From Polyangiaceae bacterium (lineage in GTDB: Bacteria > Myxococcota_A > Polyangia > Polyangiales > Polyangiaceae): a stretch of DNA of 64,000 nucleotides. The notes beneath the pieces are model-generated. The model worked only from the letters and a program-made list of their open reading frames with translations, did no database searches and had not been told where the DNA came from. Positions within the stretch are counted from its first letter, which is position 1. Each line of letters starts with the position of its first letter. This document shows positions 1-64,000 of the stretch, one piece after another. The position numbers and the translations under genes are program-made. The stretch is from the NCBI GenBank assembly GCA_033763455.1, contig JANRKO010000043.1, forward strand, positions 133,512 through 197,511, read 5' to 3'.

Positions 1-501
1 GTTGAGGTAACGCTTGCTTCCGGGAGCGATCGCTTCACCCAGCACGTTGAAGTGAAGGCAGGTGGCACTGCAGCACTATCGTTAGAAGCACCGGCGCCTG
101 AGGAGCCAAAAGCAGTAGCAGCAGCCCCTGTGGTTCAGGTTGAGGTCCAGGCAAGCCCGTCGTCTTCGAAACTCCCGTTGTACATCAGCGGTGGAGTCGG
201 AATTGCCGGGCTGGCAACCTTTGCAATTTTCGGCGCGAGCAGCCGTTCGAAGTACAGCGACCTCGATTCGGCATGCCCCAGCAAGATGAACTGCCCTGCC
301 TCCCTCGAAAGCAAGCGTGACGACGGCACGCGAGCTCAAGCTATAGCCAACGTGGGGTTGATGGTCGGGATCTTTGGGGCAAGTTCGGCAGCTTTCTTCT
401 ACCTAACGGGGACGGAAGAGAAACCTGAAGAAGTGCACACGGCTCGCGTACCCAGAGTGGATGTGGGTCTGGGCTCGGTCAGCGTAAGTGGGAGTTTCTA
501 A
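1..501 (+). CDS. C-terminal part of a myxobacterial PEGA/TPR-type exported protein (5' end outside window)
   Basis: Frame is open from the window edge. Pro/Ala linker, hydrophobic segments, a C-x5-C loop and a terminal 'VSVSGSF' strand, as in Polyangiaceae PEGA proteins. Confidence 0.6.
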   Translation, partial: VEVTLASGSDRFTQHVEVKAGGTAALSLEAPAPEEPKAVAAAPVVQVEVQASPSSSKLPLYISGGVGIAGLATFAIFGASSRSKYSDLDSACPSKMNCPASLESKRDDGTRAQAIANVGLMVGIFGASSAAFFYLTGTEEKPEEVHTARVPRVDVGLGSVSVSGSF

Positions 502-707
502 TGAAGACGTTTGGGATCGCGTGTGTTGCTCTGCTTTTTGGCAGTGTGTTGACGTCAGCCTGCACTCAAGATTTTGAGGCTTTTCAGTTTGCGGAGGGTG
601 GCGCAGCCGGAATGGCCACGTCGGCAGGTACAGGCGGAAAATCAAGCACAGGGGGCAACAAGGGTAGTGGCGGTCAGAGCAAAACGGGCGGTGCCGCGGG
701 GTTGTGA
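501..707 (+). CDS. Short lipoprotein (signal + Gly/Ser/Thr linker only; possibly truncated)
   Basis: TAATG stop/start overlap with the upstream gene; lipobox-like LTSAC; only a GS-rich linker follows before the stop. Confidence 0.6.
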   Translation: MKTFGIACVALLFGSVLTSACTQDFEAFQFAEGGAAGMATSAGTGGKSSTGGNKGSGGQSKTGGAAGL

Positions 708-786
708 TCCGGCTTTGGCCCTTTCAGGTGTCGAGGCAAGCGACGTTCTTCTCGTCGTCGGGGTACACGCGTGGTAACCTGAGTCT

Positions 787-996
787 GTGCCTGCTGATAC
801 CGAGCTTGAATCTGACTCCTTTCCAATGCCAGAGATGGACGCAAACGGCGTTGATCTGTCGCAAATCCGTAGAATGCTGGCACTCACGCCAGCAGAGCGG
901 CTAGCGGTGCTCGAATCGGCCACGGCATCCATGCTAAGCGTGCGAGGTGGTGTCGTCCGGTCCCAAGTACCAAGAGATCCTGATCCGGCTCGCTGA
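787..996 (+). CDS. Small protein upstream of a nucleotidyltransferase (putative antitoxin/partner); start may be 826 or 835
   Basis: GVDLSQIRRMLALTPAERL resembles small proteins that precede minimal nucleotidyltransferases; overlaps the next ORF. Confidence 0.55.
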   Translation: MPADTELESDSFPMPEMDANGVDLSQIRRMLALTPAERLAVLESATASMLSVRGGVVRSQVPRDPDPAR

Positions 997-1441
997 CGCC
1001 GAGGTCGAATCGATTGTCGTGGGCATGGCTGCGGCCGTAATTCAGGGCGTCCCGACGATGACATGGGATCTCGATATTGTGCATCGTCGGACGCAGGATA
1101 ATGTCGACAGGCTCCTTGGGGTTCTCGCCGATATCGACGCCTTTGCTAGGAACGATAAGCGACGACTGCGGCCCAACGCGACCCATTTGATGGGGCCGGG
1201 CCATATATTGCTGGAGACCCGATTCGGGGATTTCGACTGTTTGGGGTCGATAGACGGAGCGAGAACCTACGAGGATTTGCTGAGTGCGACGCTCGTTGTT
1301 GAGGTGGACCGGCGCAAGGTCCGTGTCCTCGCTTTGCGTGAACTGCTCGGAGTCAAGACGAGAGCGGGTCGCCCCAAAGATATTGCGGCTATTCCTTACC
1401 TCCAATCCACCCTCGCAGAAATCGAGGGCAAGCGCGAGTGA
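947..1441 (+). CDS. Nucleotidyltransferase-fold protein (DUF6036-like)
   Basis: VVGMAAAVIQG, T.DLDI catalytic-like motif, and C-terminal K..AGRPKD. Confidence 0.75.
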   Translation: MVSSGPKYQEILIRLADAEVESIVVGMAAAVIQGVPTMTWDLDIVHRRTQDNVDRLLGVLADIDAFARNDKRRLRPNATHLMGPGHILLETRFGDFDCLGSIDGARTYEDLLSATLVVEVDRRKVRVLALRELLGVKTRAGRPKDIAAIPYLQSTLAEIEGKRE

Positions 1442-1462
1442 TGCCTAAGTGGCGCTTGACGC

Positions 1463-2545
1463 GTGGGGCCGAAGACGCAAGGCTTCGGTGCCCAGCTGCG
1501 GAAGAGCTTACGCGTGACCTCTGAAAGCCCAAAGAAGCACCGCAATTCACGCGAAGAAGAGTCCGACTCAGAGGAGCAGAGCGGGCAAAATGAGGTCGAG
1601 GAACTCGACGACGTAGCGATTGAGGCGGAAGCGGTGTTTTCGGACGATGTGCCCGAACCGGCGAACCTCAGCACCGAGAACCGCGGCGCGCTCGCCAAGA
1701 CCGACGCGCTGGCCGTTTACATGCGTGAGGTGCAGCGTCACCGTCTACTGAGTGCCGACGAGCAGCATGAGCTCGCCGTTCGTTACGCGAAAACGGGGGA
1801 TGTGGAGGCGGCCGCGCAGCTCGTTACGGCCAACCTGCGCTTGGTTGTAAAGATCGCCTACGAATACCGACGCGCGTACCGCAACATGATGGATTTAGTG
1901 CAAGAGGGCAACATTGGCCTCATGCAGGCGGTCAAGAAGTACGATCCATACCGTGGCGTAAAGCTCTCCAGCTATTCGGCCTGGTGGATTCGCGCCTACA
2001 TGCTCCGGTTCATCCTAAACAACTGGCGCATGGTGAAGATCGGCACCACGCAAGCCCAACGCAAGCTGTTTTTCAATCTCAACAAAGAGAAAGAGAAGTT
2101 GCTTGCTATGGGCATTTCGCCCACCCACGGTGAAATCGCCAAACGTTTGAATGTAGAGGAGCAAGAAGTTGTCGAGATGGATCGCCGCTTGGCGCGCGGA
2201 GATGCATCGCTGGATGCAACTGTGGGTGATGCGGATGGCAAGCAGACCACGCGCATGGATCTACTCCCGGGCGTGGGCACCCCTCCCGATGAAGCTGCGG
2301 CCGGAGCTGAGCTTCAGGAGCTCGTGCGGACGCACTTGGATGATTTTCGCCTAACGCTCAAGGGCAAAGATGTTGAAATCTTTGATCAGCGCCTTGTTGC
2401 CGACGAACCCCTCACACTGCAAGAATTGGGGGATAAATTTGGCGTTTCTCGCGAGCGCGTGCGCCAGCTAGAGGCGCGCCTCACGGGGAAATTGCGGGTC
2501 TTCCTGGAAGAAAAGCTGGGCGATGCCGTTCGCGTGAGGGATTAG
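1463..2545 (+). CDS. RNA polymerase sigma factor, RpoH/sigma-32 family
   Basis: [21 protein letters not shown], RpoH box QRKLFFNL and region 4 [11 protein letters not shown]. Confidence 0.92.
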
Positions 2546-2553
2546 CTCGTTTC

Positions 2554-3429
2554 ATGGAACAGCGCCCACGGCCCGCGGCCGCCCTCTACGTGGTCGCAAC
2601 GCCCATCGGGAATCTTGGGGATATCACGCTGCGTGCCGTGGAAACGTTGCGCCAGGTGGAGTGGGTCTTGGCGGAAGATACACGCCGCACACGTTCGCTC
2701 CTCTCACATTTGGGAATTTCTAAGCCGGTAACTCGTGTGGATGCACACTCAAGCCCTGCCACCCTACAGGGCATCGTCGCCAAGATCGCCTTGGGGCAGC
2801 CCGCTGCATTGGTAACGGATGCTGGCGTTCCAGCGGTGAGTGATCCGGGAGCTTTGTTGGTTGCAGCCGCGACTCAGGGCGGGGTAACGGTGGTGCCGGT
2901 GCCGGGAGCGAGTGCGGTGACGGCAGCGGTTTCTGTGTCTGGCTTTTCGGGGGGAACGTTTTTCTTTTTTGGGTTTCTCCCGAGAAAGGGCAAAGAGCGC
3001 AAGGATGCGCTCGATCGTCTTTGCGCAATGACGGATTCGGTGGTGCTCTTGGAGTCACCCCATCGCTGCCAAGCGACACTCGCGGATTTGGCTGAACGCA
3101 CACCGGAGCGTCAGATCTTGGTGGCCCGGGAGCTCACGAAGCTGAACGAGGAGTTGGCGCGAGGTACGGCCGCGGAGCTCGCGGTGCGATCGGACTGGCG
3201 TGGCGAGATAACGCTGGTGTTGGGCCCCAAGGATGCCCTGGCGTCGGCACCGCTTGACGAGCTTGGCCTCAATGATGCGATTGCCGAACGTCTTCTGCAG
3301 GGCCAAACGGCCCGGGTGATATCCGCTGAGCTCGCCGTACGCTTCAGCCAGCCTCGTCGCGAGGTTTATGAGCGCGTGCTTGCGCTGAGAAGCAAGCACC
3401 TTGAGGGCGAGCCTTCGGACGACGAATAG
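2554..3429 (+). CDS. rsmI: 16S rRNA C1402 2'-O-methyltransferase
   Basis: LYVVATPIGNLGDIT, AEDTR, DAGVPAVSDPG, ESPHR, ARELTK. Confidence 0.95.
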   Translation: MEQRPRPAAALYVVATPIGNLGDITLRAVETLRQVEWVLAEDTRRTRSLLSHLGISKPVTRVDAHSSPATLQGIVAKIALGQPAALVTDAGVPAVSDPGALLVAAATQGGVTVVPVPGASAVTAAVSVSGFSGGTFFFFGFLPRKGKERKDALDRLCAMTDSVVLLESPHRCQATLADLAERTPERQILVARELTKLNEELARGTAAELAVRSDWRGEITLVLGPKDALASAPLDELGLNDAIAERLLQGQTARVISAELAVRFSQPRREVYERVLALRSKHLEGEPSDDE

Positions 3430-3488
3430 CCGCATTTTTTGGCTCCAAGTAGCTCGCCTCGGCTGGGGTGTGGTAAGGGGGGCCACTC

Positions 3489-5123
3489 ATGTTCGAAGCT
3501 CTCAGTAAAGGTTTTCGCGAGGCACAAAATCGTCTGGCCGGGCTCACGGAGCTCGACGAAAAGAACATCAAGCCCGCGCTCAAAGAGGTGCGCGAGTCTC
3601 TGCTGGCAGCCGACGTCGAGCTTGGCGTCGTCAAACGCTTCCTCGCGAATGTGGAGGAAAAGTCGATAGGGCAAACGCTGCGCACACGCGTAAAGCACGC
3701 CGGGGAAACCCGAAGCGTTTCGGCGGCCGAAGCCTTCGTAAAGATCTGCCACGACGAGCTCGTTGAGCTGATGAGCCCGGGCGCTCAGTCACTGGTTTTT
3801 GCCAGCACGGGACGCACGAAGCTGATGATGGTGGGCCTACAAGGCTCCGGCAAAACAACATCTTCGGCCAAGCTGGCCGCTTACCTTACTCGGGAAAAGA
3901 AAAAGCCGCTGCTCGTGGCCGCCGATATGCAGCGCCCCGCAGCTGTGGAGCAGCTCAAGGTTCTTGGCGAGAAAATTAACGTTCCGGTGTTCAATATCCC
4001 CGGCGAAACGCCGGTGAACATTTGCCGAGCGGCGGATGCGGAGGCCAAGCGCCTGGGTTGCGACGTCATCATTTTCGACACCGCCGGTCGCCTGGCTATC
4101 GACGAAGCTCTGATGCAGGAGCTGGCTGAAATTCAAAGCTCGGTGCGCCCTGAGAACGTGCTCTTGGTGATCGACGCCATGATAGGCCAAGACGCCGTAC
4201 AGACCGCTCGCGGATTTCACGACCGCTTGGGCCTAACGGGCGTTGTGCTCACCAAGTTGGATGGAGACGCGCGTGGTGGCGCCGCCCTGAGCGTGAAAGA
4301 AGTCACCGGCGCCCCGGTGCTGTTCGTCGGCATGGGCGAAACCACGGACAAGCTGGAGCCATTTCGTGCCGAAGGCATGGCGAGTCGCGTGCTCGGCATG
4401 GGCGATGTGGTCGGCTTGATGCAGGACTTTGAAGAAGTCATCGACAAGAAGCAAGCGGAGGAAGACGCGCTCCGGATGTTGAGCGGACAGTTCTCTCTCG
4501 AGGATTTTCTGAGCCAGGTGAAGATGATCCAGAAAATGGGGTCACTTAAAGATCTCGTCGATAAGATCCCCGGCATGGGGGGCATGCTTCCAACTGGCAT
4601 CAACCTTGACGACAAAGAGCTCACTCGGATCGAAGCCATGATTCAGTCGATGACGCGCGAGGAACGAAGAGATCCTCAAGCGCTCATCCGTGAGCCATCC
4701 CGTGTCAAACGCATCTCCCGCGGCTCCGGTCAGCCCGAGCAGGGCGTGGGTGAGCTGGTTCAGAAGTTCATGTTCATGAAGCAGATGATGTCGGGCATGG
4801 GTGGGAATCTAGGAATGATGGGCAACATCCCGGGCCTTAGGCAGTTGGCGCAGGCGCGCAACATGAAGAAGGCGATGAAGGGCGGTATGCCCGGTGGCAT
4901 CCCCGGCTTTCCGGGAATGGGTGGCTTTCCAGGTATGCCAGGAATGGGTATGCCAGGCTTCCCGGACATGGGTGCAATGGCCGGCATGTTCGGCGGCATG
5001 CCGGGCATGGGCACGGCGGAGCCAGCGGCTCCGCGCATGAAGACGCTCTCGCGTGCCGAGCGCAATGCGAAGAAGAATCAGCGAAAGTCGCAGCGCGATG
5101 CTCGCAAGAAGAACAAGAAGTAG
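3489..5123 (+). CDS. ffh: Signal recognition particle protein
   Basis: GLQGSGKTT, DTAGRL, TKLDGDARGGAALS, Met-rich M domain. Confidence 0.97.
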   Translation: MFEALSKGFREAQNRLAGLTELDEKNIKPALKEVRESLLAADVELGVVKRFLANVEEKSIGQTLRTRVKHAGETRSVSAAEAFVKICHDELVELMSPGAQSLVFASTGRTKLMMVGLQGSGKTTSSAKLAAYLTREKKKPLLVAADMQRPAAVEQLKVLGEKINVPVFNIPGETPVNICRAADAEAKRLGCDVIIFDTAGRLAIDEALMQELAEIQSSVRPENVLLVIDAMIGQDAVQTARGFHDRLGLTGVVLTKLDGDARGGAALSVKEVTGAPVLFVGMGETTDKLEPFRAEGMASRVLGMGDVVGLMQDFEEVIDKKQAEEDALRMLSGQFSLEDFLSQVKMIQKMGSLKDLVDKIPGMGGMLPTGINLDDKELTRIEAMIQSMTREERRDPQALIREPSRVKRISRGSGQPEQGVGELVQKFMFMKQMMSGMGGNLGMMGNIPGLRQLAQARNMKKAMKGGMPGGIPGFPGMGGFPGMPGMGMPGFPDMGAMAGMFGGMPGMGTAEPAAPRMKTLSRAERNAKKNQRKSQRDARKKNKK

Positions 5124-5141
5124 CGCTATGGGTCGCATACC

Positions 5142-6638
5142 GTGATCACGCTTCGGAGGGAGCTTGTGGGCCGTGTGCCTGGCGGTAAAAGCCAAATCAG
5201 AGGCTTATGTGGCGCGCTGCTCGCGTTTCTGCTTCTTGCGGGTTGCGGAGGCGAACGGGCACGAGTAGAGCGCGAAAAAGCGCGACTTCAGGCGTATATC
5301 TTGGACGTATCGCCAAGCATTGCGAACCGCCTGGATATTGATTTTGACGGTAAGGTAATGCTGCTCGGTTACGCAGTTCTGCCCCAGAAGGTCCGCCCTG
5401 GCCAACCTGTGCACCTCACACTCTATTGGCAAAGCAAGGCGGATATTGCCGAAGGCTGGACGCTATTCACTCGCCTCTTGGATAGTTCTGGCGAACAGAT
5501 CGACAATCTTGACGGCCAGGGGCCTCTGCGTGCGTGGGTGCGCAAGGGCGAAAAGCAAACTCTTGGCCCTGATGCTTGGGAGCGCGGCAAAATATACGTG
5601 GATGAATTGGTATTTACGTTGCCGCTAGACACGAACACAGAAAATGTCCAGATCGTCGCGGGTGTAAAGAACGGTGATGCGCGGTTAGTACCCCGCTCGG
5701 GCACTCACGATGCGCACAGCAACAGCGCCGTCGTTACGCTTGACGTCGAGTTGGTTCGAAAAGAACCGCCTGTACAGACACCGCCACCGGTTCCTTTCCT
5801 CCGAGTGCTGAAGCTGCCAGCGGGCGCAGCCATTAAGCTCGATGGGCAACTCACCGAGCCACAATGGCAGTCGGCCGCCGCCACGCCAAGCTTCGTTGAT
5901 CCGGCAAGTGGCCTACCGAATCCACGCTTGCCTGTTTCAGCCACTGCCAAGGTGTTGTGGGACGATGCGGGCTTCTACCTTGGGTGCAACGTGGCAACGG
6001 GCAACATAGTAGGTGGCTTCAAGCCGGGTCTTGCCGATCAGCACCTGTGGACCGAAGACGCCGTGGAGGTGTTGATCGATCCGGACGGTGATGGGGACAA
6101 TCGGGACTACTACGAGATCCAGGTGAACCCCCAAAACCTGGTCTTTGATTCTCAATTCGACGCCTACAACGTTCCCCGTGATGAAAAGGCTGGGACCTTT
6201 GGTCATCAGGGTTGGTCATCGCATCTGAAAAGCGCGGTGCGAGTCGATGGCACTCTTCACATCGCAACCGATCAAGACCGTGGCTACACCGTGGAAATGT
6301 TCGTGCCTTGGAAGTCTTTCGCGCTCGCGAAAGTGCGGCCTCCGCATTCAGGAGACGTGTGGCGCATGAATATATACGCGGTGAAGCAAAATGCCGGTGT
6401 CGCGTGGTCGGCCATCATGGGCCAAGGTAATTTTCACACCGCGGGTCGTTTTGGTCGCATTCTGTGGATCGATCCCAGCCTCGAAGAAGCCTCGCGATCG
6501 GGCTCGAATCAAGGTGGGGCCCCGGGAGTGCAAGCGATCCAGCGCAATGCTGCGGCCAACCTCGCACGGCTACGCTCATCTTTATCCCAAGGCTCACGCG
6601 CGGAACGTGTGTTGGAGCTACAGCGCACTTTGAAGTGA
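5142..6638 (+). CDS. Lipoprotein with CBM9/DOMON-like carbohydrate-binding domain
   Basis: LLAGC lipobox; IKLDGQLTEPQW, LWTEDAVEVLIDPDGDG, YYEIQVNP, YTVEMFVPW, WRMN. Confidence 0.75.
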   Translation: MITLRRELVGRVPGGKSQIRGLCGALLAFLLLAGCGGERARVEREKARLQAYILDVSPSIANRLDIDFDGKVMLLGYAVLPQKVRPGQPVHLTLYWQSKADIAEGWTLFTRLLDSSGEQIDNLDGQGPLRAWVRKGEKQTLGPDAWERGKIYVDELVFTLPLDTNTENVQIVAGVKNGDARLVPRSGTHDAHSNSAVVTLDVELVRKEPPVQTPPPVPFLRVLKLPAGAAIKLDGQLTEPQWQSAAATPSFVDPASGLPNPRLPVSATAKVLWDDAGFYLGCNVATGNIVGGFKPGLADQHLWTEDAVEVLIDPDGDGDNRDYYEIQVNPQNLVFDSQFDAYNVPRDEKAGTFGHQGWSSHLKSAVRVDGTLHIATDQDRGYTVEMFVPWKSFALAKVRPPHSGDVWRMNIYAVKQNAGVAWSAIMGQGNFHTAGRFGRILWIDPSLEEASRSGSNQGGAPGVQAIQRNAAANLARLRSSLSQGSRAERVLELQRTLK

Positions 6639-6671
6639 TTGAAGCCCTTTCCCTCGGGCAAAAAGAAGCTT

Positions 6672-7151
6672 TCAGAGGTGGTACTGGAGGCGGAGCTTGC
6701 CCTGGGCTTCTTCGCACTGGGTAAGGTGCGTGTGGCTTTCGCGCAATGTGGCTTCGGCCTTTAACAGTCGTTGGAGCAGCACTTCGGCACTTGCCGGTGG
6801 AGCGTTTGCGCTGGAGGCTCCACTTGCATCACCGGCGTCCGCAGGGTTGAGGGCCCGGCGCACGGTTCGGGTTTCCCCGAGGCTTTGCCCAAACATCTCA
6901 TAGGCGTTTACACAAACTTGCTTGAGCGAACAGCCGAGCTCCGGGCCGCACGGCGCCTGGCGCAAAGCTTGAAGGTGAGGATGTTTTTCAAGGTTGGGCG
7001 CGGCTCTGAGTCGATCAATGGCTTGCGAAAGGCGCCCGAGCTGTGCCCTTTCATCACTGGATGGTTCCGCGTTCTTGGCGCAGCTCACCGCGGCGCTCAA
7101 CCAGCACACTATTGCTCCAATGTGCAAAAGCCAGCTTGGTAGCCCGCGCAT
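6672..7151 (-). CDS. Hypothetical lipoprotein (start uncertain)
   Basis: AVSC lipobox-like motif; helical Cys-containing body; lies downstream of the co-oriented 7201-7737 gene. Confidence 0.5.
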   Translation of the reverse strand: MRGLPSWLLHIGAIVCWLSAAVSCAKNAEPSSDERAQLGRLSQAIDRLRAAPNLEKHPHLQALRQAPCGPELGCSLKQVCVNAYEMFGQSLGETRTVRRALNPADAGDASGASSANAPPASAEVLLQRLLKAEATLRESHTHLTQCEEAQGKLRLQYHL

Positions 7152-7200
7152 TCGAACCCCGCGCAACGGAGCGTTGACGGCCGTGCGAGCGGAAGGCGCC

Positions 7201-7737
7201 CTACTCACTCTTCTGTGGTGTCGGCCCCATCTGCAGGCGTTCGCCAAGGTAGGCGCCGATGAGTGTGAACATCACGCCCAAAAAGCCGAGCAGAATGTAC
7301 ATGAAGCCAGGCATCGTCTTTACGGTTTGCCCGGCGTGCAGCAGGAAGGAAGTGGGCATAGCCACCAAAAATACGGCGGCCACGGGCTCCACGAAGGTTT
7401 TGCCTGGGCTCACCAGCCCAATCAGGAGGCCACCCAAAAACCACGTCGGGATGGAGATCACCATTCCCACGTAACCTTCGAAATCTAAGAACGGAAGCAT
7501 CATCGGCAGTCCCATGAGTAGCGCCACGGTGACCACCGCTATGATGGCCAGCGATACGCCGAACCATTTCATGCTGAACCCTTCCTGCTGATAACGCCGC
7601 TCCAGCTCTTCTTGCCGGGACATAGCGCGCTTCAGATCTTCAATCTTCGCCCCACACGAGACGCAGCGATCATTGGCGAGGGGGGATTGATTCTTAAAAC
7701 CGCAAAAGGGGCAGATGATTTGCTTCGCCTGTGCCAT
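7201..7737 (-). CDS. Zinc-ribbon membrane protein
   Basis: CPFC...CVSC at the N-terminus followed by about four hydrophobic helices. Confidence 0.75.
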   Translation of the reverse strand: MAQAKQIICPFCGFKNQSPLANDRCVSCGAKIEDLKRAMSRQEELERRYQQEGFSMKWFGVSLAIIAVVTVALLMGLPMMLPFLDFEGYVGMVISIPTWFLGGLLIGLVSPGKTFVEPVAAVFLVAMPTSFLLHAGQTVKTMPGFMYILLGFLGVMFTLIGAYLGERLQMGPTPQKSE

Positions 7738-7831
7738 GAAACCTCAAGCTTTAAAGAATACCAGCCGAGGGTGCCCCGTACAGGGGTGAGCTCAGAGCCG
7801 ACCTAGAATCATCCCGCTGGCTCAACGGCCG

Positions 7832-8515
7832 ATGGAACCCGATGCGCCTTTCGGTGTCTGTGGAAGTGTTTCGTTGCCTCCTTCTTCCATACCCGAGCCC
7901 CCGAGAGATTTAGCGAGCTTACCTCGGCCCGCGGGCGTTTTGCGTTGGCTCACGGCTGCCGTGCTCCTCTTGGTGCTGGCCGGGAGCTCGGCCATGGCGG
8001 TGGGCCTGCGTCGGGACGCGGCATTTGCGCTCCGGACAGGCAAACCCGACGACATCGGCCAATTGGAGCACCTTCGTCCCGGGCCTGAATTGGCGAATCA
8101 ATGGGTGCGCGCGGAGGCCAAGCTAAGCCCCGGATCGGTAGATTACCGCAGGCCGTTTGAGGCTGCGGTGTTCCGGCTCTTCCCTGTCGCTTCGGGCGCA
8201 CCGGTATTCGTTCAAGTGCAGGTGCCGGAAGGGGGCGAGTTTGTGATGCCGTCATCTTTCGTGGGGCGTCTCGTGCCGCTTGAGCAGTTGGGCATCTACC
8301 ACCAGGGTCTGAAAGCTGCCCTGGCTTCACGCTTTGGTTCCGCGGAAAACGCGTGGGTCTTGCTGGATGGGGACGCGCCAAGCTCCCAGCGTTGGGCTCT
8401 TGGCCTTGCCCTATTGTGCCTTTCTTTTTCGGCGTTCTCCTTGCTTTCATTCATCGCGCTTTTCTGGCCTAGTGTGCCGACGTCGCATGAACAACGCGAA
8501 ACCCAAGAAGCCTAA
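7832..8515 (+). CDS. Hypothetical membrane protein (2 TM)
   Basis: Hydrophobic segments at both ends; overlaps the thiO start. Confidence 0.65.
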   Translation: MEPDAPFGVCGSVSLPPSSIPEPPRDLASLPRPAGVLRWLTAAVLLLVLAGSSAMAVGLRRDAAFALRTGKPDDIGQLEHLRPGPELANQWVRAEAKLSPGSVDYRRPFEAAVFRLFPVASGAPVFVQVQVPEGGEFVMPSSFVGRLVPLEQLGIYHQGLKAALASRFGSAENAWVLLDGDAPSSQRWALGLALLCLSFSAFSLLSFIALFWPSVPTSHEQRETQEA

Positions 8516-9614
8516 CGTAGTTATCATTGGCGGTGGCGTCGTAGGGTGCGCGGCAGCTTGGCGCCTTGCAAAAAAAGGCGCGCAGGTTACCGTGTTAGAA
8601 CGCAGTATACCTGGAGCCGAAGCAAGCAGCGCGGCGGCGGGTATCCTTGGAGCGCAGGTGGAGAGCCACCACCCTGGGCCTATGGCAGAGCTTTCGCTCA
8701 AGAGTCGGAGTTACTTCTCGAATTGGGCTCGGGATCTCCTGCGGGAGACAGGGGTCGATATTGGTTACAGAGAAGGCGGGGTGATTCGGGCGGCCTTCTC
8801 CGACAAAGAAGGCAAAAAATCACAAAAAGAAGCCGTCTGGCAGCGCAAGCTCGGCCTGAAAGTGGCAATTCTTCGAAAGCGGGACCTGCTCCAGTTGGAG
8901 CCTGAGCTATCGCCAACGTTGGTGGCTGGCCTGCACTACGAGGGCGATGCGCGAATTGACCCAGTGCTATTTTCAAGGGCGCTCCATCTGGCCGCGCAGC
9001 GCGCGGGGGTGCGCTTCGTTTCCGGAGCACCCGTACGCACCATCTGCGAAGCGGAGGGCAAGGTCACTGGGGTTTCACTTGAAGACGGCCAAGCGGTGTC
9101 AGCTAACGTGGTCGTTGTCGCCGCGGGGAGTTGGACGAGCCAAATTGGCGGCCTTGGAATTGCGAGCGACAGCGTTCGCCCTGCTCGTGGTCAGATCGTG
9201 GAGCTCTTGCACCCCGAGCGTCTCTTACAGCGAATTGTGTTTGGTCCCAACTGTTACGTGGTGCCGCGCGACGATGGGCGCTTGCTCGTTGGCTCCACGT
9301 TGGAGTTCGCAGGCTACCACAAGGCAGTTACGGCTGGCGCGGTAGCGCAGCTCTTAACCGCTGCTATCGCCCTTGTGCCACGCGTGAAAGACGCAACCCT
9401 TTCGCAAACATGGTCCAACTTTCGGCCCTTCACGGAAGATGAGCTGCCGCTGCTTGGAAAAGGTGCCATTCAAGGGCTCGTATTCGCCTCAGGGCACTAC
9501 CGCAACGGAATTCTACTCGCCCCGGTGAGTGCAGAAGCCGTAGTTTCTCTCGTGTTCGGCGGCAAAGCGCCTTTGGATTTGGCTCCGTTTAACCCATTTC
9601 GCTCACACGGGTGA
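8487..9614 (+). CDS. thiO: Glycine oxidase ThiO / DAO-family FAD oxidoreductase
   Basis: IIGGGVVG, EASSAAAGIL, RPARGQ, GHYRNGILLAP; ATG at 8487 (MNNAKP). Confidence 0.88.
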   Translation: MNNAKPKKPNVVIIGGGVVGCAAAWRLAKKGAQVTVLERSIPGAEASSAAAGILGAQVESHHPGPMAELSLKSRSYFSNWARDLLRETGVDIGYREGGVIRAAFSDKEGKKSQKEAVWQRKLGLKVAILRKRDLLQLEPELSPTLVAGLHYEGDARIDPVLFSRALHLAAQRAGVRFVSGAPVRTICEAEGKVTGVSLEDGQAVSANVVVVAAGSWTSQIGGLGIASDSVRPARGQIVELLHPERLLQRIVFGPNCYVVPRDDGRLLVGSTLEFAGYHKAVTAGAVAQLLTAAIALVPRVKDATLSQTWSNFRPFTEDELPLLGKGAIQGLVFASGHYRNGILLAPVSAEAVVSLVFGGKAPLDLAPFNPFRSHG

Positions 9615-9733
9615 GCGAAATGGTGCGGGCGCATAGCAATGTCAGTGTCGGAGAAGCAGAGAACCAAGGGTTGACGAAGCTGGTTCACCTGCCTTACGTA
9701 ATAGGCGCGGGGAGCTACAACACGTGCCAGCTC

Positions 9734-9763
9734 TGCGCGGAGTCAAAATTTTTGCGCGGAGTC
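9734..9763 (+). repeat. Direct repeat TGCGCGGAGTC x2 just upstream of the 9770 start
   Basis: Identical 11-mers at 9734 and 9753. Confidence 0.6.
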
Positions 9764-9769
9764 GAAAAG

Positions 9770-10429
9770 ATGAACAAGAGAAGAGCTGTTATTCAATCAG
9801 TAGGGACTGTTTTATCCGGGATTTTCATGGGGAGCGTCGCATCCGCACAAGCGCATGTCCCGGGGAGTCCTGGACTGTCGCAATGCGCACAAGCCGTGCA
9901 GTTCATGCCAGTGACGTATACGTTCCCGTCCACCACCAACACGCTTCTGACAGCGACGGTCCCCGGTAAGACATCCACGGGCAGTTGCAAAGACTACACG
10001 TGGTTGGACGTTCCAAACTGGGCAACACGTATTATCTTCCTGGCTGAATGGGCAGGTCCCAATATCAATACGCGCGACCCTGTAAGTAACGGCTGGGATT
10101 GCAAGCACAGTGCAATGACGTACGGGATTTATCGCAAGTCGAACACCACTAACACCTACGCATTGGTGGCGCAGTCTCAAGCCTATGGCGTGTTTGATGA
10201 AGCAAAAAAGCAATGCAACCACCCATTTTCAGTGCCCCAGTCAGAGGTGCCGAAGCCAGTCGGAACGCAGCTTATCGATTACAACACCTCGCCCACGAAG
10301 TACCGCTATCGCATTGCAGTCCAGGCCTGGCAGCACAACGACCCGGACTTGGCCCACCTCACTCAGGCGTGCGGGACGGCGCTGAACTGCTATTGGCCCA
10401 CCAAGGTGTCGATGGCGAGCATCCCGTAG
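9770..10429 (+). CDS. Hypothetical secreted Cys-containing protein (possible Tat signal)
   Basis: MNKRRAVIQ...ASAQA signal-like N-terminus; six Cys in the mature part. Confidence 0.65.
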   Translation: MNKRRAVIQSVGTVLSGIFMGSVASAQAHVPGSPGLSQCAQAVQFMPVTYTFPSTTNTLLTATVPGKTSTGSCKDYTWLDVPNWATRIIFLAEWAGPNINTRDPVSNGWDCKHSAMTYGIYRKSNTTNTYALVAQSQAYGVFDEAKKQCNHPFSVPQSEVPKPVGTQLIDYNTSPTKYRYRIAVQAWQHNDPDLAHLTQACGTALNCYWPTKVSMASIP

Positions 10430-10841
10430 CGTTTGGAAGAGTGCGAAGGGGCCGCTGCTGGCGTGCAACGGCCTTTCGAGTGCCGCGAATATGACGTTTG
10501 GGCGCCCGAACGATCGAGCACCGAGTACTAGCCCGCATCGGTCGCAGGCGTCTCGAGAAAGCGATCCAAAATCACAGGGCCCACCATGTCGGAGGTCACC
10601 GGCGTTGAGCCCCAAAAGAGCTCCTGCCACAAGCGCGCCCACCACCCAAACGCTCGACGACCAAGAACGCGGCATTCGAGCCGGACCATGAGCGGGCTCC
10701 CGTTTTTGGTTAAGAAGCGCCACCAATTCCCACCTTGGCTCAGCTGTTGCTTAAGGTGCCAGCTGCCGGTCGTTTGCCGATCAGGGGGGCGTGGGCGCAG
10801 GGGGAAACTGGCAGACGAAGCTAAGTGGGCTGTCCACGAGC

Positions 10842-12596
10842 TCAGCGTGCCCTAGCGCAACGAAAACCGACCTTGGGAAGGCGAGTCATTGAAAAATACT
10901 GGAAAGTAGTTCGCGCCGCAGTGTTGGCGAGGGAGGAGGCGTAGTCCTTGAAGTTTCCGCCAAGCGCTTCGCGCGCTGCATCCTGCACCGTTGGATCAGC
11001 TAAGTCTGCCCAGTCAATCTTGAGCATACCGGGTAGTGTTGGCGTGTCGCGGTACCTATCTTGCACCCACTCGGCGATGTTGCCGGCAAGGTCCAAGTGG
11101 CCCCAAGGCCCAGCCCCAGCCTGCGCGGAGCCTACCGGCGCAATGTTGTCCGCCGAGTAGCTTGAGGAGCAACTCCCTCCCAGCGACCCATAGTAGCAAT
11201 TGTGGACAGCCAGCACTGCGCTTGCCCCTGGATCGGTCTCGCCCCACGGGTACGCCCTGGCCGTTCCTCCTGTCGAGGCGTACGCCCACTCGGCTTCGGT
11301 GGGCAGCCTTCCTCCGTCCCAAATGCAGAAAGCCTGTGCCTCGTACCACGTCACCAAGTTGATGGGTTTGTTGCTGTAGGCCGCAGTATCGGTCCAGGTT
11401 TGCCTGCCCGGATTGACGGTGTTCATTGTGGTCTTGATTTCCGCTGCTGACGCAAAGAGGCGGGCGTTCCACGAGGCATCCCAACCCGGATCCAGCGTGT
11501 TGTTAGGGTTCTTCCCAGAGCCTGGGAGAACCTTTGTCGGATCATAAGCATCAAGGAAGCTGCGGAAGCGAAGGACTGTGACCTCGTAGTCGTCCAGCCT
11601 GAAGGCACTCACCGTTCGGGGGTTGTTGGGCGCAAGATCAAAGGTACCCCCGGGCACCACGGTGCTGCTGCAGCAATTACGGCCCCCCGGGCAGCTTGGC
11701 TGCCCGGGCGAACAGCTCGGAGGGAGTCCGCACACTCCAGCGCCCTGGCACACGGGGACTCCCGCCGCGCATGCTACGGCGATGCCGTATTGGCCGCTGC
11801 CGTCGCAGGTTTCCACACTGTTGCCTGAACAACGTTTGGTTCCTGGCGTACACACGCCCACGCATGCGTTCCCGCTACACGCTTGGTTTACGCAGGGCAC
11901 GGCAGCTTCGAATAGCCCGGTGGCGCCGCAGGTCTTAAGGCCATTCTCTGTGCATTGCTTTACGCCCGGTGCGCATTCCCCCACGCACGCACCGTTCACA
12001 CAAGCTTGATTGGTACAGGTTGAAACAGCCCTAGTTGTTACCAGGTCAGGGCCACACGACGTCACACTCTGTCCGTCACCACACACCAAGCTTCCGGCCA
12101 TCTTGTTTTCGCAGGCTGGCACCACTGGCGCACACGCGCCGCGGTTGCTGGTTGACGTGTCGCAATTGAAACCTGCGGTGCAGAGCCCCGCCAAGCTCCA
12201 GCGACCACTTGCACACACCAACTGGCCCTTGGCAGCGAGCCCAGCGCAGGCGAGTACTCCGTTGGGTGAGCAAGGCTCCCCGATAGTCCCCGTTCCCTCG
12301 GGGGCGCTCGAGATGCATCCACCTGCGCCCGCGCAAGCTTCAGCACCACCTACCAGCATGCCTGTGGTTCCACCGACTCCAGGCGGCATGCCTCTCGAAG
12401 CGCCAGCTGCTCCCGATACGCCTCCGGTAGTCGGGGGTGGCGGGCAAGTAAGCGTAGTGACACAGCTGTCAAAGCCGTCGTCACAACCTTGCGTCGTGTA
12501 CAGCGTCCCAGCGACGACAGACCCGACAAGCCAGATTCGAAAATTTCGCGCAACTAACTGGAGAATGCCCATGGTCATACCGTCCCCCTCGGCCAT
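10842..12596 (-). CDS. Lipoprotein with Cys-rich repeats and a C-terminal FGE-sulfatase (SUMF1/C-lectin-fold) domain
   Basis: FRLDDYEVT, VTWYEAQAFCIWDGGRLPTEAEW, DLAGNIAEWV, GFRCAR; repeated C.NQAC..G.CVG.C.PG...C units. Confidence 0.85.
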   Translation of the reverse strand: MAEGDGMTMGILQLVARNFRIWLVGSVVAGTLYTTQGCDDGFDSCVTTLTCPPPPTTGGVSGAAGASRGMPPGVGGTTGMLVGGAEACAGAGGCISSAPEGTGTIGEPCSPNGVLACAGLAAKGQLVCASGRWSLAGLCTAGFNCDTSTSNRGACAPVVPACENKMAGSLVCGDGQSVTSCGPDLVTTRAVSTCTNQACVNGACVGECAPGVKQCTENGLKTCGATGLFEAAVPCVNQACSGNACVGVCTPGTKRCSGNSVETCDGSGQYGIAVACAAGVPVCQGAGVCGLPPSCSPGQPSCPGGRNCCSSTVVPGGTFDLAPNNPRTVSAFRLDDYEVTVLRFRSFLDAYDPTKVLPGSGKNPNNTLDPGWDASWNARLFASAAEIKTTMNTVNPGRQTWTDTAAYSNKPINLVTWYEAQAFCIWDGGRLPTEAEWAYASTGGTARAYPWGETDPGASAVLAVHNCYYGSLGGSCSSSYSADNIAPVGSAQAGAGPWGHLDLAGNIAEWVQDRYRDTPTLPGMLKIDWADLADPTVQDAAREALGGNFKDYASSLANTAARTTFQYFSMTRLPKVGFRCARAR

Positions 12597-12801
12597 CGGA
12601 GGCTTCCAGTTGTCAGCTGCCTGAAAAATCCGCGAGCGTCAATGCTTCGATGGCCTCGAAACTCTCAAAGGGTACGGCTCTCCAAGGCTTTCCAGGTGCC
12701 AGCGCTGGCTTTGGTCTTGGCTGCACCCACTTCCAGTGTCTCCCCTGCCAAGGTGTAGGTCGCTCCTCGGTGTAGGAGACGGCTAAGTCAGAAGACAGGA
12801 C

Positions 12802-14235
12802 TCAGCCGAAGACTTCAGGGAGCGGACCCTTCGACTTCACCGGGGTTTCTTGCGGGTAGTACCAGTTCGGACCCATGCCATCCGAATGCTTGCCAAATTC
12901 GCCCTGCGGGATGCCAAGACTCTGGAGGAGCGCGAGGTACATGTCAAATAGCAGCGGCTGACCCTGCATCCGTACGAAACGTCCGTTGAACTTCGCCATG
13001 CTGCCCGCGTCACCCACTAGAACTGCAGGCCAACGACCGTGACCCGAGTGGTGGGTTTCACCGTTATCGCTCTGAATAAGCGCGAACGCACTTTGCACTC
13101 CCGCTGTGGCTTTCAGGGTGTTCAGCGTGGTTTGCGCCATCCCCGAGAGCCACTTATAGGTGGCGTCGATGACCGGCTTCTGAATGGGCATCTCCTTGTG
13201 CCCCACATCGCCAAGGCTCGACCCCTCTGGAATTGGAGTGTTTGTTCGCGTGAGCAGCGTGTCCACGTTCGGTCCCCAATCGTGCGAATCTCCATTACCG
13301 ACGTCTACGCACATTACGTTCGTCATCCCGCAGAGCAGAGCAATGGCGCCCATGGTCTGGAGGGATTCGAGCACAGGTACAGCATCCCCCGCTTGCGTTT
13401 GGGTTGTCGCTGCAGGCGTCGAGCAGGTGAGGCTGCTCGCGGCGGCCAGGCTCTTCTCGTAGGACTCGATGGTGGCCAGGTACTGACTGAGCTTGTTCTT
13501 TTCAGGGCCCGCAAGTTGGCTCTCAAGCCTCGGAATATCGTAGCGCAGGCCGTCGAATAGCAAGCGGTTGCGGTTGTTGGGCTTTCCCATGCCACCGGCG
13601 CTAGCCATTGCACTTCCAAAAAGGTCTTTGAACAGTAAAGACGGATTCTGGAAGGCCGAGATGGGCTTGTCCGGACCAAGAGCAAAAGACATATCCTTCA
13701 TGTCCTGATCTTGGTGGCTCGAGATCCCGACAAGAATCGACTTTCGAGGGGCGTCAGCACTGAGCGTGTTGGCGACGTGCTGATCGAAACTAATGCCGCC
13801 AGGCTTCAAATGGTCGATATCTGTTCCGGGTACGCAGGTAAGGGCCATATAGCCCATACTGTGGCCGCCATCCTCACCCTTACGAGGATGGTTTTGGAAG
13901 CCGTCGAGCATGAGCACTTGGCTCTTATCTAGGGGGCTAAATGCTTCCGGCAATGTAAAGTCGGTGGTGTTGGCAGAGCTAGACGGACTTGGAATGCCCT
14001 CGTTCAAAGTATTATTGTCTTGCAGGGCACCGCCGGGCGAGAAGATGTAGCCGGGGTTAATCCCATTCGGCGCCGAGAAGTAAAGGAAGATTCGGCGGCC
14101 ATTTGCTTGGCCCTGGGCCTCTCGGATCAGGTTTTTAGCGAGTGGACCGAGGAGGGAGGCACCCATGCCTAAGCCCATTTTCTGGACGAAGGACCTACGG
14201 CTGAATGAAACAGATGTGCGGCTGAAGTTGGCCAT
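12802..14235 (-). CDS. DUF1552 family protein (Tat-exported)
   Basis: SRRSFV twin-arginine motif, PNG, GISFDQ, LLCGMTNV, SDNGETHH; downstream of a DUF1592-type gene. Confidence 0.85.
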   Translation of the reverse strand: MANFSRTSVSFSRRSFVQKMGLGMGASLLGPLAKNLIREAQGQANGRRIFLYFSAPNGINPGYIFSPGGALQDNNTLNEGIPSPSSSANTTDFTLPEAFSPLDKSQVLMLDGFQNHPRKGEDGGHSMGYMALTCVPGTDIDHLKPGGISFDQHVANTLSADAPRKSILVGISSHQDQDMKDMSFALGPDKPISAFQNPSLLFKDLFGSAMASAGGMGKPNNRNRLLFDGLRYDIPRLESQLAGPEKNKLSQYLATIESYEKSLAAASSLTCSTPAATTQTQAGDAVPVLESLQTMGAIALLCGMTNVMCVDVGNGDSHDWGPNVDTLLTRTNTPIPEGSSLGDVGHKEMPIQKPVIDATYKWLSGMAQTTLNTLKATAGVQSAFALIQSDNGETHHSGHGRWPAVLVGDAGSMAKFNGRFVRMQGQPLLFDMYLALLQSLGIPQGEFGKHSDGMGPNWYYPQETPVKSKGPLPEVFG

Positions 14236-14244
14236 GGGGACTCC

Positions 14245-16095
14245 TTAGAAACTCCGCTTCAAGAACGAGGGAGAGGTTGCGAGAGAGGACACGAACTCGA
14301 CGTAGCTGCCGGCGGTTCCGTAGGCATCTTTGGCGGCCTTGAGGCTGCATTGGTCAGCTTCTGTTTCGTTGCGTCCGAGGAAGTAACGGAAGCCATTGCG
14401 CATCACACATTCCTGGATGCGAGTGGTTCCGCCCAGCTTGGTGGAGAGGTCCACGCCATCCGTGAACGCGACGCTAGCGTCGTCCACGCCAACTAGCGTG
14501 CCGCTGGCGTCGACCGTCTTGCCGACATGCGTCGTCCTGAAGGTACCGAGCGTATCGTACTTCTCGAACGCCAACCCAGGTTCGTCAAGGAGTGAGTGAC
14601 ATGGCATGCAGGATGCGTTGAAGCTCGCGTGCACTGCCAGCTTCTCACGCATGGTGAGATCGGTGGTGTCTCCGAGCGGAGGTACGCCGTCGATCGGCAC
14701 CGCCGGAATCTCACGGCAGAGGACATCTTCATTCATGAACAGGCCACGCCGAACAGGCTTCGTGTCGTCCCGGGTCGCCATCTGCCCGAGCCATGCCGGG
14801 CTGGTGAGAAAACCTGCTCGTTGACCGGCTGGAGCCGCCATCTTCGCAAGAGGCGCAGATGTCTGCGGAGCCCCGGTGAGCCCCAGAATACTTTCTGAGG
14901 TGCAATCTACGAAGGTGTCGGCCGTGGTAAACAACGCTTGAATAAACCCGCCGTTCGCCTTGTTCGTGTAGACGTCGTCCACGAGCGCTTCCGCCTGCAT
15001 CACCAAACGGCCCTTGTCGTACTTACAGGGCGAAGCTTCACCCATGTCGGCGGCTTTGGCGACGCCGGTAATCCCACGCAACTTGAAGTATTCCGTCACG
15101 AAGTTGCGCGCGCCATAGGCGCCCGGGCTGGCCATAATTCGGACTACTTGAGCCTTGATGGCTTCGGGTGTCGTGAGCATTCCCTGCTCCGCCGCTGCCC
15201 ACAGTTCAGCATCGGGGGGAGCCTCAGTGAGGGTGTAAGCTAGCATCTGGCTAACTTCATGGGACGTTAGCTGATATTCACCCGCTGTACCCGTAGCGGC
15301 TCCTAGCTCGGGCTTGAATACGAACTGGGGAGCGAGAAGGAGAGATTGAAAAGCGATCTCCAGGGCCTCTTCCACTGGAACTCCAGGAACACTTTGGGCG
15401 GGATCCCCAGCAAGAGCATCCGTGAAGATCTTCACGTAGTGAGCCTGCTCATCGGCAGCCAACGGGCGCCTGAAGAGGATTGAGCCCTTCTCCTGGAGGA
15501 GCGTTCCGGCGCAGGCCGCATCTTTGGTGGCCCCCCAACAGGTGCCTCCAACAGCCCCAACCATTTGTTTGGCAATTTCAGCAGTGCTCGTCCAAGACGC
15601 ACGAAACTCAGCGTCGGAAACGGTGGTGAGGCCTGACTCGGTGGAGTAGCGGGTGTCCGCTTGGGTAAGCGGATTGGCGAAGTTCGCAGCGACTGCCGGC
15701 AATGGCTGAGCGCTCGAGCGCCGGCCAACCAGGGCCGCTGTGACGGTGTTTGCGTATTCCGTAGGATTCAAGCGCCAAGCACGGCGAGGGCCAAGGGCCT
15801 TTGATTCAGTGCCGTCACATACGAACCCTTTAAAACCCGGGGCCATAGGGCCAACCGGGCCTGGGTCCACGGTCCCTGGCGTTGCTCCAGTACCTGATCC
15901 GTTCCCGCCTGTCGTGGAAGGCGCGCCACCGGCGCCGGGCGTCCCGGGCCCGCTACCAGCGCCGCCAGTGCTACCGGCGACGGGCGTGGTCGGCGTGGTT
16001 CCCGTTGGGTTCGTTCGCCTGTCGGGGCCCGAAACAGATGATGTGCAGGCACTTGCAGCGAAGGCAAGGCACGTTGTCATGAGGAGGAAACGCAT
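14245..16095 (-). CDS. DUF1587/1595/1592/1588/1585 (PSD/PSCyt) lipoprotein with a CxxCH heme motif
   Basis: WRLNPTEYANTV, FRRPL, PPDAEL, PVRRG, CMPCH, GLAFEKYD..G.FR, VDASG; GGAG before ATG 16095. Confidence 0.88.
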   Translation of the reverse strand: MRFLLMTTCLAFAASACTSSVSGPDRRTNPTGTTPTTPVAGSTGGAGSGPGTPGAGGAPSTTGGNGSGTGATPGTVDPGPVGPMAPGFKGFVCDGTESKALGPRRAWRLNPTEYANTVTAALVGRRSSAQPLPAVAANFANPLTQADTRYSTESGLTTVSDAEFRASWTSTAEIAKQMVGAVGGTCWGATKDAACAGTLLQEKGSILFRRPLAADEQAHYVKIFTDALAGDPAQSVPGVPVEEALEIAFQSLLLAPQFVFKPELGAATGTAGEYQLTSHEVSQMLAYTLTEAPPDAELWAAAEQGMLTTPEAIKAQVVRIMASPGAYGARNFVTEYFKLRGITGVAKAADMGEASPCKYDKGRLVMQAEALVDDVYTNKANGGFIQALFTTADTFVDCTSESILGLTGAPQTSAPLAKMAAPAGQRAGFLTSPAWLGQMATRDDTKPVRRGLFMNEDVLCREIPAVPIDGVPPLGDTTDLTMREKLAVHASFNASCMPCHSLLDEPGLAFEKYDTLGTFRTTHVGKTVDASGTLVGVDDASVAFTDGVDLSTKLGGTTRIQECVMRNGFRYFLGRNETEADQCSLKAAKDAYGTAGSYVEFVSSLATSPSFLKRSF

Positions 16096-16315
16096 CGTCA
16101 CGATCTCCATCCGCGGGTCTTGAGCAAATCCCCAAGCGCACACGGGCTAGGTAGTTAAGAGTAGGTTACGTCTTGCCCCTCATACCGTCAAGCTGGATAT
16201 GCTTTCCTAAATGTCCATACCGGGAATACCGCCTGAAACTTACTCGGCCGAACCGCGTCCCCCACGGCGCTCGAGGGCGCTCGAGTTTTTCGTTCAAAAA
16301 GGGCCATGCCCTGGT

Positions 16316-16338
16316 ACAAATTGGTGTGGCGAATTTGT
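16316..16338. promoter_or_regulatory. Inverted repeat ACAAATT-N9-AATTTGT in the divergent DUF1592/purM intergenic region
   Basis: Sequence reads acaaatt ggtgtggcg aatttgt within an AT-rich patch. Confidence 0.35.
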
Positions 16339-16439
16339 GCTATGTAATAGGCTAAATTTAGAGAATTTTCCATTCTGAGCGGGTAGTCAGCGCTGAGCCC
16401 ACGGGTGCGTTGGAGCGCTGCTTGATATAAGCCCCGGCC

Positions 16440-17477
16440 ATGGCTGTGACCTATCGAGATGCCGGTGTCGATATCGACCGTGGAGATGAATTGGTGGAGC
16501 GAATTAAGCCGCTCGCGCAGAAGACGCGAACAGCCCACGTGCTGGAAGGCATAGGGGGATTTGCTGGGCTTTGCGACATTCCGAAGGATATTGCGGATCC
16601 CGTACTGGTGAGTGGCACCGATGGTGTAGGCACCAAACTCAAGGTGGCATTCGCAACGGGTAAGCACGACACCATCGGGCAGGATTTGGTCGCGATGTGC
16701 GTGAACGATGTGGTGACAACGGGGGCGCGGCCGCTGTTCTTTCTCGACTACTTCGGTTGTGGTCGACTCGATCTCGGAGTGGCGGAGGCTGTGGTGGGTT
16801 CCATTGCCCACGGGTGTGAACTTGCGGAGTGCGCTCTTTTGGGCGGTGAAACCGCGGAGCTTCCCGGAATGTACACGGATGGGGAGTATGACTTAGCTGG
16901 CTTCTCTGTGGGTGTGGTGGCGCGCGCCAGCATCCTTGGCCCAAAACGTGTCATGCCGGATGACGTCTTGATCGGAGTAGCGGCTTCCGGGCTGCATTCG
17001 AATGGCTATTCGCTGGCCCGCACCGTGGCTGAACGGGCCGGCATCGCGTTTTCCGACCATGTTCCGGAGCTCGGCGGGACACTCGGTGACGTTTACCTGA
17101 CGCCAACACGGATCTACGTGAAGGCTGTGCGTGAGTTGCTGGCTCGGGTTGGGTCCGATGTGCACGCGCTTTGCCACGTTACTGGCGGCGGTATTGTTGG
17201 GAATTTGCCACGTGTTCTGCCCAAAGGGCTCGTAGCGGACGTTCGGTTGCCCAAAGAGCGGCCGCCTGTATTCGATTGGTTGGCACGCACAGGCCCGGTT
17301 GAGCCGGATGAGATGGCAAAGACCTTCAACCTGGGCGTCGGGCTTATTGCCGTCGTGAGTCGGAGTGCGCTCGGTGCGGCGCTTGCTGCGCTGACGTCCG
17401 CGGGGGAGCGCGCTTTTGAGTTGGGAGCGCTGCGCGCAGGCAACGCGAACGCTGCAAGCTGGGTTGAGCTTTCCTGA
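16440..17477 (+). CDS. purM: Phosphoribosylformylglycinamidine cyclo-ligase
   Basis: YRDAGVDI, TDGVGTK, GGETAELPG, SGLHSNGYSL, HVTGGG, TFNLGVG. Confidence 0.97.
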   Translation: MAVTYRDAGVDIDRGDELVERIKPLAQKTRTAHVLEGIGGFAGLCDIPKDIADPVLVSGTDGVGTKLKVAFATGKHDTIGQDLVAMCVNDVVTTGARPLFFLDYFGCGRLDLGVAEAVVGSIAHGCELAECALLGGETAELPGMYTDGEYDLAGFSVGVVARASILGPKRVMPDDVLIGVAASGLHSNGYSLARTVAERAGIAFSDHVPELGGTLGDVYLTPTRIYVKAVRELLARVGSDVHALCHVTGGGIVGNLPRVLPKGLVADVRLPKERPPVFDWLARTGPVEPDEMAKTFNLGVGLIAVVSRSALGAALAALTSAGERAFELGALRAGNANAASWVELS

Positions 17478-17491
17478 GAGATAGCCAAGCC

Positions 17492-18121
17492 ATGGAGCCG
17501 CTCAAACTAGGTGTTCTGGTCTCAGGCAATGGGACCAACTTGCAAGCAATCCTGGACGCTATCGAAAACGACGGACTGAGTGCCCAGGTGTGCGTGGTTA
17601 TTTCCAACAAGGCCCAAGCGTTCGGCCTTGAGCGAGCTCGTAGAGCAGGGGTGCCAGCTGTCGCTATTTCGCATCTGGAGTATGGTTCGCGCGAGGAGTT
17701 TGATGGTGCACTCGTGCGCGAGCTCAAGCGCCACGGAGTAGAGTGGGTGGTTCTCGCAGGCTTCATGCGCATCGTTACAGAGGTGCTGTTGAATGCGTAT
17801 CCCGATCGAGTGGTGAATATTCATCCGGCGCTGCTACCCTCTTTTCCTGGGGTGTCGGCTCAAGGTCAGGCCATTGCTTACGGGGTGAAGCTTACGGGCT
17901 GCACGGTGCATTTTGTCGAATCTGGGGTCGATTCTGGCCCCATTATCGCTCAGCGCGCGCTTGAGGTTCTGCCAGAAGACGACGAACGCTCGCTTACCGA
18001 GCGGCTGCTCAAGGTGGAGCACGGGTTGCTAGTGGACGTGCTTCAACGCCTAGCGCTCAACAAAGTTCAGCTCGAAGATCGGTTGGCTGAGCGGCGCCGA
18101 GTACGGGTGGATTGGGCGTGA
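17492..18121 (+). CDS. purN: Phosphoribosylglycinamide formyltransferase
   Basis: SGNGTNLQA, LAGFMRI, NIHPALLPSFPG, GCTVHFV, DSGPII. Confidence 0.97.
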   Translation: MEPLKLGVLVSGNGTNLQAILDAIENDGLSAQVCVVISNKAQAFGLERARRAGVPAVAISHLEYGSREEFDGALVRELKRHGVEWVVLAGFMRIVTEVLLNAYPDRVVNIHPALLPSFPGVSAQGQAIAYGVKLTGCTVHFVESGVDSGPIIAQRALEVLPEDDERSLTERLLKVEHGLLVDVLQRLALNKVQLEDRLAERRRVRVDWA

Positions 18122-18149
18122 AGCAACTGGCAAGAGTGCAAGGAATCGC

Positions 18150-19712
18150 GTGACGCGCCACTTCGACGTAGTGGTTCTTGGGCGGAGCCTCGGCTCGTTG
18201 TCTGCGGCTGCACTCTTAGCGCGCCGTGATTTTCGCGTGCTCCTTTTGGGGCAAGGCCAACGGCCTCAAGCGTACTCGTTCGAGCAACGTGTATTTTGTA
18301 GGCGAGCATTTTCGATGTTGTTTGCCTCTTCGCCAGTGTTCAAGCGGCTACTTCAAGAGCTGGCACAGACGCAGCGCTTTCGTCAGAGAGTGCGCGATCT
18401 AGACCCGATGTTTTGCTTTCTAGGCACCGGAAGGCGAGTGCAGGTTCCGCCCGACATGCAGCTATTCGCGCGCGAGGTTGAGCGCGAATTCCCCGAGGTG
18501 CGGCAACTGGTGGAAGAGCTGTATTCGTCATTTGCCTCGGTGAATGCCGCAGCAGACGCCGTTTTCGAACGTGACGCCGCCTGGCCGCCAGGGACCTTCT
18601 GGGAACGCTTTGAAACCAATAGGCTAGCAGCTGCGCTTCCGCTTACTTCTAAGGTCCAATCGCGAGATTTGCTCGGTAGGTTTCCGCCCGGGCACCCCTT
18701 CAGCAAGCTTGTAGGGCTGCCCGCTGTTGCCGCCTGCGATCTTGCGGTTTCGTATGAGGAGCTGCCTCCCTTTGCTTTGGCTCGTTTACATGGATCTTGG
18801 ACGCGTGGGGTTCAAGAGCTGCCCGGTGGTGAGGAAGAGCTCGTGCGTTTTCTCGTCGACCGAATAAAAGCCCACGGCGGCGAATGTTGGCTTGAGGCGC
18901 GCGCGCGCGAGGTGGTGGTTCGCCGAGGGCGCGCCGTTGGGGTGCGGTTGGATGGCGATGAGGAGCCGACGGGAGCCGGCGCGATTGTGTGCGATTTACC
19001 TGGCGAAGGCTTGGCGGAGTTGGCAGGTGGCGCTGGCATCACCAAGGACGCTCAAAAATCTTGGCCGCGGGTTGCTGCGAGGGTTGGGCGCTTTGTGGTG
19101 AGTGTGGTCGTGAAAGAGAAGCTATTGCCGGAGCCGCTAGGGCACCACGCGTTCCTACTTCCAGATTCCAGCACAGCGGGGTCACAGCGGCGCCCTCCGG
19201 TACAATTGCAGGTGTTCGATGCCAAGATGCTCCTCCCCGCAGCGGGCGTGGAAGGCGAAAAGCTTCTGGTGGCGGAGATGTTGCTTCCTCGGAGCGGCCC
19301 GCTCACCGTGTTGGAAGCCAGGGAGGCGGTGCTCGACACGCTGCGCGAGCATTTCCCTTTCCTTAACGAACACTTGGTAATGGTGGATTCCCCGCACGAT
19401 GGGCTTCCTCTCTACCTGTATGAGGGCGGGCGTAAGCGTGAGATGGATCGCGTGCACGTTCGCGGAAGCTCTCCGGAAGCCGAAGCTATGCAGTGGCAAT
19501 GGGCGGTTGAGCCTTCCGGCTACCTGGGCCTCGGCGGAGAACCGGTGCGTGGCCCAATTCCTGGAACTTACCTCGTTGGCACCACTGTGCTGCCGGGCTT
19601 GGGGCAGGAGGGGCAGCTGCTCGCGGCACAGAGCGCCGTTCGGATCATCACGCACAAGGATCGCGCTCGGCAGAAGTTGCGGCGCCAAATGTGGACCAAG
19701 GTTGAAACCTGA
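18150..19712 (+). CDS. Phytoene-desaturase-like FAD/NAD(P) oxidoreductase (degenerate Rossmann motif)
   Basis: FDVVVLGRSLGSLSAAALLAR; C-terminal YLVG..VLPGLGQEG. Confidence 0.7.
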   Translation: MTRHFDVVVLGRSLGSLSAAALLARRDFRVLLLGQGQRPQAYSFEQRVFCRRAFSMLFASSPVFKRLLQELAQTQRFRQRVRDLDPMFCFLGTGRRVQVPPDMQLFAREVEREFPEVRQLVEELYSSFASVNAAADAVFERDAAWPPGTFWERFETNRLAAALPLTSKVQSRDLLGRFPPGHPFSKLVGLPAVAACDLAVSYEELPPFALARLHGSWTRGVQELPGGEEELVRFLVDRIKAHGGECWLEARAREVVVRRGRAVGVRLDGDEEPTGAGAIVCDLPGEGLAELAGGAGITKDAQKSWPRVAARVGRFVVSVVVKEKLLPEPLGHHAFLLPDSSTAGSQRRPPVQLQVFDAKMLLPAAGVEGEKLLVAEMLLPRSGPLTVLEAREAVLDTLREHFPFLNEHLVMVDSPHDGLPLYLYEGGRKREMDRVHVRGSSPEAEAMQWQWAVEPSGYLGLGGEPVRGPIPGTYLVGTTVLPGLGQEGQLLAAQSAVRIITHKDRARQKLRRQMWTKVET

Positions 19713-19714
19713 GC

Positions 19715-20326
19715 GTGCGGGTGATCGGCGGAAAATTTGGTGGTCGACGGTTGGTAGCGCCCAACAATACACGCACGCGCCCCACCTCCGATCGAGTGCG
19801 CCAGGCCCTGTTTGATGTGCTCACCCCCAACCTTAACGGTGCCGTGACCCTTGACCTCTACGCAGGTTCGGGCGCGCTGGGAATTGAAGCGTTATCCCGT
19901 GGAGCCGCGCGAGCTATCTTTGTTGAAGCAGATGCTCAGGCGATAGCTGCCATCCGCAGCAACGTTGTGGCCCTGGGCGTCGAAGCACTTACCACTGTCA
20001 TGGCCCTTTCAGTGGAGCGCTCCGCCAAGCGGCTGAGCACGTATGGTCCCTTCGATCTCGTGCTGTGTGATCCTCCCTGGGCGATTGCAGATGACGTTGC
20101 GGCACGGGTGCTTGGGGGGCTTTTGAGGTCTGCTCCGGCAAGCTTGGTCGGGCCAACGCTCCTCGCCCCGGGGGCGCGCCTAGTCATCGAGCATTCAGCC
20201 CGCAAGCCGATAGAAGAGATAGGGGGCCTCCCGCTACAGGCAATTGATCGACGGATTTGGGGGGATACGGGGGTCACGATCTTTGCGGCCGGGGCTTATT
20301 CAGTTTTCGAGGTTGCCCGCCCTTGA
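19715..20326 (+). CDS. rsmD: 16S rRNA G966 methyltransferase
   Basis: MRVIGG, RPTSDRVRQALF, LDLYAGSGALGIEALSRGA, DPP. Confidence 0.93.
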   Translation: MRVIGGKFGGRRLVAPNNTRTRPTSDRVRQALFDVLTPNLNGAVTLDLYAGSGALGIEALSRGAARAIFVEADAQAIAAIRSNVVALGVEALTTVMALSVERSAKRLSTYGPFDLVLCDPPWAIADDVAARVLGGLLRSAPASLVGPTLLAPGARLVIEHSARKPIEEIGGLPLQAIDRRIWGDTGVTIFAAGAYSVFEVARP

Positions 20327-20419
20327 GCGGTCGCCAGAGGTTCCGTAAGAACGTTGGCCACGTACGATGGCCAAGGGCAACATGTCTCACGTTTCTTCAA
20401 CTATTAATGGAGTGGCCTA

Positions 20420-21010
20420 ATGGTTAGTACCAGCCCGCCTCCCGTAAAAGGGAGTGGCAGTGGCGCCTTCATGGCGGCTGCTGCAGTGATGATTCTTCTC
20501 ATTTTGGGATTGCTGTACTGGAAGCTTTCTTCCGGAAAAGCGGAAGCTCCGGCCACCGAGGCGCCCAAGACCCCGGTGCAGACTGGGCTGCCCAAGATGG
20601 CCGAACCGCCACCGCCACCTCCGCCCCCGCCGCCCGAGGAAACGCCAGATGCTGGCCCGGAGCCTGGAACGGCTAAGAAGGCTCAGCACACCGGACCCAG
20701 TGGGTGTTCCGGCCCGTGCGGTGGGGACAGCTCCGAGGTGCAGGTGGCACTCGCGGGCCGCGCCCGCCAGGCTCAGGGCTGTTATGAACGCGCGCTGCGG
20801 CAAAACGCTATGCTCGAAGGGCAAGTGCGGGTTTCGGTCCGGATTGCCCCGAGCGGAGCAGTGTGCAGCGCTAACGTAGTGGCCGATCAGTTGGGTGATT
20901 CTTCGGTGAGCAGTTGCGTTGTGCAGCGTTTTAGAGCTTCGTCTTTTCCACCACCCAAGGGCGGCTGTATGGACGCGCAAGTGCCCATTAACTTCAAAGC
21001 AAAGCGATGA
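20420..21010 (+). CDS. AgmX/PglI (TonB C-terminal-like) domain membrane protein
   Basis: TM helix, poly-Pro linker, CYERAL..N..LEG, SCV...FR...FPPP.GG. Confidence 0.8.
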   Translation: MVSTSPPPVKGSGSGAFMAAAAVMILLILGLLYWKLSSGKAEAPATEAPKTPVQTGLPKMAEPPPPPPPPPPEETPDAGPEPGTAKKAQHTGPSGCSGPCGGDSSEVQVALAGRARQAQGCYERALRQNAMLEGQVRVSVRIAPSGAVCSANVVADQLGDSSVSSCVVQRFRASSFPPPKGGCMDAQVPINFKAKR

Positions 21011-21282
21011 TCTCACCGCTGATTCGACTGCGACATTTCAGAGCCCTCATCATGGGGCTCATCGGCTCCCTTGGTCTTTTGGGGGGCGGCTGTAGTGAAG
21101 ACGGCATTACCCCGAGCTGCCCCGACGCGCCCCTTTACGACGTGCGGGACGGCGCCGCCCGTGAGAGTGCGCAAGTGGTTGAACAACGGACCCAGGCGAT
21201 TGCCGACGGGTGCGCGACGCCAATTGGCACCACTGCCAAGAGTTCGCCCTCTCAAAACGAAGCCGGCGCGCCGGGCAACTAA
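21007..21282 (+). CDS. Small lipoprotein
   Basis: LGGGC lipobox; ATGA overlap with the upstream gene. Confidence 0.65.
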   Translation: MISPLIRLRHFRALIMGLIGSLGLLGGGCSEDGITPSCPDAPLYDVRDGAARESAQVVEQRTQAIADGCATPIGTTAKSSPSQNEAGAPGN

Positions 21283-21283
21283 G

Positions 21284-22123
21284 ATGTTAGCGGACACCCC
21301 AGCGGCAGCCGGGGAGGAGGTGCCGACCCACGATCGCTTGGGCGTTCGCCTGAAGGTCGCTTACGACGGCGCCATTTTCTCTGGCTTTGCCCGGCAACAA
21401 AATGCACGGACCATCGCCGGAGAACTCGACGGTGCCATCCGCGAAATGGACCCGAGTGCTTCGCCGGTGCGAGGGGTCAGTCGAACGGACCGAGGTGTGC
21501 ACGCTTATTCGCAGGTGGTCGCCTTCGATACAAAACTTAATATTGCCTCACGAGGTTGGGTATTGGGCCTCGCGCAGCATCTGCCTGAACAGATCAGTGT
21601 GGTTCAAGCGGCACACGTGCCGTCGGGATACTTGCCTCACCGCGATGCGGTCAGAAAGACGTACGCTTACCGATTGCTGCAGAGCAGAGTGAAAGACCCT
21701 TTTCTGGAAGGGCGCACGTGGAGGCTCCCCAACAGGTTAAACCAGATGCTGATGACCGAAGCGCTCAGCGTCATCGTCGGTGAACATGACTTTCGCGCAT
21801 TCCGTGCAGCGGATGACTCACGGCGTGACACGATACGGCAGATTTACCGCGTCAGTGTAGAGCAGGATCCAGCTGATTTACGCTGTATTCGTGTGATCGT
21901 GGAGGGGAACCGTTTCATGTACCGGATGGTGCGAATTATTGTCGGCAGTCTTGTGGACATAGCGCGTGGACGATTGAACAAGGACGCACTCGCGCTCGCA
22001 TTGAAAAGCGGGAACCGTTCGGATTTGGGGATTACGGCTCCGCCCGATGGGCTCTATCTGATGGATGTTGAATTGGGTCTGCCCGGTGTGGACCTCTGGC
22101 CGCACGACTCATCCATTGATTGA
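21284..22123 (+). CDS. truA: tRNA pseudouridine(38-40) synthase
   Basis: AYDG..FSGF, SRTDRGVHA, GEHDFRAF, FMYRMVRIIVG, TAPPDGLYL. Confidence 0.93.
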   Translation: MLADTPAAAGEEVPTHDRLGVRLKVAYDGAIFSGFARQQNARTIAGELDGAIREMDPSASPVRGVSRTDRGVHAYSQVVAFDTKLNIASRGWVLGLAQHLPEQISVVQAAHVPSGYLPHRDAVRKTYAYRLLQSRVKDPFLEGRTWRLPNRLNQMLMTEALSVIVGEHDFRAFRAADDSRRDTIRQIYRVSVEQDPADLRCIRVIVEGNRFMYRMVRIIVGSLVDIARGRLNKDALALALKSGNRSDLGITAPPDGLYLMDVELGLPGVDLWPHDSSID

Positions 22124-22178
22124 CTCACTCACCCTCGTCGCGTAGCGTCCGCCCGCGCTCGCCGGTCCAAATGTACTT

Positions 22179-22195
22179 TGGGCACGGAGCATGCA
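22179..22195 (+). promoter_or_regulatory. Possible sigma54 promoter of the spt operon
   Basis: GGCACGGAGCATGC = GG-N10-GC, about 45 bp before ATG 22239; has ATGC instead of TTGC. Confidence 0.4.
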
Positions 22196-22238
22196 AAGCC
22201 TTGCACGCCACACTTGGCTTAACGGAAGACCAACTTCA

Positions 22239-23864
22239 ATGAGTCTCAGAGACAGAATAATAGATCAGGGGAAGAAGGCTATTTTGAGGCCGTCCGTCAT
22301 GCGGATTGCCTCTGACGATCGAGTCATGAAGGCAGCTCAGGGCGTGCTGGACGCCCGCATGCGTGTAAAGGCAGCGTGGAATATCCTTTTGAGCGGCCAC
22401 GAGTTGCCCTCCATCGATCCGGCTCTGGATGATCGAATCGGCGAATCGGACAGCTTTGCGCCACCCCCGAGGGTGGCGAAGGCAGGCACCAATGGAAGCA
22501 CTAACGGGGCGCACAAGAACGGCGCGGCCGCTTATACGGAGGCCTCCTACTCCGAGGGGGCCAACGGCTCGGTTGCTCCGGTCTCCACGAGTCTGCCGAC
22601 TTCGTCCGACATGGATGAGTCGCTCAAGGAACGCGCAGGCCTCGCGAACATCTCTGGCAAAGATGTGTTTGAGAAGTGCTTCAAGTTCATGGCCGCGGAC
22701 AACGCGCGCAAGATGGGGATCTACCCGTTCTTCCGTCCGTTAGATCTCAACGATGGGCCGGAAGCTGTGATTGATGGGCGCCGCGTCACCATGTTTGGGT
22801 CGAACAACTACCTCGGCCTTACTACCCACCCGAAGGTGCGTCAGGCGGCCAAAGACGCCATTGATCGCTTTGGAACGAGCATGACGGGGTCTCGCCTCGT
22901 GAACGGTTCGATCAAGCTCCATGAAGAGTTCGAGACGAAGCTTGCCGCCTGGTTTGGCAAGGAATCTGCACTCGTTTTTACCACGGGTTACCAGGTAAAT
23001 ATTGCGAGCCTGTGTGCGCTGCTTTCCAACAAGCGTACGGTTGCTGTGATCGATCGCAACGTTCACGCTTCCTTGTATGACGGCGTGCGGTTGGGCCAAG
23101 CCTCAGGCGCACGCATGGTCCGGTACCACCATTCGGATCCTGAATCGCTTGAGAAAATCCTGGCAAAGCTAGAATCAGACGAAGGGGCGTTGGTGGTAAC
23201 CGACGGCGTGTTCAGTGCCGAGGGTGAGATTGCCAAGCTCGATCAAATCGTGCCGATCGTCAAAAAGTACAATGCTCGCCTCTTTGTGGATGATGCACAC
23301 GCACTCGGTGTGATCGGGCCCGGTGGTCGTGGAACGGCGTACCACTTTGGCTTGGCCGACCAGGTGGATCTCATCGGCGGAACCTTTTCGAAGTCGTTTG
23401 CAAGTATCGGTGGGTACCTAACGGGTGATCGCAAGGTGCTGGATTACATCCGTCATTTCGCGCCATCATTCATGTTCGCGGCAAGCGCGGCACCACCCCA
23501 GGTGGCGGCTGCCATGGCGGCTTTCGAAGTGAGTCAAGAAGAGCCGTGGCGCCTGGAAAAGCTACGTGAAAATTACACGTACATGCGCACTGAGTTGCGG
23601 CGCTTGGGTTTTGATGTTGGCCACACGGAAACGGCCGTTATCCCCATCTATGTCCGCCAGGACCTCCGAACCATCATGATGTGGCGCGATTTGCTTGAAG
23701 ATCACGGCATTTACACCAACCCTTTCATTACGCCTGGGGTGGCGCCGAAAAATCAGATGCTTCGGACGAGCTACATGGCAACGCACGAACGCCACCATCT
23801 GGACAAGGCCCTCGAAGCCTTTGAAAAGGTCGGTAAGCGCTATGGCGTGCTCAAGGGTGGCTGA
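22239..23864 (+). CDS. spt: Serine palmitoyltransferase (alpha-oxoamine synthase family) with an N-terminal extension
   Basis: GIYPFFR, FGSNNYLGLT, GSRLVNG, HASL, DDAH, GTFSKSFASIGG, FAAS; followed by GNAT and SDR genes. Confidence 0.8.
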   Translation: MSLRDRIIDQGKKAILRPSVMRIASDDRVMKAAQGVLDARMRVKAAWNILLSGHELPSIDPALDDRIGESDSFAPPPRVAKAGTNGSTNGAHKNGAAAYTEASYSEGANGSVAPVSTSLPTSSDMDESLKERAGLANISGKDVFEKCFKFMAADNARKMGIYPFFRPLDLNDGPEAVIDGRRVTMFGSNNYLGLTTHPKVRQAAKDAIDRFGTSMTGSRLVNGSIKLHEEFETKLAAWFGKESALVFTTGYQVNIASLCALLSNKRTVAVIDRNVHASLYDGVRLGQASGARMVRYHHSDPESLEKILAKLESDEGALVVTDGVFSAEGEIAKLDQIVPIVKKYNARLFVDDAHALGVIGPGGRGTAYHFGLADQVDLIGGTFSKSFASIGGYLTGDRKVLDYIRHFAPSFMFAASAAPPQVAAAMAAFEVSQEEPWRLEKLRENYTYMRTELRRLGFDVGHTETAVIPIYVRQDLRTIMMWRDLLEDHGIYTNPFITPGVAPKNQMLRTSYMATHERHHLDKALEAFEKVGKRYGVLKGG

Positions 23865-23966
23865 CCCTAGCCGCTGCTCAATACCCCCTGGCAAACGCTG
23901 GGCAATCGGGCACTCTTCGAGTTCTGGTTGACGTCCATTGGCGCGAGCCGTACGTGTCCGCCTGTC

Positions 23967-25094
23967 ATGAGTGTTGAAATCAAAAGAACTGGGGTTGGCG
24001 GTAAGCTCGACGACTTCTTGAGTGTTGTTGACTACATCTATCGCGATGATCCGAATTTTGTTCGGCCGCTCGATATGGATCTCTCCCAACGCTTAGGGAA
24101 GAAGAATCCATTCTTTGAGCACGCCGACGCGGTCTTTTTCACGGCTTGCCGAAATGGGCGTCCTGTTGGCCGAGCTTCAGCGCAGATCGATCGTTTGCAT
24201 CTTGAACGTTATCAAGACAGCGTGGGGTTCTTCGGATTTTTGGATACCGTCAACGACCAAGAGGTGGCCAACGAGTTGTTGGCTGCCGCGGAGGGGTGGC
24301 TGAGGGCGCGAGGTATTAAGCGCATGCGTGGGCCGATGTCCCTCAGCATCAACGAGGAAATCGGCTGTTTGATAGATGGCTTCGACACGCCGCCTATGAT
24401 CTTGATGCCTCACCACCTGCCGTACCAAGGTGGATTGATCGAAAAGGCTGGCTTTACCAAGCTAAAAGATCTGTATGCATGGCGTTACAGCGTGGGGGAT
24501 GTGCCCACGCGGGCAAAAAAGGCGCATGCCGAGATTGCGGCGTTACCTGAAGTTACTTCGCGCCACGTGGATAAAGAGCACATTGAGCGCGACGTGGGGA
24601 TCGTGATGGACGTGTTCAACGACGCCTGGAGCGACAACTGGGGGTTCATTCCCTATACCCGCAATGAACTCAGGAAGATGGCTGAGGATTTTAAGTTGCT
24701 CTTGGTGCCCGAGCTCACGAATATTTGTTATGTCGATGGTGAGCCTGCAGCCGTGGCGGTGGCCTTGCCCAACCTGAACGAGATTATCGCTGATTTTCGA
24801 GGTAAGCTCTTTCCGTTCGGCTTGCCCAAGCTATTGTGGCGGTTAAAGGTGGAGCGGCCGAAGACAGCGCGGCTCGCCATCCTGGGAATTCGGAAGAAGT
24901 ATCGCAACGTGCGAAAGTACGCGGGCCTAAGCACCTATATGTACACCGAGCTCAACAACGCCGGGGCGGGTGCAGGCGTCAAGTGGGGCGAGCTTTCCTG
25001 GACGTTAGAAGACAACGGCCCTGTGAACGTCGCGATCAAACTGATGGGCGGCAAAATCTACAAAACGTACCGCATCTACGAAAAGGAACTTTAA
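23967..25094 (+). CDS. Double-GNAT N-acyltransferase, bacterial ceramide synthase (bCerS)-like
   Basis: KNPFFEH, VGFFGF, RGPMSLSINEEIGCLIDGFDTPP, FNDAWSDNWGF, ELSWTLEDN, YKTYRIY; adjacent to spt. Confidence 0.75.
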   Translation: MSVEIKRTGVGGKLDDFLSVVDYIYRDDPNFVRPLDMDLSQRLGKKNPFFEHADAVFFTACRNGRPVGRASAQIDRLHLERYQDSVGFFGFLDTVNDQEVANELLAAAEGWLRARGIKRMRGPMSLSINEEIGCLIDGFDTPPMILMPHHLPYQGGLIEKAGFTKLKDLYAWRYSVGDVPTRAKKAHAEIAALPEVTSRHVDKEHIERDVGIVMDVFNDAWSDNWGFIPYTRNELRKMAEDFKLLLVPELTNICYVDGEPAAVAVALPNLNEIIADFRGKLFPFGLPKLLWRLKVERPKTARLAILGIRKKYRNVRKYAGLSTYMYTELNNAGAGAGVKWGELSWTLEDNGPVNVAIKLMGGKIYKTYRIYEKEL

Positions 25095-25097
25095 AAC

Positions 25098-26084
25098 GTG
25101 ACCGTTCTTGTAACCGGCGCAACCGGATTTTTGGGCTCGCACATCGCGGAGATTCTGGCAAATTCTGGCAAACAAGTGAGAGCCTTGGTTCGCCGTTCGA
25201 GCGACACGAGCTTTTTAGAGAAGCTGCCCAACGTGGAGCTGTGTTTTGGTGCTGTAGAAGATCGCGAGAGCCTGCAACGAGCGGCGGCTGGTGTGGAATA
25301 TTTGATTCACTCAGCGGGGGTCGTGAAGGCGAGCAGTAAGCGTGAATTCTTTCGTATCAATGAAGGCGGCACCGAAAACGCCGTGGCGGCGGCCCTGCAT
25401 GCGGGGCCCCAGTTTAAGCGATTCGTGTTGGTTTCTAGTTTGGCAGCGCTAGGCCCAAGTGATGCTCAGGGCAATGCCGTTCCGAGTGAGCGCAGCCCGA
25501 TGCCCTGTACTACCTACGGCGAAAGCAAGCTCGCGGCCGAGCGCGCTGTGTTGAAATACCAGGACCGCCTCTCAAGCGTGATGGTGCGCCCACCAACCAT
25601 CTACGGTCCTCGCGATCGAGAAGTGCTGATCTTCTTCAAGACCGTGAAAAACGGGGTGTTACCGCTCACGAGCCCGCTTGATGCAAAATTCAGCATGATT
25701 TACGGGCCCGACGCTGCGGATGCGTGCGTACGAGGGATGAGTGCGGCCGTGCGGAGTGGCAGCGGCTACTTTGTAGATGACGGCAAAGTCTACTCTTTCC
25801 GCGACATGATTGAGCTCACCGAAGCTGCTGTGGGTAAGAAGGCATGGCTGCGCTTGCCCATTCCAAAGCGCGTTGTGCGCACGTTGGCTTTGGGGAGCGA
25901 GCTTTATGGCAAAGCCACCAAACAGGCTGTGATGTTCACTCGCGAGAAGTGCAATGATCTATTCTCTCAGTGGGTGTGTGATAGCACCGAAACGCGCAAA
26001 GATTTAGGCTGGGAACCAAAGGTGCCGTTTGCCGAAGGTATCATGCTAACTGCAGATTGGTATCGGAAGGCTGGCTGGCTGTAG
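25098..26084 (+). CDS. NAD-dependent epimerase/dehydratase (extended SDR), candidate 3-oxoceramide reductase
   Basis: TGATGFLG, VSS, YGESK, RPPTIYGPRD; 3 bp after the bCerS-like gene. Confidence 0.8.
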   Translation: MTVLVTGATGFLGSHIAEILANSGKQVRALVRRSSDTSFLEKLPNVELCFGAVEDRESLQRAAAGVEYLIHSAGVVKASSKREFFRINEGGTENAVAAALHAGPQFKRFVLVSSLAALGPSDAQGNAVPSERSPMPCTTYGESKLAAERAVLKYQDRLSSVMVRPPTIYGPRDREVLIFFKTVKNGVLPLTSPLDAKFSMIYGPDAADACVRGMSAAVRSGSGYFVDDGKVYSFRDMIELTEAAVGKKAWLRLPIPKRVVRTLALGSELYGKATKQAVMFTREKCNDLFSQWVCDSTETRKDLGWEPKVPFAEGIMLTADWYRKAGWL

Positions 26085-26132
26085 ACACCGCATTTCAGAT
26101 GCTTGCCGGAGGTAAGCGCCAAGTGCGATCGC

Positions 26133-26624
26133 TCATTTGAAGCGACGCGAAGAGACCGGAGGGTGATCTGGATCGGGCACTTCGAGCGGAGGCTCATGCG
26201 CTTTGGCGCGCAAGAGATTGATGAGGGCAAGCACCCGCGGGCGCAAGAGAAGTGCGCGCTGAAAACGCCGTTTCCCCGGGAAATCGAGGATAAAGAGAGC
26301 CACCAGGATAGCGAGCACTCCCTGCCCGGGCAAGACGAGCATCGCCAACCCCATGGCGAGGAGCACAAGGCCCAGCAGGTTCTTTAGCACCCGGAGCAGC
26401 GTACGCGACCACGGGCGGTGTTCCACAATTCCAAGTTCTCTCCGTTCTCGCCGTGTGAGAAAATCTGCTGGTACTTTAGCGAAGAACCACGGAACGCCGA
26501 CGGCGCTCAGAATAAAAGTTCCGATCGAAAACAGCGCCAGGGCGCCCAAGGTGTGCGGGTGCACAAGCCACATGAACGGGCCGTGCAGCCATGTGGGCAA
26601 CCACGAAAGCACCCAACTTTGCAT
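26133..26624 (-). CDS. PGPGW-family transmembrane protein
   Basis: LKNLLG...MLVLPGQG...LDFPGKRR. Confidence 0.75.
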   Translation of the reverse strand: MQSWVLSWLPTWLHGPFMWLVHPHTLGALALFSIGTFILSAVGVPWFFAKVPADFLTRRERRELGIVEHRPWSRTLLRVLKNLLGLVLLAMGLAMLVLPGQGVLAILVALFILDFPGKRRFQRALLLRPRVLALINLLRAKAHEPPLEVPDPDHPPVSSRRFK

Positions 26625-26629
26625 GAAAC

Positions 26630-28000
26630 TCAGCGCCGCGCCTGGCGCGCTGCGTGGATCGAAGCGAGAGCAGCACGGGCCTTGTTGCGAGTCTCTTTGC
26701 ATTCGAGGTCGGGCACGCTATCCGCCACAATTCCAGCACCCGCGGTGACCTCGAAACGATCGCCACGCATTACGACGGTGCGAATAGCTATGGCAAAATC
26801 GAGATCCCCATCCGCTGTGACGTAGCCGATAGCTCCGCCGTACGCTCCGCGGGAGCGGGGCTCCAATTCTCGGATAATTTGCATGGCTCGGACTTTGGGC
26901 GCGCCGCTCAGAGTCCCCGCTGGAAAGGTGGCGCGAAGCACATCCCAAGGGCCTTTGTCCTTTTGCACCTGCCCCTCCACCTCGCTCACAATGTGCATCA
27001 CGTGGCTAAAGCGTTCCACGATCATCTGCTGGGGTAATTGAACGCTCCCAGGCTCTGAAACGCGACCCACGTCGTTGCGCGCAAGGTCAATGAGCATTAC
27101 GTGCTCCGCGCGCTCTTTGGGATCGGCCAACATTTCGGCCGCGAGGGAGGCATCTTCAGCTTCGGTGCGGCCGCGGCGGCGGGTGCCAGCGATGGGCCTG
27201 AGCGTTACTTTGCCGTTTTCGAGGCGCACTAGTGTTTCGGGGCTCGCGCCCGCGATGGCTGTTGCTGCGAGACCACCACGTGCAGGCAGCTCCAACAGGT
27301 ACATATATGGCGCAGGAGAAAGCACACGCAGCGCTCGATACACGTCCAAAGGATCGGCGTTGTCCCGAGGTACGGAAAACGTTCGGCCAATGACAATTTG
27401 AAAAGCATCCCCCGCTCGAATGAACTCTTTGCAGCGCTCCACGCTAGCGCCAAAATCATCGTCGGAAGTGTTTACGGCAATGTCCGAAGGTAGTGCGGCG
27501 GGGTCCGGCGGGGCCATCGGCGCAAGGGCGGGCACGCCCACCAGGTGAGCTGCGGCGCGCTCCAGCTCCTCGGCGCTGTGCGCCGCGATGGTGGCGGTGT
27601 GCGTGAGGTTGTCGAACACAATAACCGTTGCTTTGCCGACCAAGCGAGCAACAGGTTCATGGGAGGTGGGCCAAGGCGTGACTTTGGTGGCGTAGTGCAC
27701 CATGTCGTAAGCGAGCATGCCAATGTGTGCGCAGGCGAAGCGGGCGGCCACGTCGGATGTTTTAGCCGTGGTGGGAGCGGTGAGGTGAGCAAGCTCGGCG
27801 AAAGGATCGACTCCAGGCGTGCCCACAAGGTCGATGGCGACTTCCGGGCGATAACCTATAATTGAGTATCGCCCCCAGCGTTCTCCGGGCACTACGCTTT
27901 CAAGCAGAAAACATCCATCTCCTCTATCCGCGCGGAGCACCGCGTAGGCACCCACTGGCGTGATTCCGTCCACAACCAGCGTTCTTGTAAAAATCGTCAT
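26630..28000 (-). CDS. trpE: Anthranilate synthase component I
   Basis: FLLES, GRYS, GDAFQ, PAPY, ASPE, PIAGTR, AEHVMLIDLARND, TLSGAPKVRAM, AGAGIVADS. Confidence 0.92.
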   Translation of the reverse strand: MTIFTRTLVVDGITPVGAYAVLRADRGDGCFLLESVVPGERWGRYSIIGYRPEVAIDLVGTPGVDPFAELAHLTAPTTAKTSDVAARFACAHIGMLAYDMVHYATKVTPWPTSHEPVARLVGKATVIVFDNLTHTATIAAHSAEELERAAAHLVGVPALAPMAPPDPAALPSDIAVNTSDDDFGASVERCKEFIRAGDAFQIVIGRTFSVPRDNADPLDVYRALRVLSPAPYMYLLELPARGGLAATAIAGASPETLVRLENGKVTLRPIAGTRRRGRTEAEDASLAAEMLADPKERAEHVMLIDLARNDVGRVSEPGSVQLPQQMIVERFSHVMHIVSEVEGQVQKDKGPWDVLRATFPAGTLSGAPKVRAMQIIRELEPRSRGAYGGAIGYVTADGDLDFAIAIRTVVMRGDRFEVTAGAGIVADSVPDLECKETRNKARAALASIHAARQARR

Positions 28001-28171
28001 GTCGAGCTCGGTACGTTACAAGGACACTCCCCAAGGAGACACCCGCCCATCGCCCCCAGCGTTCGGCCAAAGCCTTGCGCGCCGGGGAGTGGGTCGCAGA
28101 ATTGTGGGATTTGTGCCACCTCTTGGGCAAGTAGAATTGACGCGGGATCTTCGCTAGCCTCCGCTCCGTCT

Positions 28172-29740
28172 ATGGCCCAGCAGAGCTCAGCCGCCGCCCT
28201 CGTGGCTTATGCCGAAACCTTGTTTCAGGGGGGGCGCGTCCTTTTGGTTGGAAATTCGGCGAGCCGCTTGCCAGAGCTGTTCTTGGCTCGGGGTGCGGCC
28301 TCCGTCTGCGTCTGGGATCCGGATGCAACACGCGCGGCTCGTTCAGCGCGGCCGGGTCGCTCAGAGGTCACGGTGGAGGCGCTAGCTGCGGAGCCTGGGA
28401 GGCACCGTGGCTTTGATCTGCTGTTCGTAGAAGATCTTGCCAGCATCAAGGAGCCGGCAGAGCTGCTCCGGCGAGGTAAGCGCAGCCTGGCTCGGCGTGG
28501 GGCGGCGCTCATTGTTTGCGAAAATGTCGATGCCGTGCAGCGCTTGTTGCCTAGCATCAGCGCCGCGGTTTCCGAGCTCGACTACTATTCACTCTACGAT
28601 ACCGTGGCCGCTCTGTTCCCAGTGGTGCGCATGCTGGGCCAAGCACCGTTTGTTGGCTATGCCGTAGCTGATTTCGCGACTGACGGCACACCGGTGCCCT
28701 CGGTAGACACCACGCTGCTCAAATCGGGTGCGGAGCAGCCCGAGACGTTCATTGCGTTGGCTTCTTTTGAGGCGATAGAGCTCGAAGCCTTCAGTCTCGT
28801 TCAGCTGCCGCTGGCGGAGCTTGGGCTCTCTTTCGGAGATAGCCAGCCAAGTGCAGTGGCTCAAGAAGAATTGCGGCGCATCACCGAAGAGAATGCGACC
28901 CTGGCTGCTTCCTTGAAGCTGATGACGACCGAGCGCGATCGAGCCAAAGTGGAGTCGATTGCGTTGCGGGACGCGACGGCGGCCTTGCGCATCCAGCAGG
29001 GTAAGGCCGAAGAGGAGTTGGGGCGTCAGCGGTCGGTGGCTGAAGCTGCTCAAGCAGCGGCAAGGAAGGCAGCCGAGGAAACGCAGGCAGCCGCGCGCAA
29101 GATAGCTGAAGAGGCGGAGGCAAAAGCGAAGCGGGCCGCAAGCGAAGCCGAGCTAAGAGCGCAGAAGCAGATAGAAGGGGCCGAAGCGCGAGCGCAGAAG
29201 CTGATCGAAGAATCACGAGCCAAGGCACAAGGGCTCGTCGAAGATTCTGTTGCGAAGGTTCAGGCCAGGATCGCCGAGCTTGAGAACCTCGCTAAGGTCC
29301 AAGCTGAGCGCTTGGCAACCTATGACCAGGTGAAAGACGTCGACGGCGCAGTGGAGCTCGCCCGGTTTGAGGAGCAACTCCGAAGCCAGGCCTCGGAGCT
29401 TAATCGGCTGGAAAGCGAATTGTCTCAGGCGCGCACGGTGGGGCGTGCGTTGGTACTGGAGCTTGAGGTTGCCAAAGCTGAGAGCTCTCAGCCTTTGGGC
29501 ACCGCAGCCGCGGCGGAAGCGCCAAACGCTGATCTAGCGCAGAAGCTGGCAGATGCTCAGCAACAGGCCGCGGTTCGCGAAGCCGACTACCAAGTGCTTC
29601 TCTGGACCATTGATCGGTTGGAGGAAAAGCTTGGTCTCGGTGTCTCAAACACTGACGATCCGGCTCGTCAAGCAGCCAGTGCGCTCACACAGCGCCAAGC
29701 CGCGCTGGGCTATCAAGTGAAAGCGGAAACTCGCAATTAG
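28172..29740 (+). CDS. Degenerate methyltransferase-like N-terminal domain + long coiled coil
   Basis: GGRVLLVG, LDYYSLYD..FPVVRMLGQAPF.GY; Ala/Glu/Lys heptad-rich C-terminal half. Confidence 0.65.
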   Translation: MAQQSSAAALVAYAETLFQGGRVLLVGNSASRLPELFLARGAASVCVWDPDATRAARSARPGRSEVTVEALAAEPGRHRGFDLLFVEDLASIKEPAELLRRGKRSLARRGAALIVCENVDAVQRLLPSISAAVSELDYYSLYDTVAALFPVVRMLGQAPFVGYAVADFATDGTPVPSVDTTLLKSGAEQPETFIALASFEAIELEAFSLVQLPLAELGLSFGDSQPSAVAQEELRRITEENATLAASLKLMTTERDRAKVESIALRDATAALRIQQGKAEEELGRQRSVAEAAQAAARKAAEETQAAARKIAEEAEAKAKRAASEAELRAQKQIEGAEARAQKLIEESRAKAQGLVEDSVAKVQARIAELENLAKVQAERLATYDQVKDVDGAVELARFEEQLRSQASELNRLESELSQARTVGRALVLELEVAKAESSQPLGTAAAAEAPNADLAQKLADAQQQAAVREADYQVLLWTIDRLEEKLGLGVSNTDDPARQAASALTQRQAALGYQVKAETRN

Positions 29741-29801
29741 CCGAGTTGACAGTAAAACGAACGAACTTACCTTCCTCCGGCAAGTTGCCCCGGTTTAGTC
29801 G

Positions 29802-30866
29802 ATGAGCCAGAAACGCGATTATTACGAAGTCCTCGGGGTACAACAGGGGGCCAGTGCCGACGAAATTCGGAAGGCGTACCGTCAGAACGCGCTGAAGTTC
29901 CATCCAGATCGCAATCCTGGGGACGCTGAGGCTGAGGCGAAGTTCAAGGAAGCCACAGAAGCCTATTCTGTGCTTTCAGACGACCAGAAGCGCGCCCAAT
30001 ACGATCGCTTTGGCCACGCCGCGGAAATGGGCGGCGGGTTTGATGGCGGGATGGGGGATGTGCTGAGCCAATTTCAGGACATGTTCTCAGACTTTTTTGG
30101 GGGGTTTGGGGGGAACGGAGGTTCCCGCCGGCGCCAACCGGAACGGGGCCGGGACGTAGGGGTCGAGGTGGAGCTCACCCTGGCCGAGGCCATGACGGGC
30201 TGCAAAAAGGAAATCACGGTCGTGGGCGCGGCCCCCTGCGAAACCTGTGCGGGCTCGGGAGCAAAGCCAGGCACCAAACCTCAGCCGTGTGTTCAATGTG
30301 GTGGTGCAGGCCAGGTTGCGACGCAGCGAGGGTTCATCATGTTCCAAACCACCTGTCCGCGCTGTCGCGGCGGTGGCGTGGTCATTTCCGATAAGTGTGA
30401 AAGTTGTGCGGGGCGCGGCAGTGTCGAAAGGCGGAGCAAGGTTTTAGTTTCTTTCCCTGCGGGGATTGATGCCGGGCAGCGGTTGCGCGTTCCTGCTCAG
30501 GGCATGCCTGGGGTGGCGGGCACGGCCCCGGGGGATCTTTATGTGGACGTGAGCCTGACGCCGCATGATACGTTTCAGCGCGAAGGAGCCGATCTCGCAA
30601 CGCGCCGTGAGGTTTCGTTTGCTCAAGCCGCGCTTGGTACCAGCATTCCGGTGGTGTTGCCGGACGGATCGGAGCTAGAGGTGGACATCAAGGCTGGGAC
30701 GCAGCCTGGCACGGTGTTGCACCTGCGCGGTCAGGGTGTGCGCTTTGTAGACGGTGGGGGCCGTGGAGATCTACACGTAGTGGTGGGTGTTCGGGTGCCT
30801 ACGTCGCTTAGCCGCAAAGCAAAAAAGCTGCTCGCTGAGTTCGAGGCTGAGCTCGACGCGAAGTAG
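29802..30866 (+). CDS. dnaJ: Chaperone DnaJ
   Basis: [13 protein letters not shown]-rich region, four CxxCxGxG repeats. Confidence 0.97.
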
Positions 30867-30911
30867 GAGCGAGCGCCATCGCGCCTGAGCCGTTCTCGGT
30901 GCCGCGGCGTG

Positions 30912-32219
30912 TTAGAGCCCGGCTGCAAGCGCTGTAAGTGACTCTAAGGTAAGCGCGAAGTCCGCACTCTCTTCAGGGCCTTGTGTGACGAACGCGTCGA
31001 TAGACGGCTTGGCCAAAATGGCGCGGTCCAATGCGCGATCAGTCCCCGTTTCGTAAGCGCCGAGCGTGATTACGTCGCGGTGCGCCTCGTATCTCGCGAT
31101 GCTGGCGCGTACGGCTTCAGCTGCTTTGAGGTGCGCTTTTGTTACCACTTTTGGCATCACGCGTGAGAGCGAATGGGGCACATCTACCGCAGGGTAATGG
31201 CCGCGTGCGGCCAAGGCTCGGTTCAAGATAATGTGGCCATCCACGATGCCGCGCACTTCGTCGGAGATGGGCTCCTCCATATCGCCACCCTCCACAAGCA
31301 CGGCATAAATAGCCGAAATCGACCCTGTGGATCCCTGGCCGCTGCGTTCCAAAAGCCGCGGTAACATGGTGAACACGCTCGGCGGAAAGCCTCGCCGTGC
31401 GGGAGGCTCACCCGCTGCAAGCCCTATTTCGCGCTGCGCACGTGCAACCCGTGTAATCGAATCCACGAGCAACAGCACATTCTTTCCCGCGTCACGGAAG
31501 AACTCTGCCAAAGCTGTGGCCACTTGGGCCGCGCGCAAGCGCTCGATGGGAGGCGCATCGCTAGTGGCTACGACGACCACTGCACGCTCACGGCCCAGCG
31601 CTCCCAGTGAGTTGTCTAAGAATTCCTGCACTTCGCGCCCGCGTTCTCCCACGAGGGCGACCACAGTAACATCCGCGCTGGTGCCGCGCGCCATCGCCCC
31701 AAGCAGGAGACTTTTCCCAACGCCCGAGCCCGCAAACAAACCAATCCGCTGCCCTACGCCTAGCGTTAACAGGCTGTCGACTACGCGGACTCCGGTGGCA
31801 AGGGGAGCGCACACCGGGCTTCGCAAGAGGGGATTGGGGGGTGCGCGATCTACGGGCACAGGCACGAGGCCACTCGGGAGTTTGGAACCATCCAGCGGGC
31901 GTCCTAGACCGTCCAAAACCCAACCAAGCAGCGCTTCTCCCGCTTGCACCATGAGCCCCTCCCCGGTGCCCTCCACTTCATCGTCGATCCCAACGCCGAC
32001 CACGTCACCGACAGGCACCGTGATGGCGGTGCCGGAATCAAACCCCACAATCTCTGCGGCGAGCGTGCCTTTTGAACGGCGAATGAGCACAACGTCGCCG
32101 ATGCGGGCGCCCGGTAGCGTGATTCGTACGGTCATTCCCGTGACGCCCACCACTCGGCCTTTGGCCCGAAGTGCCTGCGATTCGGCCAACTTGGCTCGAA
32201 GGAGCTCGAGATCCACCAT
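30912..32219 (-). CDS. FliI/YscN (SctN) type III export ATPase
   Basis: GQRIGLFAGSGVGKS, GERGREV, DSITRVARAQREIGLAAGEPP, LPRLLERSG, DEVRGIVDGH. Confidence 0.92.
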   Translation of the reverse strand: MVDLELLRAKLAESQALRAKGRVVGVTGMTVRITLPGARIGDVVLIRRSKGTLAAEIVGFDSGTAITVPVGDVVGVGIDDEVEGTGEGLMVQAGEALLGWVLDGLGRPLDGSKLPSGLVPVPVDRAPPNPLLRSPVCAPLATGVRVVDSLLTLGVGQRIGLFAGSGVGKSLLLGAMARGTSADVTVVALVGERGREVQEFLDNSLGALGRERAVVVVATSDAPPIERLRAAQVATALAEFFRDAGKNVLLLVDSITRVARAQREIGLAAGEPPARRGFPPSVFTMLPRLLERSGQGSTGSISAIYAVLVEGGDMEEPISDEVRGIVDGHIILNRALAARGHYPAVDVPHSLSRVMPKVVTKAHLKAAEAVRASIARYEAHRDVITLGAYETGTDRALDRAILAKPSIDAFVTQGPEESADFALTLESLTALAAGL

Positions 32220-32328
32220 CGTGTGCGCACCAGCCGTAACCCGCTCTGGTCAGCTGAGCAAGCCTTTGCGCCCTACTTTGAGCCGCCAAACTTGCCACGG
32301 CACTCGGTCTGGTGAGACCCTGTGTGCC

Positions 32329-32991
32329 GTGCGAGTGGCTAACAACACAGTTTGGGTTCCTGCATTTTGTCTCGCTTTTTCCGCATGCAACGCATCCTTG
32401 CAAGGAGATGCTGCCGCCAAGGTGGAGATCGCCAATGCGCCAGCTGACGAAGTGGAAGGCGCTGCCTCCAGGCGTTTCGGCGCCGCAGATGCTCAGGTTG
32501 TAACAGACGGCGAACTATCGCCAACTAATCGAGACGCCTACACTTCTGCCCCCGGAACCGCTTTGATCGGGGCTCGGCACGATCTCAAGCTCGCTGAAGG
32601 AGGTAAGCGGACTGCGTGCGCGTGCGTTTCTGCAGCGCTTGGCCAAGCGGCGGACCCGGCGTTTCAGTGGTCGGGTGAAAGAGCCAACACCGACCCCAAC
32701 GTACAGCTCACGCTGGCGCTGAGCGGTGAGGCGGTAGCCTGCAAAGGTGAGCCCGCTGGTAGCCTTGGCCCTTCCTATTGGGGCTTTCGTTGGGAGGGTG
32801 CCGATCTGGTGGTGCTGCTTGAGTCCGCGACCGTGGGCAAGCCCGTTACGAGTGGTGCGGTCTTGCCGCGACCCAAAGCTGGCGGTCAGGTATATCTGGC
32901 GCCCGTCGACCCCAACCTTCCTTACGGCAAAGCGCTCAACGGTGGCGGTGATCGCTGCCTTCTTGGGAACCCGGGCGGGAAAGCGCGCTAG
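32329..32991 (+). CDS. Hypothetical lipoprotein (true start within the longer 31327 ORF, approximate)
   Basis: LAFSAC lipobox; C-terminal domain with GARHDL, C.C, SYWG. Confidence 0.6.
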   Translation: MRVANNTVWVPAFCLAFSACNASLQGDAAAKVEIANAPADEVEGAASRRFGAADAQVVTDGELSPTNRDAYTSAPGTALIGARHDLKLAEGGKRTACACVSAALGQAADPAFQWSGERANTDPNVQLTLALSGEAVACKGEPAGSLGPSYWGFRWEGADLVVLLESATVGKPVTSGAVLPRPKAGGQVYLAPVDPNLPYGKALNGGGDRCLLGNPGGKAR

Positions 32992-32994
32992 GCC

Positions 32995-34014
32995 ATGAAG
33001 TACCGTTATTTAGGCCAAACGGGCCTTGCAGTTTCCCGCGTATGCCTCGGCACAATGACCTTTGGGCAGGAAGGCTGGGGTTGCGACGAATCTACAGCGA
33101 ATGAAATCTTGCGGACTTTCTTAGAACAAGGTGGCAACTTCATCGACACAGCAGATGTGTATTCCAATGGAGCTAGCGAACAGATTTTGGGGAGGGCCCT
33201 GAAGGATCTGAAGCGCGATGAGCTGGTGATAGCGTCTAAAGGGTTCTTTCGGCGCGGCCCCACCGCTCTCCAGCGGGGCTTGTCGCGCAAGCACATAATC
33301 TCCGCCTGCGAGGCGAGCCTTCGTCGGCTTAATACCGATTATCTGGATCTTTACCAAATCCACGGCCCTGATCCACAAACGCCCATCGAAGAAACACTCC
33401 GTGCGTTGGATGACCTCGTTCGGCAGGGCAAGGTGCGTTACATTGGCTGCAGCAATCTGTTCGCTTGGCAAATAGTTCAAGCGAATCTATTGGCACGCCA
33501 GCAAGGTTTAACGGAGTTTTGCTCGGCCCAGCACCTCTTCAATCTCATTACGCGCGACGTGGAGCGCGAAATCTTGCCGGCTTGCCGCAACATGGGCCTG
33601 GGCATGATCTGTTGGAGCCCTATGGCGGGCGGCATGTTGAGCGGTAAATATGCTCCTGCGGAAGCGCCTCTTGCGGGATCGCGGATCGCGCTGCGCGCGC
33701 AGGCTGAAGTGCCTCGCTTTTGGCACGAGCGGGGGTTTCGGATAACTTCCGGGCTGCGCGAGGTTGCAACGCGGCTTTCAGAGTCACCACAGTTGTTGGC
33801 TCTGGCGTGGCTCCTGGCAACGCCTGGTGTCACCGCTGTAATCGCCGGAGTGCGAGACGCCGCGCAGATGCTTGAGAACTGCAAGGCAGGTAGTTACGAG
33901 CTTCCGCCTCAAGTGTGGGAAGAGTTGGATAGGTTGGCGGAATTTGACCGCGGTTACCCGGCCACCTGGATTGCACTCAACGCGACGCCGCAGTTTCAGG
34001 ACGTCGAGCGCTGA
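32995..34014 (+). CDS. Aldo/keto reductase
   Basis: LGTMTFG, NFIDTADVY, DYLDLYQIH, GKVRYIGCSN, WSPMAGG.LSGKY. Confidence 0.93.
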   Translation: MKYRYLGQTGLAVSRVCLGTMTFGQEGWGCDESTANEILRTFLEQGGNFIDTADVYSNGASEQILGRALKDLKRDELVIASKGFFRRGPTALQRGLSRKHIISACEASLRRLNTDYLDLYQIHGPDPQTPIEETLRALDDLVRQGKVRYIGCSNLFAWQIVQANLLARQQGLTEFCSAQHLFNLITRDVEREILPACRNMGLGMICWSPMAGGMLSGKYAPAEAPLAGSRIALRAQAEVPRFWHERGFRITSGLREVATRLSESPQLLALAWLLATPGVTAVIAGVRDAAQMLENCKAGSYELPPQVWEELDRLAEFDRGYPATWIALNATPQFQDVER

Positions 34015-34047
34015 GGCGCGGTTGATGTGCTAGCCTTCGGGAAGAAT

Positions 34048-34764
34048 ATGCGTCGCAGCTTGGTGTGGTTGTTCCTACTGGCAGGGTGCGGATTCGGGGC
34101 ATCGCATTGCTCAGGCAAGGATGAGTCCGCGCTCGGCGTGCCCAACAACGCAGGCGGTGTATCGGCCTCCGGTGGGAAGAGCGGTGCGGGAGGTATGGGC
34201 GGTAGCCAAGCTGGTCTTGGAGGGTTGGGCGGCACTCCTTTGGGTGCGGGCGGTTCAGCAGCAGGGCAGGCGGGCGCGGCAACAGGTATCGGGGGCGCTC
34301 AGGCGGGCGCGAGTGGTTATTCTGGAATGGCCGGTGCTGGCAACGGTGGTGCCGCGGGCATGGCGGGTTCCGCTGCGCAACAAATCGAGGGCAGTGGCAC
34401 GTGTTCCGCTAAGGACGGTTGCTTTTTGACCTGTGCCGCCGCCACGCCTTCAACCTGCACCCAAGCTTGCGACCAGCAATCGATATGCAACGGCACTTGC
34501 GAAAAGGGAGGATGCACGAGCGCGTGCCGGCAGAACGCTACATGTAACTTTGGGTGCGCTGGAGGTGGGTGCAATGTCGAGTGCACGGAAAGCTCGCAGT
34601 GCACGGCTACTTGTGCCGGTGGCGGATGCCAAATGGCGTGTAGGGCGGGAGCGTCTTGTGCTTTCAATTGCCCCGGTGGTGGCTGCACATTTAGCTGCGC
34701 GGACGCCGGGCGCTGCACCACCACGTGCAGCACAGAACCCGGTAAGGCGTGCACGGGGCCGTAG
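34048..34764 (+). CDS. Exported Gly-rich / Cys-repeat protein
   Basis: Signal peptide, Gly/Ala linker, tandem C-x3-C-x-GG-x-C repeats. Confidence 0.75.
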   Translation: MRRSLVWLFLLAGCGFGASHCSGKDESALGVPNNAGGVSASGGKSGAGGMGGSQAGLGGLGGTPLGAGGSAAGQAGAATGIGGAQAGASGYSGMAGAGNGGAAGMAGSAAQQIEGSGTCSAKDGCFLTCAAATPSTCTQACDQQSICNGTCEKGGCTSACRQNATCNFGCAGGGCNVECTESSQCTATCAGGGCQMACRAGASCAFNCPGGGCTFSCADAGRCTTTCSTEPGKACTGP

Positions 34765-34845
34765 CTCCCGCGTAATGTTCCCGAGGCCTTGAAGGGCAAA
34801 GCGAAAGCGAGTGCCCCACCGACAAGGGGGAACTGCGCCTACCCT

Positions 34846-34870
34846 AATCTTGACTATATCAGTAGAGATT
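34846..34870. promoter_or_regulatory. Rrf2/IscR-type-1-like operator (box 1)
   Basis: AATCTTGACTATATCAGTAGAGATT resembles ATASYYGACTRWWWYAGTCRRSTAT. Confidence 0.55.
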
Positions 34871-34956
34871 GTGTGGCTGGGGGAAAAGAGCCGTGCCCTG
34901 AAGCCTCAACATGGGCAATTTGACGCGACTTCTCAGGTGGCTCAGACTATGTCCAG

Positions 34957-34981
34957 TTATCCGACAGACTTAGTCAAGAAT
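34957..34981. promoter_or_regulatory. Rrf2/IscR-type-1-like operator (box 2)
   Basis: TTATCCGACAGACTTAGTCAAGAAT, 10 bp before the TauE start. Confidence 0.55.
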
Positions 34982-34991
34982 AGGGACCACG

Positions 34992-35918
34992 ATGAATTTT
35001 GACCCCGCGATCAGTTTTGCCGGACTCTTGGTTGGCTTCGTCGTGGGGCTCACAGGAATGGGTGGCGGGGCGCTGATGACGCCGGTGCTAGTGATCCTGT
35101 TCAAGATCCACCCGCTGGCTGCCGTGTCGAGCGATCTTGTGGCCTCGCTCATTATGAAGCCCGTGGGCGCCGCCGTGCATATGAAGAAGGGGAAGGTGCA
35201 TTACGGCCTCGTGCGATGGCTCTTAATCGGCGCCGTGCCCACGGCGTTCGCAGGTGCCTGGTTGGCCAATCGGCTTTCGCGTGCGCACGACGTCGAAGAT
35301 GCCTTGAAGTTGGCTCTTGGGGTTGCGCTCTTGGTCGCAGTTGCCGCACTGAGTCTGAAGTCGGTGTTAAGCTATTCACGTAGTTCTAAGCCGGCGCTGC
35401 CAGATGCCCCATTACACGTGCGTCCGTGGGCAACTCTCATGATTGGGCTCGTCGGCGGCACCGTGGTGGGCATTACCTCTGTGGGCTCGGGCTCCCTCAT
35501 GATGGTGCTTCTGCTCTTGCTCTATCCAAGGCTCAAGGCTTCGGAGCTCGTGGGCACTGATTTGGTGCAGGCGGTGCCGCTCGTGGGCGCAGCCGCGTTC
35601 GGGCACCTCCTGTTCGGTGACGTACAGCTCGGGCTGACGTTTGCTCTCATCGTGGGGGCCATTCCCGGAGTTTACCTGGGAGCACGCCTCTCGGCGCGGG
35701 CACCGGACCACTACATTCGGCCGCCGCTGATGACTGTGCTGCTTGCCTCGGGGCTTAAGCTGCTGGGCGTGCCGTCACCAATCGTGGCCCTCGCTGCGGC
35801 GGTTGGGCTCGCGGGGCTAATAGCTTTGCAGCTAGCTACCCGGCGTCGTGAGCTGCCGGAGCCAGCTTCGATAAGCGTTGCCTCACCTGCAGCTCAGCTG
35901 GCCGACGGAAGTCCCTAG
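34992..35918 (+). CDS. Sulfite exporter TauE/SafE family
   Basis: VGLTGMGGGALMTP, AVSSDL, VGITSVGSGSLM, LVGTDLVQAVPL. Confidence 0.9.
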   Translation: MNFDPAISFAGLLVGFVVGLTGMGGGALMTPVLVILFKIHPLAAVSSDLVASLIMKPVGAAVHMKKGKVHYGLVRWLLIGAVPTAFAGAWLANRLSRAHDVEDALKLALGVALLVAVAALSLKSVLSYSRSSKPALPDAPLHVRPWATLMIGLVGGTVVGITSVGSGSLMMVLLLLLYPRLKASELVGTDLVQAVPLVGAAAFGHLLFGDVQLGLTFALIVGAIPGVYLGARLSARAPDHYIRPPLMTVLLASGLKLLGVPSPIVALAAAVGLAGLIALQLATRRRELPEPASISVASPAAQLADGSP

Positions 35919-36011
35919 CTCGGCTGAGAAAGCCCACTCCTCTGTTAGCAAAAGCCTGGATGAATTCGAGCATGGTCCACGCTTTGATCTTCGTGTTACC
36001 TTTGAAGGTCC

Positions 36012-36761
36012 ATGGCTCGACGCACTTTCGCCATCGGCGACATCCACGGAGAAACGGGGCATCTCTTCAAGTTGCTCGCATGTCTCCCCAAGCTTACAGC
36101 CGAAGATACCATTGTGTTCTTGGGTGATTACGTTGACCGCGGCCCCAATTCGGCGCAAGTTGTCGACTACATCCGTAACCTTCCCAAACAAACGCCCGCA
36201 AAGGTGGTGGCGCTTCGGGGCAACCACGAAGACGCTTGGTTGAGGGTGGTGGAAAAGGGCTGGGACGAATTCGTCTTACCCCCAGGAAACGGCTGCCTAG
36301 CTGTCTATCGCTCGTTTGTTGGCGGGCCGGTGCCGGCTGAAGGCGAGCGACCCAAAGCAGACGAAGAGATGATGTTGCGCACGGGGCAGTTTTACCCGGA
36401 CGACGTGGTGGATTGGTTTCAAAGCCTGCCGTATTGGTACGAAGACGAATTCGCGATTTACGTCCACGCTGGCCTGCCGCGCACGGAAACCGGCTTTTGC
36501 CATCCGAGCGAAGCGCCCCAACCCTTGGCGCTTTTGTGGATGCGCGATCAGCACTTCTTTACCAACTATCGCGGCAAGATGGTCGTGTTCGGGCACACGC
36601 GCACAGAATGTTTGCCCCAGGAGCTCTCAGGCTACACTCCGGAAGATCCCACCGATCTTTGGGCGGGTGAGAACGTGGTTGGCATTGATACAGGTTGTGG
36701 CAGCGGCGGGTTTCTGACGGCGTTAGAGTTGCCCAGCATGAACGTGTACGAGTCACGCTAA
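36012..36761 (+). CDS. Metallophosphoesterase (PPP Ser/Thr phosphatase-like)
   Basis: GDIHG, GDYVDRG, RGNHE, VHAG, FGHT, IDTG. Confidence 0.92.
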   Translation: MARRTFAIGDIHGETGHLFKLLACLPKLTAEDTIVFLGDYVDRGPNSAQVVDYIRNLPKQTPAKVVALRGNHEDAWLRVVEKGWDEFVLPPGNGCLAVYRSFVGGPVPAEGERPKADEEMMLRTGQFYPDDVVDWFQSLPYWYEDEFAIYVHAGLPRTETGFCHPSEAPQPLALLWMRDQHFFTNYRGKMVVFGHTRTECLPQELSGYTPEDPTDLWAGENVVGIDTGCGSGGFLTALELPSMNVYESR

Positions 36762-36822
36762 AGCCGGAAATCTAGGCAAGCGGGGCGAAAGAAGTTAGCA
36801 AGCCCTCGCGGGTGTGGAAGAG

Positions 36823-38037
36823 CTACGAAGCTTCGCTAGCGCGACCCGGGCGCACCAACATTCGAAGAGAGCTTAGGCCACACACGAATAGAAACGGGCC
36901 CGCCACCAGGCACATGGCTGGCAGCGCGCCGCCCGCTAGAGGTTCCGCCCAAATGGCGAGAAGGCCAAGGAGTGGTCCGATGGCAAAACCAAGCCCAATG
37001 AGCCCTTCGTGTGCGCCTCCGGCGTCTACCGAGGCATTGCGGACGACGAGTGCATACAAGAGGGCCGAGTAATACGTGAGCGCTGAGGCCACACCGAATA
37101 TGGTTTCTCCGAGGAGGGCAACGCTGAGGCTCGGTGCGAAGACTGAAAGGCCAAAACCGAGCGGCAGAGCTAACACCACACCGAGCAAGAGGAGCCGTTT
37201 GCCCTGCCACGCCGTGGAGAAGCCCAGGCTCGCGAAGGTGAGTACCCTTACAACATCCAGCCAAGATGCTGCGAGTGTGGACGCCTGAACGCTAAGCCCC
37301 AAGTCCGTGAACACCTGGGGCATGAGCGGCGCCATCAAGAACAGGAGCGAGTAGGATGCAAGCATGGACCACCGGCTGGCGATCAACAGCCGCTGGAACC
37401 CGGACAGAACGCTCTCTTTTGGGCGCTCCGGATGATCCGCGGCCAGATGCACCGGGCGGCTCGGCAAGAGGGTCAACAGGCTGAGGCCAATCACGTTGAT
37501 CGCTGCCGCCAGCCCGAATAGCCATGAAGGTGAATTGGCGGCAATCAGAGGGCCACTCACGGCAAGGCCGAGCGGCACGCTGATGGCCCAGCTCACATTG
37601 AAGTAACCGATCAAGCGGAACATCGCCCCCGGTGTGCGCCCCGCACTTACGAAGGTTTCAATCAGGGGCCACTTCATGCCCTGAAGCAGTGCAACCAGCG
37701 GAAAAAGTGCCACAATAGTGATGCTTGTGGGCTGATAGGTGAGCACCAAGTGAGTGCCAAGAAGCAGCAAAAGATTGATGAAAAGTACGCGGCGTTCGCC
37801 GAACCAGACCGCCAAGCGGTGGCTAGTGAGCGCTCCTACGACGTAAAACACGCCAAACGAAAACGCTACTCCCAGATTCTCAGATCTGGAAAAGCCAAAG
37901 CGCGAATGCGTGAAAAAATAGAGGCCGCGCTCAAGTAAGATGGTGCCGAGGCTCTCCACGAAGGTAAGCAGCAACGTGCCGGTTAGGGTACGCGCGGAGG
38001 TCCCTTGAGCAGCCTCTGCTGAGCTAACGTTGGTCAC
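36823..38037 (-). CDS. MFS-like transporter
   Basis: About 12 hydrophobic helices; HRLAVWFGERR motif-A-like loop. Confidence 0.75.
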   Translation of the reverse strand: MTNVSSAEAAQGTSARTLTGTLLLTFVESLGTILLERGLYFFTHSRFGFSRSENLGVAFSFGVFYVVGALTSHRLAVWFGERRVLFINLLLLLGTHLVLTYQPTSITIVALFPLVALLQGMKWPLIETFVSAGRTPGAMFRLIGYFNVSWAISVPLGLAVSGPLIAANSPSWLFGLAAAINVIGLSLLTLLPSRPVHLAADHPERPKESVLSGFQRLLIASRWSMLASYSLLFLMAPLMPQVFTDLGLSVQASTLAASWLDVVRVLTFASLGFSTAWQGKRLLLLGVVLALPLGFGLSVFAPSLSVALLGETIFGVASALTYYSALLYALVVRNASVDAGGAHEGLIGLGFAIGPLLGLLAIWAEPLAGGALPAMCLVAGPFLFVCGLSSLRMLVRPGRASEAS

Positions 38038-38087
38038 TTGAGCTCACTCACCAGGGGCATGCCCCAGAGACACGCCCCAGAGGAGGG

Positions 38088-39230
38088 TCAAGAAAGGCGA
38101 CTTTTATAATCTTCGTAGCCAAAGCGCCGCACCACGTTAAGCTTTTTGGTTTTGGCATCCACCAACGTAATGGAGGGTAACCGCACGCCATTGAACGTTG
38201 TGGTCTTCACCATGCTGTAGTGGGCCATATCCGTAAACACCAAGCGATCACCCACCTTGAGCGGCTCGGGAAATGAATAATCACCGATGATGTCGCCGGC
38301 AAGGCAGGTAAGGCCGCCGAGGCGGTAGCGGTGTGGGTGCGTTTCGGCCGGAAATGCTCCGATAATTTCGGGTCGGTATGGCATTTCGATCACGTCCGGC
38401 ATGTGCGCGTTCGCCGAAGTATCCAAAAGGGCGATGCGGCCGTCGTTGTCGATAATGTCGAGCACTTCGGCCACTAGGTACCCTGTGTTCAACGCTACAG
38501 CTTCACCCGGTTCGAGATAAACTTGCACTTGGTGCCGATCTTGAAAGCGCTTGATGAGGCCTTCGAGGCGAGGAATATCGTAGTCCGGCCGGGTGATGTG
38601 GTGGCCTCCCCCGAAGTTTACCCACTTCATCTGGCCCAGAATGCCGGCGCACTTGGTTTCAAACACAGAAAGCGTGCGCTCAAGGGCGTCCGAATTACTT
38701 TGGCAGAGGGCGTGAAAGTGCAGCCCATCGACGCCCGAAAGATCTGCCTCCAGAAGTGACTTTGCCGTGGTACCCAAGCGTGACCTTCTGGCGCAAGGGT
38801 CATACATCTCAACGTGCACCTCGGAGTGTTCGGGGTTCACGCGGATCCCAGCTTCAACGCGCGTTGGCCGTGCATTGAGCTTGCCCCGGAAGCGGGACCA
38901 CTGTGCTACCGAGTTGAAAACGATGTGATCGGCTAGAGTTACTAACTCTTCGATGTGCGCTTCCGAATACGCGGGTGCGTAGGCATGGACCTCGCCTCCA
39001 AATTCTTCGCGCCCGAGCCGCGCTTCGTCTACTGAACTGGCGGTAATCCCCTTCAAGTAGCGCATAATGAGCGGCGCGGCGCTCCACAGCGCAAAGCCCT
39101 TCAGGGCGAGCAGGATCTTGGCGCCCGTGCGTTCCTGTACGCGCGCGAGCGTCTCAAGATTCTGCTCCAAGAGCCCCAAATCACAGACGAAGCTTGGGCT
39201 CTCTACGTCATGCGGGTCAAAGCTCAACAT
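38088..39230 (-). CDS. nspC: Carboxynorspermidine decarboxylase
   Basis: LLALKGF, YDPCA..SRLG, GLHFH, NFGGGHHIT, EPGEA, HMPDVIEMPYRP, CLAGD, KTTTFNG. Confidence 0.95.
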   Translation of the reverse strand: MLSFDPHDVESPSFVCDLGLLEQNLETLARVQERTGAKILLALKGFALWSAAPLIMRYLKGITASSVDEARLGREEFGGEVHAYAPAYSEAHIEELVTLADHIVFNSVAQWSRFRGKLNARPTRVEAGIRVNPEHSEVHVEMYDPCARRSRLGTTAKSLLEADLSGVDGLHFHALCQSNSDALERTLSVFETKCAGILGQMKWVNFGGGHHITRPDYDIPRLEGLIKRFQDRHQVQVYLEPGEAVALNTGYLVAEVLDIIDNDGRIALLDTSANAHMPDVIEMPYRPEIIGAFPAETHPHRYRLGGLTCLAGDIIGDYSFPEPLKVGDRLVFTDMAHYSMVKTTTFNGVRLPSITLVDAKTKKLNVVRRFGYEDYKSRLS

Positions 39231-40411
39231 TCCTGCACGTGCCACGGTAGGCCCGAGGTGGTCAGCTTCTCAAGGAAGGGTACTGGATCGAGCTGTTCGA
39301 TATTGAACACGCCCGCGCCCTTCCACTTGCCGGTGACCATCATGGTGGCGCCGACAACCGCCGGCACTCCGGTGGTGTAGGAGATAGCTTGTGAACGAAC
39401 TTCACGGTAACATTCCGCGTGATCGCAGACGTTGTAGATGAATACTTTTCGTGGCTTGCCGTCTTTGATCCCTTCAATCAAACAACCGATGCAGGTCTTG
39501 CCAGTGTAAGTCTTAGCGAGCGATGCTGGGTCGGGCAGGAGGGCTTTCAAGAATTGAATCGGCACGATTTTCTGCCCGTTGAAATCGATCGGCTCAATGC
39601 TCGTGATGCCCACATTCTGGAGCACTTTAAGGTGCGTGAGGTAGCTTTCGCCGAACGTCATCCAGAAGCGAATGCGCTTGAGGCCTTTGATGTTGAGCAC
39701 CAAGGACTCAAGCTCTTCGTGATAGAGCAAGAATGCCTTCTTTTCGCCCACTTCTGGGAAATTGTAGACCCAGCTTTGGGATAACGGATCCGTTTCTTTC
39801 CACTCGCCGTTTTCCCAGTAGCGCCCGCGTTGCGTGATCTCGCGGATGTTAATCTCGGGATTAAAATTCGTGGCGAAGGGTTTGCCGTGGTCACCCGCGT
39901 TGCAATCCAAAATGTCCACGTAGTGAATTTCGTCGAAGAGCTCTTTTTGAGCATAGGCACAGAACACATTCGTGACCCCAGGATCAAAGCCGGAGCCGAG
40001 CAGGGCCATGCGCCCTGCCTTCTTAAAGCGCTCCTGATAGGCCCACTGCCACTTGTATTCAAACTTGGCGACATCCTTCGGCTCGTAGTTCGCCGTATCC
40101 AGGTAATCAACGCCAGCTTCAAGGCAGGCGTCCATGATCGTGAGATCTTGGTATGGAAGCGCGACGTTGAGAACTAGATCGGGCTTGAAGCTGCGGATGA
40201 GCGCTACCGTTTCGGCCACGTTGTCCGCATCCAGCTGAGCCGTCTGAATCGTGCGCCCTTGTAGCTCCTTGATCTGGGCGGCAATCTCCACGCAGCGCTC
40301 ATGCGTGCGGCTGGCCAGCAGCACTTCGCTGAAAACATCTTTGGCCATCGCGCACTTGTGCGCAACTACGCTGCCAACACCACCGGCACCAATTATCAGA
40401 ACCTTGCTCAT
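39224..40411 (-). CDS. Saccharopine dehydrogenase family / carboxy(nor)spermidine synthase
   Basis: GAGGVG, NVALPYQDLTIMDAC, DTANYE, GFDPGVT, FATNFNPEINIREI; overlaps nspC. Confidence 0.93.
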   Translation of the reverse strand: MSKVLIIGAGGVGSVVAHKCAMAKDVFSEVLLASRTHERCVEIAAQIKELQGRTIQTAQLDADNVAETVALIRSFKPDLVLNVALPYQDLTIMDACLEAGVDYLDTANYEPKDVAKFEYKWQWAYQERFKKAGRMALLGSGFDPGVTNVFCAYAQKELFDEIHYVDILDCNAGDHGKPFATNFNPEINIREITQRGRYWENGEWKETDPLSQSWVYNFPEVGEKKAFLLYHEELESLVLNIKGLKRIRFWMTFGESYLTHLKVLQNVGITSIEPIDFNGQKIVPIQFLKALLPDPASLAKTYTGKTCIGCLIEGIKDGKPRKVFIYNVCDHAECYREVRSQAISYTTGVPAVVGATMMVTGKWKGAGVFNIEQLDPVPFLEKLTTSGLPWHVQEC

Positions 40412-40746
40412 ACAGTTTCTTTCGCTGAACGCCGGTTCCCCAAAATCGGTGGATCGCCGGGCTGAGCCCTGTTAACGCACGTCTGGGGTGCGCGCAACCG
40501 AACCGTTGCCTGGTGGCCAAGCAGTGCTCGCTAGTGCACCCGGTTGTGGCATTACCGTGACACCTCGGGCCTCGCTGAGGCTGTCCGCGGCTGCCGCCGG
40601 TACGGTTTGGTTATGCAGTTGGGAGTTGTGGAGCACGGAAAAAGCAGTCTCGGTGGGCTCGGGGAGGTTTAGACAGTCGGCTTGGGTGGGCGCAACGTTG
40701 TTTATGCCCGTAGCGCGCGCGGCCAACATTGCCCAAGATGTGAGCC

Positions 40747-41598
40747 GTGCAGCCAACGCTTTTAGCCGCAGAGCTTCTCGAACGCTACGATGTGTTTCTC
40801 TTGGACGCTTATGGCGTACTGGTGAGCACCAACTCCGCGCTCCCGGGGGCGGCGGAGTTTCTCCAGGCGATCGCACTGGCGGGTAAGAAATTTCTGGTGG
40901 TTACGAACGATGCTTCACGTTCGGCGGCCACGATTGCGAAACGGCAGCAGGGCTTCGGCTTGGCAGTGGAAGCTTCTCAGATCGTCACTTCAGGTTCTCT
41001 TTTGAGCGGCTATTTTGAGCGCTATCAACTTCAAGGCGCACCCACCATCGTGTTGGGCACTGGCGAATCCTGTGATTACGTGAGGCAGGCGGGCGGCCGC
41101 GTGGTGGAAGCGACCACGGAAGAAGCCGAAGTTTTGGCTGTGTGTGATGATGCGGGTTACGATTTGAGGCTCGCTATCGATGACGTTATTACGGTTTTGT
41201 TTCGGCGCTTAGATCGTGGGCAGAGCATGCGTTTGGTATTGCCCAATCCCGACCTTATGTACTTGCGAGGGGAAAACGCCTACGGAATCACCAGCGGCTC
41301 GGTCGCGCTGGTGATCGAGGCCGCGCTCAAGTTGCGTTACCCACGACACACGTTGGCGTTCGAACGCTTGGGCAAGCCGCACCGGCCGATGTACGAGGCA
41401 GCGCTGAAGCTATCCGGCGAAACCGAGCTGCGGCGCGTGGTGATGGTGGGGGATCAGCTGCCGACCGATATTCGAGGCGCTGTAGACTTTGGGCTGGATT
41501 CAGTGCTCATTGGCACAGGGCTCACGAAGCTCGACGAGCTGGATAGCTCCGAGGTCCAACCAATGTATACCATGCGCGATTTGGCGCTCAGCCCTTAA
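40747..41598 (+). CDS. HAD-IIA family hydrolase
   Basis: [28 protein letters not shown]. Confidence 0.88.
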
Positions 41599-43312
41599 CG
41601 AATCCGTCCTTCAACGTAATCGTACGGTTGAACACCGGTGCGCCCTCACGCGACTCGATATCAGCACAAAAATAACCCACGCGCTCAAACTGTACTGGCT
41701 TTCCAGGTTGGAGCCCAGCGAGGCTTCCTTCCAACTTACAGCCTTTGAGCACCACTTTGGAGTCGGGATTCAGGTGCTTCAAAAAGCTGTCTTCGCCCTC
41801 GCCCGCCATGGGATTTTCCGCGGAAAAGAGCCGCGAATAGAGCCGCACCTCGGCATCAATTGCGCTCTTGGCTGAGACCCAATGCAAGGTGCCTTTCACT
41901 TTGCGTCCGTCTTTCGGAGCGCCGCCACGAGAATCAGGATCCCAGGTGCAGCGGAGCTCCGTCACCTTGCCATCGGCATCTTTTACGGCCGCATGGCACT
42001 TGATGAGGCAGGCATAACGCAGCCGTACTTCCGCTCCGATGGACAAGCGGAACCACTTTTTGGGGGCTTCTTCCAGAAAATCATCGCGATCGATGTAGAC
42101 CTCGCGCCCAAACGTTAACTTGCGGCTTCCAAGCTCTGGATGATCCGGGTGATTGACGGCCTCAAATTCTTCGCTCTCACCTTCAGGATAATTCTCAATC
42201 ACCACCTTGATTGGATCAAGCACGGCCATCGCGCGTGGTGCTCGGGCATTGAGATCTTCACGTAGCTCAAACTCAAGCAGAGACACATCTACCACGCCGT
42301 CGCGCTTGGAAACCCCAATGCGCTCCATGAAATTTCGAATGGCTTCGGGCGTGTAACCGCCGCGCCGAAGGCCAGCGAGTGTGGGCATGCGTGGATCGTC
42401 CCAGCCATCCACGTGCCCATCACGCACCAGGCGCTGTAGGTGGCGCTTGCTCACGATGGTGTACGATAGATTCAGCCGACCAAACTCGATTTGGCGTGGG
42501 CGCGGCTCCAGGCCGAGCTCAGCTATGAACCAATCGTAAAGCGGGCGGTGGTCCTCAAATTCTAGGGTGCAAACCGAATGCGTGACTTTTTCGATGGCAT
42601 CCGAGAGCCCATGTTGAAAATCATACATGGGGTAAATGCACCAAGCATCTCCCGTGCGGTGGTGGTGCACGTGACGGATGCGATACATGAGCGGATCGCG
42701 CAGGTTAAGATTGGGCGATTGCATGTCGATCTTCGCGCGCAACACGTGCGCCCCATCTGGGAATTCTCCTGCTCGCATGCGGCGGAACAAATCCAGATTC
42801 TCCGCTATGGGTCGGTTACGGAAGGGGCTCTCGGTGCCAGCCGTGTAAAAATTGCCGCGCTGCTCGCGGATTTTCTCTAATGGTTGGCTATCTACGTAGG
42901 CTTTGCCCGCTTCAATGAGCTTTACGGCCCAAGCGAACAGTTGCTCAAAATAATCCGAAGCAAATAGCGTGGGAGCCGGCCACGAGAAACCAAGCCACCG
43001 CACATCTGCTTGAATGGAATCCACAAACTCTACATCTTCGGCAACCGGGTTCGTATCGTCGAAGCGTAAGTTGCACTTGCCGCCGTACTTCAGGGCAGTC
43101 CCAAAATTTAAGCAAATCGACTTTGCATGGCCGATGTGCAGGTAGCCGTTCGGCTCCGGCGGGAAACGCGTGCACACGGTGCCTCCGTGTTTGCCCTGCG
43201 CGTGCTCTTCCTCGATGATTTCGTGGATGAAATTCGAGGGGGCGGTTTCGGCGGGGCGCAGGGGCTCATTCATCGGGCCGGGAGGATGCTTCGGGGGTGG
43301 GGCCGATGGCAA
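41588..43312 (-). CDS. glnS: Glutamine--tRNA ligase (start may be 43273)
   Basis: [56 protein letters not shown]. Confidence 0.97.
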
Positions 43313-43363
43313 GCTTCTGGGTGTTCTTGCGGGGGTTGAGCCGCGAACCTCGGAGCTTCAGCT

Positions 43364-43732
43364 TCAGCGGCTGCGCCCAAGCTCAATCATCTGCTCTACG
43401 TACAGGCCGATATCGCGCCTGTGCCCCTCCGCGATATCGGTAAACTCGACACCAAATAGGCACATGGCAGTATTCACGTGGCGGACAACGGCTTTCGCCA
43501 GGAAGGCCTTCTTGCCGGGTAGCTTGATGATAACTTGCACGGCTGCCCGGATGTTACACCCCTCGAAGCCGTGGGGAACGTTCACGCCAACGCCGCCGAC
43601 GCTGATGTCGCGTGCCTCCAGTACATCCAGAAACGCCGCGCCCATGATTTGGATCTCCACGGGCCGCTTGGGGAGCGGTGCCACACGCACGTATCTGCGC
43701 GCCGCTTGGGCAGGCTGCGGTGAGGGGGGCAT
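43364..43732 (-). CDS. PilZ domain protein
   Basis: RRYVR (RxxxR) and DISVGG (DxSxxG), GVEF. Confidence 0.85.
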   Translation of the reverse strand: MPPSPQPAQAARRYVRVAPLPKRPVEIQIMGAAFLDVLEARDISVGGVGVNVPHGFEGCNIRAAVQVIIKLPGKKAFLAKAVVRHVNTAMCLFGVEFTDIAEGHRRDIGLYVEQMIELGRSR

Positions 43733-43918
43733 TAACCAACAAGTGTACCCACGCGTGACAACTTGGCACTCACTTTCCATGAATCAAACGTCACGAATCC
43801 CGCGAGTGTAGGCGCTGTGCGGGTAACGTCGCCATGGCGAGCTTAAGCACCCACATGGACATTTGCACGTATCGGCTGCCCTGTCTGCCCTTCCCAAGTA
43901 GTGCATCCCGCCCCGAGA

Positions 43919-43947
43919 GCAGCCGGGAGCGCCATCGCCCCGGCTGC
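43919..43947. terminator. GC-rich hairpin downstream of the beta-barrel gene
   Basis: GCAGCCGGG...CCCGGCTGC 9-bp arms; no U tract. Confidence 0.4.
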
Positions 43948-43957
43948 CCCCTCTAGG

Positions 43958-44776
43958 TCACCACATCACCGTGTAACCTGCGTTGACCCCAACGCTCGAA
44001 CTTACTGCCAGGATCGTTCCTTGCGGGGTCCGCACGGCGTCGGTGGTTTGGAACGTTCCTTGGATTGCAGGTGTGAAAACACCCGAGCGGCCAACCAAGA
44101 CATTCATGCCCAACCGCGGTGCCATTGCGAATCCTGTACCTGCATCCGGCCCTGGGTCCACACTTTGGGAAGAAATGCCAAAGCCAACGCCCAAGAAGCC
44201 GAACAAGGTCTTGCTGAGGGGAATGTGTAGGCTGGGCTCCGCCAAGAGCGAGATGTTGGTACCCGAGGTGTCCTCGGTTACCGCAGCCGTTGTGGCGGTA
44301 GCGGGTGTTCTGACGGTCGTCTGTTTGCTGTAATTCACGCCTAAAATAGCCGAAATCTCCACGTTATCCATGAAGAACCAACCAATCGTTGGATTGAAAC
44401 CAATGCTTAGATAGTCAGTGGCGTTGGTAAGGTTGGCAAAACCTCCGAGCTCCAGTACCCCGGCCCTGCCGTAAGCCTGAGTTCCGCCGACGCCCGCTTG
44501 TTCCGTAATCCCTTGCGCAGCAACAGCGGGAGCAGCCACTTGAGGTTGTGCGTCGTTATCGGATTGCGGAGGAGGCAGGGCCTGCGGTTCCGTTCCGACC
44601 CCAAGCTTGACGCCATTTGCTGGCTCCTCTTGACCCGGTTGATTGGTCCCCTGTGAGTTTCCCGTTCCATCCGGATTTAGGTTATCGCCGTCTGCGTTCT
44701 GTGCGAATGCAGATGCGGAGACTAGTACGGTGGACAAAGTGGTCATCGAAAGCAATATGCGAATAGTGGACATCAA
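43958..44776 (-). CDS. Outer-membrane beta-barrel protein
   Basis: Signal peptide (AFA), alternating beta-strands, C-terminal aromatic residue (GYTVMW). Confidence 0.75.
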   Translation of the reverse strand: MMSTIRILLSMTTLSTVLVSASAFAQNADGDNLNPDGTGNSQGTNQPGQEEPANGVKLGVGTEPQALPPPQSDNDAQPQVAAPAVAAQGITEQAGVGGTQAYGRAGVLELGGFANLTNATDYLSIGFNPTIGWFFMDNVEISAILGVNYSKQTTVRTPATATTAAVTEDTSGTNISLLAEPSLHIPLSKTLFGFLGVGFGISSQSVDPGPDAGTGFAMAPRLGMNVLVGRSGVFTPAIQGTFQTTDAVRTPQGTILAVSSSVGVNAGYTVMW

Positions 44777-44820
44777 GACTTCTCCTGGAGTGGGGGTAGA
44801 GCCACTCGTTCACCGGGAGT

Positions 44821-44837
44821 AGCAACATGCGTGCCCG
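44821..44837 (-). promoter_or_regulatory. Putative sigma54 promoter
   Basis: Minus strand CGGGCACGCATGTTGCT = GG-N10-GC with TTGC. Confidence 0.65.
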
Positions 44838-45076
44838 TGCACCGTTGAGGCATTCCAGCGCCTTTTTAGAACCAGAACCGCATGGGAATCGTAGGGCGAT
44901 CGGCGAGCACTAACCGATGCCTCCGTGCCGGTGAATACCCTTCCGCTACGGTGTGGCATTTTTGCATTTACCGTGTCGGAGGCATTGGGAGCACGCGTAT
45001 ACATGCTAACCACCACGACGCGAGTACCGATGAAGTCGTCTAGCTGCACGCTGCCAGCCCTTCGTTTGCGTTTCGC

Positions 45077-45283
45077 CTAGGCTTGAGCGATTGGCTGAAC
45101 GGGCGGAGGATCTTCGTATTGAGGGAGCGGTGAATCAGGCGTTTCCGGAGGATCGGGGAAGCGGACAGGATCGGGCCGCATTGGGTCGGGGCTGGGGATC
45201 GGGTCGGGGCCTCCCGGGCCTGGCACTGGGGATCCGGGAGGCTTAGGCTGCGTTGGAATGGTATTGATTTTGAAATGTTGCAT
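45077..45283 (-). CDS. Small Pro-rich protein
   Basis: MQHFKINTIPTQPKPPG...; preceded by a sigma54-like motif. Confidence 0.55.
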   Translation of the reverse strand: MQHFKINTIPTQPKPPGSPVPGPGGPDPIPSPDPMRPDPVRFPDPPETPDSPLPQYEDPPPVQPIAQA

Positions 45284-45294
45284 AGCGGAGAGCG

Positions 45295-45311
45295 TGCAAT
45301 CCGTACGCCAA
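45295..45311 (-). promoter_or_regulatory. Putative sigma54 promoter
   Basis: Minus strand TTGGCGTACGGATTGCA = GG-N10-GC with TTGC. Confidence 0.6.
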
Positions 45312-45404
45312 CAGTCGTGCCGCTCGCAGTCGCCTCGGTGGCAACTCTGCCTCACTGAGGCGATTCAACGCTGATTGGAGCAGCGAGGGTTCTCTCGTGA
45401 ACCT

Positions 45405-46727
45405 TCAAGGTGCGAGGAATTCAGGAGTGGTTACCGCCGCGATCACGAGCTCCTTCAGGCTCTTCCCTGTGCCTTGGAAGACAGAGCCCATCGTGCGCAG
45501 CGAGTCATCTGCGCTACCCGAGGTCACGACTTCCGCGCTGCGGGCGGTGCTGCGCAGTGCTTGCTGGAGCACCTGGCTTGTGGCGCAACGGAGCGTGCTG
45601 GTGTCTTGGCTCAGCGCGTGGCCGAGTTCAGGTGCGCCCAAAAATGCGACAGGCGTATCTGAGTTGGGAAGCGTGCCTGAGGCATCGATGAAGAAACCGT
45701 TGTCGTTGGCGCGGAAGCGCCCTGCCCCATCGAAGTATTCGAGGCCGTACCCCATGGGGTCAATGAGCAGGTGGCACCCGGCACAATTCGGAGCGCTGAC
45801 TTGAGCTTCGAGCTGCGCTCGGCCCGAAAAATTCGGATCAAGAGGCGGAGGCATAGCCGAGGGTGGCTCTGGTGGGATCTGCGTGCAGCGCAATTGGTTC
45901 GAGATCCACGTACCTCGTCTTGAAATGCTTACCTCCACGCCGCCAGTGTTCAGAAACACGCCTTGGGTGAGGACCCCGGCGTTTTCGGCTCGGAGCGGAG
46001 TGTGCACGAACCCCTGCGCTGACCCCGGAAATGTGATGCCGTAGTGCGCTGCTAGCGCTGCATCTAAAAACGTATAGGGCGCGGTCAACAGATCTTCGAA
46101 GCTGCTCGCAGGCGTGAAAAAGACGTAGTTGGCGAACCTATCTGTCTCTTCGACCATGGCCAGATAGGTTGCGCTATCGACGCTGTAGCGAGCATTGGCT
46201 GCTGGGGTGGGGCCATAACCAAGCCAGCTTCGAAAGAGCTCGCGCACGCCGGCTTCCGCTTCTGGCGCCCCGAGCATCCGTCGTGCCTGGCACGCAATGC
46301 CTGCTGTGGTGGAAAGCGCACCTGAGTTTGCGGCCGCGAGCAGCGATGCATCCGGTGCGCCTTGGTAGATGAACGAAGCCAAGCGTGTGGCCACCACTGC
46401 TGGTGGAAGCGCTACGGCATCGCCGCCAGTGCAACCCAAAATGTCCGCGGGCTGCTGCGGCACAGGGAACGGTGAAGAGCCACCGGTATCGGAAGTGGAG
46501 CCGCCGGTTGTGCCGGTGACACTCGCGCCGCCACTGTTACTCGTTACGACGACACTGGGGGCCCCGCCGCTACCGGTGAGCTGCCCGCCACTAGCGTTGC
46601 TCGCCATGTTGGACGTGCCTCCAGAGCCCTCCAAGGTTGTGCCTTCTTCGCCCACAAGCACGCTTTGGCCTGCGCAACCACCGAGCAAAGCAATACCTGT
46701 AATACCGATGAGCCATCGATGTGTCAT
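45405..46727 (-). CDS. DUF1592/DUF1588/DUF1585 lipoprotein with CxxCH
   Basis: LGGC lipobox, PDASLL, GVLTQG, SISRRG, CAGCH, DPMGYGLEYFD..GRFR, IDASG. Confidence 0.85.
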   Translation of the reverse strand: MTHRWLIGITGIALLGGCAGQSVLVGEEGTTLEGSGGTSNMASNASGGQLTGSGGAPSVVVTSNSGGASVTGTTGGSTSDTGGSSPFPVPQQPADILGCTGGDAVALPPAVVATRLASFIYQGAPDASLLAAANSGALSTTAGIACQARRMLGAPEAEAGVRELFRSWLGYGPTPAANARYSVDSATYLAMVEETDRFANYVFFTPASSFEDLLTAPYTFLDAALAAHYGITFPGSAQGFVHTPLRAENAGVLTQGVFLNTGGVEVSISRRGTWISNQLRCTQIPPEPPSAMPPPLDPNFSGRAQLEAQVSAPNCAGCHLLIDPMGYGLEYFDGAGRFRANDNGFFIDASGTLPNSDTPVAFLGAPELGHALSQDTSTLRCATSQVLQQALRSTARSAEVVTSGSADDSLRTMGSVFQGTGKSLKELVIAAVTTPEFLAP

Positions 46728-46783
46728 GGGATGATCCTTTTTAGCACTCCAGGGTGCCTGTGTTGAACGTTATTGAGTTTCGA

Positions 46784-47611
46784 TTATTGAATTCCAAGCT
46801 CTTCGGCGATCCCTCGCCAAAACAAGCTGTGGGGATATCTGTTGTGGAAGCTGAGGGCGGCCGCACGGCCCTCAGCCTGCGAACGAAGAGCGGCGTTGAA
46901 TACTCTCAGCGCTTCGCGCTCTTCGGCGTGCCGCCCGTTGGCGAACCTTGCTGAGTGTTCGGCTAACGCTTGATAGGCTGCGTGTGAATTCCGAGCTCGA
47001 ATGAAGCTGCGGGCGCGATCCAGAATGGCGCGCTCTTCTTGGAGCCCAGGAGTTGCGGCGGCTGCCGACGATGGGAGTTCAAAAGCTGCGACTGCGGGAA
47101 GACTCGGCGAAGCTATTGAAGTTTTGGCGGGTTTGGGTAGCTGCTGCTCAGCGGATGCATTTTCGGGGAGTGTAGGCTTTGCAGACAACGTGAGTGGCGC
47201 TGGCGAGACAGGCGAAACAGGTGCTGCTTCTTCCGGAGCCGGCGGTGCGGGCACAGCGAGTGCTGGGCTAGCGTTGCGATTAGCAAGCTTGCGATGTGCT
47301 GCAGCTACCTTGGAAGTAGCTTGATTTTCAGCCTGAACAGGCATGCTCACTTCGACATTCGGGGACCACACCGCGCGCACTGCGTGCACCGAGGCCCAAA
47401 GCACTCCCGACGTGCCCACAACGACCATCGCGAACGAGAGCGGCGCCAAACGAAAACGAAACACTGGCAACAGCTGCTTTTCCGGCTTCGTACTAAAAAG
47501 CGTGTGCTCCAAACGTTCGGCCACCTGACGCCGCACGGAAGCGGGTGCTTGGCGTTCTTCGAGGCTCCGAAGGCCAGCAATAAGAGCGAGGCTTTCTTTA
47601 GATTCCGTCAT
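46784..47611 (-). CDS. Putative anti-sigma factor (TM, Pro/Ala linker, C-terminal TPR-like helices)
   Basis: Overlaps the ECF gene; LQEERAILDRAR...HSARFANG..AEERE...YPHS. Confidence 0.7.
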   Translation of the reverse strand: MTESKESLALIAGLRSLEERQAPASVRRQVAERLEHTLFSTKPEKQLLPVFRFRLAPLSFAMVVVGTSGVLWASVHAVRAVWSPNVEVSMPVQAENQATSKVAAAHRKLANRNASPALAVPAPPAPEEAAPVSPVSPAPLTLSAKPTLPENASAEQQLPKPAKTSIASPSLPAVAAFELPSSAAAATPGLQEERAILDRARSFIRARNSHAAYQALAEHSARFANGRHAEEREALRVFNAALRSQAEGRAAALSFHNRYPHSLFWRGIAEELGIQ

Positions 47612-48176
47612 GGGTCCTCCAAAGCATGGGTACGGTCGCCTCCAAACGCCGAGCTGCCACCGTGAAGCGTTCGCGCGCTCGGGCCAGCCGAGAATAGGCG
47701 GTCTTTAATGGGATGTTCTCGGCAAGTGCGATTTCGGACATGGGCTGCTCTTCAAAATCATGGAGGACAAGAACTACTTGTTCGCGATCCGGAAGCGTAC
47801 GAAGGGCTCTGTCGATGAGAACCCGTGCGCGCCAACTGTCAAGCAAGGCTTCGGTGTCTTCTTTGCTTGTGGGTTCGAGAGTGGGTGTTTCGAGAGATTC
47901 TCTTCGGAACCAGCTTCTGCGGCGATAAGCGGAAGCCGTCTTGTGGGCTATGCCGTAGAGCCAGGGCTTAAGCGGGCGTGAGTGGTCGAAGCTTGCAAAG
48001 CGGCGCCAGGCAGTGGCGAATACATCGTGCGTGAGATCAGGAAGGTCGCGATCCGGCACTCCAAGGCGCCTCAAGCTGCGCCAAACAAAATCCACCTGCT
48101 GGCTGTAGAAAACTCCAAAATCGGACTGCGCCGCGCATTCGACGGACCCCATGCCCACGAGTGCTCGGCTGGTCAC
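47598..48176 (-). CDS. ECF sigma-70 factor
   Basis: FVWRSLRRLGV, DLTHDVF, WLYGIA, SEIA..IPLKTAYSRL.RAR. Confidence 0.9.
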   Translation of the reverse strand: MTSRALVGMGSVECAAQSDFGVFYSQQVDFVWRSLRRLGVPDRDLPDLTHDVFATAWRRFASFDHSRPLKPWLYGIAHKTASAYRRRSWFRRESLETPTLEPTSKEDTEALLDSWRARVLIDRALRTLPDREQVVLVLHDFEEQPMSEIALAENIPLKTAYSRLARARERFTVAARRLEATVPMLWRTHDGI

Positions 48177-48275
48177 ACAAGGAGATTGACCGAGCCCGGG
48201 CTACATTCCCAAACTTTCTCACGAGGCCTAGATTTTTCGCGGTTTATGCGCCTTTCAAGCTCGGCCGGAGAGGGG

Positions 48276-49325
48276 CTAGAGCCGAAATGTCGCGCCTGCC
48301 TGAAATAGGGTGAGCACCCGAGGCTGTTGCCAGAGCGTTGAGCGATCCGTCTTGAAGGTGAGAGGTGCGTAGCTCACGAGCCCAGCGACACCGAGCTTGA
48401 GCGCCCAGCGCTCTGAGACTTCCAGTCGACCACTGGCGCCGAGGCCCGTGGTGGCCATGAACTCGGTCTCCGAATAGTTCTGCGCAAAGCCGGAGCCTTG
48501 GGCCGCAACCACGCCCACATAACTCGGCAAGCAAGCGGCAAAAAAAGAAAACGGAACACACACCTCAGCGTGGCCAAGCCAAGCATTGGCCTGAACCCCT
48601 GTGTTGTTTGGGCGCACGAGCTTTGGGCTAAAAGCGCCGAGTGCGCCCGCGCCTATTTCCAGGCCGGAAGACGCGTAGCGCAACCCCAATGAAGCAGCAT
48701 AGGCAGTTCTTGGAAGCAACGAAGGCGAAACACCGGCGGCAGCTTCAAGCTGCCACGGAAAGACAGAAGCTTGCGGTGGTGGAGCGGGTGCAGGTGCCGG
48801 CCAAAATGTTGGAGCGAAAGCGGGCAGAGGCGCGGGCATGGGGCTCGCGGAGAGCCCGGAACCTACAGCTGGAGAGGGGCCGGGAGCGGGCGTGGCACTT
48901 GGTTGCGCTGGGGGCTCTGAAGCTTCCAGCAGCGGATCCAGCGCTACGCTGATGGCCAAGGCCATGCTTTGAATGAGCTCATTGCAGTCGAAAGAGCTCG
49001 TGCGAAGTTCGCGCACGCCCTCGGTGCGTTCTTCAGTTTGAAGGCTGACCTTGCCAACAAGGCCCCTGGCATTCATTTCCACGTTGGCCAACAAGATGGC
49101 AGCGGCGCTGGGATCAAACGCTTGATAGCCCAGGCGATTCGACACCGCCGCTTCGAGTACACTCTGTGCTGGGCAGTTGTTGGGAACTGTCGGCACCGCG
49201 TACAGGAGGCGTGCAGATACGTGCTGTCGCGGCGTGGGAGCTTCCGGCGTGTTCTCCGCACGGCAAGGCACGCTGACGAGCAATAGGAGAAGGAAAAGGA
49301 GAACCGAACGAAGCACAGCGGGCAT
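48276..49325 (-). CDS. Exported protein with a probable C-terminal beta-barrel, associated with the ECF cassette
   Basis: Signal peptide, CP...L..AV..RLGY, C.EL..SMALAISVALDP, Pro linker, beta-rich C-terminus. Confidence 0.7.
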   Translation of the reverse strand: MPAVLRSVLLFLLLLLVSVPCRAENTPEAPTPRQHVSARLLYAVPTVPNNCPAQSVLEAAVSNRLGYQAFDPSAAAILLANVEMNARGLVGKVSLQTEERTEGVRELRTSSFDCNELIQSMALAISVALDPLLEASEPPAQPSATPAPGPSPAVGSGLSASPMPAPLPAFAPTFWPAPAPAPPPQASVFPWQLEAAAGVSPSLLPRTAYAASLGLRYASSGLEIGAGALGAFSPKLVRPNNTGVQANAWLGHAEVCVPFSFFAACLPSYVGVVAAQGSGFAQNYSETEFMATTGLGASGRLEVSERWALKLGVAGLVSYAPLTFKTDRSTLWQQPRVLTLFQAGATFRL

Positions 49326-49330
49326 CTTAC

Positions 49331-49429
49331 AGCCGCGCGGCGGAGAATGCCTACGCCAGGGTGCCCGGGGATGGCTGGCTCCCAGGTCGCGCTTTTAGGG
49401 GGGGACCCTTCAGGGTTCAATTAGCCGCA
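49331..49429 (+). repeat. Direct repeat copy A (left of higBA)
   Basis: Aligns to 50160-50250; identical 24-bp core CGGCGGAGAATGCCTACGCCAGGG; ends in GGTTCAATTAGCCGCA. Confidence 0.9.
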
Positions 49430-49494
49430 ATCAACAGGAAGTGCTGGAGCGGCGAGGAGTGGCAGCGCGGCAGCGAAATTTGGACTTTTGAGTG

Positions 49495-49531
49495 CATTAC
49501 GCTTGACGTAATGTGTAACACACGCTAGCTT
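49495..49531 (+). promoter_or_regulatory. higBA sigma70 promoter with a palindromic operator
   Basis: TTGACG-17 bp-TAGCTT; CATTACG-N5-CGTAATG palindrome over the -35 element. Confidence 0.75.
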
Positions 49532-49540
49532 AGCGAACGT

Positions 49541-49819
49541 GTGATTCGGTCCTTTCTTGACAAGAAGGCGGCAGCGCTTTGGGAGGGAAAGTCCGTCCCC
49601 GCATTCAGCAGTTTTCGGGCTCAAGCTGAGCGCAAGCTAGCTATCCTTGAAGCGGCAACATCTCTGGACAATCTGGCGGGGCTACCAGGTAACCGGCTGG
49701 AGGCCCTTAAGGGAAATCGCAAGGGGCAGTACTCGATTCGAATCAACGACCAATGGCGCGTTTGCTTCTGCTTTCGAGATGGGGACGCCTACGACGTTGA
49801 AATTGTCGATTACCACTGA
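49541..49819 (+). CDS. higB: HigB (RelE-family) toxin
   Basis: MIRSF, PGNRLEALKG.RKGQYSIRINDQWRVCF, VEIVDYH. Confidence 0.93.
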   Translation: MIRSFLDKKAAALWEGKSVPAFSSFRAQAERKLAILEAATSLDNLAGLPGNRLEALKGNRKGQYSIRINDQWRVCFCFRDGDAYDVEIVDYH

Positions 49820-49831
49820 AGGAAACGTCTT

Positions 49832-50140
49832 ATGATCAAAAATGGAATGCGCCCCGTCTCGCCGGGGGAAGTGCTTCGAGAACAGCTAGACGAACTGGGT
49901 CTTTCTGCAAATGCAGTAGCGGCTGCGCTGCACGTCCCCGCCAATCGGGTCACGGGCATACTCAATGGAACACGGGCGCTCACTCCTGAAACGGCGTTGC
50001 GCCTAGAGCGGTTCTTTACGGGCACTTCTGCGCAGTTCTGGTTGAATTTGCAGAATCAATTCGACCTCCGCCGGGCAGAGCTCAAAAATGGTGTGGCACT
50101 GCGCAAAATTCGCCCATTTTCGGCCTTGAAGGCGAGCTGA
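49832..50140 (+). CDS. higA: HigA antitoxin (HTH)
   Basis: MRPVSPGEVLRE, LSANAVA..L.VPANRV..I.NG.R.LTPETALRL, FWLNLQ. Confidence 0.93.
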   Translation: MIKNGMRPVSPGEVLREQLDELGLSANAVAAALHVPANRVTGILNGTRALTPETALRLERFFTGTSAQFWLNLQNQFDLRRAELKNGVALRKIRPFSALKAS

Positions 50141-50159
50141 GGAAGCGGGCGCGTCACAT

Positions 50160-50250
50160 AGCCGCACGGCGGAGAATGCCTACGCCAGGGGGATGGCTCG
50201 CTACCAGGCCGCGCTTTGGGGGGTAACCCTCCGGGTTTCAATTGGCCGCA
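50160..50250 (+). repeat. Direct repeat copy B (right of higBA)
   Basis: See copy A; shorter than A mainly through one 7-bp gap. Confidence 0.9.
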
Positions 50251-50317
50251 CCCAAAAGTTTCGATTGGCCGTGAGTAAAGGTTTCAATTAGCCGAACCCA
50301 AAGGTTACAATTGGCCG
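50235..50317 (+). repeat. Four 14-bp iterons GTTtCaATTgGCCG at an exact 23-bp period
   Basis: Starts at 50235, 50258, 50281 and 50304; the last copy abuts ATG 50318. Confidence 0.9.
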
Positions 50318-50473
50318 ATGTCGGTGGCCCTTTATCCGCGCTATTCCGAGCCCGGGCTCATAGAGTCCCTCAAGGACTCGCCCTTGGTTCTAGTACATGG
50401 GCCCCGGCAGTGCGGTAAGACAACGCTCGCCCAGAAGGTAGGCAAGCGTCGAGGGTACGAGGTTTCACGCTAG
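50318..50473 (+). pseudogene. Truncated AAA_14/DUF4143 ATPase (N-terminal 51 aa; absent from the ORF track)
   Basis: Hand translation MSVALYPRYSEPGLIESLKDSPLVLVHGPRQCGKTTLAQKVGKRRGYEVSR*, with the same Walker A as the 60771 gene. Confidence 0.85.
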
Positions 50474-50486
50474 CCTCTTGCCAGTA

Positions 50487-52078
50487 CTAGGCCTCAAGCG
50501 CCACGCCAGCGCCACCAGTTTCCGGGACCAACACTGATTCGGAACTGCTCGATTCCAGCAGCAGCGAGTTCAGAACCGGCGTGACTACGTCCCGGAGTAC
50601 TGCCCCTCTAAGCTCACCCCGCGACGCAGCGGACAGAATTCCGTGCGTGCCAAGAATGACTGTACGCGCACTCTCGCCGCTCTCGGCTCGACCTTGCTGG
50701 TTGGCTTCTGCGACCTCAAAGCGCAAAACTTCCCGCAACGAAGCCGTCAGCTCCGCACGCTTGGAAGAGCCCACGTGCTCCAACGCCCACGCCAGAAAAC
50801 GCCACCCGAGCTCTGCGTGCCGAGTCTCATCATCGCTGATCCGGGAGAGAAACTCCCGCACAGCCGGTACCGTTGCCACGCTAGCAGCTTCTGCCGCTTC
50901 AATGGCAGCCACAGTTTCGCCAAAACAGGCCTCTTTCACGGCGGTAACAATGATCTCAAGCGTGCCGGCGTCTTCAAACGCACCCGCCAGCCTAAGCCGC
51001 GAAGGCCCTACGTTGCTTCCGGAATAGCTACTCGCGAGCGCGAAACACGCCATTGCATGTTCAATCTCGTCCCCCATGGCGCGTTGTGCTTCGCTGAGAA
51101 GCCACGCTGGCGCTCCCATCGACATCAAGTGCAGCGAGAAGCGCGCGAACGCCGCAACTGACGCGTGCTCCATGAGCGCAATCTCCGTGTAGTGGGCAGC
51201 AATTTCTCGGCGAGTTCCGGCGTCCAATTTATCCAACGAGCTCACGAATACGGGGGAAGCGAGCCAGCTCGCTGACTCAGTTGGGCTCGCCTGGCGGTGT
51301 GCGTTGTCGACGCAAAATGGGCGCCCTCCTGGGGAAGCTGGCAGGAATAGGGGAAATTCCCTCTCTCGACCCCGCACCCAGACACATCTGGCCTGTAATC
51401 AGTGCCGCCCGCGCACAAGCTGCCATCGGCACAATCAGCATCCGTGCGACACGTGGATGCAACGCAAGTTCCGATATTCCCACCACATTGGCAGATGGAT
51501 CCCGCCCCACAATCTTGATCTGTAACACAGCCGTAGATACACACCGTGCGAGCCGGCGCGGCAGGGCCCAGGGGTGATGCCTCGTGTGCGGGATAAAACT
51601 GGCAATACCCATGGGGCTTCTCCTTGCAGTCAGCATCCTCGGAGCAAGCGAACTGAATTCCTCCCGCACCTCCGCCCCCCGAACTCCCAGCCGCACTACC
51701 TCCCGTAGCCGCCGCTCCCGCAGCACCACCGCCTGCTGCACCGCCACTCGCGTCAGCTGGGATCTGTGATCCCGCACGCGGGTAGATCGACGGACAAGTC
51801 ACCTGCTTGGTTCGATGCGTGTACCCTTCGGCGCAATGCACGTAGCCAGTATCCACCCCCGTTAACGGCGTCGGACTCGTGCAGCTCCACTTCGCATGCC
51901 TCGGCTCCCCGCCCGAGCCGCCCGTCACGCCAACCCCCCCCGAGCCACCCGTCACGCCACGCCCACTTGGGGCCGGTGACGTTTCCACCGAGGTGGTAGC
52001 GCCCCCGCAGCCCAACGGTGCTGTCCCAAGCGCTGCCAGAAAGAGCGTGTGCCAAGAACCAAGTCGAGTTCGAATCAT
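50487..52078 (-). pseudogene. Cys-rich lipoprotein + ferritin-like domain, split by a frameshift or deletion near 51325-51335
   Basis: ORF 51242-52078 carries the lipobox and Cys repeats; ORF 50487-51377 carries GRPF, MEHASVAAFARF, DEIEHA, EACFGET and DETRHA but has no convincing start. Confidence 0.75.
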
Positions 52079-52090
52079 GGGTGCCGCACC

Positions 52091-52106
52091 AGCAAGCCCT
52101 GTGCCA
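52091..52106 (-). promoter_or_regulatory. Putative sigma54 promoter
   Basis: Minus strand TGGCACAGGGCTTGCT, near-perfect consensus, 12 bp before ATG 52078. Confidence 0.75.
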
Positions 52107-52244
52107 CGATACTACTTCGTCAATACTAGCGAGGACCTGAGGATCGTCTGATACCTCAGGCGTGACTCGCGCTCCGCACATGGCACATATGGCACCAGCC
52201 CAACTCCGCCGTCAGTACCAGATCCAAGGCCCGACCAGCAGCTG

Positions 52245-52269
52245 ATGCAGGGCAGGCTTTGCCCTGTAT
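52245..52269. terminator. Hairpin
   Basis: ATGCAGGGCA-ggctt-TGCCCTGTAT; no U tract. Confidence 0.3.
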
Positions 52270-52378
52270 GTGGCAGGATCGTCAAATGCCTCGCCGAATG
52301 TTGCGAGCAAGGACTGCATCAGGGCTGTGTCTTCAGAGGTAAGGTGGCGAATCGTGAGCGGCATAACGTCCTCAGCTC

Positions 52379-53074
52379 TTACATTCCACAGTTCTTCACG
52401 TGCACCAGAACGCCGAGCGCATTGCAGTTGGTAGTCATCGGGTCTCCTTCATCATGGATGGAGGGACAATTGATTTCAGCGAACATTTCGCCTGCACCAA
52501 TCCGAAGCTTTTCGGACGCTCCTGGCATGGGGAGGGTGCGAGCCGTACAGGGCTCAATATTGGTCTGAGTTCCCGATGCCTCCGACGAGAAGACCGCGTC
52601 GCGCGAGGCAATGGTGCCCGTACCATTTGTAACCGTCCCGCTAAGGAACACTGAACTACCTGCGGCGCCAGCAGTTACCGAAAATGCATAAGATGGATCG
52701 GTGCCTGTGATGGTGCAATTCACGACGGCACCGTCGACTCCATTCCTAAGCGGCACCCCCTCCGTTTGGGTGTTTGACGGCGCCGGGTTGCCAAAATTGG
52801 AAAGGCCTTGACGAAGGCAGGCCTTTCCCGGGATCGCCGCGATGTATGCCCGAACGCCCGCCTCCGCCGGAGCTTGGCCTCCACCCCCAGTACCGAGGGT
52901 CCCTTTGCCACCGGTCCCCTGCGGTAGCACACCAACCATGGCGCTGCCGCCAGCGGCCGGGGCGCCGGAACTAGATGTTCCAGAGCTAACGCCACCGCAG
53001 CCAGAGCTCGAAACAAGCCCGAACATAAAAACTAGACCGATCGAACCCCGAAGCACTTCTGAAAACCGAGCCAT
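52379..53074 (-). CDS. Hypothetical lipoprotein
   Basis: GGAGG RBS, SSGC lipobox, Gly linker, beta-rich domain ending in NC. Confidence 0.7.
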   Translation of the reverse strand: MARFSEVLRGSIGLVFMFGLVSSSGCGGVSSGTSSSGAPAAGGSAMVGVLPQGTGGKGTLGTGGGGQAPAEAGVRAYIAAIPGKACLRQGLSNFGNPAPSNTQTEGVPLRNGVDGAVVNCTITGTDPSYAFSVTAGAAGSSVFLSGTVTNGTGTIASRDAVFSSEASGTQTNIEPCTARTLPMPGASEKLRIGAGEMFAEINCPSIHDEGDPMTTNCNALGVLVHVKNCGM

Positions 53075-53203
53075 TCTAATACCTCCCATAGAGACGGAGT
53101 CTCATAGATGGCGTCGAACCCGAATGAAAGGGGTTCTGTGCGCCCCCGCCACGGCTGATCGTAATTGTCTGGACACTGGTGCGTCGAGGAGCTGAATGAC
53201 AGG

Positions 53204-53626
53204 TTACTGTGACTTCATTGGCTCAAGTGGGGCCGACACGGGAGCGGGCACACTCGGCTTCACGCAGTACCCGCCCACGTAGCTAAGATCGGTGCCGCCC
53301 AAGTCAACAATCACATCCCGACGGCACTCAAACCCCGCTCGACAGCGACAGAATGGCGCTTCTGATTCCGGGCCGTCGCAGCGGCAAGAACAATAGACTT
53401 GCGCTTCGAAGCCCAGGCAAACGCCGAGCCCACAGCTGCTTGGGTTTTCTTCCACGTTTCTGGTGGTGAAGTCGAAGGGGCCGCCTTCTAAAGTGCAAGA
53501 TAAGCCCACTTTTTCGGCAAGCTTCAGGGATTGCGCGTCAAAGAGCTCGGCCTCACCCGAGCAATTGGCCAAAAATAGGAGGGCGAGAGAGCCAAGCATT
53601 TGAGGGTTTCGGAATTGGGTCTTCAT
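53204..53626 (-). CDS. Small Cys-rich lipoprotein
   Basis: LANC lipobox; VYCSCRCDGP...FCRC..GFEC...GGYCVK. Confidence 0.7.
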   Translation of the reverse strand: MKTQFRNPQMLGSLALLFLANCSGEAELFDAQSLKLAEKVGLSCTLEGGPFDFTTRNVEENPSSCGLGVCLGFEAQVYCSCRCDGPESEAPFCRCRAGFECRRDVIVDLGGTDLSYVGGYCVKPSVPAPVSAPLEPMKSQ

Positions 53627-53634
53627 GCGCACAC

Positions 53635-53734
53635 TGGGCCCCGGCGCCGCAAAGTGGCTCACGCGGCCTCTCCCATCAACGAAATAGATCTCTGGTGTCT
53701 TTTGTGTGAGCCGTCCCAAGCCCTTCGGGGCCCA
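53635..53734. promoter_or_regulatory. Divergent pair of GTGAGCC-N13/14-GGGGCCCA motifs (candidate ECF promoters)
   Basis: Minus copy at 53635-53662 and plus copy at 53706-53734, each pointing at its downstream gene. Confidence 0.45.
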
Positions 53735-53769
53735 ATACGCTGACCGTCCTTCGCCTTCTAGCTCGGCCC

Positions 53770-54408
53770 TTGCCCTCAATGTTCGCCGCTCAGTCCTTGA
53801 AGCCCGCCATAGCCCAAGTTGTGCCCCTGCGGCACGCGGAAGGGCAGCCTACGGTCGCGCAATTGGTGGAGGCAGGGCTGCACGGGGATCCCTTCGCACT
53901 CCGAGAGCTCTATGATCGCCACGCCAAAGCGGTGTTGGCGCGAGCCCTGCGTTTGCTCGGCCGCTCAGCGGACGCAGAGGATGTAACTCAAGAAGCCTTC
54001 CTGGAAGCCTTTCGAGACCTCAAGCAACTGCAGGCACCTGAGCGATTCGGAGCCTTCCTCATGGGCATTCTCACGCACCGCATCTATCGCCGCTTTCGAC
54101 GCCAGCGGTTACTTTCGCGTTTGGGCTTCCTAGAAAAGGGGGAGAGAGATGCAAGCCTAGAGAAGCTCGGAGCGGGGGCGGGCCAAGAAACCTTGCTGCA
54201 ACTCAGCCGCGCCGACACCGTGCTCCGAACCATAGCACCTGAGCTGCGCCTAGCTTGGATGTTACGCATGGTGGAAGGGTGTGAGCTGGCAGAAGTGGCG
54301 GCTCTTGGGCATTGTTCTTTAGCCACAGCTAAACGGCGAGTAGCTCGTGCTCATGAGCGCGTACGCGCCGTGCTTGACATGGATTTGCCAGCAGGAGATC
54401 CAGCATGA
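53770..54408 (+). CDS. ECF sigma-70 factor
   Basis: GDPFALRELYDRH, AEDVTQEAF, LRMVEG.EL.EVA...CSLATAKRR. Confidence 0.88.
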   Translation: MPSMFAAQSLKPAIAQVVPLRHAEGQPTVAQLVEAGLHGDPFALRELYDRHAKAVLARALRLLGRSADAEDVTQEAFLEAFRDLKQLQAPERFGAFLMGILTHRIYRRFRRQRLLSRLGFLEKGERDASLEKLGAGAGQETLLQLSRADTVLRTIAPELRLAWMLRMVEGCELAEVAALGHCSLATAKRRVARAHERVRAVLDMDLPAGDPA

Positions 54409-55568
54409 AAAACGCCAAAAGGTTAGCCTTTCCGCTCAATAGCCAGCTCGTAGATCCGGCGACTGACGCCGCTGTGAGGCGGGTGAAGCTTCGAGTATTT
54501 TCCGCACTTGGGGCTGCGCCGACGCCAACGGTCTGGTCGTGGGGGCGGGTTGGGTTCGCCTTTTCTGGGGCTCTGCTCGTAGCAGCGCTCGCCGTGGTGG
54601 GTTTCCAATATTTTGGGGTTCGCTCGACCTCAAGTACGATGCTTCCCGGGCCACTCCTCACGCGCTCTGGCTCTGCCTTTGAAGCGCTGAGCACAAGCCC
54701 ACACAGCGTGGCGCATACTGATTTTTCGGATGGCTCTCGGATTGAGCTGGCACCTGCCGGCAAGGTGAGCGCTCTGTCATCTACGGCGCAAGAATTTTCG
54801 GTGCTCCTTGAGCAGGGTGAATTGCACGTGCACGTGGTTCCGGGGGGCCCGAGGCGTTGGGTCGTCGAAGCAAAGCTGGCGCGCATTGAAGTGGTGGGTA
54901 CAGATTTCAGCGTTCAGCGTTCCGCAAACAGCGTTCGAGTATCAGTGGGGCACGGCGTAGTTCTGGTTCGCTCGGCATGGCTGGAACAAGGCGTACAGCG
55001 GCTCACAGCAGGTCAACAACTAGAGGTATCGCCCGCAACCTCCGGTGCGGCCGAGAGTTCTCCCCATGGTGCAAAGTCGCCGATTCGCCCCATCGGGCAT
55101 GCTGCGCCGAAGACGATACAACCCCTTGAGCACGCTGCCGCAGAGTTGCCGTTGGTACCCCGGCACCGAACATCTCCGCCATCCGTCAACGAACTATTTG
55201 CTGCGGTGGATCGAGCCCGTTTGGCTGGCAACCGGGCGGAAGCAGAGGCTGCGCTTCAGCAAATTCTAAGCCAATTTCCCAATGACGCGAGAGCCCCTGT
55301 GGCACGCTACACGTTGGGGTTGGTGCGGCTCAGCGCCGGGGGCGACCGGCGACGTGCAGTCGCTGAATTTGAGCTCGTCCTTGAGAGTGGAGCATCGAGC
55401 AGCCTGCGGGAGGACGCGTTCGCCAAGCTCGTGGAGGTGCACGCAGCTGCGGGAGAAGCGAGCGAGGCGAGATCGCTTCTTCTCAGGTATCAGGATGAGT
55501 TTCCCCAAGGCAGGCACTTGGCAAGGCTTCGGGCAAAATTGAGAGCCACTCGTACGAAGTCACCGTGA
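54405..55568 (+). CDS. FecR-domain anti-sigma with C-terminal TPR
   Basis: TM helix, FSDGSRIEL, LEQG...V, IEVVGTDFSV, VSV.HG.V.V; FP.GRH tail; ATGA overlap with the sigma gene. Confidence 0.85.
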   Translation: MKNAKRLAFPLNSQLVDPATDAAVRRVKLRVFSALGAAPTPTVWSWGRVGFAFSGALLVAALAVVGFQYFGVRSTSSTMLPGPLLTRSGSAFEALSTSPHSVAHTDFSDGSRIELAPAGKVSALSSTAQEFSVLLEQGELHVHVVPGGPRRWVVEAKLARIEVVGTDFSVQRSANSVRVSVGHGVVLVRSAWLEQGVQRLTAGQQLEVSPATSGAAESSPHGAKSPIRPIGHAAPKTIQPLEHAAAELPLVPRHRTSPPSVNELFAAVDRARLAGNRAEAEAALQQILSQFPNDARAPVARYTLGLVRLSAGGDRRRAVAEFELVLESGASSSLREDAFAKLVEVHAAAGEASEARSLLLRYQDEFPQGRHLARLRAKLRATRTKSP

Positions 55569-56674
55569 TGGTAGACACCACTCACGCCGAGGCCACAGTG
55601 AAGCTAACCACTCACGCCAGACGCGCGGTGAAGATTTTACTGCCCGCTCATTGCCGGCGGTGTTTGGCTACCGTAAATTCACGCGTCGTACGCTGTGCAG
55701 TATTCGTTTGGCTCTTTCTACTCCCCTTACACATCGAAGCATCCGAAAAGAGCAACGTTGCGCTTCGTGTTCAGCCTGCCGGTTGCACCGAACTTCCTTA
55801 CGACCCAAGCGCCCTTCAATATGCTTTGGAAATCGAACTTCGCGCGACCAATGTGCTCGCCGCATTAGCCCACGGCAGCCCGGACATTTCGCTCACTCTT
55901 CCCAATTGCTCGGTCGATGAAACTCACCTAGCAGTGGATATTACGTTGCCCCCTGGAGCCGCTGTAGCCCACTTGCGCGCGGACTTGAGCCTGGCCGACA
56001 TGGCTCAGGAAACCCGCGAGCGAACCCTGGCCGTCGCCATCGTTGAGTTTCTCAATGGAGCGGTGCCAACAGGTGCCTCCCAGGCCGAAGACAGAGCAAG
56101 CGCACCCAAAGCATCACCCACGAGGGGATTGAGCGAAAGAAGTTCACCCTCGGCCCTGGGCCGCAAACAAATCCTCATCGCTTCCTACGAAGCGTACGTA
56201 AGCTCCCAAGAATTCCACGCAGCAAACCGCTTTCTGGGCGGCGGCTTGGCGCTTCAGATTGCGCACATACCGAGCGGGCGTGCGCTTCGTTTGAGCGCCG
56301 ACGGGGAAACGGGGGCGACCGAAACGCCTTGGGGCACCGTGAACGTGAGAACGCTCGGTATGGGCCTTTACGCGACACAACAGTTCTCCAAAGAACCGCG
56401 CCTCACGCTCGGACCTGGAGTTCGCCTCGTCGCAGCTCAAGCCGAAGCTGATACCCGTGGTGGAGGCAAAGGCCAGGTGCGCTACGTATTCGCGAGCGCG
56501 GTGGGAGCTTTGGTTGGGCTTGCGGCTCCCCTTTGGGGAGCCTTCCGGCTAAAGACCACGTTTGAGCTCAGCTATTTTGTGCGAGAGGGCACTTTCCTAG
56601 CTGGAGGTCGGCCAGTGGTTGGCTTTTCGGGGATTCACACGGCTGGCACACTTGGAATAGCTTATGGGGAGTGA
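55565..56674 (+). CDS. Exported protein with a probable beta-barrel, third gene of the ECF cassette
   Basis: GTGA overlap with the upstream gene; LEIEL...RTLAVAIVE; beta-rich C-terminus. Confidence 0.6.
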   Translation: MMVDTTHAEATVKLTTHARRAVKILLPAHCRRCLATVNSRVVRCAVFVWLFLLPLHIEASEKSNVALRVQPAGCTELPYDPSALQYALEIELRATNVLAALAHGSPDISLTLPNCSVDETHLAVDITLPPGAAVAHLRADLSLADMAQETRERTLAVAIVEFLNGAVPTGASQAEDRASAPKASPTRGLSERSSPSALGRKQILIASYEAYVSSQEFHAANRFLGGGLALQIAHIPSGRALRLSADGETGATETPWGTVNVRTLGMGLYATQQFSKEPRLTLGPGVRLVAAQAEADTRGGGKGQVRYVFASAVGALVGLAAPLWGAFRLKTTFELSYFVREGTFLAGGRPVVGFSGIHTAGTLGIAYGE

Positions 56675-56981
56675 ACGGCGTGCCCTTCTCGGTGCTGCCA
56701 AGGTGCCGTGCCTCCTCTGTGCTTACGGTACATTGCGGCATCAGCTAAACGGCAAAACCACGAACAAGACGGCGGCAAGACGCGCCATCCTTCGGGGGAA
56801 GCAGATTTGTCTCGCTTACCCCTTCTGGGACCAAAACATGCACCGCGCGCCTGGCAAATGGTCAAGCCTGCACCGTCAACCCCGAATGCCTATCGGAGGA
56901 TTGCACGAATGGGCTGTCCGCGCCGAACGCCGACTTTGGGCTCGCGCTCTTGTGCGGAACAGCTGCAAAACAGCTTGTGCG

Positions 56982-57268
56982 TTAGTCGACTCTGACTGGC
57001 TCCCGATCCACGATCGCCAACAATGTCACGTTGGCACTGTCGAAGCCGTAGAACACCCAAAGGCTGAAGCCCGGGACGGCTCTCACCCAAGCAACCCCAA
57101 CGGGCAGCATGAGCGCCTCGAAGTCCTCGGAGCCAGGTAGCTCGCCTCGCTGAAGCGAGCTCACCTCACCAGCCGACCGATTGCGGCTGCCTTAGCTTTT
57201 TGGGGTCGAATTTGCAGCGCTTGAAAGCTGCGGAAGTAGCCTCGACCTACTCGGAGTATCCGCCCCAC
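56982..57268 (-). pseudogene. RelE/ParE-like small toxin disrupted by a 5-bp tandem duplication
   Basis: TCACC x2 at 57161-57170. Removing one copy gives a 93-aa ORF, MGRILRVGRGYFRSFQ...WVRAVPGFSLWVFYGFDSANVTLLAIV. Confidence 0.6.
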
Positions 57269-57432
57269 GGGTCGCCTTCGCCTGTCTGGAGATACCGCAA
57301 GTGCGCCTCAGCAACCCATTCGGGTAGCGGCTCATCGACCCGGACCAGATCGTCGCTCGAAAGGATCCCTTCTGGCAGGCGGTACCTTGGGCGCTCGCTC
57401 GGGGCAGGCTGGCTGCGGGCAGGCTCGGACAT
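57247..57432 (-). CDS. Small acidic protein, putative antitoxin
   Basis: 61 aa, overlapping the start of the toxin-like gene. Confidence 0.55.
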   Translation of the reverse strand: MSEPARSQPAPSERPRYRLPEGILSSDDLVRVDEPLPEWVAEAHLRYLQTGEGDPWGGYSE

Positions 57433-57608
57433 CCCGGCACTGTAGCGCGTTGCATTTTTGAACGCCAGGGACGGGTGATTGGGGCGAGGGGCACCCGTTT
57501 GGCATGGACGCAACGCCAGGTTTCAGCGGGTTAGGTTGTGACCTGATCACACCCTCGGCCACGCGTGGGGGCGTGGGGCTAGTGGGACGCTGTTCGGATA
57601 TGAATTTA

Positions 57609-57672
57609 CGACTTTTTTTGCCCTAGAGCTAAATTTGTCACGACAATTTTCTCCCTTAGGCTAAATTTGTCG
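57609..57672 (+). repeat. Two 32-bp imperfect tandem repeats with a central inverted repeat, abutting the ATG
   Basis: GCTAAATTTGTC at 57628 and 57660; CGAC at 57609 and 57641; AAATTTGTC-ac-GACAATTTT. Confidence 0.8.
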
Positions 57673-57673
57673 G

Positions 57674-58846
57674 ATGCTCCCCCGAACGCTCGAGGCCCTA
57701 ATCTCCGACGATCTCAAGGAGAAAATGGTGTTTCTTTCAGGACCTCGGCAGGTCGGGAAGACCACAGTGGCCCGCGCCGTGCTCGCCAAGGCCGTCGCTG
57801 GAGCGTACTACAGCTGGGACAGCCGAGAGGACCGGAAATCGATCCTGGGCGGAGTGCGCCCGCCGCCACCAGCACTTATCGTCCTGGATGAGCTCCACAA
57901 GTTTCGATCTTGGAAGCGGTGGCTGAAGGGGGAGTTCGACAAGCATCGCACCGAGTATGAATTCCTGGTCACAGGGAGTGCTCGGCTCGATGTGTACCGC
58001 AAAGGTGGCGATTCGCTTCAGGGCCGCTACCACTATCGCCGGCTCCATCCGTTGTCGATGATGGAGCTCGGCGGGCAGCTCCCTCAGCGCCTCCCGTTCG
58101 AACCGCTTACATTCGGCAGCTACGATTCAGGTTCAGAGGAGCTGCTTCATCAGCTGCTGGAGCGAGGAGGGTTTCCGGAGCCGTTTTTTGCGTCTACGGC
58201 GCGAGCGCAGCGGCGTTGGCACAAGGAACGCCTGGAGCGTTTTTTCCGAGAAGACGTGCGCGAGTTGGAACTGGTGAGGGACCTTTCATCCATGGAGATG
58301 CTGGCTGAAATTCTTCCCTCGCGCGTAGGAAGCCCACTTTCTTTGAACGCGCTGCGTGAAGACCTTGAGGTGACGCACGGAGCCGTGAATCACTGGGTTG
58401 ATATCCTCGAACGCATGTACTTCCTGTTCAGGATCCCCCCGTTTGTTGCCCGCACCGTGCGCAGCCTAAAAAAGGAGCCCAAAGCGTATCTTTGGGATTG
58501 GTCCCTCGTAACTGACCCGGGAGCGCGGTTCGAGAACTTGGTTGCGTCTCACTTGCTCAAGCTGTGTCACCACCTAGAAGATCACGAGGGCTATCGCGCC
58601 AAACTCCACTACTTGAGAGACCGTGATGGGCGCGAAGTGGACTTCCTTGTTGCTGTAGATAAAAAGCCCTGGTTCATGGTCGAGGCTAAGCTCGACGATC
58701 AGGCTCCGAGCCGACACCTGCACTACTTTCGCGAGCGCTTGAACGTACCTCTCGCCTATCAGTTCATTGCTAGCCCGGGTCACTCATTCATAAAGAACGG
58801 CGTGCATGTGGTATCCGCGAGCACCGCGCTCAAAGAGATAGCCTAG
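57674..58846 (+). CDS. AAA_14 ATPase + DUF4143 (wHTH, PD-(D/E)XK) protein
   Basis: GPRQVGKTT, LDELHK, VTGSAR, SLQGR, GGFPEP, KKEPKAY, FEN, EVDF...VEAK. Confidence 0.9.
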   Translation: MLPRTLEALISDDLKEKMVFLSGPRQVGKTTVARAVLAKAVAGAYYSWDSREDRKSILGGVRPPPPALIVLDELHKFRSWKRWLKGEFDKHRTEYEFLVTGSARLDVYRKGGDSLQGRYHYRRLHPLSMMELGGQLPQRLPFEPLTFGSYDSGSEELLHQLLERGGFPEPFFASTARAQRRWHKERLERFFREDVRELELVRDLSSMEMLAEILPSRVGSPLSLNALREDLEVTHGAVNHWVDILERMYFLFRIPPFVARTVRSLKKEPKAYLWDWSLVTDPGARFENLVASHLLKLCHHLEDHEGYRAKLHYLRDRDGREVDFLVAVDKKPWFMVEAKLDDQAPSRHLHYFRERLNVPLAYQFIASPGHSFIKNGVHVVSASTALKEIA

Positions 58847-59496
58847 GACAAAATTCGAGTGGATCCAAAATTGCAACCATCGGACTCCTCGGCTTCCGCG
58901 ACGAGACGTGGCAGCGTCTCTCGTGCGCGCGCAAGCCATTGATTAAGACTTTCGGCATCCTCGGGGATCGCACTCAACGCCACACCCTGTGCAATTTGAA
59001 CCATAGCTTTGGTGTTTTGAAACCCTCGAACTCGCGTTTGGCTTTGGGCGGCAGTTTTGCTGAATTTCTCTGTTCGGAATTCTCCCAACATTGCGAGAAC
59101 CCAAGCCTCCAACACGGGAACTGCGGTCCCACCGATGATGGCAACCTCTGGGTACATCTGTTCCGCCTTGGCGGTCGCAGCTTCAATGATCCGCACTCGT
59201 TCCGCGCTATCGTCGGCATCGCGAACAAACGCCAGAACGCGAGCTTGTGCACGTTTCGCGTCAAGGGCCAGCGCGAGGACATTTCGTTCGTCTGCGGGAG
59301 CAGGAGGCTTCACCCGCAGCTTTACAAGCTTGCACCAAGTCTTTGCGCCAAGCACCACCCACCCAGTTTCCTGGACCCTTCTCAACAGTGCTTCGATGAG
59401 GCCTATTTCTTTAGAGTCGTCATAGGGCGCCGCCAGCGCGCGGCCTCCGAGTTCATTCCGCCCCTCACCCCCGAGGTACACGCCAACTTCACTCAT
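58843..59496 (-). CDS. TOPRIM-like protein (DUF4276/DUF4435-like partner of an ABC ATPase)
   Basis: VYLGGEGRNE and FVRDADD (E and DxD motifs), VLEAWVL; overlaps the ATPase stop. Confidence 0.6.
   Translation of the reverse strand: MSEVGVYLGGEGRNELGGRALAAPYDDSKEIGLIEALLRRVQETGWVVLGAKTWCKLVKLRVKPPAPADERNVLALALDAKRAQARVLAFVRDADDSAERVRIIEAATAKAEQMYPEVAIIGGTAVPVLEAWVLAMLGEFRTEKFSKTAAQSQTRVRGFQNTKAMVQIAQGVALSAIPEDAESLNQWLARARETLPRLVAEAEESDGCNFGSTRILS
58846..58872 (+). repeat. 27-bp direct repeat, copy 1
   Basis: GGACAAAATTCGAGTGGATCCAAAATT, identical to 60706-60732. Confidence 0.95.
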
Positions 59497-60565
59497 GCGT
59501 GCTCTTTCCGGTCAGAAGAGCCTTCTCTTCCGCGCCATCACAATAACTCACCCAAAACTCCCCAGGCTGGTAGACCTTCATCGCATCATCAAAGCCCGGG
59601 ACATCTTTAAGCAAAACGGCCTGGGTTCCCGAATCAGCACCCCGAGTGATAACGCTCACTTCCGGACCCTGCAGCTCATTGACCACAAGGGGGCTATGAG
59701 TTGCAATGATAACCTGCGTGCGCTCAGATAGCTCCCGAAGAATTTTCACTACTTCGGCGATTCTGGCGGGGTGCAAACCATTCTCGGGTTCTTCGACGAG
59801 CAGCAGCGTGGTGCGCTCAAGATGCTGGATTGCGGCATAGCCCAAGAAGTACAGGAGACCCTCGCTCATCGCATCAGCCGGTACGATAGTGCCGTTCGTT
59901 AGCTCTACTTCCAAGGCTACGGCGTTATTTTCGACGGTCGGAACTCGGAGTGTTCTCACCGTTGGAAAAAGTGTTCTGACTCGATCGCGTAGGGCGACGA
60001 AGCCATCCACATCACGGGTATTGATAGCCTGGTAAACGCTCGCGAGCCCTTTTCCCCGCTCATCGAAGAAGCGCACAGGCTCCTGTGAAAGGATTTGCGG
60101 TGCAGGCTCCCTCAATGCATTCGGATCTAGCCGGAGCATCGTCGCGGTCGTCAATCGACTCGCAAGCGTCTGGACGGAGGGCAATTCGGATGGTTTCGAA
60201 AGAAGGCCTGGGACACTCGACGCCCGTGCATTTGTATCGGTAAGAACCCGCCGCTCATGCTCCCATACTGATTCCCAGATCCCACCTCGGCCGCGGCTCT
60301 CCAACATGTACGCAAGCTCGTCCCTATAATGCAGCGCTATCTGCTGGCCATCGTCCTCGAGACCCATCATCGTCTTGAACGGGTTTGCCGTATCCCAAAA
60401 TCTCCCCGCTGCAAACTGTGCCGCCGTTCTCATTGCGCGGAGAATGGTGCTCTTCCCGCTATCGTTTGGGCCAATCAGCGCGTGAATCGGGCTGAGGCTC
60501 ACTGAGACGTTGCGGGCACAGCCGTAACGCTGGATGTCCACTCGTTGGATGTAGTCGTCGTTCAT
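59489..60565 (-). CDS. ABC-type (AAA_15/AAA_21) ATPase
   Basis: GPNDSGKST, MSEG signature, LLVEEPENGLHP, IATHSP. Confidence 0.9.
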   Translation of the reverse strand: MNDDYIQRVDIQRYGCARNVSVSLSPIHALIGPNDSGKSTILRAMRTAAQFAAGRFWDTANPFKTMMGLEDDGQQIALHYRDELAYMLESRGRGGIWESVWEHERRVLTDTNARASSVPGLLSKPSELPSVQTLASRLTTATMLRLDPNALREPAPQILSQEPVRFFDERGKGLASVYQAINTRDVDGFVALRDRVRTLFPTVRTLRVPTVENNAVALEVELTNGTIVPADAMSEGLLYFLGYAAIQHLERTTLLLVEEPENGLHPARIAEVVKILRELSERTQVIIATHSPLVVNELQGPEVSVITRGADSGTQAVLLKDVPGFDDAMKVYQPGEFWVSYCDGAEEKALLTGKSTHE

Positions 60566-60705
60566 GGAGAGGTCTCCGCTTTTTGGGCCCGGCTAGACGA
60601 GCGAAAATGCAACGGGTGCAAGGATGCGGTCAAGCCGCCAAAACCGCAACGCTGTGGGCTGCCAGTCGCCGCCGCTCGTCGCGTTAGAGGGACTCAGTTT
60701 GGATT

Positions 60706-60747
60706 GGACAAAATTCGAGTGGATCCAAAATTAGACTGGACAAAATT
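60706..60747 (+). repeat. 27-bp direct repeat copy 2, within an array of CAAAATT units upstream of the AAA_14 gene
   Basis: CAAAATT at 60709, 60726 and 60741; GGACAAAATT at 60706 and 60738 (32 bp apart). Confidence 0.9.
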
Positions 60748-60770
60748 AGGATTAGACCTAGATTTGACCT

Positions 60771-61943
60771 GTGCTAGCTCGCCGCCTTGAAGCGCATTTG
60801 GACCAGGATCTAACCAAGAAAATGGTGATCCTTTCGGGTCCACGGCAGTGCGGGAAAACCACCCTTGCGAGGGAACGGGTTCGCTCTCTTGGCGGGGCGT
60901 ATTACAGCTGGGACAAGCACGCTGACAGGCTCACCATCCAGAATCGGGATCTCGATCACGGCGCCAAGCTTTGGGCGTTTGATGAGCTTCACAAATACCG
61001 GAAGTGGCGAGCACTTCTGAAGGAGCTTGCTGATACCGAGGGGCAGAGGCCAATCCTTGTCACGGGTAGCGCGAAGCTCGAGCTCTACGGGCGTGGTGGG
61101 GATTCACTACAAGGCCGATACTTCCCGCACCACCTTCATCCGCTAACCTACGGCGAAGTCTACGGGGTCCCGTTTGCCGAGCTGGATCAGCTTGCGCTAC
61201 TGCCCAACGCTCCACCTGATGTTGATATGTTGCCGCTTCTGGAGCTAGGGGGCTTTCCCGAGCCGCTGCTTTCAGGATCGGCGAGAAGCGCTGCTCGCTG
61301 GCGTCTTGCCTATGCGGAGCGCGTTGTGCGTGAAGAAGTCACGTCTTTGGAGCAAGTGCGGGACATTGATCGCATGGAGCTCCTCTACGATCGTTTGGCC
61401 GATCTTGCCGGGGGAGTGCTCTCGATCAACGCCTTGCGGGAGGATCTGGAAGTGGCGTTCGATACTGTTCAAAGCTGGGTCGGTATCCTCGAACGGCTCG
61501 ACACTATCTTTCGCATTTCGCCCTTTGGCCCCCCGCGGATCAAGAGCATCAAGAAGGAGCAGAAAGTCTATCATTGGGATTGGGCGCGCTGTACAACGCC
61601 AGGGGCACGCCTTGAGAACATGGTGGCGCTCCACCTTCTGCGGGCCGTAGATTGGGCCAAGGATATCGAGGGCAAGAAGCTTCAGCTCCGCTACTTCAGG
61701 ACGCGAACTGGGCACGAAGTGGACTTCATTTTGCTCCGTGGCAATAAGCCCTGGATCGCCATTGAAGTGAAGACCTCCGAAAATGATTTGTCGCCCAGCC
61801 TGCGCTACTTCTCTGAACGCTTGAAACCGACGCTTGCGCTCCAGGTGGTGTTAAACGGAGCGCGAGAGCGACGCCTCGAGAACATAGGCGCAACAGAAGT
61901 GCGGGTCGCCTCGGTGGCGCGCCTCCTGGCTAATCTTCCGTGA
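60771..61943 (+). CDS. AAA_14 ATPase + DUF4143 protein (paralog of 57674)
   Basis: GPRQCGKTT, FDELHK, GGDSLQGRY, GGFPEP, KKEQKVY, EVDF...IEVK. Confidence 0.9.
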   Translation: MLARRLEAHLDQDLTKKMVILSGPRQCGKTTLARERVRSLGGAYYSWDKHADRLTIQNRDLDHGAKLWAFDELHKYRKWRALLKELADTEGQRPILVTGSAKLELYGRGGDSLQGRYFPHHLHPLTYGEVYGVPFAELDQLALLPNAPPDVDMLPLLELGGFPEPLLSGSARSAARWRLAYAERVVREEVTSLEQVRDIDRMELLYDRLADLAGGVLSINALREDLEVAFDTVQSWVGILERLDTIFRISPFGPPRIKSIKKEQKVYHWDWARCTTPGARLENMVALHLLRAVDWAKDIEGKKLQLRYFRTRTGHEVDFILLRGNKPWIAIEVKTSENDLSPSLRYFSERLKPTLALQVVLNGARERRLENIGATEVRVASVARLLANLP

Positions 61944-62079
61944 GTGGGCGGGAAGCGTGGGTGGGGCCGCGAAGTACAGCGAAGTGCGTGGGAGGCACGA
62001 AGGTTGGGCGTGGGGTGCTGGGGAGGCGGGGGTGCGCGACGGGGCGCCGGGGGGGTTCTGGCATGTTGCCTGCCGGGGA

Positions 62080-62110
62080 TTCCGTTAAATTTACTGTAAA
62101 TATGACGGAA
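62080..62110. promoter_or_regulatory. 31-bp AT-rich imperfect palindrome before the third AAA_14 gene
   Basis: TTCCGTTAAATTTAC-T-GTAAATATGACGGAA, 13 of 15 arm pairs; flanked by GGCATG(C)TTGCCTG direct repeats. Confidence 0.75.
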
Positions 62111-62129
62111 GCGGTGGCATGCTTGCCTG

Positions 62130-63293
62130 GTGTTTCCGCGCCTCCTTGCCCCCGCAGCCTCTAGTTTTTTCCTCTTTGGCCCCCGTGGAACGGGGAAGTC
62201 AACGTGGCTTGCGGAGCACTTTGGCTCCAGCCCCTTGCAGGTAAACCTCCTCAAGTCGTCGGAGTTTCTTGCTTATCAGCGAAATCCATCCCTGCTGAGG
62301 GAGCAAGCAATGGCTTTGCCCAAAGGGGCGTGGGTGACCATTGATGAGGTTCAAAAGCTGCCCGCCTTGCTGGAGGAGGTGCACGCACTGCTGTTCGATC
62401 GGGGCAACGACATCGCTTTCGCACTGAGTGGTTCAAGCGCGCGCAAGCTTAAGCGCGTGCAAGCGAACTTGCTCGCGGGGCGGGCGCTTACGCGCAAAAT
62501 GTTCGTGCTCAGTTGTCTGGAGGTAGGGAAACCCTTCCACCTTCCACAAGCCTTGAGCTTCGGCATGTTGCCAGCGGTTCAGAATGAAGCCACCGACCAA
62601 GCGCGCTCCGAGCGGCTGGACGCGTATGTGGAGACCTACTTAAAAGAAGAGATTCAACAAGAGGCCTTGGTGCGCAACCTGGATTCATTTTTTCGCTTCG
62701 TACAAGTTGCTTCCGTGATGAGTGGGCAGATCCTCAATATCAGTGGTGTGGCACGAGACGTGGGCGTGTCTCGCTCAACAGTGCAAGGTTATTTCGATAT
62801 TCTCATTGATACGTTGATAGGTTGGTACCTTCCGTCCTTTCGCTTAAAGGCGAAAATCAAAGAAATTGCCCACCCGAAATTCTACTTTTTCGACAATGGT
62901 GTCCAACGCGCATTGCTGGGTGAACATAGAAACAAGCCCTCGGCTGCGGACAGCGGGCAATTGTTTGAAGCGTACGTCATGAACGAGATTCGCTTGTTAA
63001 CCGCTTCGCTGAGAATTGGCGCTGAAATGGCCTATTGGCGCACCGAGGCCGGAACCGAGGTGGATCTAATCTGGCATCGAGGGCGGCGTTGCATCGGGTT
63101 CGAGATCAAACACAAGGACCTTTGGGATAAGCGCAACAATGCAGGCTTGGAGACCCTCCTCGCGGAAGGCAAGATTGAACGGGCCTTTGGCATTTACACA
63201 GGCACTCGGCGCCTGCGCCAAGGCAACGTCACTGTGCTTCCGTACACTCACGCTCTCCAGGCAATTCATAGTGGTGAAATAGGGTTTGGCTGA
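62130..63293 (+). CDS. AAA_14 ATPase + DUF4143 protein (more distant subfamily)
   Basis: GPRGTGKST, IDEVQK, SGSSARKL, NLLAGRA, YLKEEI, HPKFYFFD, EVDL...FEIK. Confidence 0.9.
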   Translation: MFPRLLAPAASSFFLFGPRGTGKSTWLAEHFGSSPLQVNLLKSSEFLAYQRNPSLLREQAMALPKGAWVTIDEVQKLPALLEEVHALLFDRGNDIAFALSGSSARKLKRVQANLLAGRALTRKMFVLSCLEVGKPFHLPQALSFGMLPAVQNEATDQARSERLDAYVETYLKEEIQQEALVRNLDSFFRFVQVASVMSGQILNISGVARDVGVSRSTVQGYFDILIDTLIGWYLPSFRLKAKIKEIAHPKFYFFDNGVQRALLGEHRNKPSAADSGQLFEAYVMNEIRLLTASLRIGAEMAYWRTEAGTEVDLIWHRGRRCIGFEIKHKDLWDKRNNAGLETLLAEGKIERAFGIYTGTRRLRQGNVTVLPYTHALQAIHSGEIGFG

Positions 63294-63388
63294 ATGATCG
63301 GACATGCGGCCAAGCGGACTCATCCGCGGCGCGCAAAGACTCAGAATCCCACTAAGAAGTCTAGCCAGCGCCATGACTTCTTAGTGTA

Positions 63389-63791
63389 GTGGCCGCCATC
63401 ATAGAGGCCATCGGCTTCGTGCAAAAACACGCCTGGCGCGGAGCCGAGATCGGTGCTGTGCGGCGCCAAGACCGTTTCAGCTTACCTCCTATTGCGGTAC
63501 GTGAATCTATCATCAACGTCGTAGTTCATGCAGACTACGCCCAAAAAGGTGCTTACCTTGGCGGCGGTGCGAGCGGGCAAGGTTCGTGTTGACCCCGTCA
63601 ATCAGCTCATCCTGGAAGCTCTGGGGCTTCGTAAAGAGGGGTGCTCAACCCAGGAGCTTGCCACAACTATCAAGCTAACACCTCGAGCGACTCGCACGCG
63701 TTTAGTGAAACTAATTGCAGATGGCCTCGTATTGGAGATCGGCTCTGGGCCGCAGGATCCTAAGCGGCGTTACTTTCTTGCCCAGCTTTAG
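63389..63791 (+). pseudogene. Remnant of an AlbA_2/RecG-C (HATPase_c_4) + wHTH regulator; N-terminus and middle deleted
   Basis: PPIAVRESIINVVVHADY fragment, then a frame change near 63550 into the wHTH tail STQELA..I.LTPRATRTRL..L...GLV...GPQDPKRRY. Confidence 0.75.
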
Positions 63792-63861
63792 TCTGCCGCT
63801 AGCGGGCCGCCGCGCACCAGAGCCAAAGTTGACGGCGGAACCCCATTCTGCCCCCCCAACC

Positions 63862-64000
63862 ATCAAGTAAACACCGGGTGTTGCCACCCGGTGCTCCTTA
63901 CAGAACCGGACTTGCGAATTTCCCGCATCCGGCTCTTCGGTTTGTGTTTATTGGAATTGCGTTCGGAGGAAACATCGCGCAGGTCTTGGCCAAATGGTGG
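63862..64000 (-). mobile_element. 3' end of a group II intron (domains V and VI; rest outside window)
   Basis: Minus strand GAGCCGGATGCGGGAAATTCGCAAGTCCGGTTC (DV, AGC triad, GAAA loop; 63903-63935), then DVI hairpin CACCGGGTG-gcaa-CACCCGGTG, ending TTTACTTGAT with A at -7. Confidence 0.92.

Follow-up and report, generated by a model that had tools for sequence, protein, structure and literature searches.

PDC-S01, described as an ATPase joined to a PD-(D/E)xK domain, ranks fourth among prokaryotic defence candidates by frequency (PMC12988326), and a second report places DUF4143 in the PD-(D/E)xK superfamily as a family of unassigned function (PMC3424549). One PDC-S01 assayed in E. coli was reportedly not one of the four candidates found to give protection from T7, T5 or T4 (bioRxiv 10.1101/2024.09.26.614923); PDC-S01 is therefore treated here as candidate defence only. 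No description of a promoter-operator or of a 32-bp period was found in the literature for PDC-S01 or AAA_14+DUF4143 proteins. Autoregulated repressors use operators that overlap their own promoter, and Orc1/Cdc6 proteins bind repeats beside their own gene.

The window (the whole 64,000-nucleotide stretch that was analysed) belongs to a 6.56 Mb draft genome of 92 contigs with 26 AAA_14/DUF4143 loci, and its end is a contig end. The AAA_14/DUF4143 genes of the window lie in a variable island that starts where synteny with sister species stops. Three of them, all on the plus strand, are full-length: D2 (57674-58846), D3 (60771-61943; 45% identical to D2) and D4 (62130-63293; a member of another clade, 22% identical to D2). 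AAA_14 was matched with 59.9-75.7 bits (cut-off 27) and DUF4143 with 82.5-94.8 bits (cut-off 28.1), and the PADLOC models of PDC-S01 (PF13173 + PF13635; COG1373) were matched strongly by D2, D3 and D4 (E 9.5e-55, 1.9e-52 and 2e-49). A fourth gene on the same strand is an N-terminal AAA_14 remnant of 51 aa (50318-50473; PF13173 E 3e-5, 24.3 bits, a score under the gathering cut-off) that stops just beyond its Walker A motif, the DNA of which is 72-78% identical to that of D2 and D3.

In the D2 protein model (pLDDT 93.4), residues 1-280 resemble archaeal AAA+/winged-helix ATPases (2qen, Z 15.6; 2fna, Z 14.9) as well as Orc1/Cdc6 bound to DNA, and a winged helix was located at about residues 204-273 by alignment with AAA+/winged-helix proteins. 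Among 77 sequences there is no variation at E287, E321 or D323, while E337 and K339 are at least 90% conserved; helix 282-303 and strands 321-328 and 331-339 of the alpha-beta-beta-beta-alpha-beta core typical of PD-(D/E)xK nucleases carry these residues. Judged by sequence and model, D2 is an AAA+ ATPase with a winged helix and a PD-(D/E)xK nuclease whose predicted catalytic residues are intact. The order AAA+, lid, winged helix is that of Orc1/Cdc6 and ATPase_2-type proteins (2qby, 2v1u, 2qen, 2fna), from which D2 differs by an identity of 14-17%, the extra C-terminal nuclease, the lack of an origin context and the 26 copies per genome. Iterons beside an initiator gene are typical of origins, and since iterons adjoin the genes here and the top Foldseek matches of the D2 model are archaeal Orc1/Cdc6 on origin DNA, a role in replicating or partitioning an integrated element was considered. 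It is very improbable: the loci are too numerous (26 in one genome), an ORF Pfam scan found no replicon genes near those of the window, the repeat units overlie the promoter and extend to the start codon, a nuclease domain is part of the protein, and the fold match is a generic AAA+/winged-helix one, STAND proteins and clamp loaders scoring equally.

Each of the four genes adjoins repeats of its own, as had been claimed, with gaps of 1, 2, 1 and 19 nt (all repeats on the plus strand). Four 23-nt iterons of the GGTTTCAATTGGCCG type (50234-50317) end 1 nt before the ATG of the remnant, and the last of them contains TACAAT and adjoins this ATG. Two 32-nt units (57608-57671) end 2 nt before D2; read by eye, unit 2 gives ACGACA, 16 nt, TAAATT, 6 nt and ATG. 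The two 32-nt units of D3 (60706-60737 and 60738-60769) end 1 nt before the gene, and the only sigma-70-like site in 57400-62300 (TGGACA, 16 nt, TAGATT; 60737-60764) falls within unit 2 and leaves 6 nt to the GTG. A palindrome of 15+15 nt, TTCCGTTAAATTTAC / GTAAATATGACGGAA (62080-62110), is found 19 nt before D4. The notion that these repeats are private to each gene held, although not to the point of being wholly different: D2 and D3 have a common GACAA..TT core. A D2 ortholog (79% aa identity) in another genome, G001, has three units with the same changes in each, and it sits in a different genomic context, so that the repeats came along with the gene.

Enrichment of repeats upstream of homologs, which was proposed as a check, was found in 24 paralogs of the same genome and in 161 homologs of many phyla. 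In the own genome an AT-rich repeat score of at least 10 was reached by 11/24 paralogs versus 7/600 genes with non-coding upstream DNA (Fisher p 5e-13), and at 80 loci from many phyla a score of at least 12 by 31/81 genes versus 7/330 neighbouring ORFs; start codons were set by homology, and background genes were taken from a crude ORF caller. Of the direct repeats that scored at least 8, 31/42 were spaced exactly 32 nt. Unit-to-unit identity of at least 0.6 was seen at spacing 32 in 30/105 genes, compared with one gene at spacing 30, none at seven other spacings and 10/3000 between-gene pairs; the period recurred in 80 metagenome loci (15/80 at 32; 0 at 30, 31, 33 and 34). Because 13/24 own-genome paralogs stay under a score of 10 and roughly one homolog in two has no clear 32-nt pair, the architecture is clade-specific or often degenerate. 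In a large clade two palindromic 32-bp units with -35 and -10 boxes end at the start codon; the units of many homologs are palindromes of the type TTGACTATTTT...AAAATAGTC, and unit sequences differ among the 24 paralogs within one cell. In a start-anchored profile, positions -35 to -33 read T/T/G and positions -12 to -7 form an A-rich block. In the family of D2-D4 a repeated or dyad site overlaps the gene's own predicted promoter.

Taken together, the repeats are probably leaderless promoter-operator modules with the gene's own winged helix as binder. Each AAA_14/DUF4143 gene would form a compact, self-contained module in which the ORF comes immediately after a private promoter-operator. The control region in the D2/D3 clade would consist of two 32-bp units, each roughly palindromic, the promoter-proximal one carrying a putative -35 box in its left arm and a putative -10 box in its right arm; since the latter arm reaches the start codon, the mRNA is probably leaderless. 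The AAA+/winged-helix/nuclease protein most likely binds the units through its winged helix and, once bound, would repress its own transcription. As in autoregulated repressors, dyad sites lie over the -35/-10 boxes with a second site three helical turns upstream, and the regulated gene itself encodes a predicted DNA-binding domain; unlike in these, the putative regulator is a 390-aa AAA+ ATPase-nuclease and its gene is apparently leaderless. Binding of each DUF4143 protein to its own repeats, as the initial annotation had it, is supported indirectly by repeats that are private, travel with the gene and overlap the predicted promoter, and by the modelled winged helix. As to the co-variation of repeat and winged helix proposed there as a check, clades with different kinds of recognition helix have different kinds of site, though not independently of phylogeny. 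The repeats might instead be cis elements read by another factor (tandem promoters, UP-like elements or sites of a host regulator): the units hold -35-like and -10-like boxes, so that duplication of a promoter alone would yield the 32-nt period, and the common GAC core is largely the -35 box. Such a reading is unlikely in view of sequences private to each of the 24 paralogs in one cell, of an architecture kept across many phyla without a conserved neighbouring regulator, and of the clade-level tracking with its phylogenetic limit. If the proposed module is right, the private 32-bp-periodic promoter-operator predicts the DNA that each PDC-S01 protein recognises, natural unit variants allow winged-helix specificity to be tested, and self-containment would explain how AAA_14/DUF4143 genes move between phyla as minimal units.

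Two cargos are bracketed by such upstream DNA, as first noticed. A HigB-like toxin gene (49541-49819; PF05015 E 3e-15, 56.8 bits) is followed on the plus strand after 12 nt by higA, encoding an HTH_3 antitoxin (49832-50140; PF01381 E 1e-8, 35.1 bits); toxin, then HTH antitoxin, fits the order of type II HigBA. The pair lies between copies of an element of about 113 nt (49322-49434 and 50151-50255, both plus strand) that are 86-88% identical, with a 5-nt indel and about 12% of positions differing. The left copy runs from the start codon of the divergent gene 48276-49325 through a single 23-nt iteron at its end; the right copy holds a terminator-like hairpin (50215-50235). A HigBA-like pair, 76-78% identical, occurs in another context in genome G002.

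The second cargo, on the minus strand, comprises an AAA_21/AAA_15 ABC-type ATPase (59489-60565; PF13304 E 9e-32) of the kind found in OLD/PARIS/HEC-01-type pairs (HEC-01A 1e-31, AriA 2e-29, Old 5e-24) and a 217-aa ORF as its partner (58843-59496). A 27-mer on the plus strand at 58846-58872, equal to unit 1 of the D3 operator, recurs with 27/27 identity at 60706-60732, which brackets the pair. This first copy encodes foreign last residues of the 217-aa ORF, in which homology is gone after residue 199; the native C-terminus is replaced, 8 native codons are lost, and the closest homolog (84% identical) has a different end. None of the 46 homologs has a Pfam domain for that family; two residues, E11 and D93, are invariant, and Asp95 is conserved to at least 90%. 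TOPRIM (DUF4435), the label given to the ORF in the initial annotation, gave no HMM match at E up to 10, and OLD C-terminal regions matched with Z 7.5 (154 aa) and 7.2, values tied by unrelated alpha/beta folds; the ORF may be TOPRIM-like. The promoter-proximal motif of the cassette (60627-60663, minus strand), which ends in TTGACC, is 34/37 identical to 70228-70263 of contig C74, where both cassette ends are kept with a different gene between them. On these alignments the cassette is an imprecisely cut, truncated fragment, the native locus of which resembles C74.

Alleles without either cargo, for which a search in reads had been suggested, were found in metagenome contigs that are single, short and of depth 2.5-8.9, with extra letters possible at the cassette joints. 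A contig of run X1 joins 49366 to 50189 without HigBA, and contigs of X1 and X3 (two studies) lack the ATPase cassette with the joint 58845/60706. Both cargos are therefore presence/absence polymorphisms, and the supposed hotspot for gain and loss of cassettes stands as an observation, the joints lying exactly at the repeats. That the duplications are assembly artefacts, as a 92-contig draft with a contig end at the window end might suggest, is scarcely credible: the exact repeat runs are below 31 nt, a length that would not lead a k=31 graph astray, contigs of X1 and X2 independently cover the cargo, separate contigs show the empty form, and the HigBA-flanking copies differ at about 12% of positions. 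Neither bracket duplication has a further copy in the 6.56-Mb genome.

We favour, with a probability of roughly 0.6, self-operator modules in a variable island, with the cargos as general insertions into operator DNA that are lost via the repeats. HigBA and the ATPase/217-aa pair would have entered by illegitimate or Campbell-type recombination or by splitting of a repeat array, and might be lost again through recombination between the flanking repeats. Campbell-type insertion-duplication and hotspot swapping in defence islands likewise place cargo between direct copies of resident sequence, with empty alleles in the population, no recombinase and, as at C74, different genes within the same flanks; what sets the present case apart is that the neighbouring gene's operator is what was duplicated, with a modest enrichment of such duplicates at AAA_14/DUF4143 genes. 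With the empty and filled alleles as real substrates, operator DNA that only tolerates insertion could be told from operator DNA that actively recombines.

The latter would mean that the DUF4143 protein binds and nicks or cuts its own operator, making it a recombination site at which cargo and modules are exchanged without an integrase, much like an integron lacking its integrase or CRISPR-like repeat duplication. Each cargo is placed just past the first operator unit and is missing from alleles joined at the repeats, the duplicate of 27 nt corresponds to a single operator unit, and the predicted nuclease residues are intact. A third bracketed cargo was found in a Bdellovibrionales MAG (L092), and at L102 and L141 a copy of the operator stands on either side of the DUF4143 gene itself. 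Homology of the D2 region to G001 begins at 57609 and an X2 contig joins at 57607, the left edge of the first D2 unit, which is a breakpoint (within a few nt) in three independent contexts. Such exchange, if true, would account for tandem arrays, solo operators, operator-edge breakpoints and bracketed cargo. Duplicates of operator DNA show an enrichment of about 9- to 46-fold. Bracketing was found for 2/25 AAA_14/DUF4143 genes versus 7/3721 others (p 0.0015) and, pooled, for 3/186 (p 0.01). An upstream direct duplicate of at least 20 nt within 6 kb was counted for 8/3722 other genes, one of which is the HigBA bracket viewed from its neighbour.

Protein-driven exchange is nonetheless quite improbable. 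Bracketed cargo proved rare (3/186 genes of the family), and any operator duplicate at all was present in only 5/186; the duplications that bracket cargo measure 27, about 113 and about 120 nt, the others 36 and 55 nt, and junctions fall at differing places within the units. The ATPase cassette has no defined ends and truncates its own last gene. Splitting of an array by plain insertion, with deletion between repeats, would give the 27-mer without an enzyme, which is plausible because arrays of 2 and of 3 units both exist. Unrelated genes have brackets too, an AraC/GH113 locus in contig C28 having an insertion of like kind. The idea that the protein itself creates the hotspot by cleavage or recombination accordingly found no support in the rare brackets, variable junctions, imprecise cassette and AraC/GH113 bracket.

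A dedicated capture machine is not supported, given the rarity (3/186), the variable lengths and junctions, the truncated cassette, the unrelated brackets and the lack of a recombinase. Integron capture resembles the locus in that a promoter-proximal site gathers unrelated genes, but the locus lacks an integrase, attC-like conserved cassette ends and a shared orientation. In agreement with the initial remark that no integrase is visible, no integrase or transposase Pfam family was matched among the 63 window ORFs scanned, and neither a recombinase among these ORFs nor conserved cassette ends nor a fixed junction position was found at the locus.

Breakpoints at the edge of the first D2 unit in three contexts are not predicted by purely random insertion. 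The higher frequency of bracketing duplicates at AAA_14/DUF4143 genes than elsewhere counts against an explanation by general processes. The palindrome upstream of D4 is 90% conserved in G001, where it lies beside the mere first codons of a D4-like gene.

The window forms the final 64 kb of contig C43 of a draft genome (6.56 Mb, 92 contigs, 59% G+C) whose PSD/PSCyt-domain proteins mark it as a planctomycete in this analysis. Housekeeping genes occupy bases 1–48,000. Synteny with three genomes of the same genus (about 70% DNA identity) reaches through the gene at 48276–49325 and ends at its start codon; the DUF4143 genes and their cargo are therefore part of a variable island. These three genomes (G001–G003) were too distant to serve as a source of empty sites and were rejected for that purpose; nothing resembling the 113-nt element described below was found upstream of the counterpart of 48276–49325 in any of them. 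Between D1 and D2, at 53770–55568, the island encodes an ECF sigma factor paired with a FecR/TPR anti-sigma-like protein.

The repeats that the initial annotation had placed at four AAA_14/DUF4143 genes were all present in the sequence. Four iterons of 23 nt end 1 nt before D1, a 51-aa AAA_14 remnant (50318–50473); D2 (57674–58846) and D3 (60771–61943) are each preceded by two 32-nt units, which stop 2 nt and 1 nt short of the respective gene; upstream of D4 (62130–63293), at a distance of 19 nt, is a 15+15 palindrome. D2, D3 and D4 are full AAA_14+DUF4143 genes and match the PADLOC candidate PDC-S01 (E 1e-49 to 1e-55), for which some 40,000 loci are reported. Both bracketed cargos were likewise confirmed. 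The HigB and HigA genes (49541–50140), present as previously described, are flanked by two copies of an element of about 113 nt (86–88% identical). The second cargo, a minus-strand AAA_21/AAA_15 ATPase (59489–60565), which matches the HEC-01A, AriA and Old models, and its 217-aa partner (58843–59496, minus strand), lies between exact copies of a 27-mer (58846–58872 and 60706–60732). Further copies of the 113-nt element or of the 27-mer were found nowhere else in the genome, and a 14/16-nt inverted copy at the left junction of the ATPase cassette is too short to carry weight. A terminator-like hairpin (50215–50235) lies in the right-hand 113-nt copy just before the first iteron, and the left copy has a similar G-run and C-run. 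In agreement with the earlier remark that no integrase was visible, no recombinase family was detected among the 63 window ORFs scanned.

Repeat enrichment upstream of DUF4143 genes was found both in this genome and across phyla. The repeat score was the best ungapped inverted or direct repeat between positions −130 and +20. By tblastn the genome contains 26 DUF4143 loci, of which 24 are full-length and have usable DNA upstream; AT-rich repeats scoring at least 10 were present at 11 of these 24 paralogs and at 7 of 600 sampled genes whose upstream DNA is non-coding (Fisher p 5e-13, a value that overstates independence because the homologs are related to one another). At 80 loci from species-representative genomes of many phyla, scores of at least 12 were reached by 31/81 DUF4143 genes against 7/330 neighbouring ORFs, both background sets (600 genes and 330 ORFs) having been produced by a crude ORF caller. 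Direct repeats scoring at least 8 occurred in 42 of the 81 genes, with a spacing of exactly 32 nt in 31 of those 42. When the 32 nt at about −66 were compared with 32 nt further downstream at several spacings, unit-to-unit identity was at least 0.6 in 30/105 genes at spacing 32, in one gene at spacing 30 and in none of the 105 at spacings 26, 28, 31, 33, 34, 36 and 38; units of different genes reached this identity in 10 of 3000 pairs. The units are thus periodic and private to each gene. An independent set of 80 metagenome loci gave 15/80 at spacing 32 and none at 30, 31, 33 or 34. No description of DUF4143 operators was found in literature searches covering DUF4143, COG1373, PDC-S01, PF13635, PF13173 and AAA_14.

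Side by side, many units are palindromic; the left arm carries TTGAC, a −35 box, and in many of them the A/T-rich right arm resembles a −10 box and stops a few bases short of the start codon (for example, TTGACTATTTTGGA...TCCAAAATAG). The sole sigma-70-like site returned by a scan of 57400–62300 (TGGACA, 16 nt, TAGATT) lies inside unit 2 of D3, 6 nt before the GTG, and the layout at D2, judged by eye, is the same. In a start-anchored profile of the 81 genes, positions −35 to −33 read T/T/G and positions −12 to −7 form a block rich in A; it contained no clear ribosome-binding signal. The promoter-proximal unit would be the core promoter of a leaderless mRNA, and the second unit, three helical turns further upstream, a site that matches it. 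D4-type genes have one longer palindrome in place of two units.

The units travel with their genes. The D2 ortholog in G001 (79% amino acid identity) sits in a different neighbourhood and has three units, all three with the same differences from the window units; DNA homology of this locus to the window starts at 57609, one base inside unit 1. In G001 (contig C19, locus L012, 5131–5172, minus strand) the palindrome of D4 is kept at 90% identity together with the opening few codons of a D4-like gene, the remainder of which is gone. A paralog of 27% identity lies about 380 nt beyond this remnant and has AT-rich upstream DNA of its own. The proposed co-variation of repeat and winged helix was seen at the level of clades, 'ISPKTAK' helices occurring with GGCTATTTTG sites and 'AF(E/D)TV' or 'THGAV' helices with GACAA..TT, an association that is inseparable from shared ancestry. 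Since the gene's own product is the only protein always inherited with the units, binding of DUF4143 proteins to their own units is the most economical reading. The operator part of the earlier interpretation is well supported, the binding itself being a prediction.

A structure model of D2, built on 77 sequences (pLDDT 93.4), is compatible in its fold with such a role. The archaeal AAA+/winged-helix ATPases 2qen (Z 15.6, 242 residues aligned) and 2fna (Z 14.9) align with residues 1–280, STAND proteins and Orc more weakly; the best Foldseek matches of the model were Orc1/Cdc6 bound to origin DNA. In the C-terminal alpha-beta-beta-beta-alpha-beta part, E287, E321 and D323 are invariant, and E337 and K339 occur in at least 90% of the sequences. 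Sequence searching found no solved structure of a family member. DUF4143 is entered in PMC3424549 as a member of the PD-(D/E)xK superfamily of unknown function. In PMC12988326, PDC-S01 takes fourth place among defence candidates by frequency; it is described there as an ATPase with a fused PD-(D/E)xK domain and as not validated. One PDC-S01 challenged with T7, T5 and T4 fell outside the four protective candidates named in bioRxiv 10.1101/2024.09.26.614923, which include HEC-01.

Empty-site alleles were recovered for both cargos from Logan contigs of four metagenome runs (three studies), compared with window bases 48000–63400. A contig of run X1 (727 nt, depth 8.9) joins 49366 to 50189, so that HigBA and one element copy are missing from it. 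One contig each from X1 and X3, which belong to different studies, join 58845/58847 to 60706/60708 without the ATPase cassette, the 27-mer fitting both sides; each empty-site joint is a single short contig of low depth, and the cassette joints may hold extra letters between the sides. No exact repeat run reaches 31 nt, and joints of this kind are therefore not expected from a k=31 graph. The cargo itself is covered in X1 and X2; filled and empty forms therefore coexist. The brackets are indel polymorphisms, and the hotspot for cassette gain and loss postulated in the initial annotation is real, the alleles without each cargo being joined at the repeats. A contig of X2 connects the HigA end to 57607, the base before unit 1 of D2, with 24 other letters in between that resemble the start of the 113-nt element. 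Weak joints were seen at 57834/57911, 58033/61239 and 51119/56802. One X2 contig skips island segment 50151–57607, and a contig of X3 skips 51119–56802.

On sequence comparison the ATPase cassette is a fragment. As far as residue 199, its 217-aa ORF shares 84% identity with a 207-aa protein, and it diverges beyond; the last 18 residues are encoded by the 27-mer together with DNA of the junction. On contig C74 of the same genome the native ending, RARETLPRLV(E/G)L.L.EPS, is kept as a small ORF, directly before a Schlafen AlbA_2/HATPase_c_4 gene. Both cassette ends are found there (locus L011, C74:64000–78000, at 6229–6264 and 7939–7997, matching window 60627–60663 and 58899–58931), including the promoter-proximal motif at a matching distance, and between motif and native ending lies an unrelated 449-aa ORF for which no protein similarity to the window cassette was found. 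A database protein carries the first 43 residues of the 217-aa family fused to the C74 Schlafen-type protein (96% identity). With both ends and this fusion, C74 is apparently the native home of the cassette, and the locus itself looks like a gene-swap site with fixed flanks. Neither flanking repeats around the C74 cassette nor a DUF4143 gene were found on C74. Foldseek returned no match for the 217-aa ORF at E ≤0.001.

The initial annotation further proposed that the DUF4143 proteins drive cargo capture by cleavage or recombination at their repeats. This dedicated mechanism is not supported: bracketed cargo is rare, its geometry varies, the cassette is a fragment, similar brackets occur elsewhere, the window ORFs scanned include no recombinase family, and the 27-mer may have a simpler origin. 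Bracketed cargo was found at 3 of 186 genes (24 paralogs, the D1 remnant, 81 loci from genomes and 80 from metagenomes), namely at D1/HigBA, at D3 and at L092 of a Bdellovibrionales MAG, where copies of about 105–135 nt of promoter DNA (4957–5090 and 5868–5973) surround two small ORFs without a Pfam match. At L102 (5870–5905, 7158–7193) and L141 (4540–4595, 5754–5810) operator DNA recurs directly after the DUF4143 stop codon, followed by unrelated DNA; they represent solo operators or else a bracket around the gene itself. The operator duplicates measure 27, about 113, about 120, 36 and 55 nt, and their junctions are placed variously past unit 1, 6 nt ahead of the start codon, in front of the −10 box and past the palindrome. 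As unit number varies, the 27-mer may stem from a split three-unit array: insertion into such an array would yield the bracket, and deletion between units would then produce the empty form. A repeated 25-mer at L132 was discarded as an intergenic hairpin element that is not operator DNA.

Brackets of the same kind arise at a metabolic locus. On contig C28 (L111), a GH113 glycoside hydrolase gene lies between 127-nt direct repeats (5288–5414 and 6385–6511, 97% identical) that take in the 5′ end of an AraC-family gene; although near a DUF4143 paralog, this AraC/GH113 event is unrelated to the operator and was left out of the family count. Direct duplicates of at least 20 nt of upstream DNA within 6 kb were present at 8/3722 other genes, one of these being the HigBA bracket viewed from its neighbour and another the GH113 case. 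Operator-DNA duplicates are nevertheless commoner at DUF4143 genes (2/25 against 7/3721 other genes, p 0.0015; 3/186 pooled, p 0.01), and three contexts (the window, G001 and the X2 contig) share a breakpoint at the left edge of D2 unit 1. The excess and the breakpoints, as well as adjacency to IS200/RAYT-like ORFs, may all be due to location in an island, AT richness and deletions that trim DNA back to functional edges; participation of the DUF4143 nuclease in these rearrangements is improbable. Such ORFs, their HUH-type motif recognised by eye, lie between 17–23-nt inverted repeats ending AACGTCCCCT at two loci of distant homologs, in an Elusimicrobia MAG (L105, 2931–4155) and a deltaproteobacterial MAG (L080, 4839–5997), the inner inverted repeat adjoining the DUF4143 operator. 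Further genes with 33–49-nt upstream duplicates, 0.3–2.1 kb away, were noted on contigs C42 (about 19.6–21.9 kb) and C7 (about 20.5–22.4 kb) of the genome that holds the window.
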